In this document: positions 1 through 64,000 of the stretch, one piece after another
Layout: each line of letters opens with the position of its first letter
Position numbering within the stretch: position 1 is the stretch's first letter
Assembly (NCBI GenBank): GCA_946408075.1
Contig: CAMJQQ010000001.1
Span: forward strand, 139,790-203,789
DNA length: 64,000 nt
Source: an uncultured Candidatus Saccharibacteria bacterium
GTDB lineage: Bacteria > Patescibacteriota > Saccharimonadia > Saccharimonadales > Saccharimonadaceae
Direction: 5' to 3'
Made by a program: the position numbers and the translations under genes
The notes under the pieces: model-generated
The model's input: only the letters and a program-made list of their open reading frames with translations
What the model was told of the DNA's origin: nothing
Databases searched by the model: none

Positions 1-475
1 TTCCCGCCTTCGCAAAACTATTATTCTTGCGCGAAATATACTCGACGCCGTATTCGCCCGCCACCTTGCGCAGTTCTTCGCGGTGCCCGTCGTCGCAGAG
101 GTAAATATGCACCTTGCGCGGATCTGGATATTTCATTCTTGAGCACGCACGCATTGTCTTGCGTAATAATTCCTCGTCCTCATTCAGCGTTGCGATAAAA
201 ACGTCAACCTCCGGCAAATCATTTTCATCGACAACCGGAATCTTCGGCGAAACTTTGCGATAGCGTAAAATATTCCAAAAATACACGCAAAATTCGAGCG
301 TCTCAACCAGCTCGACGGCGAAAACTATCAACGCAAAGATGATATCAACGGCGCGCAGGCCCAGCGGCAGAGTAAAACAAGCGCGGTAAATAATGTAAGC
401 AATGGTCGTGAGTAGAGTAAAACTATAGAGAACAATCTTCAGCGGTCTCTCTGGTCGTGGCTTAAAATCAATCAT
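1..475 (-). CDS. Glycosyltransferase family 2, cellulose-synthase-like (N-terminal 158 aa only; the gene runs off the left edge)
   Basis: Absent from the ORF track because its 3' end lies outside the window. Reverse complement from the ATG at 475 reads MIDFKPRPERPLKIV.... Two TM helices are followed by DVFIATLNEDEELL...IYLCDDGHREEL...ISRKNNSFAKAG, the typical BcsA/GT2 N-terminal motifs. Confidence 0.7.
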   Translation of the reverse strand, partial: MIDFKPRPERPLKIVLYSFTLLTTIAYIIYRACFTLPLGLRAVDIIFALIVFAVELVETLEFCVYFWNILRYRKVSPKIPVVDENDLPEVDVFIATLNEDEELLRKTMRACSRMKYPDPRKVHIYLCDDGHREELRKVAGEYGVEYISRKNNSFAKAG

Positions 476-538
476 ACTATCTAGAATTATACGCTATAAA
501 AATAGACCACCTCAAGAAGTAGTCTATTATTTATCAGA

Positions 539-3500
539 TTAGCGCTTGCGGCGCCTGACGACGAAGGCTAAGAGAGCAGAGCTGACGCCCAATCCGCCGA
601 CGGATACTAAGATCTGATCGAGCGTGACTGGAATGAATGGAATCGGATAGTTTGGCTCTTCGCTCGGCATATACGGATCAATGTCGGTATCTGGCAAGCC
701 GCGCGTGTACTTATCGGTGTAGATAATATTCACCAGATGTACATCGCCCGACTCGTCGTCCGTGATAAACTCGAATTCGATTTCCGCAAAGTTTTCGTTG
801 CCGAAATCCAACTCATCAATCGGCACTGGCGTGTCCCAAATCGTACCGAACGCCGGACGGGCTGCCATCACGCTCGCCTGCTTCTCGAAGGTCAGATTTG
901 CGGAGCTGCTCGGATAAACCACGCCATCATATTCACCCCAATCGTCTGACTCGAGAATCATACCGTCGCGACGCATGCCGTAAACAATCAGGTCACTCTT
1001 GTCGAAGTCTTCGCCGTCATCTGTAAACTGCACGCGCGGCTTGTTCGAGGTCAAATATATCACCTCATCGAGCGGATAGAAAACGCCTTCATAATCATCA
1101 CGACCATCAAAGCCGGCGTAGGCCTCCGTCGGCGAAACGGAGTAGGCATAGATATCGGTGCCTTCCGGAATCGTCGGGCCAAATTCGTCGCCGACCGTAT
1201 CGTCGGGCGCGCGAGTCGGCATCGTATAGCCTCCAATGTTTTTATCTTCGACATAGGTGTTGCCCCAGATGAAGATGCGCTCCAACTTGTCATCGTTCGC
1301 AAAGGCCGCATTCTTCATGTCGGTAATCTTGTAATCAATCGTCGCCTCGACCAATTCGCCATCATCATAGAATGTTGCGCGCGGAATCGTTGCATTCGTG
1401 AATGTGCGCGGAACGTCAACCGTGCGCAGCTTTGGCATACCGCTAAATGCATAACCTTCCGAACCATCGAACAGAGCAGCGGTCAAATCGAATTCTTTGC
1501 TCGCATCGCCCATCGTCTCAAACGCGGTACCCTTGAACGCGCGCTGGCCAATCGTCACGACCTCTTCTTTGAGCTCTGGCGCCCAGTCAATCTTGCGCAA
1601 CTTTTCCGCATTCAAGAAGGCCTCCGTACCAATCGCGCGCATCGCCTTGTCGTCGCTCATGTCGACCCTCGTCAAATTTCGGCAATTTTCAAATGCGCCA
1701 TAAGAAATTCCAGGCAAATCCGTAATCGTCACCTTATTCATGCTCATATTCCAGAATTCCTGCTGACCCGCGCCGACGTTCGCGGCCAGGGCAGGGAGTG
1801 TTGCGGATTCAATAATCAGCTCATTTATCTTCGAGCCCCAGAAGAGCTGATGAATCAACTTGTTGTCGGTATTCGCAAAGCTTAAATCCGGCTTCAGCGT
1901 AACGGAATTATATTCAATGTCTTCCGGACCGGCGTTAAAAGCATCTTCGCCGATATGCGTGACCGATGCTGGAATCACAATGTCGTCCGTAATGTCGGCC
2001 GCATAGAATGCCGATTCATCAATATCGAGCAAGCCTTCGGGGAACTCGCTAATCTCCGCTTGTGCTTCTTGGAAAGCCTCAATGCCGATCGTCTTTAGGC
2101 TATCTGGCAAAACCACCTCGCCAACATCAGCCCGATAGAAAGCGTCTTCACCAATCGTTTCGAGCTCGTCAGGTAAGATAATCTGATCAATTTTCGCAGT
2201 CTGGAAAGTCGAAGGCGCAATCGTCTTCCAGTCCGTCGCACTTAAATCTACCTTCGCCGCCTCGAGTCCGTAGAAATAGGCGTAATCTTTGCCGCAATCC
2301 GTCGGATCGCCGCAGACTGATGATGCTTCAGTATAAGCATTGCCGTAAGTATCAAATCCGCCGAATGGCTCACCGGCATTCTCCGTGAAAGTAATCGTGC
2401 CTAGCTTGTGCTGGCCGTCGCCAAAACTCCAAACGAAAGTCCGGTGTGAATAATCAATCGAATATTGTGCAATGCTCGAATCATACAAATCGACATCGAT
2501 TGTTACATTATTCAAATTTGGCGTATCGAGCAGTACCTCTTCGTCCAACTGTTCAATCGTGCTCGGCAAAACTGCGTTATGAACATTGCTCTGATAGAAC
2601 GCCTGGCGCCCAATCGCCTTCAAATTCGGCAAATTGAGGTCGCCCGTAAAGCCTTTTTGTGCAAAGAAAGCATAGCTGCCAATTTCTTCGACCGTGCTCG
2701 GCAAGCTCTCGAGCGGAACCTTCTTCTTGTCCAAATCGAGCTCTGGATATTCTGGCGGCGTATGGTTCGAACTGGTATCATCGCTGACAATAGTGCCCCA
2801 AAATGCGTAATTACCAATCTTCTTCAAACCTTCCGGCAAGCTAATAGGATTCTCAATTTCCGCGCTCGTAAAGGCATAATCGCCAATCTCCGTAATCGTG
2901 CTCGGCAACTTCAGATTCTTAATCCTCGCACCATAGAAAGTACCGAGCGGAACTTTATTCCACTTCGTTGTGTCGGCCGAGAAGTTATCGACATAAATAC
3001 GGAAAAGATCCCAGTTACCAGCCGGCGGCGTCACGGATTTGCTCGAGAAGTAAAGATTCTTCAAGTGGTAGCGATATTTCATGCAGTTATTATTTTCCTT
3101 GAAGAGCCCATCCCTGACGTCCGGCCCAGACATGCCGTAATAGGTGTAGAGATTGCCGAGGAAGATATCATTCCAGCGACTGCCAAGAATTGCCTGGCCG
3201 TTCTTCTTGCCGAAAATATCGGTGTCAATGTTAATGTTTTGCAAATCGTAGTTACCAACGAACGCGCCATGCTCGATGCGCTCAATCGAATCATTGATCG
3301 TCAGTGATTTAATCTTCACGCCATAGAAGGCCGAAGGCCCAACGTAGCGCAGCTTCGGCAAATTCAAATGCGTAATTTCGAGGCCAGTATTAAATATGAA
3401 TGCCTGGGAGCCGATATACTCGATATTGGTCGGCAAATTCTCAAGGTCCAAATCTTCGCTATTCAATCTCCAGAGGAAAGCATTCGCGCCAATCCCTTTC

Positions 3501-5167
3501 AAAGTCGACGGCAGGCTCAGTTTCGTCGGTTCGGCGCCGCGCTCATCTTTACGCGTGATGCGATTGTAGCCGCTGCTGCCATAACCCATCGTGAGATATG
3601 GCGCACCAAAGGCCTGATAGCCGATAAACTCAAAACCTTCGCCGATATTAATTTCCTCCAGATATGGACCAAAATCCTCGAAATATTGTGGCGCGACGAT
3701 ATTTTTCGCACTCTGAATAATCGCCTCATCAATCGAGTTCTCGCTGCTAACCGAACTACGTTCTGGCGCGACATCATTTTCGTCATATGGCGCAACAAGA
3801 TTGAGCTTCTTGATGCTTGCCTCCGGATTCGGCGACAAATTATGTGCCGAAATATTGGCCGGGCCGTACGAAACGTAGCCACATCCGCCGCTAATCAGGA
3901 CAGAGAAAGGCATTGAAGAGTTCGACCAATCAGAATTAAAACCCTTTAGCGTCAGCGGATCGTAAGCGACCGTCACTTCTTCGAGTGGATTTGCCGCAAA
4001 AATCGCCGCGCTAACGTGCTTAATCGATTTTGGCAAATATATCTCCGTCAAATTGTTCTGCGCGAAGGCCATCATGTCGATAGAATCAATCTCTGCCAAG
4101 TCAATCGAATCAAGATGCGCATTGTAAAATGCAAGCGTTCCAATCTTGACATGTGTACCAGTGAAATCCAACGAGCCGAGATTCGTATTCGCAAAGGCTA
4201 AGTCCGTGATTTCTTCCAGTGCCGCGCCCATCGTCAGGCTCGTAATGCCGGAACCTTCGAAGGCGTACTGATCGATATGCTTGAGATTATTTGTATTTAG
4301 CGCCTGCGCCAACGCGGCCGTACCTCTAAAAGCGCCGCCATAAATCTTTTCTACGCCATCGCCGATCGTCAGACTTGTCAAACCCGCACAGCTACGACAA
4401 AAACCTTCTCCAACCTCGCTGGACTGAAAGATAATGCTTGTGACGTTTGTGTTTTCGAAGACCTGCCCACCGACGGTCTGGCTTGGCAAAATCGTAACTT
4501 CGCGATTCTGTGCATTGAGAGTAGCGTCCTTAAAGGCGCGCCAACCGAGATATTTAACCTTGTTTAGTCCATTAATCTTCAAACTGAGCCCCTCGAAAGC
4601 GCCCGCCTCGTACGAATAATCGTATCGGTAACCGTCACCGCAGCTACTCGCCGTGACGTTTTGATTGTCGGTAATTACGACGTCGTCGCCGAAACTCAAT
4701 TCGAGCTCGCCGCTATAAGAATCTAGGAGAGGTGCAAAGCTGCGAATTTGGAGCTTTGCTGCATTTGTCATGTCTATTTTTGCTAAACCATTAGGAATCG
4801 TGACCTCTGTTGGGTCGTCAAAGAGATTGTCGATAAAATATGTGTCGTAGTCGGCCAGTGACGGATCGCCAATTTTGCTGACTACCTCGCTGAATGACGG
4901 CACAACTAAGCTTGTCAGCCCAGCTGGCGCAGATTTAAAGCTAATTACTGGCGCCGTCGTCTCAATTAGCTCATTTTTGCCGCAGTAATCGTTCGGATTC
5001 GCCAAACGTGCACTCCGAATTGTTTTTACTTCGTATCCCCAGACGACACCATTGTCATCTGTAAAAGTGTTCGGCGATGCAGCATTCGCGCCTTGATAAA
5101 GTCCAAAGCACGCCAAAAAAGATGCCGCAAGAATGCCCAACTTCATTCTCTTGCTAAGCAAGTTCAT
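539..5167 (-). CDS. Giant surface protein with BspA-type leucine-rich repeats (1542 aa)
   Basis: Longest ORF in the window. It has an N-terminal signal peptide (MKLGILAASFLACFGLYQGANA) and many repeats of the pattern I..IG..AF....L..I.LP.SL..IG..AF (LRR_5/BspA style). The C-terminus is a TM helix plus an RRRKR tail. SD GGGAGAG lies upstream. Confidence 0.85.
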   Translation of the reverse strand: MNLLSKRMKLGILAASFLACFGLYQGANAASPNTFTDDNGVVWGYEVKTIRSARLANPNDYCGKNELIETTAPVISFKSAPAGLTSLVVPSFSEVVSKIGDPSLADYDTYFIDNLFDDPTEVTIPNGLAKIDMTNAAKLQIRSFAPLLDSYSGELELSFGDDVVITDNQNVTASSCGDGYRYDYSYEAGAFEGLSLKINGLNKVKYLGWRAFKDATLNAQNREVTILPSQTVGGQVFENTNVTSIIFQSSEVGEGFCRSCAGLTSLTIGDGVEKIYGGAFRGTAALAQALNTNNLKHIDQYAFEGSGITSLTMGAALEEITDLAFANTNLGSLDFTGTHVKIGTLAFYNAHLDSIDLAEIDSIDMMAFAQNNLTEIYLPKSIKHVSAAIFAANPLEEVTVAYDPLTLKGFNSDWSNSSMPFSVLISGGCGYVSYGPANISAHNLSPNPEASIKKLNLVAPYDENDVAPERSSVSSENSIDEAIIQSAKNIVAPQYFEDFGPYLEEINIGEGFEFIGYQAFGAPYLTMGYGSSGYNRITRKDERGAEPTKLSLPSTLKGIGANAFLWRLNSEDLDLENLPTNIEYIGSQAFIFNTGLEITHLNLPKLRYVGPSAFYGVKIKSLTINDSIERIEHGAFVGNYDLQNINIDTDIFGKKNGQAILGSRWNDIFLGNLYTYYGMSGPDVRDGLFKENNNCMKYRYHLKNLYFSSKSVTPPAGNWDLFRIYVDNFSADTTKWNKVPLGTFYGARIKNLKLPSTITEIGDYAFTSAEIENPISLPEGLKKIGNYAFWGTIVSDDTSSNHTPPEYPELDLDKKKVPLESLPSTVEEIGSYAFFAQKGFTGDLNLPNLKAIGRQAFYQSNVHNAVLPSTIEQLDEEVLLDTPNLNNVTIDVDLYDSSIAQYSIDYSHRTFVWSFGDGQHKLGTITFTENAGEPFGGFDTYGNAYTEASSVCGDPTDCGKDYAYFYGLEAAKVDLSATDWKTIAPSTFQTAKIDQIILPDELETIGEDAFYRADVGEVVLPDSLKTIGIEAFQEAQAEISEFPEGLLDIDESAFYAADITDDIVIPASVTHIGEDAFNAGPEDIEYNSVTLKPDLSFANTDNKLIHQLFWGSKINELIIESATLPALAANVGAGQQEFWNMSMNKVTITDLPGISYGAFENCRNLTRVDMSDDKAMRAIGTEAFLNAEKLRKIDWAPELKEEVVTIGQRAFKGTAFETMGDASKEFDLTAALFDGSEGYAFSGMPKLRTVDVPRTFTNATIPRATFYDDGELVEATIDYKITDMKNAAFANDDKLERIFIWGNTYVEDKNIGGYTMPTRAPDDTVGDEFGPTIPEGTDIYAYSVSPTEAYAGFDGRDDYEGVFYPLDEVIYLTSNKPRVQFTDDGEDFDKSDLIVYGMRRDGMILESDDWGEYDGVVYPSSSANLTFEKQASVMAARPAFGTIWDTPVPIDELDFGNENFAEIEFEFITDDESGDVHLVNIIYTDKYTRGLPDTDIDPYMPSEEPNYPIPFIPVTLDQILVSVGGLGVSSALLAFVVRRRKR

Positions 5168-5234
5168 GTTTGTATCTCTCCCAATTGGTTTTCTCTATCT
5201 CTATTTTAACACAAGCATTTTGCGCCGCGCTACA

Positions 5235-5263
5235 TTGACAAATAAGCATAACTGTGATATAAT
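5235..5263 (+). promoter_or_regulatory. Sigma70-type promoter (TTGACA - 17 bp - TGtgaTATAAT)
   Basis: TTGACA at 5235-5240, TATAAT at 5258-5263, 17-bp spacer. It lies upstream of the 5289 CDS, which has an AAGGGG SD. Confidence 0.6.
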
Positions 5264-5288
5264 AGTAAAATATTTAAAGGGGAATCAA

Positions 5289-5648
5289 ATGAAAAAGCTT
5301 GGCCTAGCATTAGGTGTCGGCCTAGTATTCTTGCTCGGTGTCGCCGCAAACAGCGTAAAACCAACCGAAAGTAATACGTCTATCAACAACGCAAAATCCG
5401 CTAATGACACTCCGACGACGGTTGAGGTGCCTAGGGTTCAAATCGTTCCGGCCGAACCAAAGCAAGAAAAAACTTGGAAATGTCATGACACGACCTCATA
5501 CAATCGCAATGATAACGACGACAACTACTGCGAAAGTAGTGATGGCGAAGGTAAATACGTTCCAGATTGGCAGGCTTGCCAGCTCGACCCGGATTACCAT
5601 CCAAGTCAACGCGGCGCCAGCTACTATAACAATAATTGCAATTACTAA
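5289..5648 (+). CDS. Small secreted Cys-containing protein (119 aa), unknown function
   Basis: Internal ATG of track ORF 5133..5648, preceded by an SD and a consensus promoter. It has a signal peptide (MKKLGLALGVGLVFLLGVAA) and 4 Cys in an Asn/Asp-rich C-terminal half. A hairpin plus T-run follows the stop codon. Confidence 0.6.
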   Translation: MKKLGLALGVGLVFLLGVAANSVKPTESNTSINNAKSANDTPTTVEVPRVQIVPAEPKQEKTWKCHDTTSYNRNDNDDNYCESSDGEGKYVPDWQACQLDPDYHPSQRGASYYNNNCNY

Positions 5649-5778
5649 AACTAAAGAGCCCTCCGCGGCTCTTTTTTGTTGCTTTTTCCGCAGCTTCGCA
5701 GCACGCCTTATCTTGCTCTTCGCACCCTCCCAAAAAACAACGCCCCGCGCCCCCGTATGTATTGTAATATTTACAACA

Positions 5779-5826
5779 TCGCTAGATATAGCGTAAAAAT
5801 CTGCATTGACACGCTATATATAGCGT
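5779..5826 (+). promoter_or_regulatory. Tandem NrdR-box-like palindromes overlapping a promoter
   Basis: Box 1 is TCGCTAGATATAGCGT (5779-5794). Box 2 is ACGCTATATATAGCGT (5811-5826), a perfect 16-bp palindrome. They match at 14/16 positions and their centres are 32 bp apart. Box 2 fills the spacer between TTGACA (5806-5811) and TATAAT (5828-5833). Confidence 0.6.
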
Positions 5827-5865
5827 TTATAATAAAAGCATAACCGCTATAAAACAAAGGGCAAC

Positions 5866-6300
5866 ATGAAAAACATTCTTTACTTTCAACCAAGCGACGC
5901 GACGAAATTTGACATTGAGCGATATGCGAAGTCGCTGAATCAATACGCAAAAATCTCGTCCGACGAAATCGAAAAGGCACTCAAACAGTTTGACTGCTTT
6001 GAGAATTTGCATGTCAGCCGCCTCGTGGAGTTAGGCGCTGCACTGATTGCGAAAAACGCCAATGAAGACAAAGCTAAAGAGTATTTTGAGTCGCACGACC
6101 AATACTTTGGTGGCAAATTTGAACGCCTTCGCCGCATCACGGGCTATCTAGTCGGCACGCTCGATCGCTGGAACGACGGCAAGAAAGCCGAGGAAAAGGC
6201 TCGCGTCAAACACTCCATCAACTCCGCCATTGACGACGCAGAACGCGCCGCCCGCCTTCAAGAGCAAGCTATCGCACATACGGTCGCCTACGCCGCCTAA
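5866..6300 (+). CDS. Stand-alone protein with a NrdD-type C-terminal glycyl-radical motif (144 aa)
   Basis: RRITGYLVGTLDRWNDGKKAEEKARVKH matches the C-terminal glycyl-radical signature of class III ribonucleotide reductase (R-[VI]-x-G-Y...W/F-N-x-G-K..E...R-V-x-H). There is no catalytic barrel and no Cys4 zinc site. The gene is preceded by NrdR-like boxes. Confidence 0.6.
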   Translation: MKNILYFQPSDATKFDIERYAKSLNQYAKISSDEIEKALKQFDCFENLHVSRLVELGAALIAKNANEDKAKEYFESHDQYFGGKFERLRRITGYLVGTLDRWNDGKKAEEKARVKHSINSAIDDAERAARLQEQAIAHTVAYAA

Positions 6301-6315
6301 AATCGCCCAACAAAA

Positions 6316-6335
6316 ATATGCCCCGCAGGGCATAT
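6316..6335. terminator. Bidirectional intrinsic terminator
   Basis: ATATGCCC-cgca-GGGCATAT is flanked by an A-run and a T-run. It sits between the convergent 5866..6300 (+) and 6339..8987 (-) genes. Confidence 0.7.
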
Positions 6336-6338
6336 TTT

Positions 6339-8987
6339 TTAATTCTCGACCACTACGCAAAGTGGCGTTAGCTGACGAGCCTGACCGAGTGGATTATCGG
6401 CAAACTTCGAAGCGAGCAATTCAGTCTCCTCTTCGCACGCTTTACCTAAGATGTTGCGACCAAGGTCATTCGAATCGATAATTACAACGCCTTCGAAATT
6501 GTCGCGCATCTTCTTCGGCAACTTGTCGCACTGCTCAATGAGCGAACGCAAATGCTCGGCGACTACGTCTGGATCCTTTGGTGGCAGCTTCGCGGAGACG
6601 TTTGCTGGATAGGCGGAGTATGAGGTCGGCCCATCGATTGCGCGCACATCTGCGCCAGCGGTATTATAGAAAACGCCCTTCTTACCAACTAGTTTCCCGG
6701 CGAAACCGGCCGCAGCAGCAAACCAAATGCGCGGTGCGCCGGCTTCTTGTATCGCCAACTGCATCGTAGCTGGATGACCAAGACCGATACCGGCCGGCGT
6801 CCTAATGACGAAGCGGCTCAAAATCTTTGCTGAAAGGCTCGGCTTCACATCCCAGATGAAGTATGAGCGACCCTGCATTGTAGCAATAATCTTCTCGCTG
6901 ATATAGAGCTGCCACTTCTTGCCATCGGCCTTCTTTGGCATATTCTTCGAGAACGCCACCAAATAATGCTCAATGAAGCTATCCATATCCGTATCGCGAC
7001 TCACGAGTTCAGTGCGCATTGGGTAGCGCGTGTAAACCTTGTGATTTACCTCGGAAGTAATGTCGGCATTTTTCTCGTTGTTCGGACCGTAGCCGAGCTC
7101 TTCTGGTTTTACGGTCTCTTTCTCGTCCTTCTTGTCGAAGAATTCGCGCAGCCACAACTCGACGTTAATAATGCGCCAGAAAGTCATCGAGCCAAAGCTG
7201 CTCTTATCTTTCTCGTTGAGCTTAAATTCGCGCAAGACCGCCATCTGGTCAAAGTATTTGCGATGTGCAAACTCATCAGAAACCAAAATCTTTTCCAAAT
7301 CCTTGTGAATCGAGCGGAACCAGTCAATCTGTGGCGTTGTAAAGCCAATTTTGTTACGACGCGCGCGAATCTTTTCCGGTAACAGGCCCTTCATACTGTC
7401 GCGCAAAATGCGTTTGTTCCAACCCTCGTGAATAATTGAATCGTCGTCGTAAGCGAACTGGAACTTCAAAAGCTCCTTGTCGATGAATGGCACGCGACCT
7501 TCAAGACCGAAATGCATCGTGTTGCGATCTTCGTAGCGGAGCAGGGAAGGCAAGCTTTGTTCAAAAATATCGTCAAGCAAGCGCATCTTGAGGTTATTGT
7601 ATTTAACCTTCATCTTTTCGTCGCCGTACTTGTTCGCAAACTCAGGATTCAAAAGCTCATTAATCGGTTTCGGCTTCTTCTGATTAATGCGACCGCGAAT
7701 TAGCTTGCGCATAATATCCATCGATTTAGACGTCTCGGCAGCCAAGCGCTTGTACTGCTTGCGAGATTTCAACTGATTTAGATAAACGCGATAGTATGGG
7801 TCGTAACCAGCCATCATCTCATCGGCACCCTGGCCATCAAGCAAAACAGTAATATACTTGCTAGCTTCGCGCATTACGGCGTACTGCGCATATGGGCCAG
7901 TACTGATTACCGGCTCTTCCTGTGTACGGACGAAGTCGGTCAAATCCTCAAGGAAACTCTGCGTTGTCGGTTTAATCTTGTGCGCCTTAATTTTGCCATG
8001 ATACTTATCAATCAAAGCGTCGACGTAAGCCTCTTCATCGTTACTCTCATTTGGGAACACGGCAGAGAAAGTATTCTGGCGCGAGCCAACCGTACTCATT
8101 TCTGCGCTATGCTTCTCGTCTTCGAGGTTCTTTGCAATCAATGCGGCAACCGAAGAGGAATCAAGGCCACCAGAAAGGGAAGTACCAACCGGAACTTCGC
8201 CTACGAGGCGCATACGCACGGCCTTATCGAGGCGCTTGCGGTATTCCTTGGCGACATCTTCGCTGTATTCCTTAGGATTCTTGGCCAATTCTTCCAGCTC
8301 TTGGCGCAACTTCGTAAACATCTTGCGCTTGGCACCCTTCTTCGAAATTGTCATCATTTCGCCAGGCATCAAGTGATAAATATTCGTAAAGAAAGTCTCG
8401 CGCTCATCGTCTTGGACGCGGAACTTCAAATAGCGGAAAATAATGCGATCGTTCGGCTCGGTCTTAACCTTGTCGGAGGCGAGCAAGGTTTTAATCTCGG
8501 ACGCGAACAACAATTTGCCGTCTTCTTGGTAGTAATAAACTGGTTTAATACCAAAATGATCGCGCGCTAAAGTAACTTCGCCATTCTTGCGGTCCAAAAT
8601 CGCCAAACCAAACATACCGTTCATCTTGTCGAAAGCTTTGTAGCCCCAATGAATGAAGGCTTCGAGCACGACCTCGGTGTCGGATTCAGTCTTAAACTTG
8701 AGTTTTGGGTTCTCGGCGAGCAGCTCCTCGCGCAATTCTTTATAGTTATAAACTTCGCCATTGTAGACGATTTCGTAGTTGCTGTCGTTGGCGGACTTCA
8801 TTGGCTGTGCGCCAGAAGCGATATCGATAATTGCCAGGCGACGATGAGCGAGGCCGACTTTTACTCCGTTCTTATCAAAAACAACTTTACCCTCACCATT
8901 CGGGCCGCGATGCGCCATGGCATCATTCATCTTATCTAGAATTTTCTCTGCGTCATCATAGCCGAAACAACCAGCAATTCCGCACAT
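6339..8987 (-). CDS. Asparagine-synthetase-family glutamine amidotransferase fused to a C-terminal CofE/F420-0:gamma-glutamyl-ligase-like domain (882 aa)
   Basis: The N-terminus MCGIAG supplies the Ntn Cys2 nucleophile, and the PP-loop SLSGGLDSS is present. The AsnB-like body ends near aa 615 (WRIINVELWLREFF). The C-terminal ~245 aa shows CofE-like blocks: YISEKIIATMQGR, LPPKDPDVVAEHLRSLIEQ, GVVIIDSNDLGR and ADNPLGQARQLTPLCVVV. SD GGAGGA and a TGATATAAT promoter lie upstream. Confidence 0.65.
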   Translation of the reverse strand: MCGIAGCFGYDDAEKILDKMNDAMAHRGPNGEGKVVFDKNGVKVGLAHRRLAIIDIASGAQPMKSANDSNYEIVYNGEVYNYKELREELLAENPKLKFKTESDTEVVLEAFIHWGYKAFDKMNGMFGLAILDRKNGEVTLARDHFGIKPVYYYQEDGKLLFASEIKTLLASDKVKTEPNDRIIFRYLKFRVQDDERETFFTNIYHLMPGEMMTISKKGAKRKMFTKLRQELEELAKNPKEYSEDVAKEYRKRLDKAVRMRLVGEVPVGTSLSGGLDSSSVAALIAKNLEDEKHSAEMSTVGSRQNTFSAVFPNESNDEEAYVDALIDKYHGKIKAHKIKPTTQSFLEDLTDFVRTQEEPVISTGPYAQYAVMREASKYITVLLDGQGADEMMAGYDPYYRVYLNQLKSRKQYKRLAAETSKSMDIMRKLIRGRINQKKPKPINELLNPEFANKYGDEKMKVKYNNLKMRLLDDIFEQSLPSLLRYEDRNTMHFGLEGRVPFIDKELLKFQFAYDDDSIIHEGWNKRILRDSMKGLLPEKIRARRNKIGFTTPQIDWFRSIHKDLEKILVSDEFAHRKYFDQMAVLREFKLNEKDKSSFGSMTFWRIINVELWLREFFDKKDEKETVKPEELGYGPNNEKNADITSEVNHKVYTRYPMRTELVSRDTDMDSFIEHYLVAFSKNMPKKADGKKWQLYISEKIIATMQGRSYFIWDVKPSLSAKILSRFVIRTPAGIGLGHPATMQLAIQEAGAPRIWFAAAAGFAGKLVGKKGVFYNTAGADVRAIDGPTSYSAYPANVSAKLPPKDPDVVAEHLRSLIEQCDKLPKKMRDNFEGVVIIDSNDLGRNILGKACEEETELLASKFADNPLGQARQLTPLCVVVEN

Positions 8988-9124
8988 ATTTCCTCCGATT
9001 TTTCTTTGATTATATCATATCTTAAGCTATTCGACGGGGCTGACTGCAAGTCATTAACGCTCATGCTTGTCCGGATTCCCGAACAGTGCCAAAATATAGA
9101 AATAATAATAAAAGGAAGCATCAG

Positions 9125-10084
9125 ATGGGTATTTTGTTGCAATTTGCATTATTGATTATTGGTTTCGTCTTGCTCATTAAGGGTGCTGACTTTTTTGTGG
9201 ATGGCTCATCGAGTACAGCACAGAACTTTCGTGTGCCGAAACTGTTAATTGGCTTGACGATTGTTGCCTTTGGTACGAGCGCTCCAGAGCTCGCGGTTAG
9301 CATTAAGGCTCTCTCTAGCGCTAATTCGGATATTGTTCTCGGCAACGTCATTGGTAGCAACATTACGAATATTTTGCTAATTCTCGGCATTGCGGCTGTA
9401 ATTTTTCCTGTGCGTGTTCGCCGTCGCACTGTGCGTAAAGAGTTACCATTCTGTCTATTGCTGTCGATTTTACTTGTTGTTTTGATGCTTGACCGTGCGC
9501 TCGCTGGCATGTCTGAGAATTCAATTTCTCGCGCCGATGGCATCGTGATGCTCCTATTCTTCGCGGTTTTTGCCTACTATCTCGTTCGTTCTGCCTTGCG
9601 CCATCGTACGGACGACGAAGAAGAACCCGAGCATAGTCTGCTAATTTCGCTTGTAATGATAGCTTCTGGTTTGGCGGGCGTAATCATCGGTAGCAATCTC
9701 GCCGTCGATGCAGCCATTTCTATCGCGGAAGTGCTCGGTGTGAGTGAGCGTGTCATTTCTCTGACAATCATTGCTTTCGGTACCTCTTTGCCGGAACTTG
9801 TCACGACGATTGTTGCTGCACGCAAGCACGAACAAGATTTGTTGGTTGGCAATATTGTTGGCAGCAACATCTTTAATATCGCCGTCGTTCTCGGCGTTCC
9901 GACTGTTATCTTTGGTGACGCAAATGTCGGCAGCTTCTCGTCGCTTGATCTCTTTGCTTTCATTGCCTCGGCAGTTGTTCTCTTCGGCTTTTCTCTCCGC
10001 GGTCGCAAAATCACGCGCGCCAACGGTGTCGCTATGCTTGCGATTTATGTCTTATACTACGGTGGTGTAGTCTTATTATCTTGA
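9125..10084 (+). CDS. Ca2+/Na+ antiporter, CaCA (YrbG) family
   Basis: Two alpha-repeats are present: GNVIGSNITNILLILG and GNIVGSNIFNIAVVLG. The protein is polytopic. I chose the ATG at 9125 because an AGGAAG SD precedes it; the track ORF starts at 9086. Confidence 0.8.
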   Translation: MGILLQFALLIIGFVLLIKGADFFVDGSSSTAQNFRVPKLLIGLTIVAFGTSAPELAVSIKALSSANSDIVLGNVIGSNITNILLILGIAAVIFPVRVRRRTVRKELPFCLLLSILLVVLMLDRALAGMSENSISRADGIVMLLFFAVFAYYLVRSALRHRTDDEEEPEHSLLISLVMIASGLAGVIIGSNLAVDAAISIAEVLGVSERVISLTIIAFGTSLPELVTTIVAARKHEQDLLVGNIVGSNIFNIAVVLGVPTVIFGDANVGSFSSLDLFAFIASAVVLFGFSLRGRKITRANGVAMLAIYVLYYGGVVLLS

Positions 10085-10603
10085 TCAGCCCAATCTCTCG
10101 CCGACCGATTTTCCGCTTTCGCAGTGCTGATAAAACTCGAGGCAGCCTAATTTCTTGTTTGGTTTTTCGTATTCGAAAATGCAAAGCTGCATCGGATCAA
10201 ACCCGTTGCCGAGCTCCAACGAGATGAATTTTTCGCGCACGTCACGGAGCGCATCCTCAACGCTACCGAACTCGCGCCAACCACGATACTTTTCCCATGC
10301 GTGCTCATACCAAACGATTTTGTCACCCTCTTCGGCTAGCAAGAAGGTATGCGCGGGATTATTGTGGCCGTCATAGTAAACGATAAAATAGCTATGCGTT
10401 ACGACATTTTGCTCGTCAAATAACGCTCGCTCTAGTTCGACCTGGTCAAGGCAGACGCCTAATTTTGATTCGCGCAACTCTTCGGCTGTCTGTAATAGAA
10501 ATCCATCACTAAACCCAGACAAGCCCTCGCGTCGCTCGCCATCTTTATCAATCCAGCCGTACTGAATTTCGTCCATTACATTATCAATTGCTTTGCGATT
10601 CAT
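10085..10603 (-). CDS. Hypothetical cytoplasmic protein (172 aa), possibly a Cys-His papain/transglutaminase-like fold
   Basis: Clean ORF. TGCTAGAAT lies 7 nt upstream of the ATG (leaderless layout). The GVCLD...AHTF arrangement is weakly reminiscent of transglutaminase-like cysteine peptidases. Confidence 0.45.
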   Translation of the reverse strand: MNRKAIDNVMDEIQYGWIDKDGERREGLSGFSDGFLLQTAEELRESKLGVCLDQVELERALFDEQNVVTHSYFIVYYDGHNNPAHTFLLAEEGDKIVWYEHAWEKYRGWREFGSVEDALRDVREKFISLELGNGFDPMQLCIFEYEKPNKKLGCLEFYQHCESGKSVGERLG

Positions 10604-10643
10604 TAATCTTATTCTAGCAAGCGTCTTGCGCTAAAATAAAGAC

Positions 10644-11852
10644 ATGATAAAGAAACTGCTCGCCGTTCTCGGAATTGCTGTCATTACTTTTGGTATTATA
10701 GCGACGGTTTCGCATTTCTCGAACCAGGATAACTCGACCGATACCGAAGGCGCGCTGGCCGAAGCCGAGCCGACTCCAATTAAAACCGACCCCATCAAAG
10801 AACAGATGGAGGCTATGACGCTCGATGAAAAAGTCGCCCAAATGCTCATCGTCAACAAAAATGACCTCGTCGTTTCTGAAGAAGAGCAGGCCAAGCTAAA
10901 AACCGTGCCCTACGGCGGCTATATTTTAATGGAAAACGCCTATGGTACGCTTGCACAGACGCGCCTAATGGTCGAGACGCTCCAGCTAAACGCCAAAACA
11001 CCGCTCATTATTGCGACCGATCAAGAGGGCGGCGTCGTGCAGCGCATCAAGAATATTAGTTATCCGCGCGCAAGTAATATCCCAAATATGTACTCCGTCG
11101 GCCAGACGGGAAATCTGGATTATGCCACGACTGTTGGTCGCGTGCTAGCGGAAGAGCTGCGCACGGTTGGCGTTAATGTAGACTTTGCGCCGGTCGCAGA
11201 TATCTATTCGAATCCAAACAATACCGTCATTGGTCGCCGCAGCTTTTCTGCGAATCCTCAAACCGCCGCCGAAATGTCTCAGGCGCTTGCGGCTGGCCTC
11301 GAGCAAAACGGCGTCATTGCGACCTATAAACATTTCCCAGGGCACGGCAATACTTCGACCGATTCGCACAAAAGCTTGCCAATCATCAATCGCTCACGCG
11401 AACAACTCGACGAAACCGAACTCGTCCCATTTAAAAACGCCATCGCAAATGGCGCAAAGCTGATCATGGTTGGTCACATCGCCCTCCCGCAAATCACTGG
11501 CGATAATACTCCAGCCACGCTTTCATCAAAAATCACTACCGACCTCCTGCGCACCGAGCTCGGCTATAAAGGTCTCATTGTGACGGACGGCCTCAATATG
11601 GGTGCTCTCACAAATAACTATTCCGACGCCGACATCTATAAGCTCGCAGTCGAGGCTGGCGCCGACCTACTAGTCCTCCCGCGCGATCCGCAGCTTGCCA
11701 TCGAAACTATCAAGGCAAACATTCCAGAATCTCGCATCAATGAATCGGTCTATCGCATCCTCAAGTTCAAACAAGATTACCTCGCCAACTACCAATACCT
11801 CGACGCCTCCTATCTTGGCAGTGCTGAGCATTCCGCCGCTCTCGCTCACTAA
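10644..11852 (+). CDS. Glycoside hydrolase family 3, NagZ-like beta-N-acetylhexosaminidase, membrane-anchored
   Basis: Contains TDQEGGVVQR and KHFPGHG motifs plus an N-terminal TM/signal anchor. Confidence 0.8.
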   Translation: MIKKLLAVLGIAVITFGIIATVSHFSNQDNSTDTEGALAEAEPTPIKTDPIKEQMEAMTLDEKVAQMLIVNKNDLVVSEEEQAKLKTVPYGGYILMENAYGTLAQTRLMVETLQLNAKTPLIIATDQEGGVVQRIKNISYPRASNIPNMYSVGQTGNLDYATTVGRVLAEELRTVGVNVDFAPVADIYSNPNNTVIGRRSFSANPQTAAEMSQALAAGLEQNGVIATYKHFPGHGNTSTDSHKSLPIINRSREQLDETELVPFKNAIANGAKLIMVGHIALPQITGDNTPATLSSKITTDLLRTELGYKGLIVTDGLNMGALTNNYSDADIYKLAVEAGADLLVLPRDPQLAIETIKANIPESRINESVYRILKFKQDYLANYQYLDASYLGSAEHSAALAH

Positions 11853-11870
11853 TCTGTTATAATAACCCCA

Positions 11871-12545
11871 ATGAAATTATTGCTTCACACTTGTTGCGCG
11901 CCGTGCAGCGTCTATTGCATTAAAACTCTCCGCGCCGAAGGAATCGAGCCAACTCTCTACTGGTTCAATCCGAACATTCATCCCTATGCCGAGTACAAGG
12001 CCCGCCGCGATTGCCTCCGCGAGTACGCAAAGCTAATCAATATTGCACTCGTCGAAGATGATGCCTATGGACTGGACGAGTTCGTCTGTAATGTCGCCGA
12101 TAAGCTCACGACCCGCTGCCAAGATTACTGCTACCCAAAGCGCCTCCGCCAGGCCTTCGAATATGCCAAGCAGAACGGTTACGACGCTATTTCGACCACG
12201 CTCCTCTATAGCATCTACCAGAAGCACGATTTCATCGCGAAGCTTATGCAGATGCTTGCCGAAGAATACGGCATCGAGTTTGTCTATCGCGATTTTCGCG
12301 AGGGCTGGCAGGAAGGGCAAGACGAAGCGCGCCGCATTGGCCTCTATATGCAAAAATATTGCGGCTGCGTCTTTTCCGAAGAAGAATCCGGCCTCGGTCG
12401 TGAAGTTGGCCGCAAGCTCAAAAAGCAGGGCATTTCTCCAACCAACGCCAACGTTCGCCAGTTGATCGAGTCGAACAAGGTCGACGGCCTAGTCGTTCCG
12501 AGCAAGCTCTCCGACGCCGCTACCGAGCCGCTCGACATTGACTAA
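11871..12545 (+). CDS. queH: Epoxyqueuosine reductase QueH (DUF208)
   Basis: LLLHTCCAPCS and YMQKYCGCVFSEEE are hallmark Cys motifs. The protein carries a ~50-aa C-terminal extension. TGTTATAAT lies 7 nt upstream of the ATG. Confidence 0.85.
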   Translation: MKLLLHTCCAPCSVYCIKTLRAEGIEPTLYWFNPNIHPYAEYKARRDCLREYAKLINIALVEDDAYGLDEFVCNVADKLTTRCQDYCYPKRLRQAFEYAKQNGYDAISTTLLYSIYQKHDFIAKLMQMLAEEYGIEFVYRDFREGWQEGQDEARRIGLYMQKYCGCVFSEEESGLGREVGRKLKKQGISPTNANVRQLIESNKVDGLVVPSKLSDAATEPLDID

Positions 12546-12566
12546 AAACGCAATCTGTGGTATAAT
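12538..12566 (+). promoter_or_regulatory. Promoter of cassette 1 (TTGACT - 17 bp - TGGTATAAT)
   Basis: -35 at 12538-12543 overlaps the queH stop codon; -10 is at 12561-12566. Confidence 0.65.
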
Positions 12567-12587
12567 ATAAGTATCAGTTATACGCCT

Positions 12588-12625
12588 GCGCACCTTTAAA
12601 GTTTTACGGTTTATTACTGGTGCGC
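12588..12625 (+). promoter_or_regulatory. Conserved 5'-leader hairpin, copy 1 (7-bp stem, 24-nt loop)
   Basis: GCGCACC (12588-12594) pairs with GGTGCGC (12619-12625). The loop contains TTTTACGGTTTA. The same structure occurs at 13352-13389, where a G-U pair replaces one G-C. Confidence 0.5.
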
Positions 12626-12659
12626 TCCATCTCTCAATTGGGAAAGAAAGGTAAAAAAC

Positions 12660-13250
12660 ATGAAAGTGAGCAATGCTTGCAAGCAGGCAGATCTTAAGAC
12701 GGGTCTGTTGCGATTCTTCTGGCTTCTTCTTTGCTTTATCATGCTCTATGCATTTATGAGCATCCTGGTCATTGACCTTATTGCGTCGTGTCTCTCGTAT
12801 GAGGGATGTGATAAGACCCTTGTTTGTAGGCTTCTTGGAACTAGTTTTCAGGAGCTCTCTCATGCCTTAACGGTGGTTCTCCCTGGCATAGCCGCACTCG
12901 TGATTACCTGGGCTTACAGCATTATCTACGATGTTATGATGATTGGTAAGCTTAGGTATGATGATGCCGATCAGTGCTATATGCGACTATGCCTCAGAAG
13001 CTGGATTGCAATTTCCGCCATATTTTTTCTCCACTTCTCGGTAAAATTCCCGCCATATGATGGTGTGGCTACTTGGCTTCTTCTGATCATTGAAATTTTT
13101 GCTTCAGTATTCCAAGGGCTTGTCTTGGTCGTATTGTTCGATATATTCTTTTGCTCTGCTCTTTTTCATGCGTTTAATCATGTATACGAAAAGGCTGACG
13201 AGAAAGACGATACGATTATTGACTTCAATATCGTCGACATTAAACCGTAA
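12660..13250 (+). CDS. Four-TM membrane protein, unknown family (196 aa), paralogue of 13420..14019
   Basis: The SD GGGAAAG/AAAGG region lies upstream. There are four hydrophobic segments. It uses AGG/AGA Arg and TTA Leu codons, which are rare in the core genes here. Confidence 0.7.
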   Translation: MKVSNACKQADLKTGLLRFFWLLLCFIMLYAFMSILVIDLIASCLSYEGCDKTLVCRLLGTSFQELSHALTVVLPGIAALVITWAYSIIYDVMMIGKLRYDDADQCYMRLCLRSWIAISAIFFLHFSVKFPPYDGVATWLLLIIEIFASVFQGLVLVVLFDIFFCSALFHAFNHVYEKADEKDDTIIDFNIVDIKP

Positions 13251-13261
13251 AAACAACCAAA

Positions 13262-13284
13262 GCCCGGCGCAAGCCGGGTTTTTG
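13262..13284 (+). terminator. Intrinsic terminator of cassette 1
   Basis: CCCGGC-GCAA-GCCGGG followed by TTTTT. It is part of a 39-nt block identical to 14009-14047. Confidence 0.75.
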
Positions 13285-13304
13285 ATGCGTAGCGCTTATG
13301 CATC

Positions 13305-13333
13305 TTGACGAAAAATATAAAACGTGGTATAAT
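13305..13333 (+). promoter_or_regulatory. Promoter of cassette 2 (TTGACG - 17 bp - TGGTATAAT)
   Basis: -35 at 13305-13310, -10 at 13328-13333. Confidence 0.65.
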
Positions 13334-13351
13334 ATTCATTACACATTAGTT

Positions 13352-13389
13352 GCGCACCTTTATATTTACGGTTTTATAGACTGGTGTGC
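13352..13389 (+). promoter_or_regulatory. Conserved 5'-leader hairpin, copy 2
   Basis: GCGCACC (13352-13358) pairs with GGTGTGC (13383-13389). The loop is 24 nt and contains TTTACGGTTTT. Confidence 0.5.
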
Positions 13390-13419
13390 TTCGCCTTCGA
13401 TTGGGAAAGGAATATTCTT

Positions 13420-14019
13420 ATGAAAGCTAATGAAAATGTTAAAAAGAGCAGCTTCAAATCGGTACTGTCCAAAGCATGGAGACTTGCTGCATTCTTCGTG
13501 ATCTTCGGTATGCTCGCCTTCATCTTCTTCAATGCTCACATTCAGTATGCGGCCTATAAGTTCGGCGACCGAGATCTTCTCATATGTGATATTTTCGGAA
13601 TGAATCTCTGGAAGCTTGCTAGCAGTCTGAGACTCGCATGTTCCGTCGTAACCGCATGTGCGGCTACTTGGTCCTATGCTGCTCTTCTGGATGTGGCAAA
13701 ATTCGGTAAACGAAAACATGTAAGCGGAGAGAAGGCTCTTGAGCGCTTCGTTGTTAGATGCGTAATCGCTATAACGACTTTCTTCTTTGCGCTTTTCTTG
13801 CCGATTGCTTTGGCTAAGTCTTCCGTCTCGAATCCCGTTAATCTTCTGTGCGTCCTCCTTACAGCTCTGCTTCTTGGAACGCCTCTTGCGCTCGTCGGTG
13901 CTCATCTCTTCTATGATGTGCTTGAGGCTGTCTTTGATCGCGCCTACAAGGAAGATGGAGCTGCCGAAGAGAGACAAAACCAGGCCATCCATTTCCGCAC
14001 CGAAACACTTAAACCGTAA
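13420..14019 (+). CDS. Four-TM membrane protein, unknown family (199 aa), paralogue of 12660..13250
   Basis: I chose the ATG at 13420 because the GGGAAAGGA SD precedes it; the track ORF starts at a GTG at 13384 inside the leader hairpin. It shares ATWSYA..DV..FGK and the terminal ..LKP with copy 1. Confidence 0.7.
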   Translation: MKANENVKKSSFKSVLSKAWRLAAFFVIFGMLAFIFFNAHIQYAAYKFGDRDLLICDIFGMNLWKLASSLRLACSVVTACAATWSYAALLDVAKFGKRKHVSGEKALERFVVRCVIAITTFFFALFLPIALAKSSVSNPVNLLCVLLTALLLGTPLALVGAHLFYDVLEAVFDRAYKEDGAAEERQNQAIHFRTETLKP

Positions 14020-14029
14020 AAACAACCAA

Positions 14030-14056
14030 AGCCCGGCGCAAGCCGGGCTGCTTTTT
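14030..14056 (+). terminator. Intrinsic terminator of cassette 2
   Basis: AGCCCGGC-GCAA-GCCGGGCT followed by GCTTTTT. Confidence 0.7.
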
Positions 14057-14060
14057 ACCT

Positions 14061-14096
14061 ACAAAAATCCACCAGCGAACTGGTGGATTATTTTTT
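14061..14096. terminator. Bidirectional terminator (serves rpmE2 on the minus strand)
   Basis: AATCCACCAG-cgaa-CTGGTGGATT is flanked by an A-run and a T-run. It lies 8 nt from the rpmE2 stop codon. Confidence 0.75.
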
Positions 14097-14103
14097 CGAT
14101 AGA

Positions 14104-14433
14104 CTATTTGTCTGCCTTGGCGGCTTTCTTTTCGGCTTCTTTCTTGGCCTTTGCGACCTTGTTGCCGAGCTGAGCCTTGAGTGCGGCAGCCTTCTGAGCG
14201 CGAGCCTTGAAGCGATCGACGCGACCCTCGGTATCGATAATCTTCTCTTCGCCGGTGAAGAATGGGTGAGATGCGCTAGAAATCTGAACCTTAACTAGTG
14301 GATATTCGTTGCCATCCGTCCATTTGATCGTCTCTTCCGATTTTGCAGTCGAACGAGTAAGGAAAGAAAACTTAGCCTGCTCGTCAGCAAACACCACAAA
14401 GCGATAGTCTTTTGGTTGGATTGATTGTTTCAT
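14104..14433 (-). CDS. rpmE2: 50S ribosomal protein L31, type B (no CxxC), with a Lys/Ala-rich C-terminal tail
   Basis: [15 protein letters not shown]...[18 protein letters not shown] is the L31 type B signature. It carries an extra ~30-aa [15 protein letters not shown]-type tail. Confidence 0.85.
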
Positions 14434-14548
14434 AATTACGCTTCATTATATCAGATTAGCCAACTAATGTAAAGCATTCGCGCGCGTCACAGAAAAATGC
14501 TATTATTATAAACATAAGCTTTATAAAATTATAAACAAGAGAATAATA

Positions 14549-17413
14549 ATGGATCCAAATCAAAGCAACCCAGCAGCGGCTCCTCTTGCCGCGCCGACAT
14601 CTCCTAATCCGCCAGCACAATCGCCTGCGCCAGAAGCACCAGCCCCAGCGCCAGCTCCACAATCATCAATCTATCCAACGCCGACTGATTTTACTGCGCC
14701 AGCCTCTGCGCCGGCTGTCGAGTCGTCCTTGGCGCCAACTCCGGCAACCGAGCCAAGCCCAGCTCCGTCCGAGCCGGTCGCGCCTGTTGAATCAGTTCCG
14801 GCTCCTCAAGCCGCACCGGTTGCCGAGCCTGCCCCAATCAATTCGGTTACGCAACCGCTAGATGCCTCAGCTGGCATGCCGGCCGCTGCGCCTATTGATC
14901 CAGTCGCCGCGCCAACTGAAGCGCCAACTGAAGCTCCTGTCGAGGAGGCGCCTGCGCTAGAAAATCCGTTCACGCACCCGATTACTTCCGGCTTCCCGGA
15001 GAGGCCGTCGGCTGAATTGCCGGCCAACAATTTCTTTGCGACCGCCCAGCCAGGCAGTGCAATCCCGCAGGCCGATGCCGCTGCTATGCAGGCTCAGGCT
15101 ATGCAGGATCAAGCACAAGCTCAAGCGCAAATGCAAGCTCCAGCGCCTGTCGCTTCTGCGCCGACCGAAAACAAAAAATCAAAGCTTCCACTCATTATTA
15201 TTCTCGCAGTTGTAATTCTTGGTCTTGGCGCCGGCGCCTTCTTCCTCTTGCCAAAACTTTTTGGTGGCAAGCTCGAAGATGCGAAGGTGGCCTTTATTCG
15301 CGAAAAGCGCAACGAAGGAAACTACGCGCTCTTCAATCTTAAAAACGGCAAGCAACTTACTGACTTTATCTACAAAGACAAGGGACAATTCGTTGCGGGT
15401 TATAGTATCGCGAAAGACGCCGACGACAAAGCAATCATTGTTAATGCTAAAGCCAAAACGACCGTGAGCGCAGGTAAATTCGATAGTATTACTCGTTGTG
15501 GCTCTGGTTTTGTCGGCAAAAAAGATTCGCAGTGGTCACTCCTTCTTGGCGACGGTAAGGAACTTGCTACTTTCGATTCAAATCCGGTCGTAAAGAAAGA
15601 AGATAAGCTCGCCTGTGACGATCGTGGCTACTTCGCTTTTGTCTCAGACGGCAAGGTTAATCTCTATTCCGTCAAGGGTGAATTGCTCGCCTCAAAGGAA
15701 GGTGAACTTACGCGCTTTGTTCACAATTACTATGTGTCTTCGACTGTTGAATACGAGGAAGACAAGAAAGACGACGACAACAAAAAGAAAGCTACTGGCA
15801 CGAAGAGTAGCGTAAAGAAAAGCTACCAGCTCGCCGCCGACGAGTATAGTTCCACTCTTAATCTTGATGATTATGAAATCGACCTCGATGATTACGACCT
15901 CGACTCGGCCCTCGATACTGATTACGATATCGACCTTAACGATTATATTGACGACTTTGACGAGGAGGAGCTTGACTATCGCATGGACGACCGCCTTCGC
16001 AGCAGCACCCTCGGTGACGATGACGATGATGACGATGAGGCATATATCGATAAGATGCCGGGCGCCCCATATCTTACCGTTGGTGGTACTACTTATATTC
16101 TTAGCGACGATGGTGACAAGATTGATGGTGAGTATGAAGTTGATCCAGAGGCCTACCCAGATACAATTAGTAGCGATCACAGAATTGTCATATTTGATAA
16201 GCAATACAAGACTGAAGGCATCGGCTTCGATGGCAAGTATTTCAGTGATATAAAAGATCGCTTTGGTGATTGTGCGCCCGTAATTCAAGAAGGTAAAAAA
16301 GAGTCGGTGCTACTATGCTCTTCGAGCGACTACAAGAGTGGCAAATATCTCAGAACAAACAAGGTGATTTCCGACATTGAAAACAAGGTAGCTATCGACG
16401 CAGATGCCACAATCGAAGCAATTGATTCGAAAAACTTTGTCTCCGTAAACAGCGACAAGAATAGCGTAATCTTTTATGTGAATGGCGAGAAGGGCAAGGT
16501 GCTTGACGGCGCTCATTACGATGTACAGGGCAATAGCGGTGATGGCGATGCTTATGTCATCTCGAAATCCGAGGAGACTAAACAAGAAAGCTATGGTTAT
16601 ACTATGACCACGTATAAACCAGTCAGTACGACGCTCTATTCGGCCACCGGCGAAACAATTCTGAGTGCAGAGCTCGGCGACCAAAGCAAGTCTTCCGGTC
16701 TTGGCATGATGTCTAATTACACAAGCTTCTCCTATTACGCTGACGGTTTTGTCACTAAGACTTGGATGGATGCAGATTTATCCAATATTAACGCCGAAGA
16801 TTGGCTAGATGCCTACTTGGGCGCCTTTGCTAACTTTAAGACGGAAGTATACCGTGATGGCAATAAGCTAGATTTCGGTGATATTACTATCTTCGGTAAG
16901 TATGACAAGTCTGGTTACATAGTCGCAAAAATAGATCTCGGTAAGTATATCAACCAGATGATTGATAGCCTGAAGTCTTACTCGTCAGATACAGATAATG
17001 CTGGAGATTCGGATAAAAAATCAGAGAAAGTTGATTATTTAACTTACGACATAGAACGCATTGGTCTTGTAGATTCGAATGGAAACGTCGTGTTGTCGCC
17101 AGACGATTATGACGGTTTGGCCTTGGGCGCTGAAGGGCTAGAGCTAGAAGCTTCCGACGCCTCCTCGTTGTTCGCGATAGGTGAGGATGCGGCCAGTGCT
17201 TTGCCTAATATAAGCAAAAATGGCGCCAAGTATGCCGTGGGCTTGCGCCGTAAGGACAATAAATCCTATGACATTATCAATGATGGCAAGGTAGTTTTGA
17301 ACTCCGAAAAAATCCCATATGGCACCGGCGAAGATTACTTCTATCTTAAGAACGACTCCGGCGATGAATTCTATACCTTAGACGGTAAAAAGTTTTACAC
17401 GAGGAGCGAATAA
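14549..17413 (+). CDS. Membrane-anchored protein: Pro/Ala/Gln-rich N-terminal tail, one TM helix, beta-repeat (WG-repeat-like) ectodomain with a poly-acidic insert (954 aa)
   Basis: About 210 aa of low complexity, then KKSK plus the TM helix LPLIIILAVVILGLGAGAFFLL. Repeats of the type YALFNLKNGKQLTDFIYKDKGQFVAGYSIAK follow. It is a paralogue of the two downstream genes. Confidence 0.75.
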   Translation: MDPNQSNPAAAPLAAPTSPNPPAQSPAPEAPAPAPAPQSSIYPTPTDFTAPASAPAVESSLAPTPATEPSPAPSEPVAPVESVPAPQAAPVAEPAPINSVTQPLDASAGMPAAAPIDPVAAPTEAPTEAPVEEAPALENPFTHPITSGFPERPSAELPANNFFATAQPGSAIPQADAAAMQAQAMQDQAQAQAQMQAPAPVASAPTENKKSKLPLIIILAVVILGLGAGAFFLLPKLFGGKLEDAKVAFIREKRNEGNYALFNLKNGKQLTDFIYKDKGQFVAGYSIAKDADDKAIIVNAKAKTTVSAGKFDSITRCGSGFVGKKDSQWSLLLGDGKELATFDSNPVVKKEDKLACDDRGYFAFVSDGKVNLYSVKGELLASKEGELTRFVHNYYVSSTVEYEEDKKDDDNKKKATGTKSSVKKSYQLAADEYSSTLNLDDYEIDLDDYDLDSALDTDYDIDLNDYIDDFDEEELDYRMDDRLRSSTLGDDDDDDDEAYIDKMPGAPYLTVGGTTYILSDDGDKIDGEYEVDPEAYPDTISSDHRIVIFDKQYKTEGIGFDGKYFSDIKDRFGDCAPVIQEGKKESVLLCSSSDYKSGKYLRTNKVISDIENKVAIDADATIEAIDSKNFVSVNSDKNSVIFYVNGEKGKVLDGAHYDVQGNSGDGDAYVISKSEETKQESYGYTMTTYKPVSTTLYSATGETILSAELGDQSKSSGLGMMSNYTSFSYYADGFVTKTWMDADLSNINAEDWLDAYLGAFANFKTEVYRDGNKLDFGDITIFGKYDKSGYIVAKIDLGKYINQMIDSLKSYSSDTDNAGDSDKKSEKVDYLTYDIERIGLVDSNGNVVLSPDDYDGLALGAEGLELEASDASSLFAIGEDAASALPNISKNGAKYAVGLRRKDNKSYDIINDGKVVLNSEKIPYGTGEDYFYLKNDSGDEFYTLDGKKFYTRSE

Positions 17414-19449
17414 TGAATCCAGATGAGAACAGTCCGGCTGGCGAAAATGCGCCAATTCAGCCAGCCGAGCTGAATATTACGCCGGAAAGCAACCCGAACT
17501 TCACGCCAGCCGACATACCAGAAGAGACTCCGGCGGAGCAATCCGACGCAGAACAGGCGAATCCTAGTGAAGCGCCAGCTGAGCAGCCGCTTGAATGGCT
17601 CGAATCGGCTCCGGCTCAAGCTCAGCCGGCAGCCGAGGAGCAGGCGCAGGTTGAAACAACTCAGCCTCAAGCCGACACTCAGCCAGCAGCGCCAATCAAT
17701 GGAGTGCCGCAAGCCACTCCGGTCGCCGATGCTACGACTATGCAGGCGCCAAAAGAGCGCAAAAAGAGCCCAATCGCTCTCATTGTAGTTATCCTACTCC
17801 TTTTCATTGGTGGCGGTGTCGCGGCCTGGTTCTTGCTTAATAAACCAGCCAGCAATAATAACGAGCCGGAAGCCGAACCAGAAGCGGCGGCCGACGTCAA
17901 AATCGCTAACCACTATATGTTCCTCCCGAAAGATTCATCTCGTCAGAAATTTGCTCTTTTCGATGTCGAATCCGGCGCCAAGCTCACGGATTTTGAATAT
18001 GATTCTGATAGCGAATTTATGGGCGGCTATGCGCTAGTTGAGAAAGATGAAAAACCCGCCATTATCAATGAGCAGGGCGAGCTTACGGTCGATTTTGATC
18101 AGTATAAGTCGATCAGATCTTTTGATGCTGGCCTCTATTATGCTAAAGACGAAGAAGGAAACGAGAAAATCATCTTCGGCAATGGCACGGTTCTTGCCGA
18201 TTCGGACGCGGATGGCCTCACCGATAAAATCGATTTCGACTATTCAGATAACTATATTATCTTTAATGATAGCGAAAAACACTATCAGCTCTACGATGCG
18301 ACTGGCAAAAATCTCAAGGAATTCAACTCCGAAGATGAGCCCAGCTTCGAGCGACTTAGGGGTGTTAATTATCGCAATACTTCGCCAGTTCTTCGCTATG
18401 GCGATAATGTAATTGTTTTAGGTCGGGATTACTACCGTATCGAAAAAGAGCTGGAAATCTCGTCGGATTATTCACTCGGCTCCTATTCGGAAACGCTTGG
18501 AGCAATTTCTCTCACTAAATATGACGCCGCCAATCGCGTGCAGGCGCTCTATATTGACGGCGAAATTAAGACCTATTCGGATGCTCCTTGCGACAATATT
18601 GCTATCTCTAACTATGCGACTGCCAAAGATTTTATTACTTGCTCGCGTAATGACGGCACCTTCATGATTGATAGTGACGGCTCGGTTATTGCTGATTATG
18701 ACCTCGACATCTATTCCAAGAGAGTTTTCGAGGCGCTCCCGATTATCGATTCGAAGAACTACTTGAAGCCTACCGATGACGGAATAGTTGTCTACAAGGA
18801 CGGCGAAAAGCTCAAGACCGTCCCGATTGCGAACGACGTAGAAGCTACCTTGGTTTACGGTTACGATGCGGGGCGCTATCTAATTATCGAAAAAGATGCG
18901 TCTGGCGCAGTATTATCATCGACCGTCTATAACATTGATGGCGAGAAGGAGTTCGCTCTCGATACCAAATGCAATAGCTTGGCTTACTATATTACGGAAT
19001 CCTTCGGCTTCTGCGCAAACATACCGTCCGACTACAATGGCGGAGAAGACTTGGCATATTATGTCCTAGATAAAGAAGGTAAAATCGTTTCTGATGTTTA
19101 CTATGCTGGTGAATTCCTCAATGACGAGACAAACAAACCGTCCGTAGTCGCTTTCTGTGATGAAAATCTCGAAAAATGCGATGTCTATAGCGCTGAAGGC
19201 AAAAAGATTGTTGATAGTTCGAAGTATAGCGGCTCTACGGTTGGCGCGCTTGATTCGAAGACGGTGTTCCAAGCGAAGCTCGACGATAAATACGTGCTTT
19301 ATGATATGGCCGGTAAAAAGCTCAAAACCTTCGATGGCGAACTCGACTACGAAGATCCAGGCATTCTCTACAACGAGGAAAAGGAAGTCTATACGCTTAC
19401 TGGCGAACTAATTTATAAAGTTGACGACTCCGTGGTCGAAGAAGAATAA
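17413..19449 (+). CDS. Paralogue 2 of the Pro-rich-tail/TM/beta-repeat family (678 aa)
   Basis: Its start overlaps the upstream stop codon (TAATG at 17411-17415). The architecture is the same: a ~120-aa acidic/Pro-rich tail, KERKKS plus a TM helix, then FALFDVESGAKLTDFEYDSDSEFMGGYALVEK-type repeats. Confidence 0.75.
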   Translation: MNPDENSPAGENAPIQPAELNITPESNPNFTPADIPEETPAEQSDAEQANPSEAPAEQPLEWLESAPAQAQPAAEEQAQVETTQPQADTQPAAPINGVPQATPVADATTMQAPKERKKSPIALIVVILLLFIGGGVAAWFLLNKPASNNNEPEAEPEAAADVKIANHYMFLPKDSSRQKFALFDVESGAKLTDFEYDSDSEFMGGYALVEKDEKPAIINEQGELTVDFDQYKSIRSFDAGLYYAKDEEGNEKIIFGNGTVLADSDADGLTDKIDFDYSDNYIIFNDSEKHYQLYDATGKNLKEFNSEDEPSFERLRGVNYRNTSPVLRYGDNVIVLGRDYYRIEKELEISSDYSLGSYSETLGAISLTKYDAANRVQALYIDGEIKTYSDAPCDNIAISNYATAKDFITCSRNDGTFMIDSDGSVIADYDLDIYSKRVFEALPIIDSKNYLKPTDDGIVVYKDGEKLKTVPIANDVEATLVYGYDAGRYLIIEKDASGAVLSSTVYNIDGEKEFALDTKCNSLAYYITESFGFCANIPSDYNGGEDLAYYVLDKEGKIVSDVYYAGEFLNDETNKPSVVAFCDENLEKCDVYSAEGKKIVDSSKYSGSTVGALDSKTVFQAKLDDKYVLYDMAGKKLKTFDGELDYEDPGILYNEEKEVYTLTGELIYKVDDSVVEEE

Positions 19450-19454
19450 TCAAA

Positions 19455-19480
19455 AGGCTCCGCTCGTCGGGGCCTTTTTG
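19455..19480 (+). terminator. Intrinsic terminator
   Basis: AGGCTCCG-ctcgt-CGGGGCCT (one G-U pair) followed by TTTTT. Confidence 0.6.
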
Positions 19481-19528
19481 TTGCATCTTCATAAACGTGA
19501 TATAATTAAGCATAAGTAAAATACGAAA

Positions 19529-21415
19529 ATGGTGGATTCGAATTCAAACTTACATCCGGCTCAACAACCAGGCGCCAACCAGGTGCCACTAGAGCCAGTC
19601 GCGCCATCCGCTGCGCCGCGCGCAATGAGCCCGCTCGAGGCTGCGCTTGCCATGCGTCGAAATCCTAATCCTACTCCTCAAATTCCAGAACCAGTTAATG
19701 ACCCGACCGCGCCACCAGAATTGCCGCCAGAACTCGTCGTTCCGGGCGTACCGAGCAGGAATGAAGCTCCGGCATCTCCATTAACTAAAGCTGAGCCGAA
19801 GCCGAAAATTCACCATAAACCGCGCAAGCGCCGCATTCAGCACGACGCAGTTAAGCGTCCGGTTGCTCGCAAGAAGTGTTTCACGAAAGAATCCTTCAAG
19901 CGTTATGCGGTTATTGGCAGCATCACACTTGCCGCGTCAATTATTGTCGCTCTCGCACTCTCGTTCTTCACGAACGGCCCGGCCGTAGCACACAAAGCGA
20001 ACCCGTTTGATACGAATGCTTTCTTTGTCCGTGAACGCCAGGACGCTGGCTATTATGCGCTCTATGGCCGCGATGGCAAGAAATACACTGAGTTTCAGAT
20101 TGCGCGCGCCTATGAGTTTTTCGATGGCTACGCACTCATCCGCAACACTTCTGGTGAATATGGCTTGATTGCGGACAATGGTCGCATGTCGGTGAAATAT
20201 GATACCTACGACAAAATCGTTTCTCGCGGCCCTGTCTATATCGCTAGTAAAAATGACAAGGACTACAGAATAATCCTCGGTAATGGTAAGGTTATTGCTA
20301 AGTCCGACTATGAAAACACCTCGGATTTAATCACGAACACAAAAACTCCATATTTCATCTACAAAGAACGCGAAAACAAATATGTAATCTATAATGCTCG
20401 CGGCGATAAAATGCGCACGATCGAGAGCAATGAGCGTCCAGTTATCGACTCTGCCTCAAATCATGATTTCGCTCTCATTACCTATGATAGTCATGCCTTA
20501 ATCTTTAAAGGTGACAGCTATGAACTCGTCGGCGAAACCGATTTCAAGGATGGCTACGCTGTCTCGGATTATAGCTATGATCTGAGCTTAATTGAGCTCA
20601 AGAGTGCTGAAAGCACGGCCTTCATTGTGAGTGGTACTTTTCGCGATGATTATTCTGCGTGTAAGCTAATTGAGCTTCACAATGATGAGAAGCTCTCGCG
20701 TCATTACGCCACTTGTAAGCAAGATGATGGTGTTCATCTTATTGGTAAAGATGGCACAGTCGCAATTTCGCCAATCCCTTCGAATCGCATTTACTATACA
20801 CCGACTGATTTTGCCATGCTAGAAAATGGTAAAATTACCATCTATGTGAATGGTGAAAGCGTTAAAACTATGAGCGATGTTGTTGGTCTATATGATGCCG
20901 AAGGTGCCTACTATGTCGAGCATCTTGATCCAATCGGAAATTACCATTATTCCATCTTCTCGCTCAAGGGCGAACAGATCTTCACGGATTCGCTTGCGTA
21001 TGGTGTTCGCGGCGTAGCTGACGAGAATCGCGCAGTCATTAGCTATGGCGGTAGCTATGGCGACCATGTCGTAATGGCAAAGAAGGGCGCTTTATCCGAT
21101 GGTTATCACAAAATCTATATCGCCAACAGCAATCTGTATGTCGGCGAAAGTGCTGGCCGCTTTACGGTTTTGAACGGCAGTGGCAAAACCATCACAAATC
21201 GCGAATATTCAGACGCTGAGCTCAAAGATGACGGTTCAGTTGTTGCTTATTACGACAATAAAATCGATTATTATAGCGCCGACGGTAAGCTTCGTCTCAC
21301 GGGTCTTAATGCGCGTGGCTATGCCTATTCGTCTAACGAGTATATCGCGCAACGCGACGATTCGGGCAAGTATATATATTACCTACTTGACGGACGCCAA
21401 TTCGCCGAAAACTAA
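19529..21415 (+). CDS. Paralogue 3 of the Pro-rich-tail/TM/beta-repeat family (628 aa)
   Basis: It has its own TGATATAAT promoter (19498-19506). The tail is Pro-rich and basic, followed by the TM helix AVIGSITLAASIIVALALSFF and YALYGRDGKKYTEFQIARAYEFFDGYALIRN-type repeats. Confidence 0.75.
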   Translation: MVDSNSNLHPAQQPGANQVPLEPVAPSAAPRAMSPLEAALAMRRNPNPTPQIPEPVNDPTAPPELPPELVVPGVPSRNEAPASPLTKAEPKPKIHHKPRKRRIQHDAVKRPVARKKCFTKESFKRYAVIGSITLAASIIVALALSFFTNGPAVAHKANPFDTNAFFVRERQDAGYYALYGRDGKKYTEFQIARAYEFFDGYALIRNTSGEYGLIADNGRMSVKYDTYDKIVSRGPVYIASKNDKDYRIILGNGKVIAKSDYENTSDLITNTKTPYFIYKERENKYVIYNARGDKMRTIESNERPVIDSASNHDFALITYDSHALIFKGDSYELVGETDFKDGYAVSDYSYDLSLIELKSAESTAFIVSGTFRDDYSACKLIELHNDEKLSRHYATCKQDDGVHLIGKDGTVAISPIPSNRIYYTPTDFAMLENGKITIYVNGESVKTMSDVVGLYDAEGAYYVEHLDPIGNYHYSIFSLKGEQIFTDSLAYGVRGVADENRAVISYGGSYGDHVVMAKKGALSDGYHKIYIANSNLYVGESAGRFTVLNGSGKTITNREYSDAELKDDGSVVAYYDNKIDYYSADGKLRLTGLNARGYAYSSNEYIAQRDDSGKYIYYLLDGRQFAEN

Positions 21416-21441
21416 AAAATAACCGCTTTCGCGGCTATTTT

Positions 21442-21804
21442 TTATTTCTTCCAGAAATCTCTTTTGTAGAGGCGGCGTGTGACGTCTTCGAGCCTCTGTG
21501 TGCCATTTTCTAGCAAATAGTAATGCCTTGTGTAGAAAACTACAGTTGCAACTAGCGCCAAAGTAATTCCGCCTAGCATCCAATAAACTAGCGCATAGGC
21601 TGCCGGCAGTAATACTCCTGCCACAATCGTTGCGAGCAACATAATAATCATAAATAGCGCAAAGAATAGGGTAACGATCAGATGAATGAAGCGCTCGTGC
21701 TGGAACTGTGCCGTAATGTCTTTATGGTATTGCAATAGCTCAGCGCTCGGCTTTTTCTCTTCGCGCTCGATGTATTCGATGTACGCTTTAAGTTTCTTAT
21801 CCAT
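21442..21804 (-). CDS. Small two-TM membrane protein (120 aa), unknown function
   Basis: I chose the ATG at 21804 because TGCTATAAT lies 6 nt upstream (leaderless layout). There are two hydrophobic helices. Confidence 0.6.
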   Translation of the reverse strand: MDKKLKAYIEYIEREEKKPSAELLQYHKDITAQFQHERFIHLIVTLFFALFMIIMLLATIVAGVLLPAAYALVYWMLGGITLALVATVVFYTRHYYLLENGTQRLEDVTRRLYKRDFWKK

Positions 21805-21868
21805 AAGCAAATTATAGCACGCCCCAGAAAAAGGCCCCGGGCATTACGCTCGGGGCTTGTATCGAAAG

Positions 21869-22789
21869 TCATTCACGTGTCACTGCGCGCAGTCTGAGTT
21901 CCTCGAAAAGCGGTATGAAAGCCTTTCGTGAGTCGACTCCGTCTTCCGGCAAGAGACGCTTCGGCGGCTGCCGTAGTTCCTGCAGGACGTGCTCAATGTA
22001 TTTAACTACGGCGCATCTCAAGATGTCGGAGAATATCGTCTCCGGATTATTGCAGAGTTCGAGTAGTTTTTCAACAACAGTGTAACGCAAGCTGAAATAA
22101 TCATCCCCCTGGTGCGTGGGGCGAGTCCTGCCTTCGCATAGTTCGAAAAGCGGGCTCATTGCGGTGCAGCTGTAATTGCGAATGCTTTTCTGTACGATTG
22201 GCAAATTGTTGTAGCTCATGTCGATGTCGCTCCGCAGCGTCTGAAAAAAGTCGCTGTAGTCGACGCAGAGACCCGAGGCGGTAATCGTGCTCGCCATCGC
22301 CTTTTCGACACTGTCGAACAGTTCGAAAATCGCCGGAAGGTTCGAGCTTTGGAGAATATCCAAAATCAATCCTTCGTCGCTGCGCATTTTTGTAACCGCA
22401 ATGCAACAGCTTCGCGGTCGTGTCGAAAGAAACTCTTTCATTGCGCACGCCGCCGCTTCGATATACGACACGCAGCCCTCCGGCTTATCCAGCTCTACAC
22501 ACTCCTTTTTCAGTGTCTCAATGCGTTCTTTTACGACCGCATAGAGACCTTTGTCGGGCTGTTCGTTGCGATCGCGATTTTGCCGATAGAGCAGATTATT
22601 TTGCTCTTCCATCGCCGTACACATTGAGCCAAACAGAATCGAACGGGTTTCGGGATCGAACTCTTTTTCGAGATATTCGAGCTGCTCGTCGATTTCCTGC
22701 GCCAGGGCCAAAATCGCCATGATGGTACATCCGGACGCTTTGCCGTTTTTGAGTTCGTCTTTTGCTGCTTCAGTGAGATCAAAACGCAT
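21869..22789 (-). CDS. Hypothetical Cys-rich cytoplasmic protein (306 aa) with atypical codon usage
   Basis: Strong SD GAGGAGGA and a ~90-nt 5' UTR. I recognised no motif. It contains CTA, TCA and many CTG codons, and uses a TGA stop. Several overlapping ORFs in other frames point to an atypical composition. Confidence 0.55.
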   Translation of the reverse strand: MRFDLTEAAKDELKNGKASGCTIMAILALAQEIDEQLEYLEKEFDPETRSILFGSMCTAMEEQNNLLYRQNRDRNEQPDKGLYAVVKERIETLKKECVELDKPEGCVSYIEAAACAMKEFLSTRPRSCCIAVTKMRSDEGLILDILQSSNLPAIFELFDSVEKAMASTITASGLCVDYSDFFQTLRSDIDMSYNNLPIVQKSIRNYSCTAMSPLFELCEGRTRPTHQGDDYFSLRYTVVEKLLELCNNPETIFSDILRCAVVKYIEHVLQELRQPPKRLLPEDGVDSRKAFIPLFEELRLRAVTRE

Positions 22790-22972
22790 AAAGTTCCTCC
22801 TCTTGCAGAATTGGGTTTGCTCGCCGTAGCGAGTATGATTTCCGCACTCTTCGCCTATCGAGTAAATGACTAAGATAGTTAAAGAGCAATAACGTTCTAA
22901 TTATATAACACAAATGCAAAATGTCAAATGCTGCCATCGCCAAAGCCTCGGAATTATGGTATAGTATCTCTT

Positions 22973-24424
22973 ATGAAAGTAGTTACACGTTTTGCGCCGT
23001 CGCCGACCGGCTATATTCACATCGGCAATCTCCGCTCAGCAATTTATCCATACCTCCTTGCAAAGCAGCAGAACGAAGAAGGTAGCTACATTTTGCGCAT
23101 TGAAGACACCGACCAAGCACGCTATGTTGAAGGTGCCACTGAACTTATCGAAGACACCATGAAATGGATCGGTCTTGATTGGGATGAGGGCCCAGAGAAG
23201 GGCGGCGACCACGGTCCATATTTCCAGACCGAACGTCGCGAAATCTACATCGAATGGGCCAAGAAACTCATCGCCAAAGGCCGCGCCTACGCCGACCCAA
23301 CTCCGAGCGAGCAGGTTGCCAAATACCGCGAAGAAGCCAGCAAAAACAAGCAGGCCTTCCTTTATCGCAACTATCGCCCAAGTGAAACGCCAGAATGGGA
23401 GCTCGGTATGCCGCTCCGCTTCAAAGCCGACCCAAAAGATCGCAACTATCATGACGAAGTTTTCGGCGATATGCATATGGCGCCAGAAACCCAGGACGAC
23501 ATCATCTTGATTAAAGCCGACGGTCTGCCAACCTACAACTTCGCACATATCGTAGATGACGCAACCATGGGCATTACACACATTTTCCGCGGCCAAGAGT
23601 ATCTTCCAAGTATGGGCAACTATCTCGCGCTCTATGAGGCGCTCGACATTGAAGCACCAAAGTTTGTCCACCTTCCGCACATTCTTGCGCCAAGCGGCAA
23701 CAAAAAGCTCGGCAAGCGTGATGGCGCCAAATCGGCCGTAGATTACCGCGCGGACGGCATTTTGCCAGAAGCTATGCTAAACTTTCTCGCCTGCCTCGGC
23801 TGGAACGACGGCACTGAAGATGAAGTTTATAGCAAGAAAGATCTCATTGAGCGCTTTAGCCTTGACCGCATCCAACGCGCCGGCGCTCGCTACGATGAGC
23901 AAAAGCTCGTCTGGCTCAATGGCCAATGGATTCGTCGCCTATTCGCCGAAGACGCAAAGGCTCTCTATGCTCGCACGCAAGATTTTTGGCCAGAGCTTGC
24001 GGCCGGCTATGACGACGATTATAAGTTCAAAATTTTCAGCATCATCTACGACCGCCTCAAGACTCTTGGCGACCTCAAAACTATGACGACCTATTTCTTT
24101 GAAGATCCGAAAGTCGATATGGATGTTTTGACGAACAATAAGGCTCTCAAAAAGCTTTCCGAGCACGAACTCTGTAATCTCTTGCGCAAGGCTGTCGAAA
24201 AGCTCAGCAGCCTCAACGAATGGTCTGCCGAAATGCTTCAGCAGGCCCTCAACGAACTGCTCGCCGAAACCGAGCAAAAGCCAGCCACGCTCTTCGGTCT
24301 CATTCGCCTCAGCGTCAGCTTCGCGCCATTCAGTCCGGCGCTTCACGATACTCTGAGTGTCCTTGGCAAAAACACGACGCTCGCGCGCCTTAATGCTGTA
24401 ATTACTTGCTTCGGCAGGGATTAA
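22973..24424 (+). CDS. gltX: Glutamyl-tRNA synthetase
   Basis: VVTRFAPSPTGYIHIGNLRSA (HIGH) and KKLGKRDG (KMSKS-like). I chose the ATG at 22973 because TGGTATAGT lies 7 nt upstream; the track ORF starts at 22928. Confidence 0.9.
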   Translation: MKVVTRFAPSPTGYIHIGNLRSAIYPYLLAKQQNEEGSYILRIEDTDQARYVEGATELIEDTMKWIGLDWDEGPEKGGDHGPYFQTERREIYIEWAKKLIAKGRAYADPTPSEQVAKYREEASKNKQAFLYRNYRPSETPEWELGMPLRFKADPKDRNYHDEVFGDMHMAPETQDDIILIKADGLPTYNFAHIVDDATMGITHIFRGQEYLPSMGNYLALYEALDIEAPKFVHLPHILAPSGNKKLGKRDGAKSAVDYRADGILPEAMLNFLACLGWNDGTEDEVYSKKDLIERFSLDRIQRAGARYDEQKLVWLNGQWIRRLFAEDAKALYARTQDFWPELAAGYDDDYKFKIFSIIYDRLKTLGDLKTMTTYFFEDPKVDMDVLTNNKALKKLSEHELCNLLRKAVEKLSSLNEWSAEMLQQALNELLAETEQKPATLFGLIRLSVSFAPFSPALHDTLSVLGKNTTLARLNAVITCFGRD

Positions 24425-24434
24425 GGAGAAAAAT

Positions 24435-24746
24435 ATGCCTGCACAAAACGAATCTTACTTTGACGGTGGCCTCCTCCAGCTCATTGGCTGGAAAATTCTT
24501 GGCGGCCTTATCACGACTATTACTCTCGGCATCTGTCTGCCTTGGGCCTACTGCATGGTCTACGGCTGGGAGGCAAAGCACACGGTCATTGATGGCCGCC
24601 GCCTCACTTTCGATGGTACGGCCGTTCAGCTTTTTGGTAACTGGATTAAATGGCTCCTACTTACTATTATTACCCTCGGCATCTATGGCTTCTGGGTGAG
24701 CATCAAGCTCAAGCAGTGGCGCACGAAACACACTCACGTCGCTTAA
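24435..24746 (+). CDS. Small two-TM protein, DUF898 (YjgN)-like single repeat (103 aa)
   Basis: The SD AAGGAGA is present. The motif LITTITLGICLPWA...DGRRLTFDGT...LLLTIITLGIYGFW resembles the DUF898 repeat. Confidence 0.5.
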   Translation: MPAQNESYFDGGLLQLIGWKILGGLITTITLGICLPWAYCMVYGWEAKHTVIDGRRLTFDGTAVQLFGNWIKWLLLTIITLGIYGFWVSIKLKQWRTKHTHVA

Positions 24747-24792
24747 AAAATGGGCCTCCGGGCCTATTTTAGCTAATCTACGACAAAAGAAA

Positions 24793-24811
24793 ACCCGCCA
24801 TACCGGCGGGT
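24793..24811 (-). terminator. Intrinsic terminator for the minus-strand small gene
   Basis: ACCCGCC-atacc-GGCGGGT. On the minus strand it is followed by TTTCTTTTG. Confidence 0.6.
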
Positions 24812-24859
24812 GAAAAATCCAAAAGGATACGTTTCTGTATTGCGAGGGGCGCAGCATCT

Positions 24860-25018
24860 TTAGAACAATAATCCGTTGACCGCATTCCAAAGGTAGCCGA
24901 GGCCCGATCCGAGAAAACTAACTGCAGGCGCTACGAGATGAGTGATAATGAAGCCTGCGACATAGGCGCACGCTCCAATAACGACACACGCGAAGAAAAA
25001 TCTGCAAAGTTCTCTCAT
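24860..25018 (-). CDS. Unannotated small hydrophobic peptide (52 aa)
   Basis: Below the ORF-track length cutoff. The sequence is MRELCRFFFACVVIGACAYVAGFIITHLVAPAVSFLGSGLGYLWNAVNGLLF. AAGGAGGG lies 6 nt upstream of the ATG, a TGGTATAAT promoter sits at 25060-25068 (minus strand), and a terminator lies downstream. Confidence 0.6.
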   Translation of the reverse strand: MRELCRFFFACVVIGACAYVAGFIITHLVAPAVSFLGSGLGYLWNAVNGLLF

Positions 25019-25059
25019 GAGAATCCCTCCTTTCGGTGCATGGAAAAATCCACCTACTA

Positions 25060-25068
25060 ATTATACCA
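25060..25068 (-). promoter_or_regulatory. Extended -10 promoter (TGGTATAAT) of the small peptide gene
   Basis: Reverse complement of ATTATACCA at 25060-25068. It predicts a ~34-nt 5' UTR containing the SD. Confidence 0.55.
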
Positions 25069-25326
25069 TAAAATCGCACAAATAGCAAGTACGTGTGCGG
25101 CTAAGCTAACGGAGCAAATCTAGCGGTTACTTTTTTGCATATACATTCGCGAGTTTTTTGTGGGTTTTTTCTAGGATTAATTCGACAAGCATCGAGTCGC
25201 CGACCATGAGAACAACATTATTATAAGCATAAGGGCTTGTTGCGAGAAGTAATAATTAATCAAAAGCCGATTATTACCTTCTGACACTAGTCCATAACAG
25301 ATAAAACATGCTAAAATATAAGTATC

Positions 25327-26631
25327 ATGCTAGATATTACGTATATCAGAGCGAATCGTCAGAAAGTGGAGGACGCGATTCGGAATAAAGGCTACGAGGG
25401 CGAAATTGACCTCGGTGCCATTCTTTCGCTTGACGACGAGCGCAAGGCTCTGTCGCAGCAGATCGACAGCCTACGCCAGGAACGCAATCAAGTATCTGCG
25501 CAAATGAAGAACGGTAAACCAGACCAAGAGCTCATTGCTCGTGGTAAGGAATTGAAGTCGCAAATCTCAGAACTCGAGCCAAAGCTCGCCGAGGTCGAAG
25601 CGGAATATATCGCCAAGCTCAAGACTGTGCCAAATATTCCAGAAGACGACGTTCCGGTTGGTCTCTCCGAAGACGAAAATGAGGTTGCCGAGGTCATTGG
25701 CGAACCGACCAAGTTTGATTTTGAGCCAAAAAGTCACCACGAGATTTGTACAAGCCGCGGTTGGCTCGACAAGGAACGCGCCGCTAAGGTTACTGGCTCT
25801 CGCTTTGCCTACATTAAGGGTGACATGGTCAAGCTTCAGATGGCTATCGTAAACTTCGTCATGAACAGCCTCACTGACGAGAAGGTTATCAAGGAAATCA
25901 TCAAGAAGAACAAGCTCGACATTTCCGAGAAACCATTCACGCTCGTTTTGCCGCCACTCATGCTCCGTACGGACATGTATGATGCTATGGATCGCCTCGA
26001 ACCACGCGAAGATCGCTACAAAATCGAAGGCCAGGAACTCTGGCTCCAAGGTAGCGCTGAGCATGTTCTCGGCTCTATGCATCAGGGCGAAATTTTCAAA
26101 GAAGAAGAACTTCCAATCCGCTATCTCGGCTACGCTACCAGCTTCCGCGAAGAGGCTGGCACCTACGGCAAGGACATGGAAGGCATTATCCGCATGCACC
26201 AGTTCGACAAACTCGAAATGGAAAGCTTTAGCACGAAAGAAACCAGCCGCCAAGAGCACGAATTCTTCGTCGCGATCCAGCGCTGGCTCCTTGAGCAACT
26301 CGAATTGCCATACCGCGTCATCCGCAAATGTACCTATGACATCGGCAAACCGGACGCTCGCGGTATCGATATGGAAGTCTGGCTCCCAGGCCAGGGTAAG
26401 TATCGCGAAACTCATACAGCTGACTATATGACTGATTACCAATCTCGCCGTCTCGGCACGCGTGTTCGCCGCGAAAATGGCGAAGTCGAGTTGGTTCATA
26501 CCAACGACGCTACGGCTTTCGCGCTTGGACGGGCGATGGTAGCGGTCATCGAAAACTACCAGAACGAAGATATGACCATCCGCGTTCCGGAAGTATTGCG
26601 TAAATATATGGATGGCAAGGAGACCATATAA
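25327..26631 (+). CDS. serS: Seryl-tRNA synthetase
   Basis: The N-terminal coiled-coil arm and class II core are present (FRxE-like SFREEAG, GSAEHVL...). TGCTAAAAT lies 9 nt upstream of the ATG. Confidence 0.9.
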   Translation: MLDITYIRANRQKVEDAIRNKGYEGEIDLGAILSLDDERKALSQQIDSLRQERNQVSAQMKNGKPDQELIARGKELKSQISELEPKLAEVEAEYIAKLKTVPNIPEDDVPVGLSEDENEVAEVIGEPTKFDFEPKSHHEICTSRGWLDKERAAKVTGSRFAYIKGDMVKLQMAIVNFVMNSLTDEKVIKEIIKKNKLDISEKPFTLVLPPLMLRTDMYDAMDRLEPREDRYKIEGQELWLQGSAEHVLGSMHQGEIFKEEELPIRYLGYATSFREEAGTYGKDMEGIIRMHQFDKLEMESFSTKETSRQEHEFFVAIQRWLLEQLELPYRVIRKCTYDIGKPDARGIDMEVWLPGQGKYRETHTADYMTDYQSRRLGTRVRRENGEVELVHTNDATAFALGRAMVAVIENYQNEDMTIRVPEVLRKYMDGKETI

Positions 26632-26632
26632 T

Positions 26633-26986
26633 ATGATTGAAAATATTGACATTAGCGGCTCTAATTACAAAGTTGAAGAAAGCTTCAAAAAATATGTGCA
26701 GAAGCGCATCGGTAAACTCGATCGCCATCTTCCACGCAACAACCGCAAGGATCTCGTTGCTAAGGTTGTCGTCACCGAGGTAAACCGCGAACACGGCAAC
26801 AAGTATGAAATTTCCGTTACGCTCGACATTCCAGGCGGTAAAGTTCTCGCTGCAAAGGATGAGGCTCTTAACGTCTTTGCTGGTATTGATATTATCGAGG
26901 CAAAGCTCGACGGTCAGATTCGCCGTTTCAAAACTGAAAAAACTAATCACAAGAAAGGTGTCCTGGGGCGTTTGTTCAAGAAATAA
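26633..26986 (+). CDS. hpf: Ribosome hibernation factor, short HPF/RaiA form (117 aa)
   Basis: MIENIDISGSNYKVEESFKKYVQKRIGKLDRH is typical of the family. The SD AAGGAG lies inside the serS 3' end. The track ORF starts at 26612. Confidence 0.8.
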   Translation: MIENIDISGSNYKVEESFKKYVQKRIGKLDRHLPRNNRKDLVAKVVVTEVNREHGNKYEISVTLDIPGGKVLAAKDEALNVFAGIDIIEAKLDGQIRRFKTEKTNHKKGVLGRLFKK

Positions 26987-27004
26987 GCGTGCTATACTAG
27001 AACA

Positions 27005-29905
27005 ATGAAAGAGAAGAGGTCAGAGCAGAAAAGGGTGGCAGAGAAGTCCGCTAAAGCGACGAAAAAGGTGCAGAAAACTCCAAAACAGCACAAAGAAAAG
27101 AAACCTACCGACAAACTTGCAGATAAGTCCGGCTTGACTATTGCATTGCAGCATATTTTTGGCGATGCGCAAAAACGTACTTTGCGCCGCCTTCGCAAGC
27201 GTGTTGACGAAATCAACAAGCTTAAAGATAAGTACTCCGAAATGACGGACGAGGAATTGCAGGAACAGACTGCAGTTCTCAAAAAGCGTCTCAAGAAGCT
27301 AAAGAAGCAGGCGCAGGCCAAGATCGCTGTCGAAAAAGTAAAGTCCGAAAAGAAGGGCAAGAAAGCAGAGAAAAAGAAGACCGACCAAAAGGCCGAACTC
27401 ACCGCTGCTGACGAAAAAGCTCTTGATTCGATTTTGCCGCAAGCTTTCGCGCTCGTTCGCGAGGCTTCCGATCGTGTCCTAAAGATGCGTCCGTTCGATG
27501 TTCAGCTCATCGGCGGCATCGTTTTGCACGAAGGCAATGTTGCTGAGATGAAAACTGGTGAAGGTAAAACTTTGGTTGCGGTTGCTCCGGCCTACCTCAA
27601 TGCTCTGACCGGCCGCGGTGTCCATGTGGTTACCGTTAACGATTATCTCGCGCAGCGCGATGCTGGCTGGAATGGTGAGCTCTATCATTTCCTTAGCATG
27701 ACTACCGGTTGTATTATTAACGAAGCTAGCTTCATGTACGACCCAGAGTACGAGAACGAAGAGCATGACGACCCTCGTTTCCGTCACCTCAAGCCATGTA
27801 CTCGCAAGGAAGCTTACAACTGTGATATTACCTATGGTACGAACAACGAATTTGGCTTCGATTATCTTCGCGATAACATGGTCAAGGATCCTCAGTATCT
27901 CCGCCAGCGCGAATTGAACTTCGCCATCGTGGATGAGGTCGACTCGATTCTTATTGATGAGGCTCGTACGCCATTGATTATTTCTGCTCCAGCTGGCGAC
28001 AACCCAGAGAGCTACTATCAGTTCGCCAAGGTTTGCGCTCAGCTCGCCGACGAAGACTACATTGTTGACGAAAAGCGCAAGACTGTCACTTTGACCGACG
28101 AAGGCGTCGAAAAGGTTCAGAAAATCCTCGGCGTCGATACTCTCTACTCGACCGACAATACCCGCCTCGTTTATCACCTCGAGCAGGCTCTCCGCGCCGA
28201 AACTCTCTTCAAGCGCGATAAGGATTATGTCGTCACGAACTCTGGCGAAGTTATTATCGTCGATGAGCATACCGGTCGTCTCATGAATGGCCGCCGCTAC
28301 AACGAAGGTCTCCATCAGGCTATCGAGGCTAAGGAAGCCGTCCAAGTGCGCCAAGAATCTATGACCCTCGCAACGATTTCCTTCCAGAACTTCTTCCGCC
28401 TCTACCACAAGCTTTCCGGTATGACCGGTACGGCCTTCACGGAAGCTGAAGAGTTCCAGCAGATCTATGCGCTCGACGTGGTTCAGATTCCACCGAACAA
28501 GCCGATTATTCGTGTCGACAAAGATGATCTTATTTTCCGCACCGAAGCGGCCAAGCTCAAGGCTGTCGCTGAAGAGGTCAAGAAATACCACAAGAAGGGT
28601 CAGCCGGTCCTGATCGGTTCCGACTCGATTGCGAACAACGAACGTATCGCCGCCTATCTTGAAAAAGAAGGCATTCCGTTTGAAATTTTGAACGCAAAGA
28701 ACAACGAGCGCGAGGCTGCCATCATCGAAAAAGCCGGCGAAAAGGGCGCAGTCACGCTCGCAACCAACATGGCTGGTCGTGGTACCGATATTAAGCTCGG
28801 CAAGGGTGTCAAAGAACTTGGCGGTCTCGTCGTGATTGGTACTGCTCGTCATGATTCCCGCCGCGTCGACAACCAGCTCCGCGGTCGTGGTGGCCGCCAG
28901 GGCGATCCAGGTACGACCCAGTTCTTCGTTAGCTGCGAAGATGACCTCATGCGCATCTTCCAGGGTGAACGCATTGGCTTCTTGATGCAGCGCCTCGGCC
29001 TCGACGAAGATACTCCAATCCGCAACAAATCTGTCAGCAAGACGCTTGAGTCTGCTCAGAAGCGCATTGAAGGTTTCAACTTCGACTCCCGCAAGAACGT
29101 TGTTCAGTATGATAACGTCATTAACCGCCACCGCAAGGTCGTCTACACGATGCGTCGCCGCATTCTCGATGGTGATAATATTCGCCCAGAAATCAGCCGC
29201 CTCTACAAAGACGAAATCGCCGAGCTTGTCCAGTTCAGCTCCCGCGTCAACAAGAACTTTGTCGCCAACTTCAAGCGTATCTTCGATCTCGACGAAGATT
29301 TGCTCGAATCGATTGGTCTCATGCGTAAAGAAAAAGACCGCTACAAGCTCGCCTTGGCTGCTGTCGAAGAGCTCTATTCCGACAAGGAAATGGAATTCGG
29401 CGAAGAAACCATGCGCAAGATTGAGCGTGAAGTCTATCTGAACGTTCTCGATACACTCTGGATGCAGCATCTTGAAAACATGCAGCACCTCCGCGAGGGT
29501 ATCCACTGGCGCAGCGTTGGTCAGCGCGATCCGCTCGTCGAGTATCGCTCCGAGTCTCAGAAGCTCTTTGACGGTCTCCAGCGCGCACTTCGCGAGGAAG
29601 TCATGCACATCATCCTCAACCTCCGCCAGCAAGACGTCGCCGAAGTTTCCGATGACAAGTATGAAACCGAGCTCACCAAGATGGCTGATTCTGCTACCGA
29701 AAAGGGCGTTAACGAAGTTTCTGCCGGTCCAAAGAACATGGACGACGAGTTCTCGAAAGACGAACATGGCGTCACGAAGGCTAGCGAAACGCCAAATCAT
29801 ATCGCAAAGGGTTCTGGCAAAAATACGAACCGCAACGCTCAGCGCAACGCGGCCCGCAAGAGCAAGAAAAAGGCTCGCCAAAACAAGAAGAGTGGCCGTC
29901 GCTAA
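27005..29905 (+). CDS. secA: Preprotein translocase ATPase SecA, with Lys-rich N-terminal extension and insertion
   Basis: MRPFDVQLIGGIVLHEGNVAEMKTGEGKT, DEVDSILIDEARTPLIIS and TNMAGRGTDIKLG are all present. TGCTATACT lies 6 nt upstream of the ATG. Confidence 0.95.
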   Translation: MKEKRSEQKRVAEKSAKATKKVQKTPKQHKEKKPTDKLADKSGLTIALQHIFGDAQKRTLRRLRKRVDEINKLKDKYSEMTDEELQEQTAVLKKRLKKLKKQAQAKIAVEKVKSEKKGKKAEKKKTDQKAELTAADEKALDSILPQAFALVREASDRVLKMRPFDVQLIGGIVLHEGNVAEMKTGEGKTLVAVAPAYLNALTGRGVHVVTVNDYLAQRDAGWNGELYHFLSMTTGCIINEASFMYDPEYENEEHDDPRFRHLKPCTRKEAYNCDITYGTNNEFGFDYLRDNMVKDPQYLRQRELNFAIVDEVDSILIDEARTPLIISAPAGDNPESYYQFAKVCAQLADEDYIVDEKRKTVTLTDEGVEKVQKILGVDTLYSTDNTRLVYHLEQALRAETLFKRDKDYVVTNSGEVIIVDEHTGRLMNGRRYNEGLHQAIEAKEAVQVRQESMTLATISFQNFFRLYHKLSGMTGTAFTEAEEFQQIYALDVVQIPPNKPIIRVDKDDLIFRTEAAKLKAVAEEVKKYHKKGQPVLIGSDSIANNERIAAYLEKEGIPFEILNAKNNEREAAIIEKAGEKGAVTLATNMAGRGTDIKLGKGVKELGGLVVIGTARHDSRRVDNQLRGRGGRQGDPGTTQFFVSCEDDLMRIFQGERIGFLMQRLGLDEDTPIRNKSVSKTLESAQKRIEGFNFDSRKNVVQYDNVINRHRKVVYTMRRRILDGDNIRPEISRLYKDEIAELVQFSSRVNKNFVANFKRIFDLDEDLLESIGLMRKEKDRYKLALAAVEELYSDKEMEFGEETMRKIEREVYLNVLDTLWMQHLENMQHLREGIHWRSVGQRDPLVEYRSESQKLFDGLQRALREEVMHIILNLRQQDVAEVSDDKYETELTKMADSATEKGVNEVSAGPKNMDDEFSKDEHGVTKASETPNHIAKGSGKNTNRNAQRNAARKSKKKARQNKKSGRR

Positions 29906-29995
29906 ACAACGACAATGTACTCATATTATACCACAATAGTCCAAAATAGTCAAGCATAAGCCACGGCGCGGTCAGAAAAGTATCGCGCCAGGTTT

Positions 29996-31291
29996 ATGGC
30001 TCAAAATCCCCACATGAAGCATACAATCGAAGAAATTAACCTCAAGTCTGGTGCCCGCGGCCTCCTGATCGATGTTCCCGGCTCAAGCGTCATGAATATG
30101 CGCGTGATTTTTCGTGCCGGCAACAAGTTTGTCAAAAAGCCGGAAATCTACGAAGTTGCGCATCTGATGGAGCACATGGCCTTCGGTCGCAATGCCGAAT
30201 ACAAGGACGAACAGGCTTACGAGGCAGATTTTACGAAGAATGGAGCTTATCATAACGCTTGGACTTCAGATTACTACATTGTGTACGAATCGGAGTGTGC
30301 GGATTTTGAGTGGGAGCGCATCTTAGGCTTGCAAGAGCTCGCAATTGCGAAGCCTCGCTTCAATGAAGAAGAAATGAATGCCGAAAAGGGCAACGTTCGC
30401 AGCGAATTGACGGGCTATCAGAACGATTACGCACGCCTTATCTGGCCAAAGCTACAGCAGGAACTGGGCGAAAAAGTTCTGACTTATGCTGAGCGTATCA
30501 AAACGATTAATAATATCGAGCTCAAAGATATCCGTGATCATTATCGTCGCACTCATACTGCAAAAAATATGCAATTCGTCATCACGGGCAACCTTCGCGG
30601 CCGCAAGCGCAAAATCGTCCAGATGCTCGAAAAGTGGGATCTCAAAGAAGGTGAGCGCTTCGATTTGCCAATCAATGACTATGTCGCCACTGACCCAGTT
30701 GTCATCCGCCGCAAGGACGCCAGCAATGTTAGCTTCGGCTTCTCCTTCATTATTCAACGCGCCCTCGAGCCAAAAGAGCAGTATGCGATGGATTGTCTTA
30801 ACCACATTCTGAACGGCACGATGAGCTCGAAAATTTTTGGCGAAGCGCGCCGCCGCGGTCTCGTTTACGGTATCGGTTCGAACGCGGAAAGTGACTGCTG
30901 GAGCAGCACTTGGGATTTCGATGGCGAAGTGAACGCTGAAAACGCCGCTGAGCTCTTCGATTTGATTGCTATTGAGCTTTCGAGAATCATTAACGGCGAC
31001 ATCCAAGAGTCCGACATCGAGGCAGCCCGCAACTACGCCCTCGGCCGCCAGCTCATGCTTGCGCAAACTGCCGACCAGATTAGCATGTATTATCTTCGCA
31101 ATTATATTACTACCGGCACTTTCGAGCCGATTTCTGACGCGCCAAAGATGATTGCGGCCATTGACAAGAGTACGATTGTTCAGCTCGCTCGCGAATTCAT
31201 GTCGTCCGGCATTTCTGGCCTCGCCACGGTTGGCAACATGAATAAGGGCTTCGTCGACGAACTCTGGGTGCGCGTACTTGGTGCTATCTAA
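29996..31291 (+). CDS. M16-family (pitrilysin-like) zinc peptidase
   Basis: HLMEHMAF is the inverted zincin motif HxxEH. The length (431 aa) is typical. Confidence 0.8.
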   Translation: MAQNPHMKHTIEEINLKSGARGLLIDVPGSSVMNMRVIFRAGNKFVKKPEIYEVAHLMEHMAFGRNAEYKDEQAYEADFTKNGAYHNAWTSDYYIVYESECADFEWERILGLQELAIAKPRFNEEEMNAEKGNVRSELTGYQNDYARLIWPKLQQELGEKVLTYAERIKTINNIELKDIRDHYRRTHTAKNMQFVITGNLRGRKRKIVQMLEKWDLKEGERFDLPINDYVATDPVVIRRKDASNVSFGFSFIIQRALEPKEQYAMDCLNHILNGTMSSKIFGEARRRGLVYGIGSNAESDCWSSTWDFDGEVNAENAAELFDLIAIELSRIINGDIQESDIEAARNYALGRQLMLAQTADQISMYYLRNYITTGTFEPISDAPKMIAAIDKSTIVQLAREFMSSGISGLATVGNMNKGFVDELWVRVLGAI

Positions 31292-31659
31292 TGACGCGCA
31301 ACCAACTTATTGATTTCATTGCAGACGAATACGGTATCGTGCCAGAGTATCTCTGGGAAAACGATCCAGCCTCCTGCGTTTTTCGTAATTCGCACAATCG
31401 CAAATGGTTTGCGATTATTATGCGCGTGCGTCGTCGCAGTCTTGGCCAAGATTCTGACGAATTTGTCGATATTGTTGATTTTAAAGTGCAAAACGCCGAC
31501 CAAAACACCGACCCGTGCCTACTTCCGGGCTATCATATGAACAAGCGCCATTGGCTCACGATTATCCTAGATGATGCTAAAGAACCGAATTTTGTCTTCG
31601 ATCAAATCATTCAAAGCTTCAACCTTGTCGCTACGACCTCGCTCCGCCGCCGTCGCTAA
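31291..31659 (+). CDS. MmcQ/YjbR-family protein
   Basis: PEYLWENDPASCVFRNSHNRKWFAIIM...GYHMNKRHWLTI resembles the YjbR family. Its start overlaps the upstream stop codon (TAATG). Confidence 0.6.
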   Translation: MTRNQLIDFIADEYGIVPEYLWENDPASCVFRNSHNRKWFAIIMRVRRRSLGQDSDEFVDIVDFKVQNADQNTDPCLLPGYHMNKRHWLTIILDDAKEPNFVFDQIIQSFNLVATTSLRRRR

Positions 31660-31670
31660 AGCCAGAAAAA

Positions 31671-31696
31671 AGAGCTCCTCAATGGGGCTCTTTTTG
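31671..31696 (+). terminator. Intrinsic terminator
   Basis: AGAGCTCC-tcaat-GGGGCTCT followed by TTTTT. Confidence 0.65.
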
Positions 31697-31775
31697 ATGA
31701 AACTATCTTATAATTATAGCATAAGCGCGACGTATAGTCAAGCTAGAGCAGTAAATCTATGGTATAATAAGCGTA

Positions 31776-32348
31776 ATGGAAAGTAAAGACGTCAAAATCC
31801 TTGCTATTGTCGGTATGGCGGGCAGCGGCAAATCTACCGCGATTGATTATTTAACCGATAAAAAAATTCCAAAAATCTACTTCGGTGGAGTTATCTATAA
31901 GGCGATGGAAGAAGCTGGCATCGAGCGCACTCCAGAAAGCGAACAAGAGTTCCGCCGCGAAATTCGTGAGCGCGAAGGCAAAGATTTTGTCGTCAAGCGC
32001 GCCATTCAGGAAGCAAAGAATCTCATTGCGGCTGGGCAAAAGCGCATCGTTCTTGACGGCCTTTATAGTTGGACCGAGTACAAGATTTTACGCAAAGAGT
32101 GGCCGACCGAAATGACAGTAGTTGCAATCGTTGCGCCAAAAGCCCTGCGTCGTAAGCGCCTCGCTGAGCGCAAAGAGCGCCCATTCAATGCTGAAGAAGC
32201 CGCTCAGCGCGACATGCATGAGATTGAGGATATCGAGAAGGGTGGCCCAATCGCTATTGCGGATTACTATGTCGATAATTCCGGCACGCTTGAAGAGTTT
32301 CATCAGAACTTCAATAAAATAATTGACCAAATTGATTTCTTGGCATGA
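31776..32348 (+). CDS. P-loop nucleotide/nucleoside kinase-like protein (190 aa)
   Basis: Walker A GMAGSGKST is present. The size and layout resemble dephospho-CoA/adenylate-kinase-like NTPases. TGGTATAAT lies 7 nt upstream of the ATG. Confidence 0.55.
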   Translation: MESKDVKILAIVGMAGSGKSTAIDYLTDKKIPKIYFGGVIYKAMEEAGIERTPESEQEFRREIREREGKDFVVKRAIQEAKNLIAAGQKRIVLDGLYSWTEYKILRKEWPTEMTVVAIVAPKALRRKRLAERKERPFNAEEAAQRDMHEIEDIEKGGPIAIADYYVDNSGTLEEFHQNFNKIIDQIDFLA

Positions 32349-32926
32349 GTTACGATTCGCAAATCGCGCAGCGTGAAGTCGACGTCCTTGTTACTGAATT
32401 AGCTAGCGTCGCTGATATTGAAGGAGATGTAGTAGAATTTGGCTGCTACGCCGGCGATACTTCCGTGATTTTGGCGCGCGAATTGCAAAATCAGCCAGAA
32501 AAATGGCTCTGGCTCTATGATTCTTTCGAAGGCCTACCAGAAAAAGGCGCCGCCGATCAGTCCGCCGTTGGCTGGCGTTTCAAAGCCGGTGAACTCAAAG
32601 CTTCTCCCGAACAGGTTGCGCACAAATTCAAGAAATTTCAGCTCCCCGATCCTGTTATCAAGAAAGCGTGGTTTAATGAGCTCGATCCAATCGCCGATTT
32701 GCCAGAAAAAATCTCCTTCGCACTTCTCGACGGCGACTTTTATGAGTCTATCAAAACCAGCCTAGCGCTCGTCACCCCAAAGCTCGCGGCCGGCGCGAAG
32801 ATGATTATTCACGATTACCGAAACCCTCAACTCCCCGGCAGCGCCAAGGCAGTCAATGAATTCCTCGCCGAACATCCCGAACTCAAGTTCTATCTTCGCG
32901 CCGGCCTCGCCATCGTTGAGGCTTAG
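32345..32926 (+). CDS. TylF/MycF-like class I SAM-dependent methyltransferase
   Basis: GDVVEFGCYAGDTS...LYDSFEGLP...LDGDFYES fits the macrocin-O-methyltransferase-like pattern. An ATGA overlap links it to the upstream gene. Confidence 0.5.
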   Translation: MSYDSQIAQREVDVLVTELASVADIEGDVVEFGCYAGDTSVILARELQNQPEKWLWLYDSFEGLPEKGAADQSAVGWRFKAGELKASPEQVAHKFKKFQLPDPVIKKAWFNELDPIADLPEKISFALLDGDFYESIKTSLALVTPKLAAGAKMIIHDYRNPQLPGSAKAVNEFLAEHPELKFYLRAGLAIVEA

Positions 32927-33597
32927 CGCCAGATTAGTACAGCAATATAAATCAGTATTAAATGCAGCGGATAAAAACCGTATGCTATAATTTTTGGCAT
33001 CCTGCGTCCGCGTTTCCCGCTATATAAAGCAATCGGCACGCACGCCAAAAAGGCAAAGACTAGGAATTGTCGCTCGAAATGCCACCACAAGAAAATGCTC
33101 GCCCCTATGAGCGTCAGACAATTCATGACCTTGCGCCCGACCAGCTCTCCCTTTTTGTCGCCCAACTCGCGAGCAATATAATAAAATGCTAGCGGCAACA
33201 AAATGCTTACCGCACCGTAATCAATATTAAATACCTCCGCAATAATACAGGCCGGCAGCACGAGCAGTCGCCACCATTTTCCGCGCTTCCATCCCCACAA
33301 GCAAATAATCGCCAAGCAAAAACCAAACAAAACATTCGGATCTGCAATGGCTCGAAAATGCCTATCTATGAAGTATAGCGGTATCTGTGACGCGACCGCT
33401 GTCACTAGTATGCGGAAAAAATATTTCTTCACCGATCGCGTGTGGCGAAAACCCTCCGCAATCATGAAAGCGAAAATCGGAAAAGCTAAGCGTCCTACGA
33501 TTCGCATCCATTTCTGCCCGCCAAAAAGATATAGTCCCATATGGTCAATTAGCATCGAAACCATCGCAATCCCTTGCAGCGCAGCCGAGCTCAACAT
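32923..33597 (-). CDS. TraX-family membrane protein
   Basis: LQGIAMVSMLIDHMG at the N-terminus; polytopic. TATAAT lies 6 nt upstream of the ATG. Confidence 0.6.
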   Translation of the reverse strand: MLSSAALQGIAMVSMLIDHMGLYLFGGQKWMRIVGRLAFPIFAFMIAEGFRHTRSVKKYFFRILVTAVASQIPLYFIDRHFRAIADPNVLFGFCLAIICLWGWKRGKWWRLLVLPACIIAEVFNIDYGAVSILLPLAFYYIARELGDKKGELVGRKVMNCLTLIGASIFLWWHFERQFLVFAFLACVPIALYSGKRGRRMPKIIAYGFYPLHLILIYIAVLIWR

Positions 33598-33636
33598 GCT
33601 TATATTATAACCTTAAAATATGCTATATTATGTCTA

Positions 33637-34230
33637 ATGAGTAGCAAACGTCGCTTTGTGATATGGTTTTGCCGTGCTGTAATTTGGCTACTGGCCGTTT
33701 ATTTCGGCTTCCGCCTTATTCTTGATCCAACTTATAGCAAGGTCGGCGGCGTCATCTCGGGCTTCCTTTTGCCTTTCGCGCCATTGCTCGTAAAGAAAAT
33801 CTTCAATCTCAAATATATCGCCTATCGCATCGAAATCATGTATTATCTCTTTGTTTTTATTGCGCTCGATCTCGGCATCTGCTTCGATCTCTATGTTGGT
33901 TGGGCAAACTTTATTTTCGACAAGCTCGTTCATTTTCTCTCCGGCGTCGGCACTTCTATCGTTGGCTACTACGCGCTTAATTATTATAAAACCGAAAAAA
34001 CGCCGAAATTCTTCCGTGGTCTCTTCATTGTCTTCTTCTCGATGGCCATCGCGGTCATGTGGGAATTCTTCGAGTTTGCTTGTGACAAATTCCTCGGCTT
34101 CCATATGCAAACTCTCGTCTCTGATGGTGTCGACGACACGATGTGTGATCTATTAGCCGCCACGCTTGGCTCAATCCTTGGCGCCTGGCTCTGGTCAAAA
34201 CCTTTCTACAAGCGCTTCATTGAAGGCTAG
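33637..34230 (+). CDS. Polytopic membrane protein, unknown function (197 aa)
   Basis: I chose the ATG at 33637 because TGCTATATT lies 7 nt upstream. There are 5-6 hydrophobic segments. Confidence 0.55.
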   Translation: MSSKRRFVIWFCRAVIWLLAVYFGFRLILDPTYSKVGGVISGFLLPFAPLLVKKIFNLKYIAYRIEIMYYLFVFIALDLGICFDLYVGWANFIFDKLVHFLSGVGTSIVGYYALNYYKTEKTPKFFRGLFIVFFSMAIAVMWEFFEFACDKFLGFHMQTLVSDGVDDTMCDLLAATLGSILGAWLWSKPFYKRFIEG

Positions 34231-34269
34231 GCAATAAAAATCCCCGCACGTAGCGGGGAAAGGTGAAAA

Positions 34270-34776
34270 TTAATCGGACCAGCTATTGTGCTCGTAGCTT
34301 TCTCTGACGATTCGTCGATAAACTGATTTGTCATGGAAATGCTCGTAGATGCGTCCGACTGAAAGACAAATGGCGAGAAGACCAATAAAGGCCAAGATTA
34401 CGAACGAGGCTTTTACGCTGTCCGGCATCTCAATCTCTGTACGCAGCTGCAGATATTCAGTCGTGTAATTATTGTAGTCCGCATAGAGCGTGCCATCGCC
34501 CAGTTCGTGTAGTGGGCTAGGGTAGTAAGCCTCGACATAGTCGCCGAGCTTCTCATTATGGTAGTCGCTTGCCTTGTCGTGGCGGTAAAAAGCAATCTTC
34601 TGCCCAGATTCCAGCTTGATGCCGTATTCTTTTGCAGCGGCCGTTCGTAGAGCTTCTATCTGTTCTCGCTCATCGATGGTTGAGCCATAATAGCTCCGAA
34701 TGTTGCCAACGCATGCACCACAAATCACGATGGCTGCAAAAGTCAAAAGCAACGCCTGAATAATCTTCCGTCCCAT
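34270..34776 (-). CDS. Bitopic/two-TM protein with a ~110-aa external domain (168 aa), unknown function
   Basis: I chose the ATG at 34776 (MGRKIIQ...) because the strong SD GAGGAGGA lies 8 nt upstream; the track ORF starts at 34824. Confidence 0.55.
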   Translation of the reverse strand: MGRKIIQALLLTFAAIVICGACVGNIRSYYGSTIDEREQIEALRTAAAKEYGIKLESGQKIAFYRHDKASDYHNEKLGDYVEAYYPSPLHELGDGTLYADYNNYTTEYLQLRTEIEMPDSVKASFVILAFIGLLAICLSVGRIYEHFHDKSVYRRIVRESYEHNSWSD

Positions 34777-34892
34777 TTGTTTTTCCTCCTCTTCTAAAGA
34801 ACGATTTTTGTGTTTTTCTGACAAAAAGATATCTAAATATAATGATATAAAAGTCGGAAAAAGTCAATAACAAGCCCACGAAAAAATCTTAA

Positions 34893-34919
34893 TTAGCAGA
34901 CTTGACACGCGAGTGCTAG
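34893..34919 (+). promoter_or_regulatory. CIRCE-like operator 1 (imperfect), overlapping the dnaK promoter
   Basis: TTAGCAGAC-N9-GAGTGCTAG. The N9 contains the -35 TTGACA (34902-34907). The -10 TAAAAT is at 34925-34930, with a 17-bp spacer. Confidence 0.6.
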
Positions 34920-34940
34920 AGCGCTAAAATAGATACAAAT

Positions 34941-34967
34941 TTAGCACTCCATGCGAGTGAGTGCTAA
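34941..34967 (+). promoter_or_regulatory. CIRCE operator 2 (perfect HrcA-binding inverted repeat)
   Basis: TTAGCACTC-N9-GAGTGCTAA lies in the dnaK 5' UTR and matches the canonical CIRCE consensus exactly. Confidence 0.9.
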
Positions 34968-35003
34968 AACATAAGCAAATTTTCAAAGGAGGAAATTAGC
35001 AAA

Positions 35004-36914
35004 ATGGGTAAAATTATTGGTATTGACCTTGGTACGACTAACAGTGCCTTCGCCTACATGGTAGCGGGCAAGCCAGAAGTCATCACGAATGCCGAGGGGG
35101 ACCGCACGACGCCGTCTGTCGTTGCGCTCACAAAGAAGGGCGATCGCCTCGTTGGTAAGGTTGCTCAGCGCCAGCGTGTTACGAATCCAGAAAACACGAT
35201 TTATGGTATTAAGCGCCTCATTGGCCGCAAATTTAGCGACGACGAAGTTCAGCGCGACAAAGACATCATGCCATACAAGATTGTTAAGAAGGGCAATGCT
35301 GTCGGCGTAACGCTTGGCGACAAAGATTATACGCCAGAAGAAGTCTCCGCAATGATCTTGAGCAAAATCAAGGCTGATGCTGAAGCTTACCTCGGCGAAA
35401 AGGTCACCGAAGCTATCATTACGGTTCCTGCCTACTTTGACGATTCTCAGCGTCAAGCTACTAAGGATGCTGGTAAGATTGCCGGTCTCGAAGTTAAACG
35501 TATTATTAACGAGCCTACCGCAGCTGCTTTGGCTTATGGTCTCGAAAAGAAGGAAGACCAGAAGATTGTTGTCTTCGACCTTGGTGGCGGTACCTTCGAT
35601 GTTTCCGTCCTCGAGCTCGGCGATGGCGTCTTTGAAGTAAAGTCCACGAACGGTGATACGCACCTCGGTGGTGAAGATTTCGATAACATTATCGTTAACT
35701 ACATCCTCGACGACTTCAAGAAAGAAAACGGCATTGATCTCCGCAAAGATGCAGCCGCTATGCAGCGCATCAAGGATGAGGCCGAGAAGGCCAAGAAAGA
35801 GCTCAGCTCCGCAACCGAAACTGAAATCAATCTCCCATATATTACTGCTGATGCTGATGGTCCAAAGCACCTTGAGTTGACTTTGACTCGTGCCAAGCTC
35901 GAAGAGCTCGTCTCCGACCTCCTCGATCGCCTCGATGGTCCAGTTAAGAAAGCTTTGAAGGATGCCAAACTCAGCACTTCCGATATTAACGAAATCGTCA
36001 TGGTCGGTGGTATGACCCGCATGCCAGCCGTCGTCGAACGCGTTAAGAAAATCTTCGGCAAGGATCCAATGCAGGGCGTTAATCCGGACGAGGTTGTTGC
36101 GGTTGGTGCTGCAATTCAGGGCGGCGTGCTCGCCGGCGACGTTAAGGATGTTCTCCTCCTCGATGTCACTCCATTGACCCTCGGTATCGAGACTATGGGC
36201 GGCGTCCGTACTCCATTGATTGATCGCAACACTACGATTCCAACCAGCAAGTCCGAGGTCTTCTCGACCGCTAGCGACAATCAGCCACAGGTCGAAATTC
36301 ATGTCCTTCAGGGTGAACGCGAATTCGCTCGCGACAACAAGTCTCTCGGCCGCTTCATTCTCGACGGTATTGCTCCAGCTCCACGCGGCGTTCCGCAAAT
36401 CGAAGTTACCTTCAATCTCGACGCCAACGGTATCTTGAATGTTACCGCCAAGGATAAGGGTACCGGCAAAGAGCAGAGCATTACGATTCAGAACTCTGGC
36501 AACATGAGCAAAGAAGATATTGAAAAGGCCCAGAAGGATGCCGAGGCTCACGCCGCTGATGATAAGAAGCGCAAGGAAGCTGTTGACGCCAAGAACCATC
36601 TCGAAAACGCCATCTATCAGGCCGAAAAGATGCCATCCGAGTACAAGGATAAAATCTCCGACGAAGACAAGGATGCCATCAAAGAAGCCGTCAAGAAGGC
36701 TAAAGAGGCTCTCGAAGCCAACTCCGAAGACGCCGAAAAACTCGAAGAGGCTGCCAAGGAACTTAACGAGGCCATCATGCCAATCGGCGCCAAGTTGTAC
36801 CAGCAAGCAAGCGACGAAGCTGGCGACGGCGAAACCAAGACTCATCACGTCAAGTCTGACGACAACAAGTCTGACAACAAAGACGATTCCGTCGAAGGCG
36901 AAGTTGTTGACTAA
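35004..36914 (+). CDS. dnaK: Molecular chaperone DnaK (Hsp70)
   Basis: [17 protein letters not shown] and VGGMTRMP are present. The SD AAGGAGGA lies upstream. Confidence 0.97.
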
Positions 36915-36923
36915 AACAAAATT

Positions 36924-36946
36924 TCCCCCGCAAGGGGGATTTTTTG
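36924..36946 (+). terminator. dnaK intrinsic terminator
   Basis: TCCCCC-GCAA-GGGGGA followed by a T7 run. Confidence 0.85.
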
Positions 36947-36967
36947 TTGGCGTGCTACAATTAGGGC

Positions 36968-37393
36968 ATGGCATTACTGGACGCAGAAGACAAGCAAGCT
37001 TTGCGCGAATTAGCTTTCGGCAAAGTCGAAAAAGTTAAAGACAAAATTTGGCGCGCAATCCTCTTGATTGGTCTGCTGATTATTTTGGCTCTCGGCATAA
37101 TCACGGCCATTCGCCTTCGTCATGCAATCGACAATATCTGGCTGCTCATCGGAGTCTTTGCGGCTGGTGCTAGTCTTCTCGTAATCATTCTTTCTCTTCG
37201 TATTTTCTCTGCTTATCATGCGCAGCTCCGCAAATTCCTCCTGCCGCTGACGATTATTTGTATCTGCTATGTCGCCTTCGCGCTCTTCGCGCCATGCTAT
37301 AGCATTAAACGGGAAGTTCAGTGCGCCGAAGTACCTTGCCCGCAGGATGAAGTTACCCATGTTTCCTTCGCTGGTCTCGGTTTTAAGTATTGA
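36968..37393 (+). CDS. Small three-TM membrane protein (141 aa), unknown function
   Basis: TGCTACAAT lies 6 nt upstream of the ATG; hydrophobic helices are present. Confidence 0.55.
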   Translation: MALLDAEDKQALRELAFGKVEKVKDKIWRAILLIGLLIILALGIITAIRLRHAIDNIWLLIGVFAAGASLLVIILSLRIFSAYHAQLRKFLLPLTIICICYVAFALFAPCYSIKREVQCAEVPCPQDEVTHVSFAGLGFKY

Positions 37394-37458
37394 TTTTTAA
37401 TAACGCTTATGTTATAATAAAAGTATATTGGCTTCAAAGTCGAGGTAAAAAACAAAAA

Positions 37459-38541
37459 ATGAACACCGAAACTATCGTTATTATCATTCTGGCGCTTGCC
37501 CTCATTGCGACGCTCCTAATTTCTGCGCGCAAAAATTCCCGCCTCACCGATTCTCTCAATCGCAAAATCGATGACGAAAACCGTCGCACGCAAGACAAAA
37601 TCGACCAGATGTACCAGCTTATGAATCAGAATAACGCCAACGTGCAAGATTCTATCTCGCGCCAGCTCAGTGTTTCTGATCGCCAACTTCGTGAGTCGAA
37701 CAAAGCTATGGCGGAAATTTCCGCTCGCCTTGCGACAATTACGGAGACCAACAAGCATGTCGGCTCGGTTGCCGAAGAGCTCAAATCGCTCCAAGCCGTC
37801 CTGCAAAACCCGAAACAGCGCGGCGTTTTTGGTGAGTTCTACCTCGATTCCGTGCTGGGCAACGTTTTGCCGCCAGGCTCCTACGAGACCCAATACAAGT
37901 TCAAAGACGGCGAAATCGTCGATGCGGTAGTTTTTCTCGACAAGGGTAAAATCCTTCCAATCGATTCGAAATTCTCACTCGAAAATTACAATCGCATGGT
38001 CGCCGCCGATACGAAAGCCGAGCGCGAAGCCTATGCTAAGAAAGTCCGTGAAGATCTCAAGGGGCGTATTGATGAAACCGCGAAATACATTCGCTCAGCC
38101 GAAAAGACCATGGATTTTGCTTTCATGTTCGTTCCGTCCGAAAGTCTCTATTATGATCTCTTAATCAATAAAGTCGGCGCCAATCAGCGCGATCTTATCG
38201 AGTATGCCTATCGCGACAAAAAGGTCATTATTACGAGTCCGACCAGCTTCATGGCTTATCTTCAGACCATTCTTCAAGGCCTTCGTAGCCTCGAAATCGA
38301 AAAAGATACGCAAGAAATCCAGGCGCGCGTCGCCAAACTCGGCACCCATCTGACCGCCTTCGAGAAATACATGCAAAAACTCGGCGCCGCCCTCGGCACG
38401 ACCGTCGGCCACTACAATGCCGCCTATAAATCTCTCGCCCAGGTCGACAAAGACGTTGTAAAAATAACGACAGGCAAAACTGACGCCACTAAAATCGAAG
38501 TCAAACTCATCGACCGCCCAAGCCTCGACGAAGATGAATAA
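37459..38541 (+). CDS. rmuC: DNA recombination protein RmuC
   Basis: N-terminal TM helix, a coiled-coil, then a RmuC nuclease-like C-terminal region (FMFVPSESLYYDLL...). I chose the ATG at 37459, which follows a GAGGT SD and a TGTTATAAT promoter (37410-37418). Confidence 0.8.
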   Translation: MNTETIVIIILALALIATLLISARKNSRLTDSLNRKIDDENRRTQDKIDQMYQLMNQNNANVQDSISRQLSVSDRQLRESNKAMAEISARLATITETNKHVGSVAEELKSLQAVLQNPKQRGVFGEFYLDSVLGNVLPPGSYETQYKFKDGEIVDAVVFLDKGKILPIDSKFSLENYNRMVAADTKAEREAYAKKVREDLKGRIDETAKYIRSAEKTMDFAFMFVPSESLYYDLLINKVGANQRDLIEYAYRDKKVIITSPTSFMAYLQTILQGLRSLEIEKDTQEIQARVAKLGTHLTAFEKYMQKLGAALGTTVGHYNAAYKSLAQVDKDVVKITTGKTDATKIEVKLIDRPSLDEDE

Positions 38542-38544
38542 AAA

Positions 38545-38573
38545 AAGACCCGCCACGAATCGTGACGGGTCTT
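38545..38573. terminator. Bidirectional terminator between rmuC and lepB
   Basis: AAGACCCG...CGGGTCTT outer stem with CACG/CGTG inner pairs, flanked by A-runs and T-runs. Confidence 0.65.
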
Positions 38574-38581
38574 ACTTGTGA

Positions 38582-39244
38582 TTAGAAGAATCGGAATTTA
38601 TTTAGTGGCAAAAGTCTCATCGAAACTGGGCCAATCACGCGGCAGAACGGAATCGTGCCGAGTCCACTGCGCGAATCGTAGGAATTGCTACCCTCGCGGT
38701 TATCGCCGCTCACGAATAATTCTCCGTCAGGCACAATCATATTTACGTTGCCGGAAGTATATTTCTTCGGACCATCCGTGTCGGATTTGCGCGTATTTTC
38801 ATCTGGCGAAAAACCTTCCGGATGCTCGTTATTAAAGACTGTCAGCTCGCCATTTTCGACCACGACGCGCTCGCCAGGGAAGGCAATCACGCGTTTAATA
38901 ATATATTTTTCGTTCGTATTTTCAATCGGCTCGCAATTTGTTGCGCGCGTATTTCCGCCGTTCGCGAACACGATAACCTGATCGCGCTTTGGTACATAGG
39001 CCTCACCATTCAAATGCGCCCAACTCACTGGCAACCGATTTACAATCACGCGGTCGCCATCATGCAAAGTATTTTCCATGCTAATGCCAATCACGTTGAA
39101 ACTTCGAAAAACGAAAGCATTCAAAACCAGGGTACCGATAACGATCGCCCCAATAAAGCTCAAAAAACTAAAAATATCGCGCAACTTCGGATATTTCTGA
39201 GCAAATGTCAGTTTTGGCCTCCTATCTTCTTCCATACAATCCAT
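38582..39244 (-). CDS. lepB: Signal peptidase I
   Basis: GISMENTL (catalytic Ser box), YIIKRVIAFPGERV (Lys box) and GDNREGSNSYDSR are present, plus an N-terminal TM helix. Confidence 0.85.
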   Translation of the reverse strand: MDCMEEDRRPKLTFAQKYPKLRDIFSFLSFIGAIVIGTLVLNAFVFRSFNVIGISMENTLHDGDRVIVNRLPVSWAHLNGEAYVPKRDQVIVFANGGNTRATNCEPIENTNEKYIIKRVIAFPGERVVVENGELTVFNNEHPEGFSPDENTRKSDTDGPKKYTSGNVNMIVPDGELFVSGDNREGSNSYDSRSGLGTIPFCRVIGPVSMRLLPLNKFRFF

Positions 39245-39294
39245 TTTAGCATAAGTAGCGCCAAAAGTCTGTCTGTGCTAAAATATATAAAGTT

Positions 39295-40086
39295 ATGGCA
39301 GATTATATTATGCTGCGAAAAGGGCGTAATGCACTCAGCACGCTTACGCATATTATTCTAAATATTCTTCTTGCGGTCGTTTCGACGGCATTGACTGTGG
39401 TTTCTGGTAACTGGGTTTTTGGCGTCCTGCTCGTCATCTTGTCGAAGTGGCGCGTCGTAGCGGTTCGTCCGCGTTATTGGTGGCTCAATATCAAGGCCAA
39501 CCTTGTCGATTTTGTTGTCGGCATTAGCCTCGTTCTGCTCGTCTACCTGTCTGGTAGCGATAGCCTCAATGCGTGGCATGTTATTTTTACGGCCTTCTAT
39601 ATTATTTGGCTAGTCATTATTAAGCCGCAGAGCAGCACGATTATGACCGAGATTCAGGCGCTTTCGGCGATTTTCCTTGGTAACTTTGCCGTTACAATGC
39701 TTGCCGCCAATGTCGATCCACTGATCAGTGTTGGTTGTGCCTTAATAATTGGCTACGGCGCCTGCCGCCACGTCCTAGTGCAGGGCGAAGATCATGATTT
39801 TATGCTTGCGACCTTCATTTTTGGCCTCCTCAATGCAGAGCTCGCCTGGGTTCTTTATCACTGGTCAATTATTTATAAAGTCACGATTCTTGGCGCGACT
39901 TTTGCGATTCCGCAACAGCCAATCCTCTCGGCACTCATGTTCTTCGTCTTCGCACGCGGCTACAAATCTGCCATTCGTCACGACGGCAAAATTCGCAGTA
40001 GTGACCTAACGATGCCGGCCATCTTTTCAGCTTTGGTTATGATTGTGATGATATTCTTCTACTCAGAGGCGAATTTTAATATTTAA
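39295..40086 (+). CDS. Polytopic membrane protein (263 aa), unknown function
   Basis: 7-8 hydrophobic segments. TGCTAAAAT lies 10 nt upstream of the ATG. Confidence 0.55.
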   Translation: MADYIMLRKGRNALSTLTHIILNILLAVVSTALTVVSGNWVFGVLLVILSKWRVVAVRPRYWWLNIKANLVDFVVGISLVLLVYLSGSDSLNAWHVIFTAFYIIWLVIIKPQSSTIMTEIQALSAIFLGNFAVTMLAANVDPLISVGCALIIGYGACRHVLVQGEDHDFMLATFIFGLLNAELAWVLYHWSIIYKVTILGATFAIPQQPILSALMFFVFARGYKSAIRHDGKIRSSDLTMPAIFSALVMIVMIFFYSEANFNI

Positions 40087-40100
40087 AAGAAAGGAATTAT

Positions 40101-41372
40101 ATGGAGAGTGGGAATTCTATTTCTGACTCAAACGCCCCAGCGCCAACTACGCCCGAGGCAAACAAAGATAACGATTGGCGTAATAATGCCTTGGTAGTAA
40201 AAGCGCAAACGGCACCAAATACTCCGAACGCTCCGCGCGAACGCGGCGGTAGCGCTGGTGCTATTGGCTTGGCTTGCTTCTCGCTCTTGGTTGGTTGTTT
40301 TGGCATTATTCTCGCAATCGCAGCCATCTCGAAAACTTCGAATCTAACCCAAAACAGCGGCAACAATACGACCTCGGCAAACGGTTACTATAACGGCAAT
40401 TCGGTCGAATTTGAACAGACCTCCATCGCTGCAATCGTCGAAAAGGTTACGCCTGCCGTCGTCTCGATTATTACTTCTAGCACGCAAACTGGCGGCAGTC
40501 GCTGGAGCGGTCAGTATAGCTATGACGTTCAGTCTGCCGGCACTGGTATGATTGTTTCTAGTGATGGCTATATCCTGACGAACAAGCACGTCGTTGAGGG
40601 TGGTCACGCCTTCCAGGTTACGACTAGTGAAGGTGAAGCTTATGATAACGTAACGCTCGTCGCTGAAGATCCATTGAACGACGTCGCTTATCTCAAGATT
40701 AATGGCGTTTCCGATCTTCCGACCGTCACGCTTGGCGATTCGAAGACGATTGCGGTTGGCCAGCCAGTACTCGCAATCGGTAATGCACAAGGTCTCTATC
40801 AGAATACTGTGACGCAAGGTATCATTAGCGGGACGGGCCGTAGCCTCGATGCTGGTGATTCTGATGGCGGGAATCTGGAAACTTTGACCGATATGCTCCA
40901 GACTGATGCAGCGATTAATCCAGGCAACTCTGGCGGTCCGCTCGTCAATGCGAATGGTGATGTGATTGGCATCAATACTGCCGTTTCGACCGAAGGTCAG
41001 GGCATCGGTTTTGCGATTCCGATTTCTGCTACGCTCGGCATGCTTCATAATATTACCGACAATGGTGAAACGGGCCGCGCTTATGTAGGTGTGTCCTATA
41101 CTCAGATTACTCCAGAGATGGCGAAGGCCGAAAACCTCAGCTCTAAGACTGGCGCTCTCGTTAAGGCCGTCGTCGCGAATGGTCCAGGCGCTGCTGCTGG
41201 CATCAAAGAGCGCGACATTATTACGAAAGTAAACGGCACCGCTATTGGTCGCGCCGGCTCGGTTGCGACCTTGATTGGCGAGTACAAGCCAGGCGAAACG
41301 GTCGAATTGACGATTTTGCGTGGCGGTGAAGAACTCACGATTAGCGTCACACTTGCTGCCTACTCGGAATAA
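40101..41372 (+). CDS. HtrA/DegP-like trypsin-fold serine protease with PDZ domain, membrane-anchored
   Basis: GTGMIVSSDGYILTNKHVV (His), TDAAINPGNSGGPL (Ser), a C-terminal PDZ-like region and an N-terminal TM helix. Confidence 0.85.
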   Translation: MESGNSISDSNAPAPTTPEANKDNDWRNNALVVKAQTAPNTPNAPRERGGSAGAIGLACFSLLVGCFGIILAIAAISKTSNLTQNSGNNTTSANGYYNGNSVEFEQTSIAAIVEKVTPAVVSIITSSTQTGGSRWSGQYSYDVQSAGTGMIVSSDGYILTNKHVVEGGHAFQVTTSEGEAYDNVTLVAEDPLNDVAYLKINGVSDLPTVTLGDSKTIAVGQPVLAIGNAQGLYQNTVTQGIISGTGRSLDAGDSDGGNLETLTDMLQTDAAINPGNSGGPLVNANGDVIGINTAVSTEGQGIGFAIPISATLGMLHNITDNGETGRAYVGVSYTQITPEMAKAENLSSKTGALVKAVVANGPGAAAGIKERDIITKVNGTAIGRAGSVATLIGEYKPGETVELTILRGGEELTISVTLAAYSE

Positions 41373-41380
41373 GGCATGAC

Positions 41381-41412
41381 AAAAGCCCCAGTGTAATACT
41401 GGGGCTATTTTT
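41381..41412. terminator. Bidirectional terminator
   Basis: AGCCCCAGT-gtaat-ACTGGGGCT flanked by AAAA and TTTTT. Confidence 0.75.
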
Positions 41413-41433
41413 GCGGATTGTTTGCTCGGGTGA

Positions 41434-41805
41434 TTACTTGGCGGCTTCCCGCCGTTTGGTCTTGGCGGTCTTCGAGGCCTTTTTGTAGATGCGTGCAAGC
41501 TCGAGGATGAGCTCGTTCGCCTGCTTGAACTTTTTGCTTTTATCGCACTCGTAGTAGGCTGCCAGCAGCTTGGGCTCCGGCCTCTCGTCCGAATAACTGA
41601 ACAGACCAAGTTTCGTAAGTTCGTTCAGCTCAGTGAGGATTTCATCGATCAATGCGTTGGGGTTTGCGAAGATCACTTCCTTGTCGGCATCCCGCAGCAG
41701 GCTGATGAGTCTGTGATACATCAGTGTTCCCTTCGCGGTTCTGATGCGTTTGATTCTCGTTTCGTATTCGCTTCTAACTATGACGACTCGTTCGCTAGTT
41801 TTCAT
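41434..41805 (-). CDS. Hypothetical basic cytoplasmic protein (123 aa)
   Basis: The SD AAAGGATG lies upstream. I recognised no motif. It has a Lys/Arg-rich C-terminal tail (KKASKTAKTKRREAAK). Confidence 0.5.
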   Translation of the reverse strand: MKTSERVVIVRSEYETRIKRIRTAKGTLMYHRLISLLRDADKEVIFANPNALIDEILTELNELTKLGLFSYSDERPEPKLLAAYYECDKSKKFKQANELILELARIYKKASKTAKTKRREAAK

Positions 41806-41981
41806 GGGATATCATCCTTTCCGCACAAAAATGTAAGATACACGCGCTCGTTGCGCGATTTTCATATTATAACATAATATTAATCTGTTATTGCGGAAAA
41901 AATAAAAATGTGCTAAAATTGCAAGGTAATAATATTTAACGAAACAGCCCGTTACCACTCGGGCGAAGGAGAAGGTAGAAG

Positions 41982-42683
41982 ATGCCTGTTAAAGCAGATA
42001 TCAAGGAGCTCCTTGCTGCCGGTGCGCATTTTGGTCACAAGACTAGCCGCTGGCACCCAAAGATGGCTCCATACATTCACAGCAAGCGCCAAGGCGCCCA
42101 CATTATTAACCTCGAAAAGACCGTCGAAGCTCTCGACGCCGCTCTTCCAGAGATCAGCAAAATCGCCGCAAAGGGCAAGAAAGTTCTCTTTGTTGGTACC
42201 AAAAAGCAGCTCAAAGATGCCGTTAAGGAAACCGCTGAGTCTGTAGATATGCCATACGTTACGGTTCGTTGGGTTGGCGGTATGCTCACCAACGTCGAAA
42301 CTGTCACTAAGCAGATCCGCAAACTCAAGGACCTCGAACGCCGCATGGCTTCCGGTGAACTCGAAAAGCGCTACAACAAACTTGAAGTTCAGCGCTTCCA
42401 GGAAGAAATCGATATGCTCAACGAGCGCTACGGTGGCATCAAGGATATGAGCGAACAGCCAGCTGCTGTTATTATCACTGATTTGATCCAGGATAAGAAC
42501 GCCGTCAAGGAAGCTCAGACTCTCAACATTCCTGTATTCGCCATCTGCGATACGAACGTTGACCCAAGTGGTATTGATTTCCCAATCCCAGCCAACGATG
42601 ACGCTATCAAGGCCGTCAAATTGATTCTCGATTACTTCGCTGCTGCCGTTAAAGAAGGCAAAGCCAAAATCGCTAAGAACTAA
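41982..42683 (+). CDS. rpsB: 30S ribosomal protein S2
   Basis: LLAAGAHFGHKTSRWHPKM and DTNVDP are present. The SD GAAGGAGAAGG lies upstream, after a ~60-nt leader containing a GCCCG...CGGGC hairpin. Confidence 0.95.
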   Translation: MPVKADIKELLAAGAHFGHKTSRWHPKMAPYIHSKRQGAHIINLEKTVEALDAALPEISKIAAKGKKVLFVGTKKQLKDAVKETAESVDMPYVTVRWVGGMLTNVETVTKQIRKLKDLERRMASGELEKRYNKLEVQRFQEEIDMLNERYGGIKDMSEQPAAVIITDLIQDKNAVKEAQTLNIPVFAICDTNVDPSGIDFPIPANDDAIKAVKLILDYFAAAVKEGKAKIAKN

Positions 42684-42706
42684 CAATTAAATAGGAGTTT
42701 TATAAA

Positions 42707-43303
42707 ATGGCAAATATTAGCATTGAAGACATCAAGAAGCTCAAGGAACTTTCCGGCGTTGGTTTGACCGACGCTAAGAAAGCTCTCGTTGAAGCCGATG
42801 GTGACTTCGATAAGGCTCTCAAGGCTATGCGCGAAAAAGGCCTCACCAAGGCTGAAAAGCGCGGCGACCGCGAAACTCGCGAAGGTATCGTCGACGCTTA
42901 CGTCCATGATGGCCGCATCGCTGCTATCGTCGAGCTTAACTGTGAGACTTCCTTCGTTGCTAAGACCGACGAATTCAAGGATCTCGCTCACAAGATCGCC
43001 ATGCAGGTTGCTTCCATGAACCCAATGTGGATCAACGAAGAAGATATTCCAGAAGAGAAGCGTGCTGAAGCTATGAAAGAAGCTGAAGCTACCCTCACTG
43101 GCAAAGAACCAGCAGACCGCAAAGAGCAAATCTTGGCCAGCAAGGTCTCCAAGGCCTTCTCCGATCGCGTTCTCATGGCTCAGCCATACATCTTCGACGA
43201 CAGCAAGACTGTTGCTGAATTCATTAAGGAATCCATTGCGAAGACTGGTGAAAACATCAACGTCAAGCAGTTCAAGCGCATCGAGCTTGGTGTCACCGAG
43301 TAA
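42707..43303 (+). CDS. tsf: Elongation factor Ts (short, 198-aa form)
   Basis: IKKLKELSGVGLTDAKKALVEADGDFDKALKAMREKG is the UBA-like N-terminal signature. It sits directly after rpsB. Confidence 0.9.
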   Translation: MANISIEDIKKLKELSGVGLTDAKKALVEADGDFDKALKAMREKGLTKAEKRGDRETREGIVDAYVHDGRIAAIVELNCETSFVAKTDEFKDLAHKIAMQVASMNPMWINEEDIPEEKRAEAMKEAEATLTGKEPADRKEQILASKVSKAFSDRVLMAQPYIFDDSKTVAEFIKESIAKTGENINVKQFKRIELGVTE

Positions 43304-43316
43304 TTAGTGCTTTAAA

Positions 43317-43346
43317 AATCCGCCCCTTGCTAGGCGGATTTTTTGT
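43317..43346. terminator. Bidirectional terminator
   Basis: AATCCGCC-ccttgcta-GGCGGATT followed by a T-run. Confidence 0.8.
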
Positions 43347-43353
43347 TGCTAGT

Positions 43354-43974
43354 TTAAGCTTTAGCTTTGAAACAATATAGGCCAAGAACGCCAGTGAAGA
43401 CGACGGCGCTATAGAGGCTGAAGCGCTCAAATATTCCTACCATTGGCACATTCCAGGCTAAAACCGAGCCAATGAGCATGCATGCGAGTGCACCCAAAGC
43501 GAGGGCGCCGAATTTCTTTTGCTTTTGCTTGAACGCGCCGACCGCAATCATGATTAGCGAAGCAATCGACAGCAGTACTACGATTGGTGTTATTACGCCG
43601 TCGTGAATGAAAAGTTGAATCGTTCCATTATCATTAGAGTTGTTGTGCAATGGGCAAAGTGCGTACCCAATCGCAGAGATGAAATTCATTATAGTAAACA
43701 GATAGACGCCGAGACGCAAAGATTTTTGTTTTTGATTCTTAATTACAATACAGGCTAGCACGCAACAAAGGCAGGCAAAGATTTTATAGCCAGTCACGAA
43801 AGCATTCGCGATACGCTCCGAAGGTGCGCCAATGGCCGTTAAGTTGCTGACCGGATCGTGAATCCAATCGTAGCTTGGATAGTTAGCTGCACCGACGATG
43901 TCGTGCAATAAATAGAAAACGACTGCGACAATGCCGCTAAGGCAAAGCCAGTTGATTAATTTACGCTTCTTCAT
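43354..43974 (-). CDS. Polytopic membrane protein (206 aa), possibly DUF998-like
   Basis: Six hydrophobic segments. The family assignment is tentative. Confidence 0.4.
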   Translation of the reverse strand: MKKRKLINWLCLSGIVAVVFYLLHDIVGAANYPSYDWIHDPVSNLTAIGAPSERIANAFVTGYKIFACLCCVLACIVIKNQKQKSLRLGVYLFTIMNFISAIGYALCPLHNNSNDNGTIQLFIHDGVITPIVVLLSIASLIMIAVGAFKQKQKKFGALALGALACMLIGSVLAWNVPMVGIFERFSLYSAVVFTGVLGLYCFKAKA

Positions 43975-44031
43975 AAGTTCATTCTATCATCAAAAAACCA
44001 CCCTTCGAAAAGAGTGGTTTAATGTCAGCTA

Positions 44032-44994
44032 CTAGTTTGCAAGTTCCTGTTTGCTGAAGCGGGCTGCAGCATCGGACAAGTAGAAGCCGAGGGCGCCGCC
44101 GAGAACAGGGAAGATTACGTAAGTGACGAGCATTGGCCAGAGTGCGCTCATCAAGGCACCAAAGTTTTCGGCGCTGCTTGGGAAGAGGCCATACATGAGG
44201 CTAAGTGCTGGGTTGAGCGTGAACGAATTGCCGGCGTTGTAGAAGAAGCTCTGGTTGATCAAAACTGCAAAAGACATTGCAAGGAAGACACCAAAGGCGA
44301 CCGTGATTGCAAAAACGGCTGGTTTCTTCTTGTAGCTTAAAGCGCGTGCAAAGAAGAACGCAATGATGATGGCGCCGATAAATTCGACCATCGTGTAAGC
44401 CCAGAAGAAGCTGTAACCTTCGGTTTGAGCGGTTGCTTCTGCTGCGCCCTGAAGCGTTGGCAAAGCGGCAGTAGTAGCATCGATGTTGCCAGAAGCAACG
44501 CCTGCGCCATGGAAAGCGCTGACAATCATGAAGCCTGCCCATGCGCCGATAATCTGTGCGATGATGTAGAGCACGCCACGGATAGCAGAAATGCGGCGGG
44601 AAGCCATCATGCCTGCGGTGATTGCTGGATTCAAATGTGCGCCAGAGAGCTTAAAGACGGCAAGCGTAATGCCGACGTAAGCGAAAACCCAGTAAAGTGG
44701 ATTTGCGAGGCCAAGCGTGAAAGCGAGTGCGCTAATCAAGCCTGCGCCAATGATCTCGCCCAAGAGGGCGCCCAAAATCTTTGTGTCTTTGAAAATTGTT
44801 AAGATGTTTTCAGACCCATCAAACTTGCGCGCAAAAAATTGGCATTTTTTTGCACCCTTGCTGGACGTAGCCTTAATGGTTGTTACTTTTTTGGTCGTTT
44901 CGACAGTGCTGACAGTCTTTGCTTCAGAAGCTTTTACGCGCGTGACATTCTTCGCGCCAGACTTCTTGGCAACTTTGGCTTTTGTATTTGCCAT
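44032..44994 (-). CDS. MIP-family channel (aquaporin/glycerol facilitator-like) with a basic N-terminal extension
   Basis: Two NPA boxes are present (HLNPAITAG and LNPALSL). I chose the ATG at 44994 (MANTKAK...), which follows the SD GGAGGAGA; the track ORF starts at 45036. Confidence 0.8.
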   Translation of the reverse strand: MANTKAKVAKKSGAKNVTRVKASEAKTVSTVETTKKVTTIKATSSKGAKKCQFFARKFDGSENILTIFKDTKILGALLGEIIGAGLISALAFTLGLANPLYWVFAYVGITLAVFKLSGAHLNPAITAGMMASRRISAIRGVLYIIAQIIGAWAGFMIVSAFHGAGVASGNIDATTAALPTLQGAAEATAQTEGYSFFWAYTMVEFIGAIIIAFFFARALSYKKKPAVFAITVAFGVFLAMSFAVLINQSFFYNAGNSFTLNPALSLMYGLFPSSAENFGALMSALWPMLVTYVIFPVLGGALGFYLSDAAARFSKQELAN

Positions 44995-45079
44995 GTCTCC
45001 TCCGTTAATTAGAAATTTATACCTATAATATAGCACAATCTGTTACAATGAAGGAAGTTTAGATAAGAAAGGAGTGCGC

Positions 45080-45307
45080 GTGGGCGTATTAGTAAAAAAC
45101 GAAGAGGAAAAAACCAGTTTGCAGGAGCGCATCACGGCCGATTTGCGTGCGCGCGCGGCTGAATCTTCGAAGCAAGAAGATGTCGACCTCGTGAAGGACT
45201 CCGAATTTCTCAGCGGCACCCGCCCAACTACGCGCGGTTCTTGGTTCTGGGGCGTTCTCGCACTGCTCGCCCTCCTATCCCTTGTTGTGATTTTTGCTCT
45301 TAAGTAG
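45080..45307 (+). CDS. Small tail-anchored membrane protein (about 75 aa)
   Basis: I preferred the GTG at 45080 because it is spaced 5 nt from the AAAGGAG SD; the track start at 45074 overlaps the SD. It has a C-terminal TM helix (WFWGVLALLALLSLVVIFAL). Confidence 0.45.
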   Translation: MGVLVKNEEEKTSLQERITADLRARAAESSKQEDVDLVKDSEFLSGTRPTTRGSWFWGVLALLALLSLVVIFALK

Positions 45308-45323
45308 TAATATTATAGGTATT

Positions 45324-46301
45324 ATGTCAAGTGTTGAGGAGTCAAAAATCGCCTCATTGAAGGCGCAGCTTAAACAGCTGAATACCGAATACGCCAAAAT
45401 CAAGGACCTTCCGGCGGAGAAGCGTGCTGATTTTGGTAAAGAAATGAATCAAAAGAAACAGCAAATCATGGCCGAGATTGCCGCCGCCGAGGCAGCTGCT
45501 GCCGAAGCTGATGTCGAAGCGCTCGACATTACGGCGCCATGCGACCTAAACGGTGAAATGCCAGAATTTCTCACTGCCGATTTTGGTAGCCGCCACCCAC
45601 TCATGACCGAGCTCGATCGCGTTACTGCTATCTATCAGTCGATGGGTTTTGATATTGTAGAATCTCGCCAACTTGATGACGAGTATCATATGTTTGACAG
45701 CCTCAACTTTGCCAAAGCGCACCCTGCGCGCGATAATTTTGACACTTTCCGCACCGAGGAAGGCTTTATTCCTCCAGCTCACACTAGCACGATGCAAAAC
45801 CGCGTTCTCAAAGCCTACAAACACAAACTCGACGAAGGTCAGGCGATCGCCGTCGCAGTTCCGGGCCGCGTCTACCGTAACGAGGATCTCGACGCCACTC
45901 ACGAGCACACTTTCTATCAGTGCGAAGGCGTCTATGTTTCCGAAACTTGTACGCTCGGCAACATGCTTGGCATTCTCCGCGAATTCTTCGAGAAGTACTA
46001 CGGCCAAAAGCTCAATATCGCTACTCAGCCGGGCTACTTCCCATTCACCGAGCCATCCCTCGAGTTTAAGATTGAAAAGCCTGCCTGCATCGGCGGCAAG
46101 AAGGGTGATTTTCTCGAAATGCTCGGCTGTGGCATGATTCATCCGAACGTTCTAAAGATGGCTGGCATCGACCCGACTAAGTATCACGGCTTTGCTTGGG
46201 GCGGCGGTATTGATCGTCTCGTCATGCTCCGCTATCAGCTAGACGACGTCCGCCATTTCGAAGCGGCCAAACTTGATTTCTTGAAGGAGTTCTCATGCTA
46301 A
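45324..46301 (+). CDS. pheS: Phenylalanyl-tRNA synthetase alpha subunit
   Basis: The class II core is present (HPARD, FRxE-like, GFAWGGGIDRL). I chose the ATG at 45324 because a TATTAT -10 lies 7 nt upstream. Confidence 0.9.
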   Translation: MSSVEESKIASLKAQLKQLNTEYAKIKDLPAEKRADFGKEMNQKKQQIMAEIAAAEAAAAEADVEALDITAPCDLNGEMPEFLTADFGSRHPLMTELDRVTAIYQSMGFDIVESRQLDDEYHMFDSLNFAKAHPARDNFDTFRTEEGFIPPAHTSTMQNRVLKAYKHKLDEGQAIAVAVPGRVYRNEDLDATHEHTFYQCEGVYVSETCTLGNMLGILREFFEKYYGQKLNIATQPGYFPFTEPSLEFKIEKPACIGGKKGDFLEMLGCGMIHPNVLKMAGIDPTKYHGFAWGGGIDRLVMLRYQLDDVRHFEAAKLDFLKEFSC

Positions 46302-48727
46302 TTTCGCTTAACTGGATTAAAAAATATGTCGATATCGACATCGAAAACGATAAGCTCGTCGAACTTATCGGCGCTCGCCTCGTTGAGGTAGAGGAAGCTA
46401 TCGACCAAACACATAAGTATGACAATATTTTTGCCGTCGAGGTTAAATATTGCGAAGCTATCGAAGGTACACATCTCCATCTCTGCAAAATCGACGACGG
46501 CGGCAAGGCTAAGGATGTTGAGCGCGACGAGAATGGCTATGTTCAGGTTATGTGTGGTGCGCCAAACGTTCATGAAGGCATGTTTGCAGCTTGGATCGCT
46601 CCGGGCGCCATCGTTCCGCAGACTTACCGTGATGATGAGCCTTTCGTAATCGGCATGCGCAAAATGCTCAAGAAATATGATTCTTATGGCATGATGGCTG
46701 GCGCCGACGAGCTCGATCTCGGCGACGATCACTCTGGTATTGTTGAGCTCAATCCGGAAGGTATTAAGCCGGGCGACGATTTTGCTAAACTTTTCGAACT
46801 TGACGACATTATTCTCGACATTGAAAACAAATCTCTCACGCACCGCCCAGATACCTTTGGTATTATTGGTTTTGCGCGTGAAGTCGCAGGCATTCTCGAC
46901 AAGCCTTTCAAGACTCCGGAATGGCTCGATTTGGCCAATACGACTGCCAAAAATGACAAAGCTACGAAGCTCGACATCGAAATCGCCGACCAGACTCTTT
47001 GCCCGCGCTACACTGCGCTCGTTCTCGATATGAATTCCGAGAGTAAAAAGCAGTATCTCTCTTTGCAAGACACGCTTTTGGCTCGTTCCGGCATGCGCCC
47101 AATCGACCCAATTGTCGACGCGACGAACTATCTCATGCTTTTGACCGGCCAGCCGCTTCATGCCTTTGATTACGATAAATTCACTGAAGTTGGTGGCGCC
47201 AAAACGCCAAAAATCATCGTTCGCGCCGCAAAGAAGGGCGAAAAACTCGAACTTCTCGACGGCAAAGAAATTGAACTCATCGAAAGCGATATCGTTATCA
47301 CAAGCAATGACAAACCTGTCGCGCTCGCCGGTGCCATGGGTGGCAAAAACACCGAAATTGACGCTAATACCAAGCGTGTAATTCTCGAATCTGCCACCTT
47401 CAGTCTCTTCAATCTCCGCAAGACGCAGATGTCCCACGGCATTTTCTCCGAGGCTATCACTCGCTTCACGAAGGGTCAGCCAGCCGGTCAAACCCTCCCA
47501 GTTGCGCTTGAATTTGCTAAAATGCTTGCTAACTTCGAACTCGTCGCTACCTTCGATGAATATCCAGGCGGCTACGAACCGGAGCGGGTCACGGTTTCTC
47601 TCGACCGCATCAACAATCTCCTCGGCACCAACTATTCTGCCGCAAAGATCGAGAAAACTCTCCAGAATGTCGAATTTGCCACCAAACTTACGAAAGACGA
47701 AATTACTGTCACGGTTCCGTACTGGCGCACCGATATTCATATTCCGGAAGACGTCATCGAGGAAGTCGGTCGCTTGAACGGCTTCGACAATATCGCTCCA
47801 GTTCTCCCGCTCCACGCTACCTCTGACCCAAACAAGATGCTTCAGCTCAAGACTCGCATCCGCAACAACCTCAGCGCGCGCGGTGCTAACGAAGTGCTCA
47901 CTTACTCCTTCGTCCACGGTGACCTTATGCAAAAAGTCGGTCAGGATCCAAAGAATGCCTACCGCATCGTCAACTCGATTTCGCCAGATTTGCAGTACAT
48001 CCGCCAAAGCATCCTTCCATCTCTTCTCGACAAGAGTTATGGTAACCTCCGCGCCGGCTACGAAAAGTTCGCACTCTTCGAAATGAATCAGGTCTACACT
48101 CGTACGGCCGATGTTGACGAGGATGGTGTTCCGAATACTAACTACCAGCTCGCCTTCTTGTTTGTCGACCAAAAATCGAGCAGTAACTACTATCTCGCGA
48201 AGAAATATCTCGCCCAGCTTCTCGAAGCTTTCGGCATTGCTTTCCGTCTCGAGCCATTCAAGGCTACCAAGGATGCGCAATTTGCCTACTACGAGCCAAA
48301 GCGCTCCGCTAGCATCTATGCTGGCGACCAGTGCATTGGCCATCTCGGCGAGGTGAAAGCTTCCGTCTCGCGTGGCTTCAAGCTTCCGCAGAGTACTGCC
48401 GGCTTTGAATTGAGCCTCGACAGCCTCGTTGCGCTCGCTCAAGATGTCCAGCTCAAGGATCGCCGCATTAGCCAGTATCCGTCCGTCTCGCGCGACATTA
48501 CGCTTGAACTCCCGCTTGACCGCAATTATGCCGAAATTGAGCAGTCGCTCCGTCAAATTCTCGCTGACGCCGGCCTCATCTACAAGCTCGTCCCGACTTC
48601 GATTTATCGCCCAGACGGCGCCGATGCCAAGAAACTCAGCTTCCATATCGACTTCGCTCATCCAGATAAGACCATGACGAAAGCCGAGATTCAAGCTATA
48701 ATGGAAAAGTTAGAACAGACAAAATAA
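46295..48727 (+). CDS. pheT: Phenylalanyl-tRNA synthetase beta subunit
   Basis: MLISLNWIKKYV start. The tRNA-binding, B3/4, B5 and FDX-ACB layout is present. It overlaps pheS by 7 nt. Confidence 0.9.
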   Translation: MLISLNWIKKYVDIDIENDKLVELIGARLVEVEEAIDQTHKYDNIFAVEVKYCEAIEGTHLHLCKIDDGGKAKDVERDENGYVQVMCGAPNVHEGMFAAWIAPGAIVPQTYRDDEPFVIGMRKMLKKYDSYGMMAGADELDLGDDHSGIVELNPEGIKPGDDFAKLFELDDIILDIENKSLTHRPDTFGIIGFAREVAGILDKPFKTPEWLDLANTTAKNDKATKLDIEIADQTLCPRYTALVLDMNSESKKQYLSLQDTLLARSGMRPIDPIVDATNYLMLLTGQPLHAFDYDKFTEVGGAKTPKIIVRAAKKGEKLELLDGKEIELIESDIVITSNDKPVALAGAMGGKNTEIDANTKRVILESATFSLFNLRKTQMSHGIFSEAITRFTKGQPAGQTLPVALEFAKMLANFELVATFDEYPGGYEPERVTVSLDRINNLLGTNYSAAKIEKTLQNVEFATKLTKDEITVTVPYWRTDIHIPEDVIEEVGRLNGFDNIAPVLPLHATSDPNKMLQLKTRIRNNLSARGANEVLTYSFVHGDLMQKVGQDPKNAYRIVNSISPDLQYIRQSILPSLLDKSYGNLRAGYEKFALFEMNQVYTRTADVDEDGVPNTNYQLAFLFVDQKSSSNYYLAKKYLAQLLEAFGIAFRLEPFKATKDAQFAYYEPKRSASIYAGDQCIGHLGEVKASVSRGFKLPQSTAGFELSLDSLVALAQDVQLKDRRISQYPSVSRDITLELPLDRNYAEIEQSLRQILADAGLIYKLVPTSIYRPDGADAKKLSFHIDFAHPDKTMTKAEIQAIMEKLEQTK

Positions 48728-48746
48728 ACGGTGGGAACGGAGGTAT

Positions 48747-49442
48747 ATGATTAAGAACGAAGATAAAAAGACGACCACTGCGCAACGCGTCGGTATTCTT
48801 GGCATTGCTATCTTTATGCTTGGCGCAACCTTTGCGCTTTATGCGGGAATTGTGATTAACTACGACAGCAATGCAGCTAAAAGCGCCGAAAAGCAAGCTC
48901 TCGAACAGCGCTTGCAAGAAGTTTACTCCAAGTATTCAGCCGAAAGCGCCGCTCAGGCCAAAGAGCTCTCCGCGCAGCATTTCGACCAATTCGTTAGCTA
49001 TAAGAGTCGCGTCACGGGTTTCAATGGCGCAGATGTCAACGAGCTCATCAAGACCGACCTTGTCGAAGGTGACGGTGCTGAAGTTAATGATTTGAACTAT
49101 ACTGACTACGCCGCCTACTATGTCGGCTGGCTCCAAGATGGCACTATCTTCGATTCTTCCTTCAATGACAACGTTAATCCTACCGAGCTCAAGGCTCCAC
49201 TTGCCGGTTCGACTGGCATGATTCAGGGCTGGCTCGAGGGCATTCAAGGTATGAAGATTGGCGGCATTCGCGAACTTTCCATTCCATCTACGCTCGCTTA
49301 TGGTCCTGATGGCACTGGCGACATTCCGGCCGACGCACCACTCAAGTTTATCATTAAGCTCATTCCAACCCCAGAAACCACCCCAAGCGGCGAAGAAATG
49401 CTCAAGCTTTACGAGCAACTCTACGGCAACGTTGAAGAATAA
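48747..49442 (+). CDS. FKBP-type peptidyl-prolyl isomerase, membrane-anchored
   Basis: N-terminal TM helix. The FKBP block is GWLEGIQGMKIGGIRELSIPSTLAYG. Confidence 0.85.
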   Translation: MIKNEDKKTTTAQRVGILGIAIFMLGATFALYAGIVINYDSNAAKSAEKQALEQRLQEVYSKYSAESAAQAKELSAQHFDQFVSYKSRVTGFNGADVNELIKTDLVEGDGAEVNDLNYTDYAAYYVGWLQDGTIFDSSFNDNVNPTELKAPLAGSTGMIQGWLEGIQGMKIGGIRELSIPSTLAYGPDGTGDIPADAPLKFIIKLIPTPETTPSGEEMLKLYEQLYGNVEE

Positions 49443-49455
49443 TCCGTTACAAAAA

Positions 49456-49486
49456 GTCAATAACCGTAAGCGCTATTGACTTTTTT
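49456..49486 (+). terminator. Intrinsic terminator
   Basis: GTCAATA-N11-TATTGAC followed by a T6 run. Confidence 0.65.
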
Positions 49487-49504
49487 GATGCCATGTGATA
49501 TAAT
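49476..49504 (+). promoter_or_regulatory. Consensus promoter (TTGACT - 17 bp - TGaTATAAT)
   Basis: -35 at 49476-49481 lies inside the terminator's 3' arm. -10 is at 49499-49504. The predicted TSS falls on the A of ATG-GTG-TAG at 49511. Confidence 0.65.
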
Positions 49505-49673
49505 ATAGACATGGTGTAGTCTTATGCCTACGCTACGCATTTTTCAAGATTTTTGCAGTAGAATTCTCTCCTGCGAAGTCTGCATTCTTGCTCGTCGCTC
49601 GCGATTGGCAGCAATGCAGGCTTCGCCCGCATACGAATATATGTGTAAAACAAAAAGAAAAGGAGAGATCACT

Positions 49674-50441
49674 ATGGGACAGTTCAATCACACGGTAAAT
49701 ATCGCAATCGCAGGCAAAGTTTTCGCCTGTGCCGCCCTCACCTTGGTACTTGCTATCTTCTATGGCATTGTTGCTACGAGAATTGTGGCAGGATACCACG
49801 AAGTTCGCCACTGTGGCAACCTTCAGCCCAAGCTTAATAAAATAGAAAAGATTAAGCATTGGTCGCAGTACCGCAAGGCTGGCGAAGGTCGTTATGCGAT
49901 CTTGTTCAGCAGCACTACTACCGACGGCGCCATGGCGATCTTTTGTGCGCTTCAGATGATGTTTGCCGTAATCAAATACCACTGGTTTGGTATTTACCAG
50001 ACGGCCATGAACATCGATGGCTCGGCTGCGGCAGACATGAATGGCTTCATTCTGGCCGCTATCGCTATTATGACCGGAACGGCATGCTATGCATACATAA
50101 TGTATAACGTTATCCAGTTCACGGCATTTGCTCGCGCCATCAGTCTGTCTGAAAAAGTTCGCTCGACCGGTGAATATCCGCACTACGCACAGCGCAGATC
50201 GCTTGCCTTCTTTATCGAATGCCTTAAGGCGGACGAAATTAGAACCCAGGCTGTCAAAGCGCCGCGTCCTGCCGGAGAACGTCGCAAGCGCACTTATACG
50301 GTTGCTGGCATGCTCAATGATAGCGCAGAAGCTCGCAAAGCGCGTCACGATGCCTCTATGAAAGGCTATTATCGCACAAACCCGCCTAAGGCAGATGCTT
50401 CGAAGCATCGCAATATCACAATGAGCAGCAGAGCGTCCTAA
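49674..50441 (+). CDS. Four-TM membrane protein with a basic C-terminal tail (255 aa), unknown function
   Basis: I preferred the ATG at 49674 because the AGGAG SD lies 8 nt upstream. The in-frame alternative start at 49524 (track ORF) cannot be excluded. Confidence 0.55.
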   Translation: MGQFNHTVNIAIAGKVFACAALTLVLAIFYGIVATRIVAGYHEVRHCGNLQPKLNKIEKIKHWSQYRKAGEGRYAILFSSTTTDGAMAIFCALQMMFAVIKYHWFGIYQTAMNIDGSAAADMNGFILAAIAIMTGTACYAYIMYNVIQFTAFARAISLSEKVRSTGEYPHYAQRRSLAFFIECLKADEIRTQAVKAPRPAGERRKRTYTVAGMLNDSAEARKARHDASMKGYYRTNPPKADASKHRNITMSSRAS

Positions 50442-50459
50442 CTACTAGCAAAATCTCTC

Positions 50460-50490
50460 AGCCCCGCCTCGTGCGGGGCTTTTCCTTTTT
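50460..50490 (+). terminator. Intrinsic terminator
   Basis: AGCCCCGC-ctcgt-GCGGGGCT followed by TTTCCTTTTT. Confidence 0.75.
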
Positions 50491-50512
50491 CTAAATATGA
50501 TAAGATGGACTC

Positions 50513-51862
50513 ATGGAGCAGACTTTTTTCTTTTATGACCTTGAGACTTCCGGCCTCAATCCGCGCGAAGATCGCCTCATGCAATTCGCCGGCCAACGTA
50601 CTGATATGGACCTAAATCCGATTGGCGACCCAGTCAATCTGCTCGTAAAACTTTCCGAGGATACTCTCCCGAGCCCGCAGGCCATCATGGTGACCAAGAT
50701 TACGCCGCAGTCCACCTTGCTCGACGGTCTGACCGAGGCGGAATTCTGCAAATACGTTGACGAGGAGATTTTTACTCCAGGGACGATTGCGACCGGCTAC
50801 AATTCCGTCCGCTTTGACGATGAATTTATGCGCCATACTTTTTGGCGTAATTTTTATGACCCCTACGAATGGCAATGGAAGGATGGTCGCAGTCGCTGGG
50901 ATTTGCTCGATGTTGTGCGCATTACGCGCGCTCTGCGCCCAGAGGGTATTAATTGGCCAGTTACGCCGGAAGGCAAGGCTACGAACCGCCTCGAGCTCAT
51001 CACGAAAGAGAATAACATTTCGCATGAACATGCTCACGATGCGCTTTCTGATGTCGAGGCCCTTATTTCCGTCACTCGCCTCATCAAAGAAAAACAGCCG
51101 AAACTTTACGAATATCTCCTTTCGATTCGCGATAAAAAGGCCGTCCAGAAGCTCGTCAATCTCGATAAGCCGAACGCTTTTGTCTATGCTTGCGGCGAGT
51201 ATTCGCCAGAATGCGGTAAAACCTCGGTCGTCTATCCGTTAGCACCTATCCAGGGCGGCGTACTGGTCTTTGATTTGCGTCGCAATCTCGAGGAATTGCT
51301 TGCTGAAGAAGAGCCGAAATATTTCCCAGTCGTCAAAGAGCTGAAATATAATCAGTGCCCAGCCGTGTCGCCACTCGGCGTCCTAGAGCAGGGCGATGGC
51401 TGGCAGAAAATTAAGCTCGACAAAGCTACTGTCGAAAACAACCTTCGCATTTTGCGCAAACATCCAGATTTTGCCGAGCGCATGCGCGAACGCTACGAAT
51501 CTAAGCCGGAATATCCGCCGGCCGTTGATTCGGAATCGGCGCTCTATGATGGTTTTCTTGGCCAGCCAGATCGCACGAAATGTCTTGCGGTGCGTCGCGC
51601 CGGCTTGAACGATTTGGCGGACTTTCATCCAGATTTTCAGGATCCGCGCTTGCCGGATTTGCTCTTGCATTACAAAGCGCGCAATTTCGAGAAAGCTTTG
51701 AGTGAGTCGGAGCGCGCCAAGTGGGAAAAGTATCGCCTCGAACGCATTAAATCTCGCCAAAACAGCTACATTAAGGCCATTCAGGACCTCGCTCTGGAGG
51801 GTAAAGATCCTTATCTGCTCGAAGAACTGCAACTTTGGTATCAATCGCTCCTACCATACTAG
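50513..51862 (+). CDS. sbcB: Exodeoxyribonuclease I
   Basis: FFFYDLETSGLNP (Exo I motif), HDALSDV (Exo III motif), and a length and C-terminal layout typical of ExoI. TGATAAGAT lies 6 nt upstream of the ATG. Confidence 0.8.
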   Translation: MEQTFFFYDLETSGLNPREDRLMQFAGQRTDMDLNPIGDPVNLLVKLSEDTLPSPQAIMVTKITPQSTLLDGLTEAEFCKYVDEEIFTPGTIATGYNSVRFDDEFMRHTFWRNFYDPYEWQWKDGRSRWDLLDVVRITRALRPEGINWPVTPEGKATNRLELITKENNISHEHAHDALSDVEALISVTRLIKEKQPKLYEYLLSIRDKKAVQKLVNLDKPNAFVYACGEYSPECGKTSVVYPLAPIQGGVLVFDLRRNLEELLAEEEPKYFPVVKELKYNQCPAVSPLGVLEQGDGWQKIKLDKATVENNLRILRKHPDFAERMRERYESKPEYPPAVDSESALYDGFLGQPDRTKCLAVRRAGLNDLADFHPDFQDPRLPDLLLHYKARNFEKALSESERAKWEKYRLERIKSRQNSYIKAIQDLALEGKDPYLLEELQLWYQSLLPY

Positions 51863-51916
51863 AGGTCGTCATCTTATATTTTTCCCAAAACGCTTTAAGC
51901 TCGCTATAATGGTCTT

Positions 51917-53719
51917 ATGGAATGGCTTGTTGGGCTTAATTCGTTTCGTCTTCTGGCCATTATTTTGATTGTCATTTATCACCTTTTTCGCGATGTGATG
52001 CCAGGCGGTTTTGTGGCGGTCGAAATCTTTTTCGTCCTGTCCGGTTTCTTGATTGTTTCGAAGTTGCTGACTGAATACAAGCGCGATGCGCAAATCGCCT
52101 ACTTGCGCTTTCTTGTCCGTCGTCTGCGGCGCATTTTTCCGCTCCTTTTTTCTTGCGTGGTCGTGAGCTTGATATTGGCTTTCTGGATTCAGCCGGAACT
52201 CATCGCGAATATTGGCGCCAATACTGCAACGGCGCTCACTTTTACGACTAACATTTCGGAGTTGTTTTCTGGCGGTAGCTACGAAAACACTTTCATGCCA
52301 AATCTGTTTGAGCATACTTGGTTTCTTGCGCTCGAATTGCAACTATATCTCGTTGCGCCACTGATTGTAATGTTTGTGTTACGCATCTTCGGTACGCGCC
52401 GACGCGGCATTCTTGCCCTCATGAATACTTTCCTGATTTTGGACGGCATTTCGATGATTCTAATGATGCTATACGGTGGCGCTATGGGCTATGCGGATCG
52501 CGCCTATTTTGCGCCAGATACGCACATTTTTCCGTTCTGCATTGGTGCTGCGATGGCTTGCTACTTACAGCTGAGCTACATTCCGCGCCGTGTTTCGCGC
52601 ACTCGCTCGGTGATTGCAATCGCAATTAGTCTAATTTTAATTATTTGGTTTGCACGCCATACGGATTTTGCTAGCTCTAGTACTTTCATTTTCGCCTTGC
52701 CACTCGTGTCGGCCCTCAGCGCGATTGTCTGTCTGCTCGCTATTGAGTTGCAAGGCAATCATTACAACAAGAAAATCATGCGCAAGATTTTTGCCTTGCC
52801 AGACAAAATCGGTAGCTATTCTTTTGGTGTCTATCTCTTCCATTGGCCGCTTTTGGTGGCTTTTTCGAGCATTTTTACGATTAGTCGGGGGCACCTTGCG
52901 ATTATTTGTATTTCGGCGAGTGTTTTGCTGGCCTATTTTGTGCCGCTCCTTTTGAAATACCTTGTCACGCGACCGCGCTTGGCGATTGCAGTTGCGGCTC
53001 TCGCGATTATTCCTTGCGGTATTTTGATTGCGCGTACGCCGAGCCAATCCGTGATTGCCGAATCCTTTACTCATGAAGAATCAGAGGAGGGCATTACGAC
53101 TCCGAAAACTCAGCCGGATTACATTGGCTATCGCAGTTTCATGCAAACGGCCGAACGCGTTATTTTGCGCGAATATGAGCTATCGAGTAGCGCAATGTCG
53201 TCGCCAAATCGCAGCTATACGGCCGCTGAATCGCCTAGCTCGGCGCAAGTCTTGGTAATCGGCGATTCCGTGACGCTTGGCGCAAAGGAAGCCATCGAGT
53301 CGACTATTCCGCATTCTTTCGTCGATGCGAAGGAATCGCGCGGCATTGAATCGGCGGCTTCGATTCTGGCTGAATATGCCATGCAGGGCGATTTGCCGCA
53401 CGTTATCGTGATTAGCCTTGCGACCAATGAGCGCACGTTTACAGATAGTCTCATGCAAGGCATTATTGACATTGCTGGCGAAGATAAATGCTATGTTTTT
53501 GTCACTGGCTATGCTGGTTCAAAGCAGCCGCGCGAAACGCAGAATGAAGCAATCAAAAACTTCGCTAATAGTCATGCGAACGTCTATGTTGTCGACTGGT
53601 GGGCGGTCGCGCACGACAACTGGTCGCTCATGTATGCCGACCATATTCACCTTAATCCCGACGGCCGTCTCGCCTATGCCGATTTACTCTATAGTGTAAC
53701 GCGGAGACTTGCGAAATGA
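51917..53719 (+). CDS. OatA-like acyltransferase-3 domain fused to an SGNH hydrolase domain
   Basis: The polytopic N-terminal domain (LNSFRLLAIILIVIYHLF) is followed by a C-terminal GDSVTLG block and DHIHLNPDG (SGNH blocks I and V). Confidence 0.8.
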   Translation: MEWLVGLNSFRLLAIILIVIYHLFRDVMPGGFVAVEIFFVLSGFLIVSKLLTEYKRDAQIAYLRFLVRRLRRIFPLLFSCVVVSLILAFWIQPELIANIGANTATALTFTTNISELFSGGSYENTFMPNLFEHTWFLALELQLYLVAPLIVMFVLRIFGTRRRGILALMNTFLILDGISMILMMLYGGAMGYADRAYFAPDTHIFPFCIGAAMACYLQLSYIPRRVSRTRSVIAIAISLILIIWFARHTDFASSSTFIFALPLVSALSAIVCLLAIELQGNHYNKKIMRKIFALPDKIGSYSFGVYLFHWPLLVAFSSIFTISRGHLAIICISASVLLAYFVPLLLKYLVTRPRLAIAVAALAIIPCGILIARTPSQSVIAESFTHEESEEGITTPKTQPDYIGYRSFMQTAERVILREYELSSSAMSSPNRSYTAAESPSSAQVLVIGDSVTLGAKEAIESTIPHSFVDAKESRGIESAASILAEYAMQGDLPHVIVISLATNERTFTDSLMQGIIDIAGEDKCYVFVTGYAGSKQPRETQNEAIKNFANSHANVYVVDWWAVAHDNWSLMYADHIHLNPDGRLAYADLLYSVTRRLAK

Positions 53720-54429
53720 CGAAGCAAAAATACAAGCGTATCGCCCTCATTATTATCGTCAGCTTGGCGCTCATTGAACTTGCAATGCTTGGCCTAACTT
53801 TTTGGCGTAAGCAAGAGTCGCTCGCGACGGAAAATGCTACTGACATGCTCGTGCGCCTTAGCATGACCGATTCGGCTCTGCGTTCTGGCGACCAGGCAAA
53901 ATTCGAATCGATGCGCGGTGAATTCAATAATTTACGCGAAAAAATGCAACGCAATCTCTATGCAAAAACGCACTATGGCGACCTACTAGAAGCGGCACAA
54001 AATTATTCTGAGCGCATTTCAGACGACGCTCTAATTGGCGAGCTGCGGCTCTTTTTGCAAGCGCGCAATAATCTCATTAATGATCTTTCGACGCTCGATC
54101 AAGTGGATTACAATTACGAAAACCAGCTCAAGCTCAAGGACTTTCTTGCCGATTATGCGCAGGTTCTTGACGGTCTCGAACTTCCGCAATTGTCTGAATT
54201 GCTCGCGACCCAGAAAAACGCCACGCAATCCCTGCGCGAGGCAACCGAAAATCTCCTGAGCTGTGCGGGCGTTTGCACGGACGTCGGCTATGCTGAACGT
54301 CAGCATGCTTTCGAGTCGGCTCTGGCGCAATTTTTGCCAATTTTTGAAGCCGAAAATGAAAAATTTGTCGAAAAATTTGGCGCTGCGGAACTCGCAGAAA
54401 AACTCAGCGGGATTGCCAAAAACTCTTGA
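53716..54429 (+). CDS. Membrane-anchored helical protein (237 aa), unknown function
   Basis: An ATGA start/stop overlap links it to the upstream gene. It has an N-terminal TM helix. Confidence 0.55.
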   Translation: MTKQKYKRIALIIIVSLALIELAMLGLTFWRKQESLATENATDMLVRLSMTDSALRSGDQAKFESMRGEFNNLREKMQRNLYAKTHYGDLLEAAQNYSERISDDALIGELRLFLQARNNLINDLSTLDQVDYNYENQLKLKDFLADYAQVLDGLELPQLSELLATQKNATQSLREATENLLSCAGVCTDVGYAERQHAFESALAQFLPIFEAENEKFVEKFGAAELAEKLSGIAKNS

Positions 54430-54519
54430 TTTTTTATCTGTTTATGCTTATAATTAAGCCATAAAAGGTCAAAATAAAAATCAATAATAAAAACGAACAT
54501 TTCGGTTCCGCGAGGTGCT

Positions 54520-56649
54520 ATGAGAACAAGAGCTCGAAAATCTGCGTTCTTTAAGGCTACCGTGCTAACCTGCGGTATTGCTTTTATTTTGGCTGCCAGT
54601 CTATTCCTCTTTAATTCGCTCCGGGTTCACGCGGAAGGTGACGAGCGCACCGAAATCTATGGCCTTTACTATGATCCTCTTAGCGGCAGTGGTTTCTGGC
54701 GCTACGTAAAAAAGTACACGATTGGTACTATTGAATCTGGTTGCGCGGAAATTACCCCGGAACACTACGCCGAAGAAGAATTGTACGGCTTTGACATGTA
54801 TAGTACTGACGATGTTGCTGCTATGGCGATTATTAATGATCCTACTATGGGCATCTGCGAAGAAATGACGATTGAAAAAACCTATTATTCGGCAACAGTC
54901 AATAATGATTTACGCAACATTGTCCATACCGTTGATGATTATTTTGCCATCGACCTCAATCATGCGGCACCATTTTGCAATGACTATGATCAAAACTACG
55001 AAACAGGGCAGCTCGAGCTGACCTGCGCCGACCTTAGTAGTGTAAGTTATAGTCTAGACGGAAGCGACCCTAGCAATCGCAGCCTCCTCGTAACTGGTCT
55101 TCCTATAAAAGCCGGTTTTGCTACGCGCCTCAGCGCCGAAGATGATTTAGTCTTCCGTGAAGTTAACTACAAGTATACGACTATTCAGCCGACCACCGTT
55201 TATGATCCTCCGCGTGACCGCATGTACCCTGTCGGCAAAACCGTTAGTGTGGCAGCCGAGCCGACTGCGGAATATTCTCCAGACGGCGAAACGATTATTC
55301 CGCTCGCTTTCTACGGCTGGAATAGCGAACAGGTAGACGCAACCCAATCAAGCTTCGTCATGCCAGACGAAGATGTTGAGTTTTACGGATTCTTCTTCGA
55401 CGCCACGCATGAAGATACTGTAACGCCGACAGGCTACGCGAACGACATTCCGGCGGAATGCCGTGATGAAGTGATGACTTTGCCGCGCTATTATCCAATA
55501 CCACGCAACTTATCGGAGCATGGCGACACCTGTCGAGGCTACACTTTCGAAGGGTGGTCACAACCGGAAGAGGATCCGGACGACCAGTACTACAATCAAT
55601 TCTACATATTCGTGGATGGCGACACTACAATAACGCCGAGCTTTACGCCGAAACCAGAATACAGGGTACTATACGCCCTAACGAACGATACAGAGCAAAC
55701 AGGTCAGCTACCAGATGTTTCCGAGCCATATTATTCCGGCGAGGATATTTTGCTATCTGAGCTTCCTTTGAACGGCAGCTATATTTTGGACGGCTGGTTC
55801 TGGGATGAGGAAGGTACGACGCGAGTCGAAAACAACACCATCACCGTTCCGGAACTTGATGACGGCGCCTTTGTGACGGTCTATGGTCGCTGGGTTCCGC
55901 ATACGGGCGCGCTCGAAGGCTTTACGGTTGAGCTTGAACAGCCGCACATTTGTGACGATGGCTGTGTTGGTCCATTCGAGTGGATGGAAGAACCGTCCTT
56001 TGATATCACGGTTGGCAACCAGAGTGGCGTCGATGTCTATGGCTATAAGGTTCAAATCGAGCTCGAGGCGCAAGGTGATGATTCGGAGTGGTTCGACATT
56101 CCGGCCGCCGAATTCTGTCCGAATATCTCGCTCTTGGAAGGCACTGGCACAGTTGGCCTAGTTGATGGTAAGTGCATTAGCGATATTGATATGCTACTCC
56201 GTGACGGCCAGGAGATTAGCCTACATCATAGCCTGCTGATTACACGCGACAAAACTCTCATGTACCACATGACGGTTACGCTCGTCGAGGTTACGCCAGA
56301 AGCGAATGAGCATCAATTCTATACTTTGACCAATCAGATACCGTATTACGACGATTATGTCTTCCAGGCTTATAGCCCACATGACAATCCGGAAACTTTC
56401 GCCTCGATTTCGGGCGGCTCGCATCCGAAAGCATTCTTGCCGCGACTCATTGCGACCATCGTAACGATTATCCTAATCATCGCCTGCGCAATCATTGCCT
56501 CCCGCAAACGCATCCGTCCAGCTTTCCGCTACGCGGCCCTTGGCACAATCGCACTCCTGCTCACTTTCTCGATCGCGACCATCATCTTCCAGCCGAATTC
56601 TAGCTATGCCGCGCCAGAGCAAAGCGCTTCGCAAAATATGCTAGACTAG
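54520..56649 (+). CDS. Secreted/anchored repeat protein (709 aa) with Listeria-Bacteroides-type (Flg_new-like) repeats
   Basis: Signal peptide ending in RVHAEG. Three Y.F.GW-type motifs are present (AFYGWNSE, YTFEGWSQPEE, YILDGWFWDEEG). There are two C-terminal TM helices. Confidence 0.6.
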   Translation: MRTRARKSAFFKATVLTCGIAFILAASLFLFNSLRVHAEGDERTEIYGLYYDPLSGSGFWRYVKKYTIGTIESGCAEITPEHYAEEELYGFDMYSTDDVAAMAIINDPTMGICEEMTIEKTYYSATVNNDLRNIVHTVDDYFAIDLNHAAPFCNDYDQNYETGQLELTCADLSSVSYSLDGSDPSNRSLLVTGLPIKAGFATRLSAEDDLVFREVNYKYTTIQPTTVYDPPRDRMYPVGKTVSVAAEPTAEYSPDGETIIPLAFYGWNSEQVDATQSSFVMPDEDVEFYGFFFDATHEDTVTPTGYANDIPAECRDEVMTLPRYYPIPRNLSEHGDTCRGYTFEGWSQPEEDPDDQYYNQFYIFVDGDTTITPSFTPKPEYRVLYALTNDTEQTGQLPDVSEPYYSGEDILLSELPLNGSYILDGWFWDEEGTTRVENNTITVPELDDGAFVTVYGRWVPHTGALEGFTVELEQPHICDDGCVGPFEWMEEPSFDITVGNQSGVDVYGYKVQIELEAQGDDSEWFDIPAAEFCPNISLLEGTGTVGLVDGKCISDIDMLLRDGQEISLHHSLLITRDKTLMYHMTVTLVEVTPEANEHQFYTLTNQIPYYDDYVFQAYSPHDNPETFASISGGSHPKAFLPRLIATIVTIILIIACAIIASRKRIRPAFRYAALGTIALLLTFSIATIIFQPNSSYAAPEQSASQNMLD

Positions 56650-56653
56650 AACT

Positions 56654-57433
56654 ATGGCAAAGATTTTATTCCCAGAAGCAAACAATGAGTATATTATCCA
56701 TGCATCGCAGTGGCTTGCAGAGTCGCAACTTGCGGAGCCAGTTCTCAAAGAGATGGATTTGGTGGACGCTTGCGCAGAAGTAGTTCGCGGGGAAGCAGAT
56801 GCACTGATTGCCGGCATCGATAATTCTTCTCGCGATGTGATTTTGGCTGCGCGCGACGGTCTCGGTGTTCTTGAGCCAGTTTTCTCGGAAAAAAGTCTCT
56901 TTTCTAGCCTCTTCGTTGCGAAATTTCCGGATGGCCGCATCTTGATTCTGTCTGACGGTGCCACTTGCAAACATCCTAGCGCCACGCAACTTGCCGATAT
57001 TATTCGCCTAACCGCCGATGCGGCGCGCAAGATTCTTGACGAGGAACCGCGTATCGCGCTCCTGTCTTTCTCAACTTTTGGCTCGGGTGGCCATGACGAA
57101 ACGATTGATTTGATGGGCGAGGCCTACACGCTGATCCATGAAAAATATCCAGATCTTATGATTGACGGCGAAATTCAACTCGATGCCGCCATCAATCCTC
57201 GCATCGGCATGAAAAAAGCGCCTGATTCCCAGGTCGCTGGTCGTGCCAATGTTTTGATTGTCCCGGATATCAATGCTGGAAATCTTCTCTACAAATCTTT
57301 CGAGCAACTCGCTGGCGCTCATGTTGCGGGCCCAATTTTGCTTGGCTTCAAATACCCAGTCTCCGATCTTTCGCGCGGTTCCAATGCAGAGGATGTCTAC
57401 TTTACTGCGCAGTGTCTTGCTAAGCTAATCTAA
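56654..57433 (+). CDS. pta: Phosphate acetyl/butyryl-transferase family protein (short, 259 aa)
   Basis: DLMIDGEIQLDAA, AGRANVLIVPDINAGNLLYK and GPILLGFKYPVSDLSRG match Pta/Ptb motifs. It looks about 70 aa shorter than typical Pta enzymes. No ackA is adjacent. Confidence 0.7.
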   Translation: MAKILFPEANNEYIIHASQWLAESQLAEPVLKEMDLVDACAEVVRGEADALIAGIDNSSRDVILAARDGLGVLEPVFSEKSLFSSLFVAKFPDGRILILSDGATCKHPSATQLADIIRLTADAARKILDEEPRIALLSFSTFGSGGHDETIDLMGEAYTLIHEKYPDLMIDGEIQLDAAINPRIGMKKAPDSQVAGRANVLIVPDINAGNLLYKSFEQLAGAHVAGPILLGFKYPVSDLSRGSNAEDVYFTAQCLAKLI

Positions 57434-58407
57434 AATTTGTGCGGCGGATCAATATATTTATCTCTGATATTCGAGGCGAGCGTTCCGAGCTTACCTCGAA
57501 TATTTTCTTTGTTGCCAGGCTTCATTTCGTCTAGTGCGCGGTTCAATTTCCCGCGCCAGGTGTTGCGCTCTTTTTCCGCCAAATAATCCGCCACCGAGCG
57601 CCCGTCGGAGACATATTTTTGCTCGTTGCCAGTCAGTGCGCCGCCACTAATCAGCGAATAGCGCAGGGCAACATATTCGGCGATGCCACCGCGCATTGTT
57701 TCGATCAGATTCGGATACATTACAGGTGTCAGACCGCTCCCCGATTCACTTACCCATTCACCACGCGCGACTTTTTGCTCGAGATTTTGTAGCATGCTTA
57801 TTAGAGATATCTCGGTACTATTGAGCACGCGGAAGAGGATATAATCAGATTCGATGCTTGTCGGCGTATGTCCGACGCGTCGATAAATTGTTAGCCAGTT
57901 ATTAGCCTCGCTCTTTGCGGCGCCTGCTACGGTCGTATCGATTGAACTCGTCATGCGTGCGTATGCTTGAGCGATTTTGTCTTCATATTCGGAATAATGC
58001 ATTAAACGATCGCGCAAACAGAGATAGCAACAAACGCGCATATTGTCATAAGGCTGTAAGCTGTGCGCATCTACTCCCACCGGTATCTCGAATTCAAAAT
58101 TCGAAGCCTCGCCTGCGCGTAAAGTATCAATCAGCCACTGCTTCGCGACGCTATCAAGCACAGAGTCGATGCATTGCTCGATAGTTTTCATCTCTTCAGG
58201 ATTCAAGACTGCGCCTAGACAAGCCTCATGAATCGCCGTCTCGCGATTAATTAGCTCTTTCATTCGTTCTGCTGCCAAAACGTCAGTGCTGCTACTTTCG
58301 AGCATTAAAACACAGCTACTCAACCAAGCTTGATTGATGAAATTACGCTTCTTTAGCTCATTGTTCGCGTGTGCAGCATAGCTGCGCTGGGCGGTATTAT
58401 TATCCAT
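57430..58407 (-). CDS. Hypothetical cytoplasmic protein (325 aa)
   Basis: Clean ORF. TGTTATAAT lies 7 nt upstream of the ATG. I recognised no motif. Confidence 0.55.
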   Translation of the reverse strand: MDNNTAQRSYAAHANNELKKRNFINQAWLSSCVLMLESSSTDVLAAERMKELINRETAIHEACLGAVLNPEEMKTIEQCIDSVLDSVAKQWLIDTLRAGEASNFEFEIPVGVDAHSLQPYDNMRVCCYLCLRDRLMHYSEYEDKIAQAYARMTSSIDTTVAGAAKSEANNWLTIYRRVGHTPTSIESDYILFRVLNSTEISLISMLQNLEQKVARGEWVSESGSGLTPVMYPNLIETMRGGIAEYVALRYSLISGGALTGNEQKYVSDGRSVADYLAEKERNTWRGKLNRALDEMKPGNKENIRGKLGTLASNIRDKYIDPPHKF

Positions 58408-58433
58408 TAGCTCAATTATAACACCTCGCTATT

Positions 58434-58462
58434 CATCAAAAAACTTAGCCTTTCGGCTAAGT
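58434..58462 (-). terminator. Intrinsic terminator of the GT4-GH57 operon
   Basis: ACTTAGCC-tttc-GGCTAAGT. On the minus strand it is followed by a T7 run. Confidence 0.8.
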
Positions 58463-58463
58463 T

Positions 58464-59687
58464 CTATTTGCTAGTTTTCTTTGGCTTACTTAATTCGTCA
58501 AGCCGTTCGCGCATGTCGCGCAAAGAGTTCATATAGTACAGAAACGCATCGTAAGGCGAATCGTAAGGCGAGAAGTAAGCGTGCACGTCGCCGTCATTGA
58601 AGTACTTCGTGCACATATAATACGGATGGTCGGAAGTCTGCAAACGGCGCCAATCGTCAATCATCTTCTGATCGCCGCATTCAAGAACCTCATCCTTCAA
58701 GGCATAGACTGCATTCATTGCTTCATGCTGCATTGAGTTGCCAAGCCAAGCACTCAAATCGCGCTCGGTATCAGCCCAAGTCACCGTCCACGGCATCGAA
58801 ATCTCGGCCGTCGGCTCCGCGCTGTCGCAAGCCTCGGAAACCGTCAAGAAATTATTATCCTTGTCGCGATCCCAGCGATAAATGAGATGTTCGAAGAATT
58901 CAAAGATGCCGGTATCTTCCCAAATGTTTTCGCCAAAGGTTTCGAAATCCATGAAAAGGTTGATTAGCGGACCGCGCAAAGTAGCAGCTTCGAGCCACTG
59001 AATATATTTGTCGACCGTAAGTGGCCATTCTTTCCAGTTCTTATCAGAGAAACGGAATGCGACATCGTCGGACAAACGGTAATTCTTCATCAAGAGCTTG
59101 ATATTCTTGCAACCTTCCGGACGGTAAACAAAGTTCGGACTGCGCCATTCGAGGATCTTATCCCAACCTTCGGCCAAGATGCCCTTCATGCCAAACTCGT
59201 CAGCCCACTTTGCCAAATCGTCGTTATAGCTCAACTCGGTATTGCGGAAGACCTTCGTTTCGACGCCAAACAATTCGCGGATTTTTTCGCGATGCTTAAC
59301 GACCTGCGCCTCAAACTCTTCGCGATCATAGAAGAACGCGAGGGAATGGTAATAAGTTTCAGAAACGATTTCAACACGGCCGGAAGCAATCAATCTCTTC
59401 AAAGTCTCAATTACATCTGGCGCCCACTCTTCGGCCTGTTCCAAAAATGTGCCGGTAATCGACAAAGAAAACTTAAAGCCCGCATAAGTATTGATGCATT
59501 TCTCGAGGCGAGCTAGCATTGGGCGGTAGGATTTTTCGGCAACTTTCTTGAAAATACGCTCATTATTGGTACCCGCGTACCAATCTTTTTCCGTCCAATA
59601 ATCATGATCGTGGCCAACCGCAAAGATATTATAATGCTTCAACCGATACGGCTGATGCATATGCAAATACAGAACGATTGACCTCAT
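58464..59687 (-). CDS. Glycoside hydrolase family 57 (alpha-glucan-acting)
   Basis: The N-terminus is IVLYLHMHQPYR, and the length and composition fit GH57. Confidence 0.8.
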   Translation of the reverse strand: MRSIVLYLHMHQPYRLKHYNIFAVGHDHDYWTEKDWYAGTNNERIFKKVAEKSYRPMLARLEKCINTYAGFKFSLSITGTFLEQAEEWAPDVIETLKRLIASGRVEIVSETYYHSLAFFYDREEFEAQVVKHREKIRELFGVETKVFRNTELSYNDDLAKWADEFGMKGILAEGWDKILEWRSPNFVYRPEGCKNIKLLMKNYRLSDDVAFRFSDKNWKEWPLTVDKYIQWLEAATLRGPLINLFMDFETFGENIWEDTGIFEFFEHLIYRWDRDKDNNFLTVSEACDSAEPTAEISMPWTVTWADTERDLSAWLGNSMQHEAMNAVYALKDEVLECGDQKMIDDWRRLQTSDHPYYMCTKYFNDGDVHAYFSPYDSPYDAFLYYMNSLRDMRERLDELSKPKKTSK

Positions 59688-59705
59688 CTTAGTATTACCT
59701 CTTTA

Positions 59706-60926
59706 TTAAAAACTATTTCGTTTATTTTTCTTAACTTCATCATACACTTGCACGCATTTTTTCGCAACGTCGTCCCAAGAGATACGACCATACTCACGTT
59801 TGATGCCGTCGCGCAAAGTTTCGGTGAGAGCAGGGCTTTCCGCGATGTTTACGAGTGCGCCCGCTAGCTTGTCTTCATCCCAATAATCATAGCGAACAAT
59901 CGAGCGCAAGACTTCGCCGACGCCAGATTGCTTCGTGATAACGAGCGCGTTGCCGTGGTGCGCTGCCTCGAGTGCGGTCAAACCAAATGGCTCAGAAATC
60001 GACGACATTACAAACACGTCAGAAACGCTATAAATGTCGCGCAACTGCTTACCACGAATAAAACCAGTAAAGATCACGTTCCTTGAAATGCCCAAATCAG
60101 CCGACATGCGCATCAAAGTCTCTTTCTGTTCGCCGTCGCCAGCAAACAAGAAAATCATCTTTGGATGCATGCTGATTGCGCGCGCCGCGGCCCGCATCAT
60201 ATGATAAAGACCCTTCTGCAAGGTAAAGCGACCGACTGTCGAAACAATCGTGTAGCCTTTTTTCTTCATGTTCTCAAGGTACTGATAATTGGTCTTATCG
60301 TAGAAATAGTCGTCGTTTGGCGCCTCAAAGCCGTTGTAGGCGACGTCGATTTTGTCCGCTGGAATCTTGTAACGTTCGACGATAATGTTCTTTGTCGCTT
60401 GGCTTACCGCGATAATCTTATCTGCCCAAACCAAACCTTGGTACTCAATCTCGTGAATCAGCGGATTGCCGCCTTTTGCGCCACCGCGATCAAACTCAGT
60501 TGCGTGCACGTGTGCGACTAGTGGAATACCGAAATTCTTCTTCGCCAGGATGCCCGCCTCATAGGTTAACCAGTCGTGCGCATGCACCAAATCCGGCTTA
60601 AACTCCATCAAATAACGCTGAACGAATTCACAATAAGTGTGCTGCACGTCGCGAATCGACATCGTCTTCTTTGTCTCTTTATGTTCAAACAATTTCTCTT
60701 CGATGCGCTCGGATTCATAAGCGCCGCCACCATAACGGAAAAGCGGATCAATCTTTAGCGCTGACAAAACGCGCATATGTTTAAGATGATGCTCGGCTTC
60801 ATATGGAACAACAAAATCAATGTCCGCACCCATTTTTGCCAAGGACTTGGAAAGATGTAAACAAGCTACCCCGAGGCCGCCACTGTTATGAGGGGGGAGC
60901 TCCCAACCTAGCATCAAAATCTTCAT
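59706..60926 (-). CDS. GT4-family glycosyltransferase (glycogen-synthase-like)
   Basis: GGLGVACLHL at the N-terminus and EPFGLTALEAAHHG (E-x7-E region). TGCTATACT lies 9 nt upstream of the ATG. Confidence 0.8.
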   Translation of the reverse strand: MKILMLGWELPPHNSGGLGVACLHLSKSLAKMGADIDFVVPYEAEHHLKHMRVLSALKIDPLFRYGGGAYESERIEEKLFEHKETKKTMSIRDVQHTYCEFVQRYLMEFKPDLVHAHDWLTYEAGILAKKNFGIPLVAHVHATEFDRGGAKGGNPLIHEIEYQGLVWADKIIAVSQATKNIIVERYKIPADKIDVAYNGFEAPNDDYFYDKTNYQYLENMKKKGYTIVSTVGRFTLQKGLYHMMRAAARAISMHPKMIFLFAGDGEQKETLMRMSADLGISRNVIFTGFIRGKQLRDIYSVSDVFVMSSISEPFGLTALEAAHHGNALVITKQSGVGEVLRSIVRYDYWDEDKLAGALVNIAESPALTETLRDGIKREYGRISWDDVAKKCVQVYDEVKKNKRNSF

Positions 60927-61020
60927 CTAATATCTAGTATAGCACTTATTTACTAAGCACAAGCAAAAATCGCGCGCTAAAGTTCGGTTTTATGCTCTTC
61001 GATGCTATAATTTTTGCAGT

Positions 61021-61482
61021 ATGACAGAAGCAAAAGAAAACCCCGAAAATCCACTAGAAGAAACTCGACCAGAAATTCAGGTCCGCTGGTATCACATTGT
61101 CGCTACGACAGTGGTTGCTATCCTTGCAATTATTGCCATCATCACGCTCGTCCGCCGCTTTGATTTGTCTCTCATCGGCAACGAGACGACTTTCCAAATT
61201 GCCGCCACTTGCGCCGACGGAGAAGAGAAGGAATATCATTATTTCGGTCCGCACGACAATGACTATTACGAAATTTCGGCCGACAAAAAGATTGATCGTA
61301 CTCTCAATCCCGAAAAAGCCTCATTTCAGATTCTCGAAATCAGCGACACTGGCGTCCAGATTAAAATTAAACAAAATGGCGAATGGAAAGAAATCCATGC
61401 GAATTATGCCACCGAAAAAAGCCAAATCCTTTCTGAATCCGACGACTGCAAGCTAAAAATCGACTATATGTTTAGCCGCTAG
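61021..61482 (+). CDS. Membrane-anchored small protein (153 aa), unknown function
   Basis: TGCTATAAT lies 9 nt upstream of the ATG. One TM helix (IVATTVVAILAIIAIITLV). Confidence 0.55.
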   Translation: MTEAKENPENPLEETRPEIQVRWYHIVATTVVAILAIIAIITLVRRFDLSLIGNETTFQIAATCADGEEKEYHYFGPHDNDYYEISADKKIDRTLNPEKASFQILEISDTGVQIKIKQNGEWKEIHANYATEKSQILSESDDCKLKIDYMFSR

Positions 61483-61483
61483 T

Positions 61484-62362
61484 TTAGTGAAAAACTGGCA
61501 ACACAAAGTTCGATAAATCGCCTTCATCCGCATCGTTTTCGGTGACAGCCTGATTAGCAATGTCTTCGTCGGTAATGAGATATTTCTCGGAATAATTCTT
61601 TGCTATCTCGTCTGCGCGGTCCAGAATCGCCCAGTATTCGGCCAACTTGTTTTCGTCTTCAAAACTAACAATCGTCCCATCGATTGACCAGTCGCCGCGA
61701 TTTGTTGTCAAATAGTCAAGCGCCTCGGTATAGACGTCGGCCATGTTTTCAAGCATGTTAATTAGCGAGCGATAAATCGCCTCTGCGCCGTCCATGTCTT
61801 GCTCGTCAATCGTGAGACTAATAAACATGTTGATGATTTCTTCGTCAGCTTCGCCCTCTAGAAACTCCACGGCGCCTTCATAGCTGAAATATTTCCAGAG
61901 TTCACTTCGTTTCTGTTCAACCAGAGCCTTCGCATGCGCGACTTTTTCGCGCCCATTCGAAAGATTCTCGTCGTCGCTGCTCAGTGAGTCGGTCTCTAGC
62001 GTAGCGATCATGCCGCCCTCGTCAAATTCCGCTAGCAATTCGTTTGTATCGCGGGTCAGGGAACAGAGGTAATTTTTAGCGCCACGCTCGACGACGGACA
62101 TTTTTGGATCCTTTGACTTGATGCTCTTGCACCGTTCGTAGAATTCCTCCTCAGTTCCGCTAGCGCCCAGCTCGAGCATCGCACGAACTTCGTTAGTGAC
62201 CGTAGTGACTCTTATAATTCGCGCGCAAACAATTACTGCTGCCCAAATCGTAAAAATCGTCAAAAGAGGAATGAAAATCACTAAAAACTGCTTATAGCGT
62301 GGCAAGTTGTAATATTTCCACTTCAATCTAGAGCGCAAACTGGGAGTTGTATAGCTCGGCAT
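61484..62362 (-). CDS. Membrane-anchored acidic helical protein (292 aa), unknown function
   Basis: Its start overlaps the 3' end of the ABC exporter gene by 35 nt. One TM helix. Confidence 0.55.
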   Translation of the reverse strand: MPSYTTPSLRSRLKWKYYNLPRYKQFLVIFIPLLTIFTIWAAVIVCARIIRVTTVTNEVRAMLELGASGTEEEFYERCKSIKSKDPKMSVVERGAKNYLCSLTRDTNELLAEFDEGGMIATLETDSLSSDDENLSNGREKVAHAKALVEQKRSELWKYFSYEGAVEFLEGEADEEIINMFISLTIDEQDMDGAEAIYRSLINMLENMADVYTEALDYLTTNRGDWSIDGTIVSFEDENKLAEYWAILDRADEIAKNYSEKYLITDEDIANQAVTENDADEGDLSNFVLPVFH

Positions 62363-64000
62363 AGAAGCCGCCTTTCTTCATTAATTCCTGATGGTTTCCA
62401 CTTTCTATGATATCACCCTCGTTCATGACGAGAATCAGGTCGGCGTTACGAATCGTCGAGAGGCGGTGCGCAATAATGAACGACGTGCGTCCCTCCATGA
62501 GCTTATCCATCGCTGCTTGAACCAATTCCTCGGTACGCGTATCGACGTTCGAAGTTGCCTCATCAAGAATCAGAAACGGCGCATCTTCGACCATACCGCG
62601 CGCAATCGTCAGTAGCTGCTTCTGACCGGCCGAAATCGAATCATTCTCACTCAAATCCGTATCAAGCCCGTTCGGCAAAGTCTTCACGAAATGCGACAGG
62701 CCGACCGTCTTACAAATATCCATAATCTGTTTATCGCTCACGCCCTTGCGGTTGTAGACGATATTTTCGCGCAAAGTCCCGTCAAATAGCCAAGTGTCCT
62801 GTAAGACCATCGTAAACATCGAGTGGACCTTCTCGCGCGTCATCTGCTTGGTCGAAATGCCGTCGATGCGAATGTCGCCATCCTTGATATCGTAGAATTT
62901 CATCAGTAAATTCACCATCGTCGTCTTGCCGGCGCCGGTCGGGCCAACAATTGCAATCTTCTGACCCGCCTTCGCCTCGGCGCAGAAATCTTTAATCACA
63001 ATCTTTTTACTATCGTCGTAGCCGAAGCGCACATGATCAAAGACGATGTCGCCGCGGATTTTATCCTTATCGACTGTCGCGATCGCGCCTTCTTCGTCCA
63101 TCATTTCCGCTTCGTCAATAAACTCAAACACGCGTTCGCTCGCTGCTGCTGCCGACTGCAAGCTAGAAGTCGACTGCGCGATACGATTCAACGAAGAAGA
63201 GAAGCGCCGCGTATAGGTAATAAACGCCACAATTACGCCAAAGGTAATCGAGCCGCCCATCGCGAGTAGGGCGCCAACGATACAAACCGCCACGAAACCA
63301 AGGTTACCCACGAAAGCCATAATCGGATGCATGATGCCCGAAAGGAACTGGCTCTTCTGGTTCGCGGTATAGACCGACTTGTTGAGCTTGTCAAATTTCT
63401 TATCCGAAGTTTTCTTGCCGTTATAGGCTTTGACGACTAGCAGACCAGAGTAAACTTCCTCGATGTGCGAATTGAGCTTACCGAGCTCGCGCTGGCGCAT
63501 GCTGAAGTATTTCTGTGAATTACGCAAAATCAAACCCATAAATACGAGGCCGAACAGGCTTGAAAGAATCGCCGTCGCCGCCATCGTGAGGTTCGTAACG
63601 AGCATCATGACAACCGAACCAATCAACATCGCGAACTCGCTAATTACCGTCGAAAGTGACTGACTCATACTCATCGTGACCGTATCGACATCGTTCGTCA
63701 CGCGCGACAGCACGTCACCAGTCTGATTGTGGTCGAAATAACTGAGCGGCAAGCGATTAATCTTTCGCGAAATGCGCGCGCGAAGCTGCTGTGCGAACTT
63801 GTTCGAAGCGTCCGCCATGAGCAAACCTTCGAGAAATTCGAGCACGGCCGCCGAAATGTACATGATAATCAAAATCGTAATCAAGCGCCTAATCGCAGCC
63901 TTATCCATTTCTGGCTTAATGGCCTCCTGGACGCTCTCTGGCAACTCACCAAACGCGGCATACTTTTCTTCTTGGCTCGATTCGGCGCCGAGCTTACTCA
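62328..64000 (-). CDS. ABC exporter, fused TMD-NBD (MdlB/MsbA-like); 5' end outside the window
   Basis: Walker A GPTGAGKTT, signature ISAGQKQ and Walker B FLILDEATS are present. The reading frame stays open upstream of the track's TTG start to the window edge. Confidence 0.85.
   Translation of the reverse strand, partial: SKLGAESSQEEKYAAFGELPESVQEAIKPEMDKAAIRRLITILIIMYISAAVLEFLEGLLMADASNKFAQQLRARISRKINRLPLSYFDHNQTGDVLSRVTNDVDTVTMSMSQSLSTVISEFAMLIGSVVMMLVTNLTMAATAILSSLFGLVFMGLILRNSQKYFSMRQRELGKLNSHIEEVYSGLLVVKAYNGKKTSDKKFDKLNKSVYTANQKSQFLSGIMHPIMAFVGNLGFVAVCIVGALLAMGGSITFGVIVAFITYTRRFSSSLNRIAQSTSSLQSAAAASERVFEFIDEAEMMDEEGAIATVDKDKIRGDIVFDHVRFGYDDSKKIVIKDFCAEAKAGQKIAIVGPTGAGKTTMVNLLMKFYDIKDGDIRIDGISTKQMTREKVHSMFTMVLQDTWLFDGTLRENIVYNRKGVSDKQIMDICKTVGLSHFVKTLPNGLDTDLSENDSISAGQKQLLTIARGMVEDAPFLILDEATSNVDTRTEELVQAAMDKLMEGRTSFIIAHRLSTIRNADLILVMNEGDIIESGNHQELMKKGGFYAELYNSQFAL

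Follow-up and report, generated by a model that had tools for sequence, protein, structure and literature searches.

Oxygen cleaves glycyl radical enzymes irreversibly. No spare part is known for glycyl radical enzymes other than the formate lyases (PMC13450708, PMC8683613), and a review of June 2026 described spare parts for enzymes beyond pyruvate formate-lyase (PFL), which has GrcA/YfiD, as not yet known (PMC13450708). A literature search for a spare part or a split of class III ribonucleotide reductase (RNR) found neither. The DNA analyzed here, a 64-kb stretch of a Candidatus Saccharibacteria genome (the window), encodes a 144-amino-acid protein, the mini-protein, which ends in a glycyl-radical tail of the type found in the class III reductase NrdD, followed by a short extension. 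The locus raises the question of whether the mini-protein is a spare part for NrdD, the missing piece of a split enzyme, a regulator or a mere remnant. Among candidates for a spare part that repairs an oxygen-damaged anaerobic RNR, the mini-protein appears to be the strongest to date, owing to its predicted ATP-cone-like fold, its exact copy of the NrdD tail and the putative repressor sites that it shares with nrdD. The features of the locus are listed in Table 1.

Table 1. Features of the mini-protein locus; positions are those of the window.
Feature	Position	Strand	Basis or remark
Palindrome TTGTAA-N3-TTACAA	5762..5776	.	immediately upstream of box 1
NrdR-type box 1 (TCGCTAGATATAGCGT)	5779..5794	.	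6/6 highly conserved NrdR-box positions
Sigma-70-type promoter, TTGACA-16 nt-TATAAT	5806..5833	+	12/12 hexamer matches
NrdR-type box 2 (ACGCTATATATAGCGT), perfect palindrome	5811..5826	.	fills the -35/-10 spacer; 6/6 conserved positions
Ribosome-binding-site-like AAAGGG	5856..5861	+	4 nt 5' of ATG; relatives have AAAGGA or GGAGG here
Mini-protein coding sequence, 144 aa	5866..6300	+	ORF call; stop codon included
N-terminal domain, aa 1–80, predicted ATP-cone-like fold	5866..6105	+	AF2 and Foldseek
NrdD glycyl-radical tail, aa 84–118, KFERLRRITGYLVGTLDRWNDGKKAEEKARVKHSI	6115..6219	+	profile and PDB matches
Presumed radical glycine G93	codon 6142–6144	+	
C-terminal extension, aa 119–144, predicted helix	6220..6297	+	helix predicted over aa 124–143
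Terminator hairpin, 12-bp stem, CGCA loop, 3' arm ending in a U run	6312..6339	.	

Domain composition of the mini-protein

A sequence-only reading of the locus had assigned the radical signature of NrdD to the 144-amino-acid ORF and had proposed a profile search against the NrdD C-terminus, which gave significant matches. The Pfam NRDD profile (PF13597) matched aa 85–116 of the mini-protein over the last of its positions (533–562 of 562) with an E-value of 1.1e-7 and a score of 31.4 bits, above the gathering score of 26.2 bits. The NCBIfam NrdD equivalog models matched with their last ∼33 positions only, the scores (31–42 bits) lying far under the cut-offs of 326–764, and residues 706–738 of the Prevotella copri NrdD (PDB 8p23) aligned with aa 84–116. 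The NrdD-type motif R-x-x-G-Y...(W/F)N.GK...RVKH was found to be present, and the radical motif itself, RITGY, is of the NrdD type, whereas the PFL-type domain has RVSGY. Scanning of the protein against Pfam up to an E-value of 10 showed no match to Gly_radical (PF01228), the only matches being NRDD and a chance match to BBE. The ORF had been described as ending with the signature; in fact, 28 more residues (SINSAIDDAERAARLQEQAIAHTVAYAA) come after it.

The absence of the catalytic barrel and of the Cys4 zinc ribbon, claimed in the same reading, was borne out. The PF13597 match, confined to the end of the profile, includes no barrel with its finger-loop cysteine, and the protein encoded in the window contains a single cysteine (C44) at a position not conserved in the family, no member of which has CxxC pairs. 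With neither the ten-stranded barrel (∼600 aa) and its finger-loop cysteine nor the Cys4 zinc ribbon, the mini-protein alone cannot be a reductase.

The first ∼85 amino acids, previously taken for an unrelated helical region, were instead modeled by AF2 as an α/β domain with the topology β-α-α-β-α-α and a pLDDT of 82–93 over aa 1–80. A Foldseek search of the PDB with the predicted model returned ATP-cone proteins as all of its best 22 matches, with marginal E-values of 0.04–2; these included E. coli NrdR (9fxk; probability 0.99, E-value 0.04), the class III RNRs 8p28 and 9d3x, and NrdB (5olk). At the sequence level, the Pfam ATP-cone profile (PF03477) found no match in the mini-protein up to an E-value of 10, and alignment of the family N-terminus with the cones of Saccharibacteria NrdD by hhalign gave no signal (probability 2.4%). 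In a rough alignment, YFxPSD occupies the place of KR(D/N)G, the canonical motif for nucleotide binding. An ATP-cone comprises a β-hairpin and four helices. Judged by its predicted structure, the region of aa 1–80 looks like an ATP-cone-like fold, and with such a fold the mini-protein looks like NrdD minus the barrel. A folded cone-like domain suggests a regulatory or oligomerization role and would be superfluous for a simple spare part. The AF2 confidence was low across the tail, which is therefore likely to be flexible when the mini-protein is alone; a folded N-terminus with a low-confidence, exposed tail suits a predicted activase substrate.

Promoter and putative NrdR operators

The sequence-only reading had also pointed out tandem 16-bp palindromes in the arrangement of NrdR boxes. 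The starts of the two boxes are 32 bp apart, the linker (5795–5810) is 16 bp long, and both boxes carry C4, A6, A8, T9, T11, and G13. These are the highly conserved positions of the NrdR box, for which a linker of 15–16 bp has been described (PMC13584703). The two boxes agree with every one of these published criteria and are a candidate NrdR operator. They were the sole matches in the 64-kb window when up to three mismatches were allowed, 0.27 being expected by chance. Box 2 occupies the spacer between the -35 (TTGACA) and -10 (TATAAT) hexamers, as had been noted, and additionally covers the final base of the -35 hexamer.

Near-consensus promoters equivalent to that of the window precede the mini gene in 16 relatives, and a box was always found inside the -35/-10 spacer. 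The proposal that the same palindromes should be sought upstream of other nrd genes proved fruitful: across 1.0 Mb of DNA from Saccharibacteria, 27 box pairs were located, 10 of them upstream of the mini gene and 17 upstream of nrdD, with none elsewhere. The start-to-start spacing in the relatives was 32–33 bp, and the boxes of the lineage often have G at position 3 and C at position 14 (ACGC...GCGT). The palindrome TTGTAA-N3-TTACAA, searched with at most one mismatch, was present 128–158 bp upstream of 15 Saccharibacteria nrdD starts and of one further mini gene (locus L001). It also occurred at 16 other places in the 1.0 Mb and hence is not specific to nrd genes; it may be bound by a second regulator. 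At the other end of the gene, the terminator hairpin (−14.7 kcal/mol, z-score −5.1; none of 200 shuffles folded equally well) is common to the mini gene and a convergent asnB-like gene ending at 6339.

Distribution of the family and its parent enzyme

The mini-protein belongs to a family of 1,964 related protein clusters (90% identity) from host-associated Candidatus Saccharibacteria, the best 120 of which are all 141–190 aa long. Twenty positions, Gly93 among them, do not vary in the family down to 40% overall identity; the flanks of Gly93 and the tail core are likewise constant across the family. The dN/dS ratio was ∼0.1 overall and 0.03–0.10 in the tail, with synonymous sites saturated. The mini-protein is under strong purifying selection. 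One matched protein, P0145 (2,550 aa, 20 matched stretches), was a low-complexity tandem repeat and was discarded as a spurious match.

The parent enzyme is well represented in the lineage. Full-length NrdDs with their own C-terminal radical domain, which the sequence-only reading had recommended looking for together with nrdG and nrdR, were recovered from relatives: Saccharibacteria NrdD is 780–828 aa long and comprises an ATP-cone, the NRDD profile (positions 2–562 of 562), the zinc ribbon and a radical tail, with nrdG directly downstream. NrdR (Zn_ribbon_NrdR and ATP-cone) is encoded ∼9 kb from a mini gene in one locus (L018). In the window itself, neither comparison of 30 large ORFs with Pfam nor a tblastn search, for which the NrdD and NrdG queries came from Saccharibacteria and the NrdR query from E. 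coli, detected nrdD, nrdG or nrdR, so their presence in the genome of the window is judged from the relatives. Co-occurrence within one genome was established for one assembly, JAZUOZ01, which carries both a mini-protein (L021) and an intact nrdDG (L051). NrdD is the reductase reported for mammal-associated Saccharibacteria (PMC7427843), and no RNR other than NrdD was seen in the sampled loci; hence, NrdD may be the sole RNR of host-associated Saccharibacteria.

The tail of the mini-protein closely follows that of its presumed parent. The sequence FERLRRITGYLVG(T/S)L(D/E)RWND(G/A)K.AEE..RVKH is common to the mini-protein and 30+ Saccharibacteria NrdDs, and both have the lineage-specific FERL, as against FERI in Firmicutes. 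In JAZUOZ01, the tails of the mini-protein and of NrdD both contain the rarer GSLERWND variant. Past VKH, Saccharibacteria NrdDs extend for 40–70 aa, whereas those of Firmicutes stop within ∼12 aa; distant and phage-borne members of the mini-protein family keep an NrdD-like GQYTxxEK extension.

The phage homologues are 136–148 aa long, have intact tails and are encoded on viral contigs of 80–86 kb, 1.3–2 kb from the large terminase gene; no NrdR boxes accompany them, and neither nrdD nor nrdG lies within 5 kb. Firmicutes and phages also carry NrdDs that are split in nature, as well as orphan tail ORFs. In Schwartzia (L074), a 756-aa NrdD covers profile positions 1–538 and the tail is a separate ORF of 95 aa; three Oscillospiraceae loci (L060, L066, L081) show the same split with tail ORFs of ∼50 aa, and in Selenomonas ruminantium, orphan tail ORFs are placed beside nrdG. 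Only isolated, weak single NrdR boxes were found near the orphan and split tail ORFs of Firmicutes. The split enzymes suggest that NrdD tails may act in trans in nature.

Candidate functions and comparison with known systems

We lean slightly toward the explanation that the mini-protein is a trans-acting glycyl-radical tail which is activated by NrdG and restores oxygen-cleaved NrdD. When dNTPs become low, for instance after O2 has cleaved NrdD at the radical glycine, NrdR would leave its operators, and nrdDG and the mini gene would both be derepressed. NrdG, with S-adenosylmethionine, would remove a hydrogen from Gly93, the tail being flexible and exposed, and the radical-bearing tail would enter the barrel of an NrdD that has lost its own. 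The glycyl radical would then lie beside the finger-loop cysteine, and nucleotide reduction could resume. The cone-like domain would probably dock the mini-protein on NrdD (cone to cone) or help to recruit NrdG. Such a gene would likely have originated from a duplicated nrdD by internal deletion of the barrel and zinc ribbon, the promoter region, cone and tail being kept. Radical installation on the mini-protein and rescue by it are inferred. The Cys4 zinc site is needed for radical generation in the NrdDs of T4 and E. coli, and its absence from the mini-protein counts against the spare-part explanation. In the split NrdDs, the zinc site stays on the body, so the Cys4 and the tail could perhaps reside on different chains.

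The mini-protein could instead be a regulator or decoy, its cone-like domain pairing with the ATP-cone of NrdD or NrdR and its tail competing for NrdG, so that it tunes RNR activity, radical loading or NrdR repression and repairs nothing. The structural matches of its predicted N-terminal domain to the cones of NrdR and RNRs are in line with this, as is the dimerization of class III RNR ATP-cones upon dATP binding (PMC12662201), and membership in an NrdR-type regulon would make a feedback loop possible. We nevertheless regard it as improbable, since the 35-residue tail is invariant well past the glycine and matches that of NrdD, which is more constraint than an NrdG decoy seems to need, the cone no longer has its canonical KR residues for nucleotide binding, and carriage by dNTP-needing phages would be difficult to explain for an inhibitor.

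It had also been suggested that the mini-protein is the detached C-terminal piece of a split NrdD, in which case the NrdD of the genome would be tail-less and the mini-protein the only source of the glycyl radical. Splits of this kind do exist in Selenomonadales and Oscillospiraceae, with the orphan tails by nrdG in S. ruminantium, and no nrdD was detected in the 64 kb of the window. However, all 30+ recovered Saccharibacteria NrdDs have a complete tail, including the one in the genome that also encodes a mini-protein, and the mini gene was within 10 kb of nrdD at none of 23 loci; we therefore reject the detached-piece explanation for Saccharibacteria and consider an obligate small subunit very unlikely. 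The proposal that the gene is a non-functional leftover of nrdD after an internal deletion accounts for its nrdD-like promoter, cone-like N-terminus and NrdD tail with extension, which together look like NrdD minus the barrel. Decay of this sort, raised as a possible objection in the sequence-only reading, is contradicted by the conserved length across ∼1,960 clusters, the low dN/dS (∼0.1, at saturated synonymous sites), the conserved promoter, operators and terminator, and the independent retention of the gene in phage genomes, and the leftover explanation is extremely improbable.

Host-associated Saccharibacteria have tiny genomes and live in the mouth, gut, rumen and similar niches where oxygen fluctuates; there, a cheap 144-aa repair part could matter for survival. 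Anaerobes make all their DNA precursors with the anaerobic RNR, for which the family offers a concrete spare-part candidate, and the defined components (mini-protein, NrdD, NrdG and NrdR boxes), together with natural controls in the form of split NrdDs, make the question testable. To judge from the phage-borne copies, phages profit from the same device. The split and orphan tails imply a modular, exchangeable radical loop in NrdD, a point of interest for both the mechanism and the engineering of RNRs. On a wider proposal our judgment is evenly balanced: this may be the first spare-part system for an RNR, in which a degenerate ATP-cone docks, the NrdD tail is replaceable, expression is switched on through NrdR at low dNTPs, and phages of Saccharibacteria have adopted the gene as an auxiliary metabolic gene. 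The family would then belong to a broader, as yet undescribed group of NrdD tails that act in trans, to which the split NrdDs and orphan tail ORFs of gut Firmicutes and their phages also belong.

Several known systems share parts of this organization. With NrdD itself (PF13597/TIGR02487), the mini-protein has in common the near-identical tail (FERLRRITGYLVG...RVKH), the extension after VKH, the predicted cone-like N-terminus and the promoter and operator architecture; it differs in having no ∼600-aa barrel, finger-loop cysteine or Cys4 zinc ribbon. Like members of the NrdR regulon, the mini gene is preceded by a pair of partial palindromes, each 16 bp long and separated by 16 bp, that overlap the promoter, an arrangement also seen upstream of nrdDG in the lineage, but it encodes no reductase, activase or redoxin. 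A precedent is the split class II RNR NrdJa/NrdJb of Pseudomonas aeruginosa, in which the functional module at the C-terminus forms a chain of its own (PMC9669993). The class III counterpart of this enzyme is found in the split NrdDs of Firmicutes, whereas Saccharibacteria NrdD is unsplit and the mini-protein is an extra copy, not a missing piece.

A close likeness is to the autonomous glycyl radical cofactors of PFL (IPR011140), GrcA/YfiD in E. coli and Y06I in phage T4, which are likewise small stand-alone copies of the C-terminal glycyl-radical segment of a parent enzyme. The sequence-only reading had recognized the GrcA/YfiD-like layout; the anatomy fits, and the existence of phage-borne copies, as with Y06I, strengthens the analogy. 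An intact parent enzyme and its activase coexist with the small protein in both cases, the parent here being NrdD (JAZUOZ01), and the presumed logic, replacement of an oxygen-cleaved radical domain, would be the same. The parent is, however, a class III RNR and not PFL, in keeping with the absence of a PF01228 match, and the homologous segment spans only ∼35 aa plus the extension. The N-terminal half of GrcA is disordered, whereas that of the mini-protein is predicted to be folded and ATP-cone-like, and the mini gene, unlike its counterpart, has NrdR-type boxes. By this analogy, the mini-protein would be a functional analogue of GrcA/YfiD that is built differently.

Architecture and conservation of the mini-protein

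The 144-aa mini-protein matched known families only over residues 84–118 (the tail), which correspond to the extreme C-terminus of the class III ribonucleotide reductase (RNR) NrdD. The match covered positions 533–562 of the 562 in Pfam NRDD (E 1.1e-7, exceeding the gathering score), only the last ∼33 positions of the NCBIfam NrdD equivalogs, and residues 706–738 of the Prevotella copri NrdD 8p23, bearing out the glycyl-radical signature noticed in the sequence-only reading. The absence of both the catalytic barrel and the Cys4 zinc ribbon was likewise confirmed; the signature, placed by that reading at the very end of the ORF, is in fact followed by 28 more residues.

AlphaFold2 modeling from a 28-sequence family alignment predicted a β-α-α-β-α-α fold for residues 1–80 (pLDDT 82–93) and a helix at the C-terminus, and the radical tail, with pLDDT mostly <55, is probably flexible when alone. 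The best 22 Foldseek matches of the model in the PDB were all ATP-cone-containing proteins, with marginal E-values; matches included E. coli NrdR (probability 0.99, E 0.04), the class III RNRs of P. copri and S. thermophilus, an ATP-cone NrdB, and a class Ia R1. Sequence profiles gave no signal of an ATP-cone relationship for the N-domain. As a conserved YFxPSD stands in place of the canonical KR(D/N)G, the predicted domain can at most be called a degenerate cone. With this cone-like fold and an NrdD tail, the modeled protein looks like an NrdD minus the barrel and zinc ribbon, consisting of cone, tail, and a lineage-specific C-terminal extension.

A search of 5.8 billion proteins retrieved 1,964 related clusters, the best 120 of which were all 141–190 aa long and 67–100% identical, their named members being Candidatus Saccharibacteria; family members down to 40% identity were added by an exhaustive search of representatives. 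Gly93 (the presumed radical glycine), Tyr94, and most of FERLRRITGYLVG..RWND.K.AEE..RVKH were invariant. Comparison with six relatives gave a dN/dS of ∼0.1 overall and 0.03–0.10 in the tail, with synonymous sites saturated. The mini gene represents a conserved family and not the decaying nrdD remnant that had earlier been considered.

The mini gene is a self-contained, monocistronic transcription unit, and its neighborhood varies among relatives. No nrdD was found <10 kb from it at any of 23 loci, and no nrdD, nrdG, or nrdR was seen within the 64 kb of the window. Very long antisense ORFs, all on the minus strand, occur elsewhere in the window (34983–36974, 27479–29881, 46298–48694, 25567–26652, and 40344–41609), including 800 aa opposite secA and 798 aa opposite pheT; an antisense ORF of 663 aa, opposite a 636-aa plus-strand ORF, matches Pfam NAD-GH (PF10712). 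These look like a codon-usage effect and not real genes.

Features of the mini gene and its surroundings (window coordinates)
Feature	Position	Strand	Remarks
Leucine-rich-repeat-like protein	539–5167	−	1,542 aa; signal peptide, many repeat units, C-terminal membrane anchor (...LLAFVVRRRKR); probably an adhesin on the epibiont surface
Hairpin terminator	5653–5674		ends upstream gene
16-bp palindromes, box 1 and box 2	5779–5794; 5811–5826		
Sigma-70 promoter	5806–5833		TTGACA-16-TATAAT, perfect match
Ribosome-binding site	4 nt upstream of ATG		AAAGGG
Mini gene ORF	5866–6300	+	encodes 144 aa
Strong hairpin	6312–6339		common to mini gene and convergent asnB-like gene; −14.7 kcal/mol, z −5.1
Asparagine synthase	6339–8987	−	882 aa, adjoins mini gene; GATase + Asn_synthase at aa 43–614, then C-terminal extension of ∼270 aa

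NrdR-type operators and the nrdDG system

At ≤3 mismatches, the 64-kb window contained box 1 and box 2 and no further site of this kind, against an expectation of 0.27. Published sites of the repressor NrdR consist of two 16-bp boxes with conserved C4, A6, A8, T9, T11, and G13 and a linker of 15–16 bp (PMC13584703). Both boxes carry six of the six conserved positions and the linker is 16 bp, so that the tandem operators proposed from the sequence agree with published sites in these features; box 2 occupies the −35/−10 spacer. Equivalent pairs precede the mini gene in relatives and also nrdD: of the 27 pairs in 1.0 Mb of Saccharibacteria DNA, 10 lay upstream of the mini gene and the remaining 17 upstream of nrdD. 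In both cases, one box sits in the spacer of a near-consensus promoter, the partner lying 5′ of the −35 in the mini gene but 3′ of the −10 in nrdD. Owing to this exclusive and alike placement, the mini gene is assigned to the same very small putative regulon as nrdDG.

A second palindrome, (G)TTGTAA-N3-TTACAA(C), is present at window 5762–5776 (also at L051 7686, L052 7677, L063 6917, L039 7709, and others). It lies ∼130–160 bp 5′ of many Saccharibacteria nrdD starts and of the mini genes of the window and L001, with 16 further occurrences in the 1.0 Mb, and may be recognized by a different regulator with a wider set of targets.

Scanning the species genomes of GTDB detected at least 19 mini genes of full length, every one in a gut MAG (ruminant or human) assigned to Saccharibacteria or Candidatus Nanosyncoccus, and, among the matches listed, >30 Saccharibacteria NrdD genes (780–828 aa). 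An ATP-cone, the NRDD profile in full, and a zinc ribbon are present in these NrdDs, which also possess a tail of their own; nrdG (activase) lies directly 3′. Among the matches listed, the mini-protein tail was most similar to theirs: both have FERL, whereas Firmicutes have FERI, and both continue in a long extension beyond VKH, whereas Firmicutes NrdDs end within ∼12 aa. The NrdD-like GQYTxxEK extension is retained in distant and phage relatives of the mini-protein. At least one assembly, JAZUOZ01, harbors both the mini-protein (L021) and nrdDG (L051), and the GSLERWND variant is common to both tails. At L018, an NrdR homologue (Zn_ribbon_NrdR and ATP-cone, 38% identity with E. coli NrdR) is encoded ∼9 kb from the mini gene. 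Thus, tailed nrdD, nrdG, and nrdR, which the sequence-only reading needed, were all found in Saccharibacteria relatives of the window genome. Saccharibacteria and Firmicutes NrdDs share 53–58% identity, in agreement with the reported horizontal acquisition of nrdD by mammal-associated Saccharibacteria (McLean et al., 2020; PMC7427843).

Separate NrdD tails in Firmicutes and phages

In Schwartzia sp. (L074, 508–3813), the NrdD ORF ends past the zinc ribbon (NRDD profile 1–538/562), and a separate 95-aa ORF covers positions 532–562, followed by nrdG. The same break was observed in Oscillospiraceae (L060 2590–5046, L066 2435–4945, L081 7528–10123); the tail ORF is 95 aa in Selenomonadales and ∼50 aa in Oscillospiraceae, with nrdG next where seen. 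In Selenomonas ruminantium (L079, 9283–10078), a 98-aa tail ORF shares an operon with nrdG, and an NrdD body is missing from the surrounding 9 kb. These arrangements suggest that an NrdD tail supplied in trans can function, provided that the RNRs of these organisms work. The literature searched yielded no account of a split class III RNR.

Orphan NrdD-tail ORFs of 86–137 aa were seen in Firmicutes at L079, L037 1491–2537 (Mitsuokella), L045, L062, L070, L073, L076, and L083, with no NrdD body within the 1.5–10 kb examined. They carry a small β-rich N-terminal segment (e.g., ...VVVTVDG..EI..YI...LDYxL.P.KFERIRRITGYL), and some have an nrdG-like activase directly downstream.

Intact mini-protein homologues (136–148 aa, 45–59% identity) were present on IMG/VR contigs, whose hosts are assumed. 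On contigs of 80–86 kb, the homologue lay 1.3–2 kb from the large terminase (phrog_2, E 2e-31), and a NinG/Rap nuclease was found near such homologues. The phage homologues lacked NrdR boxes, and neither nrdD nor nrdG lay within 5 kb of them. Many viral contigs (L099–L139) carry short, stand-alone NrdD-tail ORFs of 46–133 aa (e.g., L100 4737–5138, L103 4950–5144, L109 3819–4082) and have no NrdD body within 5 kb; at L099, a tail ORF lies upstream of an NrdD body. Viral NrdD genes in several segments (L093–L098, L126–L130) show the pattern expected of introns, inteins, or homing-endonuclease insertions. Two IMG/VR copies of the mini-protein (L108 4995–5261, L132 4995–5270), cut at or just past the radical glycine and ending in ...FERLRRIGE (stop) and ...FERLRRITGKTQ (stop), could represent frameshifts, pseudogenes, or misassemblies.

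Proposed role and comparison with known systems

The best-supported reading, and on balance a probable one, is that the mini-protein serves as a trans-acting glycyl-radical tail. Scarcity of dNTPs would derepress NrdR targets and raise the mini-protein together with NrdDG; NrdG would generate the Gly93 radical on the exposed tail, which would be accepted by an NrdD barrel whose own tail had been lost to oxygen cleavage. The cone-like domain would probably dock on NrdD or assist NrdG. The main alternative, a regulatory or decoy role exerted through cone–cone contacts or competition for NrdG, is rather unlikely: it would account for an N-domain that folds, yet is hard to square with a tail almost invariant throughout its length and with phage carriage. 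It is very improbable that the mini-protein is a subunit of a split NrdD, as the Saccharibacteria NrdDs listed have their own tail, and the low dN/dS and conserved family leave a dead remnant hardly credible.

The working proposed for the trans-acting tail would be like that of GrcA/YfiD, the spare-part glycyl-radical protein for pyruvate formate-lyase (PFL), yet the mini-protein lies outside that family: the PFL-type Gly_radical domain is absent, the N-terminal half is predicted to be folded whereas that of GrcA/YfiD is disordered, and parent enzyme and regulon both differ. Nor is it an NrdD, since it has no barrel. No curated models exist for stand-alone NrdD tails; surveys of the RNR family include a split class II enzyme, but for class III they mention neither a split nor a spare tail. 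According to reviews, spare parts are known for formate lyases only, the question being open for other glycyl radical enzymes (PMC13450708; PMC8683613). The phage-borne homologues have a close parallel in Y06I, the GrcA copy carried by phage T4.

What the first reader, a model, noticed from the sequence alone, without database searches (positions are those of the whole stretch)
6339..8987. Asparagine-synthetase-type amidotransferase fused to a CofE (F420 gamma-glutamyl ligase)-like domain
Residues 1 to about 615 form a complete AsnB-family enzyme. It has the Ntn glutaminase nucleophile (MCGIAG) and the PP-loop (SGGLDSS).

After a Lys/Glu-rich linker, the last ~245 aa (roughly nt 7070-6342) align block by block with the CofE/F420-0:gamma-glutamyl ligase fold as I recall it:

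| This protein | CofE |
|---|---|
| YISEKIIATMQGR | STVISKAEGR |
| LPPKDPDVVAEHLRSLIEQ | LPPLDPDGSAEKLRRRILE |
| GVVIIDSNDLGR | GVIITDTNGR |
| ADNPLGQARQLTPLCVVV | LLMGEGGDGIPAVVVRG |

No other F420-pathway gene is in the window. The gene content as a whole looks like that of an organism without cofactor biosynthesis.

The fusion joins a carboxylate-amidating enzyme to a non-ribosomal Glu-adding ligase. That suggests a two-step modification (add Glu, then amidate, or the reverse) of an unknown substrate, for example a peptidoglycan stem peptide or another envelope or cofactor molecule. AsnB homologues are known to amidate cell-wall diaminopimelate in some Gram-positive bacteria. I do not know of a described AsnB-CofE fusion.
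Basis: partly seen in the sequence, partly recalled or inferred. Interest (0 to 1): 0.6.

Follow-up and report, generated by a model that had tools for sequence, protein, structure and literature searches.

The report
AsnB amidotransferase fused to CofE-like ligase
A Saccharibacteria gene joins an asparagine-synthetase-type amidotransferase to a divergent relative of the cofactor-F420 glutamate ligase; this pair occurs only in genomes that lack the usual cell-wall amidation system MurT/GatD, so it is probably an undescribed alternative way of capping acidic groups in peptidoglycan.

Summary
ORF 6339-8987 (-) is one intact 882-aa protein with its own promoter and ribosome-binding site. It has an Ntn glutaminase (MCGIAG), an AsnB synthetase domain (SGGLDSS) and a C-terminal domain. 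That domain's predicted fold (pLDDT 92.5) significantly matches only CofE in the PDB.

It is not an assembly artefact. More than 1000 database proteins share the architecture, and all 80 best genome loci carry it (Saccharibacteria and other Patescibacteria, several actinobacterial families, Coriobacteriales). Split adjacent forms sit basal in both domain trees.

- **Not an F420 enzyme:** the genome has no CofD, and three of five actinobacterial carriers also have a canonical FbiB.
- **Probably not for translation:** there is no AsnRS, and GatB is present.

The new result is mutual exclusion with MurT. 0 of 30 Patescibacteria and 0 of 11 sampled Actinomycetes with this CofE-like clade have MurT (base rates 28% and 47%). 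43 of 45 further fused-gene carriers have no match and two have only borderline scores. Nine of 11 sampled genomes of the window's own family have MurT and lack the fusion. Stand-alone homologues lie beside MurJ, mraZ, an L,D-transpeptidase, VanW and M23/LysM genes.

Most likely this is a peptidoglycan stem-peptide carboxylate modifier standing in for MurT/GatD. The chemistry is untested. Some tallies include five unpublished genomes.

The parts
6339..8987 (-). Whole gene: 882-aa AsnB-type amidotransferase fused to a CofE-like ligase domain (stop codon 6339-6341)
   Evidence: Single open frame. Full-length AlphaFold model has pLDDT 89.3 and pTM 0.76; only the linker at 622-625 and a loop at 731-733 fall below 50.
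8373..8987 (-). N-terminal class-II (Ntn) glutaminase domain, residues 1-~205, with nucleophile Cys2 (MCGIAG)
   Evidence: PF13537, residues 48-170, E 1e-43. Cys2 is present here and in 26 of 32 fused representatives.
7146..8243 (-). AsnB-type synthetase (ATP pyrophosphatase) domain, residues 249-614
   Evidence: PF00733, E 8e-65. TIGR01536 scores 411 bits against a cut-off of 267. The best PDB relative is the hydroxyamidotransferase 7YLZ (E 6e-48), ahead of E. coli AsnB 1CT9 (2e-37).
8154..8180 (-). PP-loop SLSGGLDSS (residues 270-278)
   Evidence: Read directly from the translation. Intact in 28 of 32 fused representatives and degenerate in 4.
7092..7145 (-). Lys/Glu-rich inter-domain linker (residues ~615-632)
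   Evidence: Translation. Lowest model confidence is at residues 622-625.
6342..7091 (-). C-terminal CofE-superfamily domain (residues 633-882). Motifs S697-E-K, Q705/R707, D785-G-P-T, D838-S-N-D and D864-N-P..Q869..T874-P are invariant across the fused family, apart from one row with an alignment gap at D838-D841.
   Evidence: Fold match to CofE only. Profile hit to 2PHN. D785 aligns with the GVD.SN Asp, and D838 with the D-T of ITDTN, in canonical CofE/FbiB. Motif invariance in 32 representatives.
9009..9017 (-). Extended -10 promoter-like element TGATATAAT upstream of the gene
   Evidence: Read from the sequence. The simple two-hexamer scan did not list it, so this is a by-eye assignment.
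8991..8996 (-). Shine-Dalgarno GGAGGA, three bases (AAT) upstream of the ATG at 8987
   Evidence: Read from the sequence.

Best explanation
The gene encodes a three-domain enzyme. The first two domains are a glutamine-hydrolysing, AsnB-type amidotransferase (Ntn glutaminase plus adenylating synthetase). The third is a divergent member of the CofE superfamily. The characterised CofE-superfamily members are NTP- and metal-dependent ligases thought to activate a carboxylate as an acyl phosphate and join it to an amine.

It does not make F420. It is unlikely to exist in order to supply asparagine for translation.

The most likely job is to modify free carboxylates of the peptidoglycan stem peptide on a cytoplasmic precursor (UDP-MurNAc-peptide or lipid II), in the place that MurT/GatD fills in other bacteria.

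Proposed working model:
- The CofE-like domain is the core activity. It activates a stem-peptide carboxylate, most plausibly the alpha-carboxyl of D-iso-glutamate, which is the MurT substrate.
- It couples that carboxylate to ammonia or to an amino acid.
- The AsnB module amidates a second carboxylate. Candidates are the newly added residue, the diamino acid, or a bridge residue.

Shown here:
- Domain identities and intact catalytic motifs.
- One origin of the fused form, from an adjacent gene pair.
- A dedicated AsnB subfamily that travels with the CofE-like partner.
- Cell-wall gene neighbourhoods of the stand-alone homologues.
- Mutual exclusion with MurT.

Inferred:
- The substrate.
- Which carboxylate each domain acts on.
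- The nucleophile and the nucleotide used.
For: 1. **Architecture and motifs:**

2. **Real and selected:**
   - 1090 fused proteins in the database.
   - All 80 best genome loci have an open frame of at least 805 aa, or are cut by a contig end.
   - The CofE-like motifs are invariant in 32 diverse fused proteins (one row has an alignment gap at one motif), while Cys2 is lost in 6 and the PP-loop is degenerate in 4. The CofE-like part is therefore the most constrained.

3. **Functional coupling of the two halves:**
   - Seven Patescibacteria genomes from four families (own, f39, f60, f94) have them fused or as adjacent genes.
   - L144 (fused) and L145 (split) are syntenic.
   - In the AsnB tree, every AsnB partnered with the CofE-like gene (fused, split, or unlinked in one genome) forms one clade with 100 support, apart from plain AsnBs of both phyla.

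4. **Not F420:**
   - No CofD in the genome.
   - Three of five actinobacterial carriers also have a canonical FbiB/CofE scoring 111-145 bits.

5. **Not needed for translation:**
   - No AsnRS over the cut-off, and GatB is present.
   - This is the only PF00733 gene in the window's genome and in all five actinobacterial carriers tested.

6. **Cell-wall context of stand-alone homologues**:
   - Overlapping MurJ (L138).
   - Immediately upstream of mraZ-mraW-PBP (L131).
   - Next to an L,D-transpeptidase (L134).
   - Next to VanW/PG_binding_4 (L132).
   - Next to M23-LysM peptidases (L133, L137).
   - Next to Wzy_C plus a flippase (L130), and DUF4012 plus GT4 (L127).
   - In Actinomycetes, convergent with MurJ in four genomes (L153-156), and beside an ATP-grasp plus an alanine-racemase-like pair in four others (L149-152).

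7. **Mutual exclusion with MurT (PF08353):**
   - 0 of 30 CofE-like-positive against 112 of 371 other Patescibacteria (Fisher p 6e-5).
   - 0 of 11 against 140 of 290 Actinomycetes (p 0.001).
   - 0 of 5, and then 38 of 40 named fused carriers with no match. The other two score only 23-25 bits.
   - Within-family contrasts: 9 of 11 other genomes of the window's family have MurT while the window's genome has the fusion instead; f39 has G035 (MurT) against G277 (split pair); f60 has three MurT genomes against three with the split pair.
   - tblastn finds no murT or gatD remnant in the window's genome.

8. **Precedent:** AsnB homologues amidate peptidoglycan carboxylates.
   - AsnH acts on the D-Asp bridge after the AslA ligase and RacD racemase in L. 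lactis (PMC7476776).
   - AsnB acts on meso-DAP in B. subtilis and Listeria (PMC5485061, PMC8554201).
   - MurT/GatD amidates D-iGlu of lipid II (PMC3266927, PMC6085368).
Against: - No biochemical data exist for any member of this clade.
- The fused gene itself has no conserved operon partner. In the window it is monocistronic, between a Na/Ca exchanger and an NrdD-tail mini-gene.
- The neighbourhood argument rests on about half of the stand-alone loci, and no annotated random-gene control was run.
- Co-occurrence statistics ignore shared ancestry. In Actinomycetes, the lack of MurT may partly be a lineage trait of the orders that carry the gene.
- Two genomes of the window's family lack both systems, so neither is obligatory.
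- 19 of 30 Patescibacteria carriers have the CofE-like gene but no AsnB at all. The two activities are therefore separable, and the role of the AsnB half is uncertain.
- The GTP-contacting Lys45 of A. fulgidus CofE is not conserved in the alignment, and a ~40-residue helical insert is present. Nucleotide use and the ligase chemistry itself are assumptions.
- Fusions of the same domain with adenylate kinase, PlsY, an HD domain, GNAT and an M20 peptidase do not point uniformly to the cell wall.
Confidence: 0.5

Rival explanations
1. It is a genuine asparagine synthetase that makes free Asn. The C-terminal domain is a non-catalytic regulatory, oligomerisation or ligand-sensing appendage.
For: - TIGR01536 (asn_synth_AEB) scores 411 bits, above its cut-off of 267.
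- Cys2 and the PP-loop are intact.
- It is the only AsnB homologue in the window's genome and in the five actinobacterial carriers tested.
- Databases name it asparagine synthase.
Against: - The window's genome has no AsnRS and uses GatCAB, so free Asn is not required for Asn-tRNA.
- In the fused family, the CofE-like motifs are the invariant ones. Cys2 is lost in 6 of 32 and the PP-loop is degenerate in 4 of 32.
- The C-domain exists on its own in most Patescibacteria carriers, which have no AsnB at all.
- The partnered AsnBs form a separate, divergent clade. They score 170-230 bits against PF00733, whereas plain AsnBs score about 300-390 bits.
- The closest solved relative is a hydroxyamidotransferase that acts on a non-Asp carboxylate.
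- 11 of 11 other genomes of the same family lack it.
Confidence: 0.12
2. It is a cofactor-tail enzyme. The CofE-like domain would be a FolC2-type folate (or other cofactor) gamma-glutamyl ligase, as in Chlamydia CT611, with the AsnB half modifying the tail.
For: - The CofE family includes a validated folylpolyglutamate-synthase substitute (PMC1971073).
- The window's genome has SHMT but no FolC over the cut-off.
- Some stand-alone relatives give faint TIGR04132 hits.
Against: - All five actinobacterial carriers tested have a canonical FolC.
- The window protein gives no TIGR04132 hit.
- No folate genes lie next to any of the loci examined.
- 11 of 11 other genomes of the same family lack the gene, yet presumably have the same folate needs.
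- Amidated folate tails are not known (my own knowledge).
- This reading does not explain the exclusion with MurT.
Confidence: 0.08
3. It makes a small soluble amidated gamma-glutamyl or peptide compound, such as a compatible solute or signalling molecule. This would be analogous to NAGGN synthesis by a peptide ligase (Ngg) plus an AsnB-type amidotransferase (AsnO).
For: - The AsnB half scores 327 bits against TIGR03104, the NAGGN amidotransferase model.
- The CofE-like domain is elsewhere fused to GNAT and to an M20 peptidase. This is reminiscent of the GNAT-ligase and peptidase partners of the NAGGN trio (my own knowledge of that system).
- The gene is accessory and horizontally mobile.
Against: - 327 bits is far below the TIGR03104 cut-off of 570.
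- No transporter or peptidase partner is conserved next to the fused gene.
- This reading does not predict the peptidoglycan-gene neighbourhoods or the exclusion with MurT.
Confidence: 0.15
4. It is an ordinary, merely fused, F420-0:gamma-glutamyl ligase.
For: - Weak PF01996 match.
- CofE fold.
Against: - No CofD anywhere in a 100%-complete genome.
- Below the Pfam cut-off, and no TIGR01916 hit.
- Carriers that do make F420 have a separate canonical FbiB/CofE.
- Carriers such as Helcobacillus and Schaalia have none.
Confidence: 0.01

Closest known systems
AsnB-family peptidoglycan amidotransferases (L. lactis AsnH, B. subtilis and Listeria AsnB, L. plantarum AsnB1, C. glutamicum LtsA)
   Same: - Ntn glutaminase plus PP-loop synthetase of about 620 aa.
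- Annotated as asparagine synthase, yet acting on a cell-wall carboxylate.
- AsnH works after a separate ligase (AslA) has added the residue (PMC7476776, PMC5485061, PMC8554201).
   Different: - None of these carries a CofE-like domain.
- The partnered AsnBs here form their own clade, apart from the plain AsnBs of Actinomycetes and Patescibacteria.
- No named LtsA or AsnH sequence was available to place in the tree.
CofE / FbiB N-terminal domain (F420-0:gamma-glutamyl ligase; PDB 2PHN, 7ULD)
   Same: - Same fold.
- Conserved blocks around the two metal-binding Asp residues and the PP(K/L)DPD segment.
- Presumably the same acyl-phosphate ligase chemistry.
   Different: - Only 16.6 bits against PF01996.
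- TM-score 0.52.
- A helical insert of about 40 residues (GIGLG..TMQLA..).
- Lys45 is not conserved.
- A different C-terminal motif (DNPLGQ..TP).
- No F420 pathway in the genome.
- Co-exists with a true FbiB in some carriers.
Chlamydial FolC2 (CT611), a CofE homologue acting on folate
   Same: A CofE-family member recruited to a non-F420 substrate, in a reduced genome that lacks the cof genes (PMC1971073).
   Different: - Not clustered with folate genes.
- Carriers keep FolC.
- Fused to an amidotransferase.
MurT/GatD lipid II amidotransferase
   Same: - The same logic: a glutaminase paired with a carboxylate-activating ligase.
- The two systems are never found together in the 85 carriers examined, apart from two borderline scores.
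- Cell-wall gene context.
   Different: - No homology. MurT is a Mur-ligase fold with DUF1727, and GatD is a class-I (triad) glutaminase. Here the parts are a class-II Ntn glutaminase, an adenylating synthetase and a CofE fold.
- The equivalence is inferred from distribution only.
TsnB9-type hydroxyamidotransferase (PDB 7YLZ)
   Same: The best solved relative of the AsnB half (E 6e-48, residues 1-395). It is an AsnB-like enzyme that amidates a non-aspartate carboxylate.
   Different: - A secondary-metabolite enzyme without a CofE-like domain.
- The similarity is family-level only.

Membership tests
AsnB / glutamine-hydrolysing asparagine synthetase family (PF13537 + PF00733, TIGR01536) | N-terminal Cys nucleophile directly after Met | tested here: met
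   MCGIAG. C in 26 of 32 fused relatives.
AsnB / glutamine-hydrolysing asparagine synthetase family (PF13537 + PF00733, TIGR01536) | GATase_7 and Asn_synthase domains above the curated cut-offs | tested here: met
   148 bits (cut-off 25), 220 bits (cut-off 21), and TIGR01536 at 411 bits (cut-off 267).
AsnB / glutamine-hydrolysing asparagine synthetase family (PF13537 + PF00733, TIGR01536) | PP-loop SGGxDS | tested here: met
   SLSGGLDSS at residues 270-278.
AsnB / glutamine-hydrolysing asparagine synthetase family (PF13537 + PF00733, TIGR01536) | Substrate is aspartate and the product is free asparagine | not testable with these tools
   Context argues against a need for free Asn: no AsnRS and GatB present. 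The partnered AsnBs also form a separate clade.
CofE / F420-0:gamma-glutamyl ligase (PF01996, TIGR01916) | Sequence model above the curated cut-off | tested here: not met
   PF01996 scores 16.6 bits against a cut-off of 25. No TIGR01916 hit. Relatives at E 1e-37 do pass PF01996, so superfamily membership holds, but not equivalog status.
CofE / F420-0:gamma-glutamyl ligase (PF01996, TIGR01916) | CofE fold | tested here: met
   Foldseek finds only 2PHN, 2G9I and 7ULD significant (E 6e-8, TM 0.52).
CofE / F420-0:gamma-glutamyl ligase (PF01996, TIGR01916) | Two metal-binding Asp residues (the D of GxD.SN and the D of ITDTN). The residue roles come from my memory of the 2PHN description. | tested here: met
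   D785 and D838 align to them and are invariant (D838 in all but one row, which has an alignment gap). This is alignment-based, not structural.
CofE / F420-0:gamma-glutamyl ligase (PF01996, TIGR01916) | GTP-contacting Lys of the STVISK block, and the F420-contacting residues (F92, R234; PMC10861534) | tested here: inconclusive
   The Lys position aligns to Thr (ATMQGR), while a different invariant Lys (SEK) lies three residues upstream. F92 and R234 could not be aligned with confidence.
CofE / F420-0:gamma-glutamyl ligase (PF01996, TIGR01916) | Co-occurrence with the rest of the F420 pathway (CofD/FbiA and others) | tested here: not met
   No PF01933 match in a 100%-complete genome. Carriers with F420 genes have a separate canonical ligase.
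FolC2-type CofE homologue (TIGR04132) | Replaces a missing FolC and clusters with folate genes | tested here: not met
   The window's genome lacks FolC, but 5 of 5 actinobacterial carriers have it. No TIGR04132 hit. No folate genes are nearby.
NAGGN amidotransferase AsnO (TIGR03104) | Score above the equivalog cut-off, and a trio with Ngg and a peptidase | tested here: not met
   327 bits against a cut-off of 570. No such neighbours.
MurT/GatD (functional analogue only) | Mur-ligase/DUF1727 and class-I glutaminase homology | tested here: not met
   No PF08353 match in the window's genome. No tblastn similarity to relatives' MurT or GatD. The claim is 'works in its place', based on mutual exclusion, not membership.

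The most novel reading that the evidence does not exclude
The CofE-like clade, alone or paired or fused with its dedicated AsnB, would be a previously unrecognised non-homologous alternative to the MurT/GatD lipid II amidation system. It would neutralise the alpha-carboxyl of D-iso-glutamate by amidation or by attaching an amino acid that is then amidated. The second option would supply the long-missing enzymes behind the Gly, Gly-amide or D-Ala-amide substituents described in classical actinobacterial peptidoglycan chemotypes, and possibly behind B-type bridges. The fused gene has also moved repeatedly between Saccharibacteria/Patescibacteria and Actinomycetota, the phylum that supplies known Saccharibacteria hosts.
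Probability: 0.35. Interest if true: 0.8.

Novelty: new variant of a known kind. Interest (0 to 1): 0.68.

Why it matters
Amidation of D-iso-glutamate by MurT/GatD is needed for efficient peptidoglycan cross-linking. It is essential in pneumococci and mycobacteria and is pursued as a drug target (PMC6085368, PMC10484409). One paper states that the operon is universal in Actinobacteria (PMC6085368). Here it was found in only 47% of 301 sampled Actinomycetes genomes.

A second, unrelated enzyme set that takes its place would matter in four ways:
- It would explain how MurT-less Actinomycetota and Patescibacteria handle stem-peptide charge.
- It would assign a function to more than 1000 proteins now mislabelled 'asparagine synthase', and to hundreds labelled 'F420 ligase' in organisms that have no F420.
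- It would add a third substrate class to the CofE superfamily.
- It would give a concrete example of cell-wall gene exchange between episymbiotic Saccharibacteria and the phylum of their hosts.

Culturable carriers exist (Brachybacterium, Dermabacter, Helcobacillus, Schaalia), so the hypothesis can be tested directly.

Tried and rejected
- **Conserved operon partner of the fused gene.** Clustering ORFs in 80 loci found only within-family synteny. In several Patescibacteria and one Schaalia locus the gene lies next to a ClpB/ClpC-type ATPase and VIT1. I judged this housekeeping synteny, not a functional link. Intrasporangiaceae neighbours (PspC, GT4, LPG_synthase_TM, GuaA, NUDIX) are only loosely related to the envelope.\n- **In-situ replacement of murT-gatD.** None of the relatives' murT-gatD neighbours map into the 64-kb window. 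One of them, an ~800-aa gene, maps to C1:107766-110141, about 30 kb away. Nothing resembling murT, gatD or the fusion lies beside it.\n- **'A4-type D-Glu cross-bridge ligase plus amidase'.** I considered this from memory of chemotaxonomy. It is weakened because carriers span A3gamma (Intrasporangium), A4alpha (Dermacoccaceae) and A5alpha (Gleimia) (PMC6113628).\n- **Direction of transfer from the C-domain tree alone.** The AU test could not reject monophyly of the Patescibacteria fused forms (p 0.08). The protein Atlas could not read these sequences. No GatD survey was run.

Full report
**What is there**

The minus-strand frame 6339..8987 is open for 882 codons. It is preceded by TGATATAAT (9009-9017) and by GGAGGA three bases before the ATG.
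- It is divergent from a Na/Ca-exchanger gene (9086-10084).
- It is convergent with the small NrdD-tail gene (5866-6300).
- It therefore looks monocistronic.

Pfam finds GATase_7 (residues 48-170, 1e-43) and Asn_synthase (249-614, 8e-65). NCBIfam TIGR01536 scores 411 bits, above its cut-off of 267. The nucleophile Cys2 (MCGIAG) and the PP-loop SLSGGLDSS are intact. After a Lys/Glu-rich linker, the last ~250 residues give only a sub-threshold PF01996 match (E 0.0056, 16.6 bits).

**Is the C-terminal domain really CofE-like?**

Yes, on three independent lines.
- An exhaustive HMMER search with the 255-aa piece found 600 relatives, 81 of them at E <= 1e-30. They include stand-alone proteins of ~235 aa that pass the PF01996 cut-off themselves (P0178 at 83 bits, P0165 at 55 bits).
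- The AlphaFold model (pLDDT 92.5, pTM 0.89) matches only CofE chains in the PDB (E 6e-8, probability 1.0, TM 0.52; the next hit has E 0.2).

Profile-profile alignment to canonical FbiB N-domains was done with sequences taken from carrier genomes.
- It puts D785 (IDGP) on the Asp of GVD.SN.
- It puts D838 (IIDSND) on the Asp of the D-T pair in the ITDTN-type block. From memory of the 2PHN description, these are the two metal ligands.

The domain nevertheless differs from CofE:
- A ~40-residue helical insert (GIGLG.P.TMQLAI.E.G).
- No Lys at the position of CofE Lys45.
- Its own C-terminal motif DNPLGQ..(E/Q)xTP.

It is a distinct clade of the superfamily, not an equivalog.

**Not an artefact**

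1090 database proteins of 485-1544 aa contain the domain. Nearly all have the AsnB domains in front and are named 'asparagine synthase'. All 80 best loci in the species-representative genome collection carry one long frame. They come from these groups:
- Candidatus Saccharibacteria, and other Patescibacteria labelled Nomurabacteria and Woesebacteria.
- Dermabacteraceae: Brachybacterium, Helcobacillus, Dermabacter.
- Actinomycetaceae: Schaalia, Gleimia.
- Intrasporangiaceae and Dermatophilaceae: Terrabacter, Humibacillus, Intrasporangium, Knoellia, Ornithinibacter and others.
- Dermacoccaceae: Flexivirga, Yimella, Leekyejoonella and others.
- A Coriobacteriales MAG.

The full-length model has pLDDT 89.3 and pTM 0.76.

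**Not F420, and probably not asparagine for translation**

The window's genome is 1.08 Mb in 16 contigs and 100% complete.
- It has no CofD-family gene and no other PF01996-like locus.
- Humibacillus, a Brachybacterium and Knoellia carry a canonical FbiB/CofE (111-145 bits) in addition to the fused gene. Helcobacillus and Schaalia have none.
- The window's genome has no AsnRS above the cut-off; the hits are a 590-aa and a 507-aa class-II synthetase. It does have GatB, so Asn-tRNA is made by transamidation.
- The fused gene is the only PF00733 gene in this genome and in all five actinobacterial carriers tested.
- Its AsnB half is closest, among solved structures, to the hydroxyamidotransferase 7YLZ (6e-48), ahead of E. 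coli AsnB (2e-37).

**The two halves are a functional pair**

I sampled 401 Patescibacteria genomes. 30 have the CofE-like clade and 89 have an AsnB. The 30 break down as follows:

| Arrangement | Number | Genomes |
|---|---|---|
| Fused | 2 | the window's genome, G188 |
| Adjacent genes, AsnB then CofE-like | 5 | G083, G107, G149, G277, G385 |
| AsnB elsewhere in the genome | 4 | G121, G286, G314, G380 |
| No AsnB at all | 19 | |

- L144 (fused) and L145 (split) come from the same family and share flanking genes.
- In a tree of AsnB domains, every partnered AsnB forms one clade (support 100) apart from plain AsnBs of both phyla. That clade holds the fused forms, the five split forms, and the unlinked one of G121.
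- Split forms are basal, and the fused forms are a single clade (98).
- The C-domain tree agrees: fused clade 98, with split L142 as sister.

So an adjacent gene pair fused once.

Among 32 diverse fused proteins, the CofE-like motifs are invariant (one row has an alignment gap at one motif): SEK, Q..R, DGPT, D.ND and DNP..Q..TP. Cys2 is replaced in 6 and the PP-loop is degenerate in 4. The CofE-like half is therefore the core, and the AsnB half is an accessory that some lineages have let decay. Both are intact in the window protein.

**Horizontal movement**

- None of the 11 other sampled genomes of the window's own family has the gene.
- In the AsnB-domain tree, actinobacterial fused genes sit in at least three places among Patescibacteria ones.
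- The AU test rejects a single actinobacterial clade (p 9e-51).
- The window's group (with L007, L008, L009) is sister to Dermabacteraceae (support 100).
- Basal positions are held by Patescibacteria. This suggests an origin there, but the C-domain alone cannot reject reciprocal monophyly (p 0.08). I looked at the tree before running the tests.

**What does it act on?**

The fused gene has no conserved partner. The stand-alone homologues are more informative.

In Patescibacteria:
- One overlaps murJ (L138).
- One sits directly upstream of mraZ-mraW-ftsL-like-PBP (L131).
- One follows an L,D-transpeptidase (L134).
- One follows a VanW/PG_binding_4 protein (L132).
- Two adjoin M23-LysM peptidases (L133, L137).
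- One overlaps a Wzy_C gene, with a flippase next to it (L130).
- One precedes DUF4012 and GT4 genes (L127).

In Actinomycetes:
- A weaker group is convergent with murJ in four genomes (L153-156).
- A strong stand-alone group lies downstream of a sigma-70 gene. It faces a sugar-transfer-associated ATP-grasp gene and an alanine-racemase-like gene (L149-152). That racemase-plus-ligase arrangement resembles the RacD/AslA pair that builds the D-Asp bridge, which AsnH then amidates in L. lactis (PMC7476776).

No random-gene control was run for these neighbourhoods.

**Mutual exclusion with MurT**

MurT/GatD amidates the alpha-carboxyl of D-iso-glutamate on lipid II (PMC3266927, PMC6085368).

| Genome set | MurT_C (PF08353) in carriers of the CofE-like clade | MurT_C in the other genomes | Fisher p |
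|---|---|---|---|
| Patescibacteria sample (401) | 0 of 30 | 112 of 371 | 6e-5 |
| Actinomycetes sample (301) | 0 of 11 | 140 of 290 | 0.001 |
| Five named fused carriers | 0 of 5 | | |
| Forty further named fused carriers | 38 with no match | | |

- In the set of forty, Terracoccus and Terrabacter have a 417-aa ORF scoring 23-25 bits. Most real MurT matches score about 60-130 bits.
- The window's genome also has no MurT_C match.

Within-family contrasts point the same way:
- In the window's family, 9 of the 11 other genomes have murT-gatD and lack the fusion. The window's genome has the fusion and no trace of murT or gatD by tblastn.
- In family f39, G035 has MurT and G277 has the split pair.
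- In family f60, three genomes have MurT and three (genus g90) have the split pair.

The swap is also not in situ.

**Caveats**
- The tests ignore phylogeny.
- In Actinomycetes the carriers belong to few orders.
- GatD itself was not surveyed.
- The base-rate tallies include unpublished genomes: G436 and G667 in 140/301, and G159 in 112/401. Removing them changes nothing material.
- G428 and G434 are in the 44/121 AsnB tally. Their loci were left out of the trees.

**Interpretation**

The comparative evidence places this CofE-like clade in peptidoglycan precursor modification, at a step that makes MurT/GatD unnecessary or incompatible.

By analogy with CofE, and with the equally acyl-phosphate-forming MurT, the C-terminal domain most plausibly activates a stem-peptide carboxylate and joins it to ammonia or to an amino acid. 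The AsnB half, a complete glutamine-dependent amidotransferase here, would amidate a second carboxylate: the added residue, the diamino acid or a bridge residue.

Which carboxylates, which nucleophile and which nucleotide are inferences. I give this reading about 0.5. The rivals and their weights are:
- A soluble amidated gamma-glutamyl compound, 0.15.
- A true asparagine synthetase with a passive appendage, 0.12.
- A folate or other cofactor tail enzyme, 0.08.
- F420 ligase, about 0.01.

**Comparison and novelty**

The protein is a bona fide member of the AsnB family by every sequence criterion. It is a member of the CofE superfamily by fold and transitive homology. It fails the equivalog tests for CofE, for FolC2 and for the NAGGN AsnO.

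It 'works like' MurT/GatD only in the distributional sense and shares no homology with it. No paper in the searchable library mentions the architecture.

I class it as a new variant of known kinds (AsnB-type cell-wall amidotransferases and CofE-type ligases), with a testable and potentially important new role.

Noticed in passing
L143:6989-8401 (Patescibacteria genome G343) and protein P0223: The same CofE-like domain is fused to adenylate kinase. In L143 the fused gene sits where adk normally lies, after a SecY-sized gene in a run of small ribosomal-protein-sized ORFs. Other fusions seen are with an M20 peptidase (P0184), PlsY (P0185), an HD_4 domain (P0195) and a GNAT (P0169).
   Followed up: partly
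L149-L152 (Actinomycetes genomes G510, G595, G692, G677): A stand-alone CofE-like gene overlaps by 4 nt the end of a 412-470-aa sigma-70-family gene. It faces a 'sugar-transfer associated ATP-grasp' gene and an alanine-racemase-like gene, followed by parE/parC-like genes. The racemase-plus-ligase pair next to it resembles cross-bridge machinery.
   Followed up: partly
Actinomycetes class sample: MurT_C (PF08353) was found in only 140 of 301 evenly sampled Actinomycetes genomes, whereas PMC6085368 states that murT-gatD is universally present in Actinobacteria. The tally includes two unpublished genomes (G436, G667).
   Followed up: no
L016:4236-6113 and 6126-8762 (Coriobacteriales MAG): A plain 625-aa AsnB lies immediately upstream of the fused 878-aa gene, in tandem. 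The plain copy groups with plain actinobacterial AsnBs, not with the partnered clade.
   Followed up: partly
Fused homologues P0058, P0142, P0147, P0172, P0047, P0125, P0129: Some fused proteins have lost the Cys2 nucleophile, the PP-loop or both, while keeping every CofE-like motif. The Dermabacter proteins (about 800 aa) no longer score for PF00733. In these lineages the AsnB half appears to be turning into a pseudo-enzyme.
   Followed up: partly
L025 and L028 genomes (Terracoccus sp., Terrabacter sp. Ter38): A 417-aa ORF gives a borderline MurT_C match (23-25 bits) in two fused-gene carriers. It may be a divergent Mur-ligase-like protein and was not examined.
   Followed up: no
window 10644-11852 and 11871-12545: A GH3 (NagZ-like) glycosidase and QueH lie about 2-3 kb from the gene. 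The GH3 enzyme is a possible peptidoglycan-recycling function, but it shows no conserved link to the fusion in other loci.
   Followed up: no
L009, L018, L021, L027, L051 (Patescibacteria) and L017 (Schaalia): The fused gene is followed by a ClpB/ClpC-type AAA+ ATPase, usually with a ~130-aa ORF before it and a VIT1-family gene after it. Schaalia has Clp ATPases on both sides. I judged this to be synteny and not a functional link.
   Followed up: partly

Follow-up and report, generated by a model that had tools for sequence, protein, structure and literature searches.

Organization of the queH–rpmE2 locus

The window, that is, the whole stretch of 64,000 nucleotides that was analysed from an uncultured Candidatus Saccharibacteria bacterium (GCA_946408075.1 CAMJQQ010000001.1:139790-203789), carries two tandem units between queH and rpmE2 (12538-13285 and 13305-14056). 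Each of these cassettes is predicted to be a self-contained transcription unit made up of a promoter, a leader of ~85 nt, a membrane-protein gene and an intrinsic terminator. Cassette start sites, 3′ ends and their co-occurrence on one RNA were deduced from the promoter and terminator predictions. The features are as follows (positions counted from the first letter of the window):

11871-12545, plus strand: queH (epoxyqueuosine reductase), upstream flank (Pfam PF02677, E = 8.5e-56)
12538-12566, plus strand: predicted promoter of cassette 1, TTGACT, 17-nt spacer, TATAAT, extended TG (promoter scan, 11/12 consensus match)
12573-12659, plus strand: predicted leader of cassette 1, ~87 nt (start site placed from the -10 box)
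12588-12625, plus strand: predicted leader hairpin of cassette 1, 7-bp stem GCGCACC/GGTGCGC, 24-nt loop (covariance model R1, 59.6 bits)
12602-12613, plus strand: loop core of cassette 1, TTTTACGGTTTA, complementary to 13241-13252 and 14010-14021 (perfect 12-nt inverted repeats)
12660-13250, plus strand: CDS of cassette 1, 196 aa, orphan, about four predicted transmembrane helices
13240-13278, plus strand: 39-nt block, cassette 1 copy, comprising 3′ motif, spacer and terminator stem-loop (identical to 14009-14047)
13241-13252, plus strand: 3′ motif of cassette 1, TAAACCGTAAAA, covering the Lys-Pro-stop codons
13259-13283, plus strand: predicted intrinsic terminator of cassette 1, AAAG-CCCGGC-GCAA-GCCGGG-TTTTT (sequence reading and whole-transcript fold)
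13305-13333, plus strand: predicted promoter of cassette 2, TTGACG, 17-nt spacer, TATAAT, extended TG (promoter scan, 11/12 match)
13352-13389, plus strand: predicted leader hairpin of cassette 2 (covariance model R1, 48.7 bits)
13365-13374, plus strand: loop core of cassette 2, TTTACGGTTT
13420-14019, plus strand: CDS of cassette 2, 199-aa paralogue
14009-14047, plus strand: 39-nt block, cassette 2 copy, with the 3′ motif core at 14011-14020
14030-14056, plus strand: predicted terminator of cassette 2, 8-bp stem, GCAA loop, tail GCTTTTT (terminator scan)
14066-14095, no strand assigned: predicted bidirectional terminator hairpin between cassette 2 and the convergent rpmE2 (terminator scan)
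14104-14433, minus strand: rpmE2 (L31 type B), downstream flank (Pfam PF01197, E = 1.3e-21)

The stop codon of queH (TAA, 12543-12545) overlaps the -35 hexamer of cassette 1. The stem arms of the leader hairpin lie at 12588-12594 and 12619-12625 in cassette 1, and at 13352-13358 and 13383-13389 in cassette 2 (GCGCACC/GGTGTGC, 7 bp including one G-U pair). An extra 6-bp inner stem (UUUAUA/UAUAGA) is present in the hairpin of cassette 2, and the 10-nt core remains as the loop. On the plus strand, the terminator scan returned the site of unit 2 only; the terminator of unit 1 was read from the sequence.

The architecture described in an initial annotation of this DNA was reproduced: both promoters are near consensus, a GCAA-loop terminator hairpin closes both units, the two copies of the 39-nt block are identical, and a 7-bp stem closing a 24-nt loop is found in both leaders (two pattern matches in the window versus none in 100 shuffles), with TTTACGGTTT as the conserved loop core common to them. 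The proteins are indeed paralogous but diverged (196 versus 199 aa, 23% identical, BLASTP E = 3e-15), and about four hydrophobic helices were predicted, in agreement with the four transmembrane segments proposed. The claim of accessory codon usage held for arginine, AGA/AGG making up 3/5 and 4/9 of the Arg codons in the cassettes versus 0–1 per core gene, but failed for leucine, for which TTA is not enriched (1/28 and 0/27 of the codons). GC3 is lower in the cassettes (0.48 versus 0.54–0.67).

Complementarity between leader loop and 3′ end

The conserved 3′ block contains AAACCGTAAA, whose reverse complement is the leader loop core TTTACGGTTT, a relation overlooked in the initial annotation. 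The inverted repeat is perfect over 12 nt in cassette 1 (12602-12613 with 13241-13252) and spans 10 nt in cassette 2. The 10-mer count in the window was 5, versus 0.16 expected. When the longest complement between 5′UTR and 3′ end was determined for 51 crudely defined window genes, the median was 6 nt; the cassettes ranked as the top 2 of the 51 with 12 and 10 nt, and the next best gene reached 9 nt. Such complementarity far exceeds what chance would give. Within the window, complementary sites are confined to the two cassette leaders and one intragenic match, which looks like chance, and covariance model R1 found nothing else in the 64 kb window or in 22 related loci.

Both elements were predicted to be accessible, and the helix was predicted to be energetically favourable. 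For the core of cassette 1, an opening cost of 1.1 kcal/mol and a net pairing energy of -12.3 kcal/mol were computed; across the cassettes, the core duplex gave net energies of -9 to -13 kcal/mol after opening costs of 0.1–2.5 kcal/mol. Upon folding of whole transcripts, the 5′–3′ helix was part of the minimum-energy structure in 8/9, with pair probabilities of 0.6–1.0; for cassette 1 of the window, the helix probability was only 0.14. Thermodynamics alone is not discriminating, as duplexfold energies of the leader were equally good with random CDS windows and with the 3′ end. A loop-to-tail helix of 10–14 bp is topologically strained in a closed hairpin loop and requires opening of the stem.

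Conservation in related cassettes

The motif pair was kept in 12/12 complete cassettes recovered from related rumen Saccharibacteria (contigs L015, L137, L156, L160 and L162–L167, together with the window), with 8 distinct leader/3′ combinations. Two cassette types carry the pair, and their proteins are mutually without detectable similarity (hhalign probability 0.5–1.7%); those of the window-type and second-type lineages can no longer be aligned. Core and stem persist between these lineages, although queH has reached saturation at synonymous sites (dS 1.7) and identity in the remainder of the leader is only about 68%. The proposal of the initial annotation that the non-coding ends are more constrained than the proteins was borne out, leader islands and 3′ motif surviving this saturation.

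Relative to the 3′ motif, the stop codon has three placements: in the window it closes AAA-CCG-TAA (Lys-Pro-stop), in L013, L164 and L166 it is the TAA of TAAACCG, and in the second cassette type the motif lies 21–23 nt past it. The constraint therefore acts on nucleotides, and the elements are shown to be conserved independently of coding frame and protein sequence. In the comparison of L015 with L160, CDS and 3′UTR form a divergent island (60–85% identity, dS about 1.35 versus 0.32 for queH), inside which CCAAACCGTAAA and the terminator stem are invariant, and spacer, loop and upstream UTR vary. The alignment of the 3′ blocks gave the same order of parts: invariant AAACCGTAAA, variable spacer, conserved terminator stem, variable loop.

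Across the cassette types, the leader hairpin takes the form of a 7-bp stem alone or of stems of 7+6 or 6+7 bp with different inner-stem sequences, and all predicted hairpins leave the core in the loop. An extension of the helix past the core is always present; it differs by lineage and shifts in register: in L166 the helix runs to 14 perfect bp, and in the second type 12 bp are supplemented by AUGC/GCAU (with GUAU in L137). Nine of the ten core pairs are invariant, and the measures of variation do not rise above shuffles. Only two one-sided changes affect the core helix and the first pair flanking it, both leading to G-U (A to G in the leader of L164 and A to G at the 3′ end of L015), and no compensatory double change in the core helix was found among the recovered cassettes. 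Uncompensated changes are located at the periphery, where cassette 2 is without two outer pairs and L167 has GCAC for GCAU. For the leader stem, 4/8 pairs are invariant and one compensatory change is split between the cassette types; 43/500 shuffles reached the observed score, and the covariation check suggested in the initial annotation thus gave nothing above shuffles. The phylogenetic spread is narrow, comprising a few rumen Saccharibacteria lineages with identical L31 protein.

Protein divergence and probable exchange at the locus

The cassette proteins, which comprise 196–205 aa in all types, had no match to any family or solved fold. Their genes have a dN/dS of about 0.1, and for the same genome pair dS is about four times as high in the cassette (1.35) as in queH (0.32). 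Across loci, the queH–rpmE2 interval contains zero, one or two cassettes, or unrelated genes. The protein genes are best explained as old alleles or paralogues that have diverged deeply and are exchanged at this variable hotspot. A role as target of a diversity-generating retroelement was rejected, as the window holds no template/variable direct repeats and the divergence spans the whole protein. For the perfect 39-nt identity, gene conversion between the tandem copies, or their unequal crossover, is the best explanation; spacer and terminator loop in that block vary freely in orthologous cassettes. Homogenization of the ends by gene conversion had been offered as an alternative in the initial annotation and accounts best for this identity.

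Proposed pairing and alternative explanations

The leader loop may pair with the 3′ end of its own mRNA, either in cis or through a 3′ fragment, and we give this reading about even chances. The mRNA would bear two single-stranded elements that are complementary to each other: UUUACGGUUU, which the leader hairpin exposes in its apical loop, and AAACCGUAAA, situated 7–13 nt upstream of the terminator hairpin. In the cis version, the elements would base-pair within one mRNA to give a closed-loop or fold-back form; in the trans version, a stable 3′-terminal fragment would pair with the leaders of new transcripts, those of the paralogous cassette included. The duplex would set translation and/or decay of the mRNA, for which the hbs, icaR and hok tac/fbi mRNAs offer precedents, and a pyrimidine tract (CUCC or CCUCC) directly past the hairpin could sequester the Shine–Dalgarno sequence (SD). 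We infer that both elements lie on one transcript and pair in vivo, and likewise the direction of the effect, for which repression of the full-length form is a guess. The 5′ leader and the 3′ end were found to hold segments complementary to each other, perfectly so over 10–14 nt, as expected for bacterial 5′UTR–3′UTR pairing. The earlier suggestion of a leader that binds an sRNA comes close to this reading, except that the partner would be the mRNA's own 3′ end. A switch based on complementarity between CCUUU and AAAGG of the SD had also been suggested; this complementarity is present in window-type leaders but not in the second cassette type, where the stem is followed by CCUCC and the SD reads AGGAGG, so that the switch is not transferable to it. 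In its boldest form, the proposal would make a hok-like "closed-loop" mRNA lock the obligatory, portable control module of a hypervariable orphan membrane-protein gene in swapped Saccharibacteria alleles, which is possible but rather doubtful.

The motifs could instead form a DNA-level inverted repeat bound by a sequence-specific protein, such as a recombinase or transposase moving or inverting the segment or a repressor bridging the gene ends, with the RNA complementarity as a by-product; we consider this unlikely. Both arms are essentially invariant without any double compensatory change despite saturated synonymous sites, which is as compatible with sequence-specific recognition, of dsDNA for example, as with pairing. 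As in a mobile cassette, inverted repeats of 10–14 bp are present at both ends, and the queH–rpmE2 interval is a hotspot of gain and loss. At the queH stop of L169, a locus without any cassette, a relic similar to the 3′ block persists, the queH end in the window (GACATTGACTAAAAAC) resembles the end of cassette 1 (GACATTAAACCGTAAAAAC), and the inverted 3′ block is loosely like the leader past the core (TGCGC..CTTT..core). However, Pfam scans of the ten neighbouring genes (539-24421) revealed no recombinase, transposase or DNA-binding regulator, nor was a cognate recombinase for a mobile or invertible cassette found when the cassette proteins were included. All 12/12 complete cassettes share one orientation relative to promoter and queH, and every instance lies between queH and rpmE2; a pattern search of 185,579 species genomes and JGI metagenomes placed the element at no other locus and gave chance matches only elsewhere. 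Target-site duplications are absent, and the promoter is not enclosed by the repeat. In the leader, the copy is invariably placed in the loop of a hairpin, with stems that differ in sequence, which would be needless for a duplex-DNA site, and the only two one-sided changes are G-U compatible.

The orphan riboswitch suggested in the initial annotation, or more broadly a leader hairpin that binds a ligand, a protein or a trans-acting sRNA, with 3′ conservation due to the terminator and gene conversion and with incidental complementarity, is highly improbable. The leaders matched no Rfam family even at E = 10 (cmscan, Rfam 15), and there were no gathering-score matches window-wide; a single hairpin with a 10–24-nt loop, without multi-helix junction or conserved internal bulges, is too simple for known aptamers, and covariation in its stem does not exceed that of shuffles. 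In favour of this reading, islands within the leader have been conserved from one cassette type to the other, every leader is predicted to form the hairpin, the pyrimidine tract past the stem could pair with the SD and the 39-nt identity does resemble gene conversion; but complementarity to the 3′ motif covers exactly the 10 invariant loop nucleotides, and this motif is a conservation island in the divergent 3′UTR of single-cassette lineages, in which gene conversion between tandem copies cannot act. A reading without dedicated function, with the ends as homology arms plus promoter and terminator signals from allele swaps and the 10-mers as a relic of an ancient inverted duplication, strikes us as quite unlikely. 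It agrees with the sliding identity of L015 and L160, which falls exactly at the ATG and recovers just upstream of the rpmE2 coding region, with the cassette and queH dS (1.35 versus 0.32) and the dN/dS of about 0.1, which indicate exchange of old alleles, and with a leader identity in the second type (88–98%) that is not above the backbone. The 3′ motif, however, is located inside the divergent island rather than in a conserved arm and is still unchanged; between types, with the backbone saturated (queH dS 1.7) and the leader about 68% identical, core and stem persist, whereas a neutral relic would have decayed.

Comparison with known systems

In B. subtilis hbs mRNA, a 14-bp helix is formed by the 5′- and 3′-UTRs (Braun, Durand and Condon 2017, PMC5737220); it overlaps an RNase Y site and modulates cleavage (PMC5737220). 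Like hbs, the cassettes are predicted to give a short monocistronic mRNA in a Gram-positive-type promoter/SD context. The helix of roughly 14 bp in hbs connects a structured 5′UTR to a 3′UTR segment by the terminator; the corresponding figures for the cassettes are 10–14 bp and 7–13 nt before the terminator. Unlike in hbs, the 5′ partner in the cassettes is a hairpin loop; there is no sequence relationship, and the cassettes are known from sequence alone.

In the tac/fbi lock of hok, the 5′ end of a full-length membrane-protein mRNA pairs with its 3′ end, and the SD is sequestered in the closed form by an upstream complementary box (PMC9841398). The CUCC or CCUCC tract directly past the cassette hairpin is likewise predicted to be able to pair with the SD. 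In contrast to the cassette pair, tac/fbi is backed by covariation; Hok toxins are of about 50 aa, versus 196–205 aa for the cassette proteins, and the promoter scan found no Sok-like antisense promoter. A type I toxin–antitoxin system (hok/sok-like) was rejected on the last two grounds, the proteins not being under 60 aa and a strong antisense promoter being absent from the scan. The S. aureus icaR mRNA also shows 5′–3′ UTR pairing, its 3′ UCCCCUG motif pairing directly with the SD and thereby making an RNase III substrate (PMC3868564). The cassettes differ in that their 5′ partner lies about 35–40 nt upstream of the SD and in a 3′UTR of under 70 nt, compared with over 100 nt in icaR.

Small RNAs derived from 3′UTRs carry a conserved seed just upstream of the parental mRNA terminator, and the known ones act on other mRNAs. 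The cassette 3′ ends resemble them in their invariant, single-stranded seed of 10–12 nt, variable 7–13-nt spacer, conserved terminator stem, variable loop and U tract, but the sole complementary target in the 64 kb, one chance-like intragenic match aside, is the leader of the cassette itself and of its paralogue. With Rfam cis-regulatory leaders and riboswitches, the cassettes share a conserved structured element between promoter and SD; unlike Rfam riboswitches, they have no family match, a single hairpin, and conserved nucleotides that 3′-end pairing would explain. Xer-dependent pdif modules and TIR-bounded cassettes are gene modules flanked by inverted recombination sites. Here, too, a single gene is placed between short inverted repeats and varies in presence and copy number, but no 11-6-11 Xer-type site is visible, no recombinase is nearby, the promoter is outside the repeat, and one genomic location and one orientation are known.

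To our knowledge, only a handful of bacterial 5′–3′ UTR interactions have been described, all of them found experimentally, and post-transcriptional regulation has hardly been explored in Saccharibacteria and other reduced epibiotic bacteria. If true, the present case would be a 5′–3′ UTR interaction found from sequence alone, and, as far as we know, no conserved post-transcriptional cis element would have been described in the Candidate Phyla Radiation before the closed-loop lock. Should the pairing be real, the regulatory frame would outlive its protein, being conserved far longer; if the repeat acts on DNA, it would mark a cassette boundary of a new kind, in a phylum from which few mobile elements are known. 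The gene family behaves like a diversifying surface or immunity locus, with old alleles, copy-number change and an exchange hotspot. This hotspot adjoins an unusually conserved rpmE2.

Layout of the two tandem units

The two transcription units that the initial annotation had described between queH and rpmE2 (cassette 1, 12538–13285; cassette 2, 13305–14056) were borne out when the sequence was read again, including the promoter, leader stem, CDS and terminator of each unit and the 39-nt block common to both. The following features were located:

12538–12566 and 13305–13333, + strand: promoters, each an 11/12 match to the sigma-70 consensus, with an extended TG
12588–12625 and 13352–13389, + strand: leader stem-loops 3' of each promoter, with a GC-rich 7-bp stem and a 24-nt loop
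+ strand, after an SD: CDSs of 196 aa (cassette 1) and 199 aa (cassette 2), mutual identity 23%, E = 3e-15
one closing each unit: GC-rich terminators with a GCAA loop
13240–13278 and 14009–14047: identical 39-nt block

The pattern of a stem with a 24-nt loop downstream of a promoter was found twice in the window and in none of 100 shuffles. As to the codon usage by which the cassettes had been set apart from the core genes, AGA/AGG Arg codons and a low GC3 do separate the two groups, but the claim made for TTA fails. The queH stop codon (12543–12545) overlaps the final base of the cassette 1 −35 hexamer. An ORF of 219 aa lies antisense to the whole of cassette 2 (13366–14025, − strand) and exceeds the sense ORF in length; it is very likely spurious, because paralogy, like the promoter, SD and terminator, speaks for the gene on the + strand.

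Complementarity between leader loop and 3' end

The leader hairpin loop contains a conserved 10-nt segment (the core, TTTACGGTTT) whose reverse complement, AAACCGTAAA (the 3' motif), occurs within the conserved 3' block, a point missed in the initial annotation. The inverted repeat is perfect over 12 nt in cassette 1 (12602–12613 with 13241–13252) and spans 10 nt in cassette 2. The window contains five copies of the 10-mer, where 0.16 would be expected: two in the leader loops (+ strand), two at the 3' ends (− strand) and one within the CDS of a 628-aa protein, where it looks like chance. In the window, 51 genes were called crudely, and the 90-nt region upstream of each was compared with the 3' end of the same gene; the longest perfect complement had a median of 6 nt and reached 12 nt in cassette 1 and 10 nt in cassette 2, the next best value being 9 nt.

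Both motifs were present, 639–693 nt apart and in one orientation, in all 12 complete cassettes recovered from the window and related loci, among which eight different leader/3'-end combinations occur. These fall into a window type (cassettes 1 and 2 and those of the related contigs L164 and L166) and a second type (contigs L015, L137, L156 and relatives). The stop codon is placed in three ways with respect to the 3' motif. In the window the motif contains AAA-CCG-TAA (Lys-Pro-stop), the TAA of TAAACCG is the stop codon in L013, L164 and L166, and second-type cassettes have their stop 21–23 nt upstream; the constraint therefore bears on nucleotides and not on amino acids. It is the cassette that the motif pair accompanies, whatever the protein or its reading frame. 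A covariance model of the leader hairpin (R1), run over the 64-kb window and 22 related loci, matched cassette leaders only, so that the element is cis-specific and is no marker of a regulon.

Predicted structures and covariation

A hairpin with the core in its apical loop was predicted for all leaders, on stems that differ: 7 bp and a 24-nt loop in cassette 1 and L166; 7 bp and an inner UUUAUA/UAUAGA helix in cassette 2, where the loop is exactly the 10-nt core; in the second type, 6 bp and UUUUGUA/UGCAAAA, enclosing a 13-nt loop. The 3' motif, 7–13 nt upstream of the terminator, falls where the RNA is predicted to be single-stranded. The computed net energy of the core duplex is −9 to −13 kcal/mol, the cost of opening being 0.1–2.5 kcal/mol. 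When whole predicted transcripts were folded, the 5'–3' helix was part of the minimum-energy structure in eight of nine, with pair probabilities of 0.6–1.0 (0.14 in cassette 1 of the window). Beyond the invariant core, the predicted pairing is extended differently from lineage to lineage: to 14 contiguous pairs in L164/L166 and, in the second type, to 12 pairs plus AUGC/GCAU (GUAU in L137), with up to 27 pairs in total. RNAcofold and duplexfold were discarded as evidence of pairing, since the loop-to-tail helix is a pseudoknot that neither can model and the 3' end is not told apart from random CDS windows, which duplexfold scores equally well.

Covariation in the leader stem, proposed earlier as a check, gave no support: four of eight pairs are invariant, and the single compensatory change amounts to one split between the two types. 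Covariation is likewise absent from the loop–tail helix, where only one of the ten core pairs varies at all. L164 has a one-sided change in the core and L015 one in the first flanking pair; either change yields G-U, which suggests pairing at the RNA level and is not significant; some peripheral changes (cassette 2 and the related locus L167) break loop–tail pairs.

Constraint and allele exchange

Between the second-type loci L015 and L160, queH, promoter and leader are 88–100% identical; identity falls to 60–85% from exactly the ATG through the CDS and 3'UTR, and returns to 98–100% just upstream of and over rpmE2. The corresponding dS values are 1.35 (cassette), 0.32 (queH) and 0.04 (rpmE2), and the cassette dN/dS is about 0.1. 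It follows that the coding alleles are old, under purifying selection and exchanged into a more uniform backbone; at the whole-gene level the cassette CDS gave no sign of positive selection. Inside the divergent island, 12 nt (CCAAACCGTAAA) and the terminator stem are invariant, and the upstream 3'UTR, the 9–13-nt spacer and the terminator loop all vary. When the window lineage is set against those of the second type, synonymous sites of queH are saturated (dS 1.7) and leader identity drops to about 68%; both promoter hexamers, GCGCAC, the core and the 3' arm of the stem are retained. The core and the 3' motif, which persist amid such divergence, are thus each separately under purifying selection.

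Encoded membrane proteins and searches for the leader

Two word-indexed searches with the cassette 1 and 2 proteins returned the query alone. A profile search run exhaustively over 1.84 billion representatives gave one true relative, database protein P0123; the other match, P0124, was rejected as a low-complexity false match. No family was found for the cassette proteins in Pfam, PHROGs, PADLOC or NCBIfam. In the AlphaFold model (pLDDT 66) long helices form a bundle, and no PDB fold matched it at E below 3. The L164/L166 protein is 35–39% identical to that of cassette 1, and second-type proteins are 69–78% identical among themselves. Similarity between the two types is undetectable (hhalign probability 0.5–1.7%); the proteins share equal length, a like helix layout and a T-W/F-x-Y patch at an equivalent place.

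The leader pattern gave four matches in 185,579 species genomes, all by chance and without the closing stem, 96 chance matches in viral contigs, and 43 matches in a metagenome scan, three of them real; many of the false metagenome matches were one conserved coding motif, which we take to be an aminotransferase motif. The genome of origin is evidently not among the species representatives scanned. In the IMG/VR phage contig L076 (5680–5716), GGCGCAC-GGAAAACCTTTACGGTTTCTCT-GTGCGCC lies between a −10-like box, TGGTACAAT, and an SD/ATG. This hairpin was rejected as a superficial likeness (core locked in an inner AAACC/GGTTT stem; R1 score only 12.8 bits), and the resemblance is probably coincidence.

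Candidate pairing and alternative explanations

Two elements that complement each other, occur in the cassettes alone, are each under constraint of their own and are predicted to be unpaired at either end of one short transcription unit are most simply explained by base pairing of the leader core with the 3' motif at the RNA level; we put the chance of this at about even. Such pairing could arise inside a single mRNA, or could join a fragment from next to the terminator to the leaders; transcription start, 3' end and any effect in vivo are inferred. Since a CUCC or CCUCC tract directly 3' of the hairpin is predicted to be able to pair with the SD, a switch between hairpin and closed loop could gate translation, in a direction that is a guess. 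By analogy, the predicted pairing may be likened to the 14-bp helix between 5' and 3'UTR of hbs, which modulates RNase Y cleavage (PMC5737220), to the pairing of the icaR 3'UTR with the SD (PMC3868564) and to the tac/fbi fold-back lock of hok (PMC9841398). Bacterial 5'–3' mRNA pairing is a known but rare form of regulation, of which the present candidate would be a fresh variant, absent from Rfam (two scans, of the leaders and of the whole window, returned nothing relevant). It is a candidate conserved module framing a deeply diverged family of orphan membrane-protein cassettes in Saccharibacteria, and is directly open to test by compensatory mutations.

That the motifs instead form an inverted repeat which a protein recognises at the DNA level would fit their invariance and the dynamics of the cassettes; with one orientation, one locus, no recombinase among the scanned neighbouring genes and a core displayed in a hairpin, we consider this unlikely. 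Specific DNA elements were also rejected: a Xer/dif-like site (considered because GGTGCGC resembles the start of E. coli dif; no 11-6-11 dyad on inspection), a DGR (no reverse transcriptase or template repeat), integron attC (the cassettes have their own promoters) and IS200/605 ends (no TnpA; dissimilar end hairpins). Still less probable is a neutral relic carried on recombination arms, a reading that has to be set against the separate constraint on the two motifs. The orphan riboswitch suggested in the initial annotation was unsupported, and a leader acting as a stand-alone riboswitch-like element is the least probable of these readings. Two further promoters were dismissed: one for an independent sRNA in the 3' end of the CDS (weak TTGACT...TAAACC, cassette 1 only, not conserved) and an antisense one in the second-type leader (TTGGTT-17-TATATT in L015, absent from L156).

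Gene conversion, the other explanation offered earlier, accounts for the identity of the 39-nt block and for nothing beyond it. All 39 nt are the same in both cassettes despite saturated CDSs, while the spacer and terminator loop vary freely in orthologues, so that selection alone is insufficient; the identity speaks for an exchange between the tandem copies by gene conversion or unequal crossover. Likenesses at the boundaries are consistent with such recombination. The window queH end, GACATTGACTAAAAAC (12530–12550), resembles the cassette 1 end, GACATTAAACCGTAAAAAC (13233–13255), which suggests array growth by recombination at this junction; the spacer between cassettes 1 and 2 has a homologue 5' of the single cassette of L164/L166; and in the cassette-less locus L169 (reverse complement, ~470–570) the queH stop lies in CGGTAAAAACCAAAGGC...AAACCCGACACAAGCCGGGTTT, resembling the cassette 3' block CCGTAAAAACAACCAAAGCCCGGCGCAAGCCGGG, and may be a deletion scar or an ancestral queH terminator.

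The queH–rpmE2 interval and its surroundings

QueH homologues assign the window to Candidatus Saccharibacteria; some of the contigs are from bovine or rumen metagenomes. Related loci were reached through these homologues and, more productively, through an exact L31 protein common to several lineages. The interval between queH and rpmE2 is a variable replacement hotspot.

Content of the queH–rpmE2 interval in the window and related loci
Empty: L017, L169
Unrelated genes: L006–L009, L157–L159, L170
One cassette: L013/L164/L166; L015 and relatives
Two cassettes: window

Intervals without a cassette hold a 255-aa minus-strand gene, a 174-aa HIT-like gene with a 35-aa ORF, or three to four unrelated genes, or are empty; the motif pair was found in none of them (L006–L009, L017, L157–L159, L169, L170).

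The rpmE2 protein (14104–14433) is identical to those of L015, L160 and L164, with dS 0.04–0.17 against 0.3–1.8 for the adjoining queH, and the zone of high identity starts just 5' of the coding region and runs past its end. Either very strong synonymous or RNA-level constraint, or a small region newly spread by recombination, would explain this sameness. Three successive large genes follow (14549–21415; 954, 678 and 628 aa), the 954-aa protein having a Pro/Ala-rich N-terminus and the 678-aa protein a WG-repeat match below threshold. They are 71–74% identical or unalignable between relatives with rpmE2 about 97% identical, and probably encode fast-evolving surface proteins.

A third promoter-like repeat, at 5235–5265 (TTGACAAATAAGCATAACTGTGATATAAT, nearly identical to the second-type promoter TTGACAAAAAGCATAAGTTGTGATATAAT of L015), was rejected as a cassette element: it is another strong promoter of like sequence, whose leader is short and lacks a hairpin; the gene 3' of it encodes a small secreted-looking protein. 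On the − strand, 539–5167 encodes a 1,542-aa protein with eight stretches of BspA-type leucine-rich repeats (Pfam PF13306, E = 5.8e-99), and the DNA repeats of family D1 are internal to this gene.
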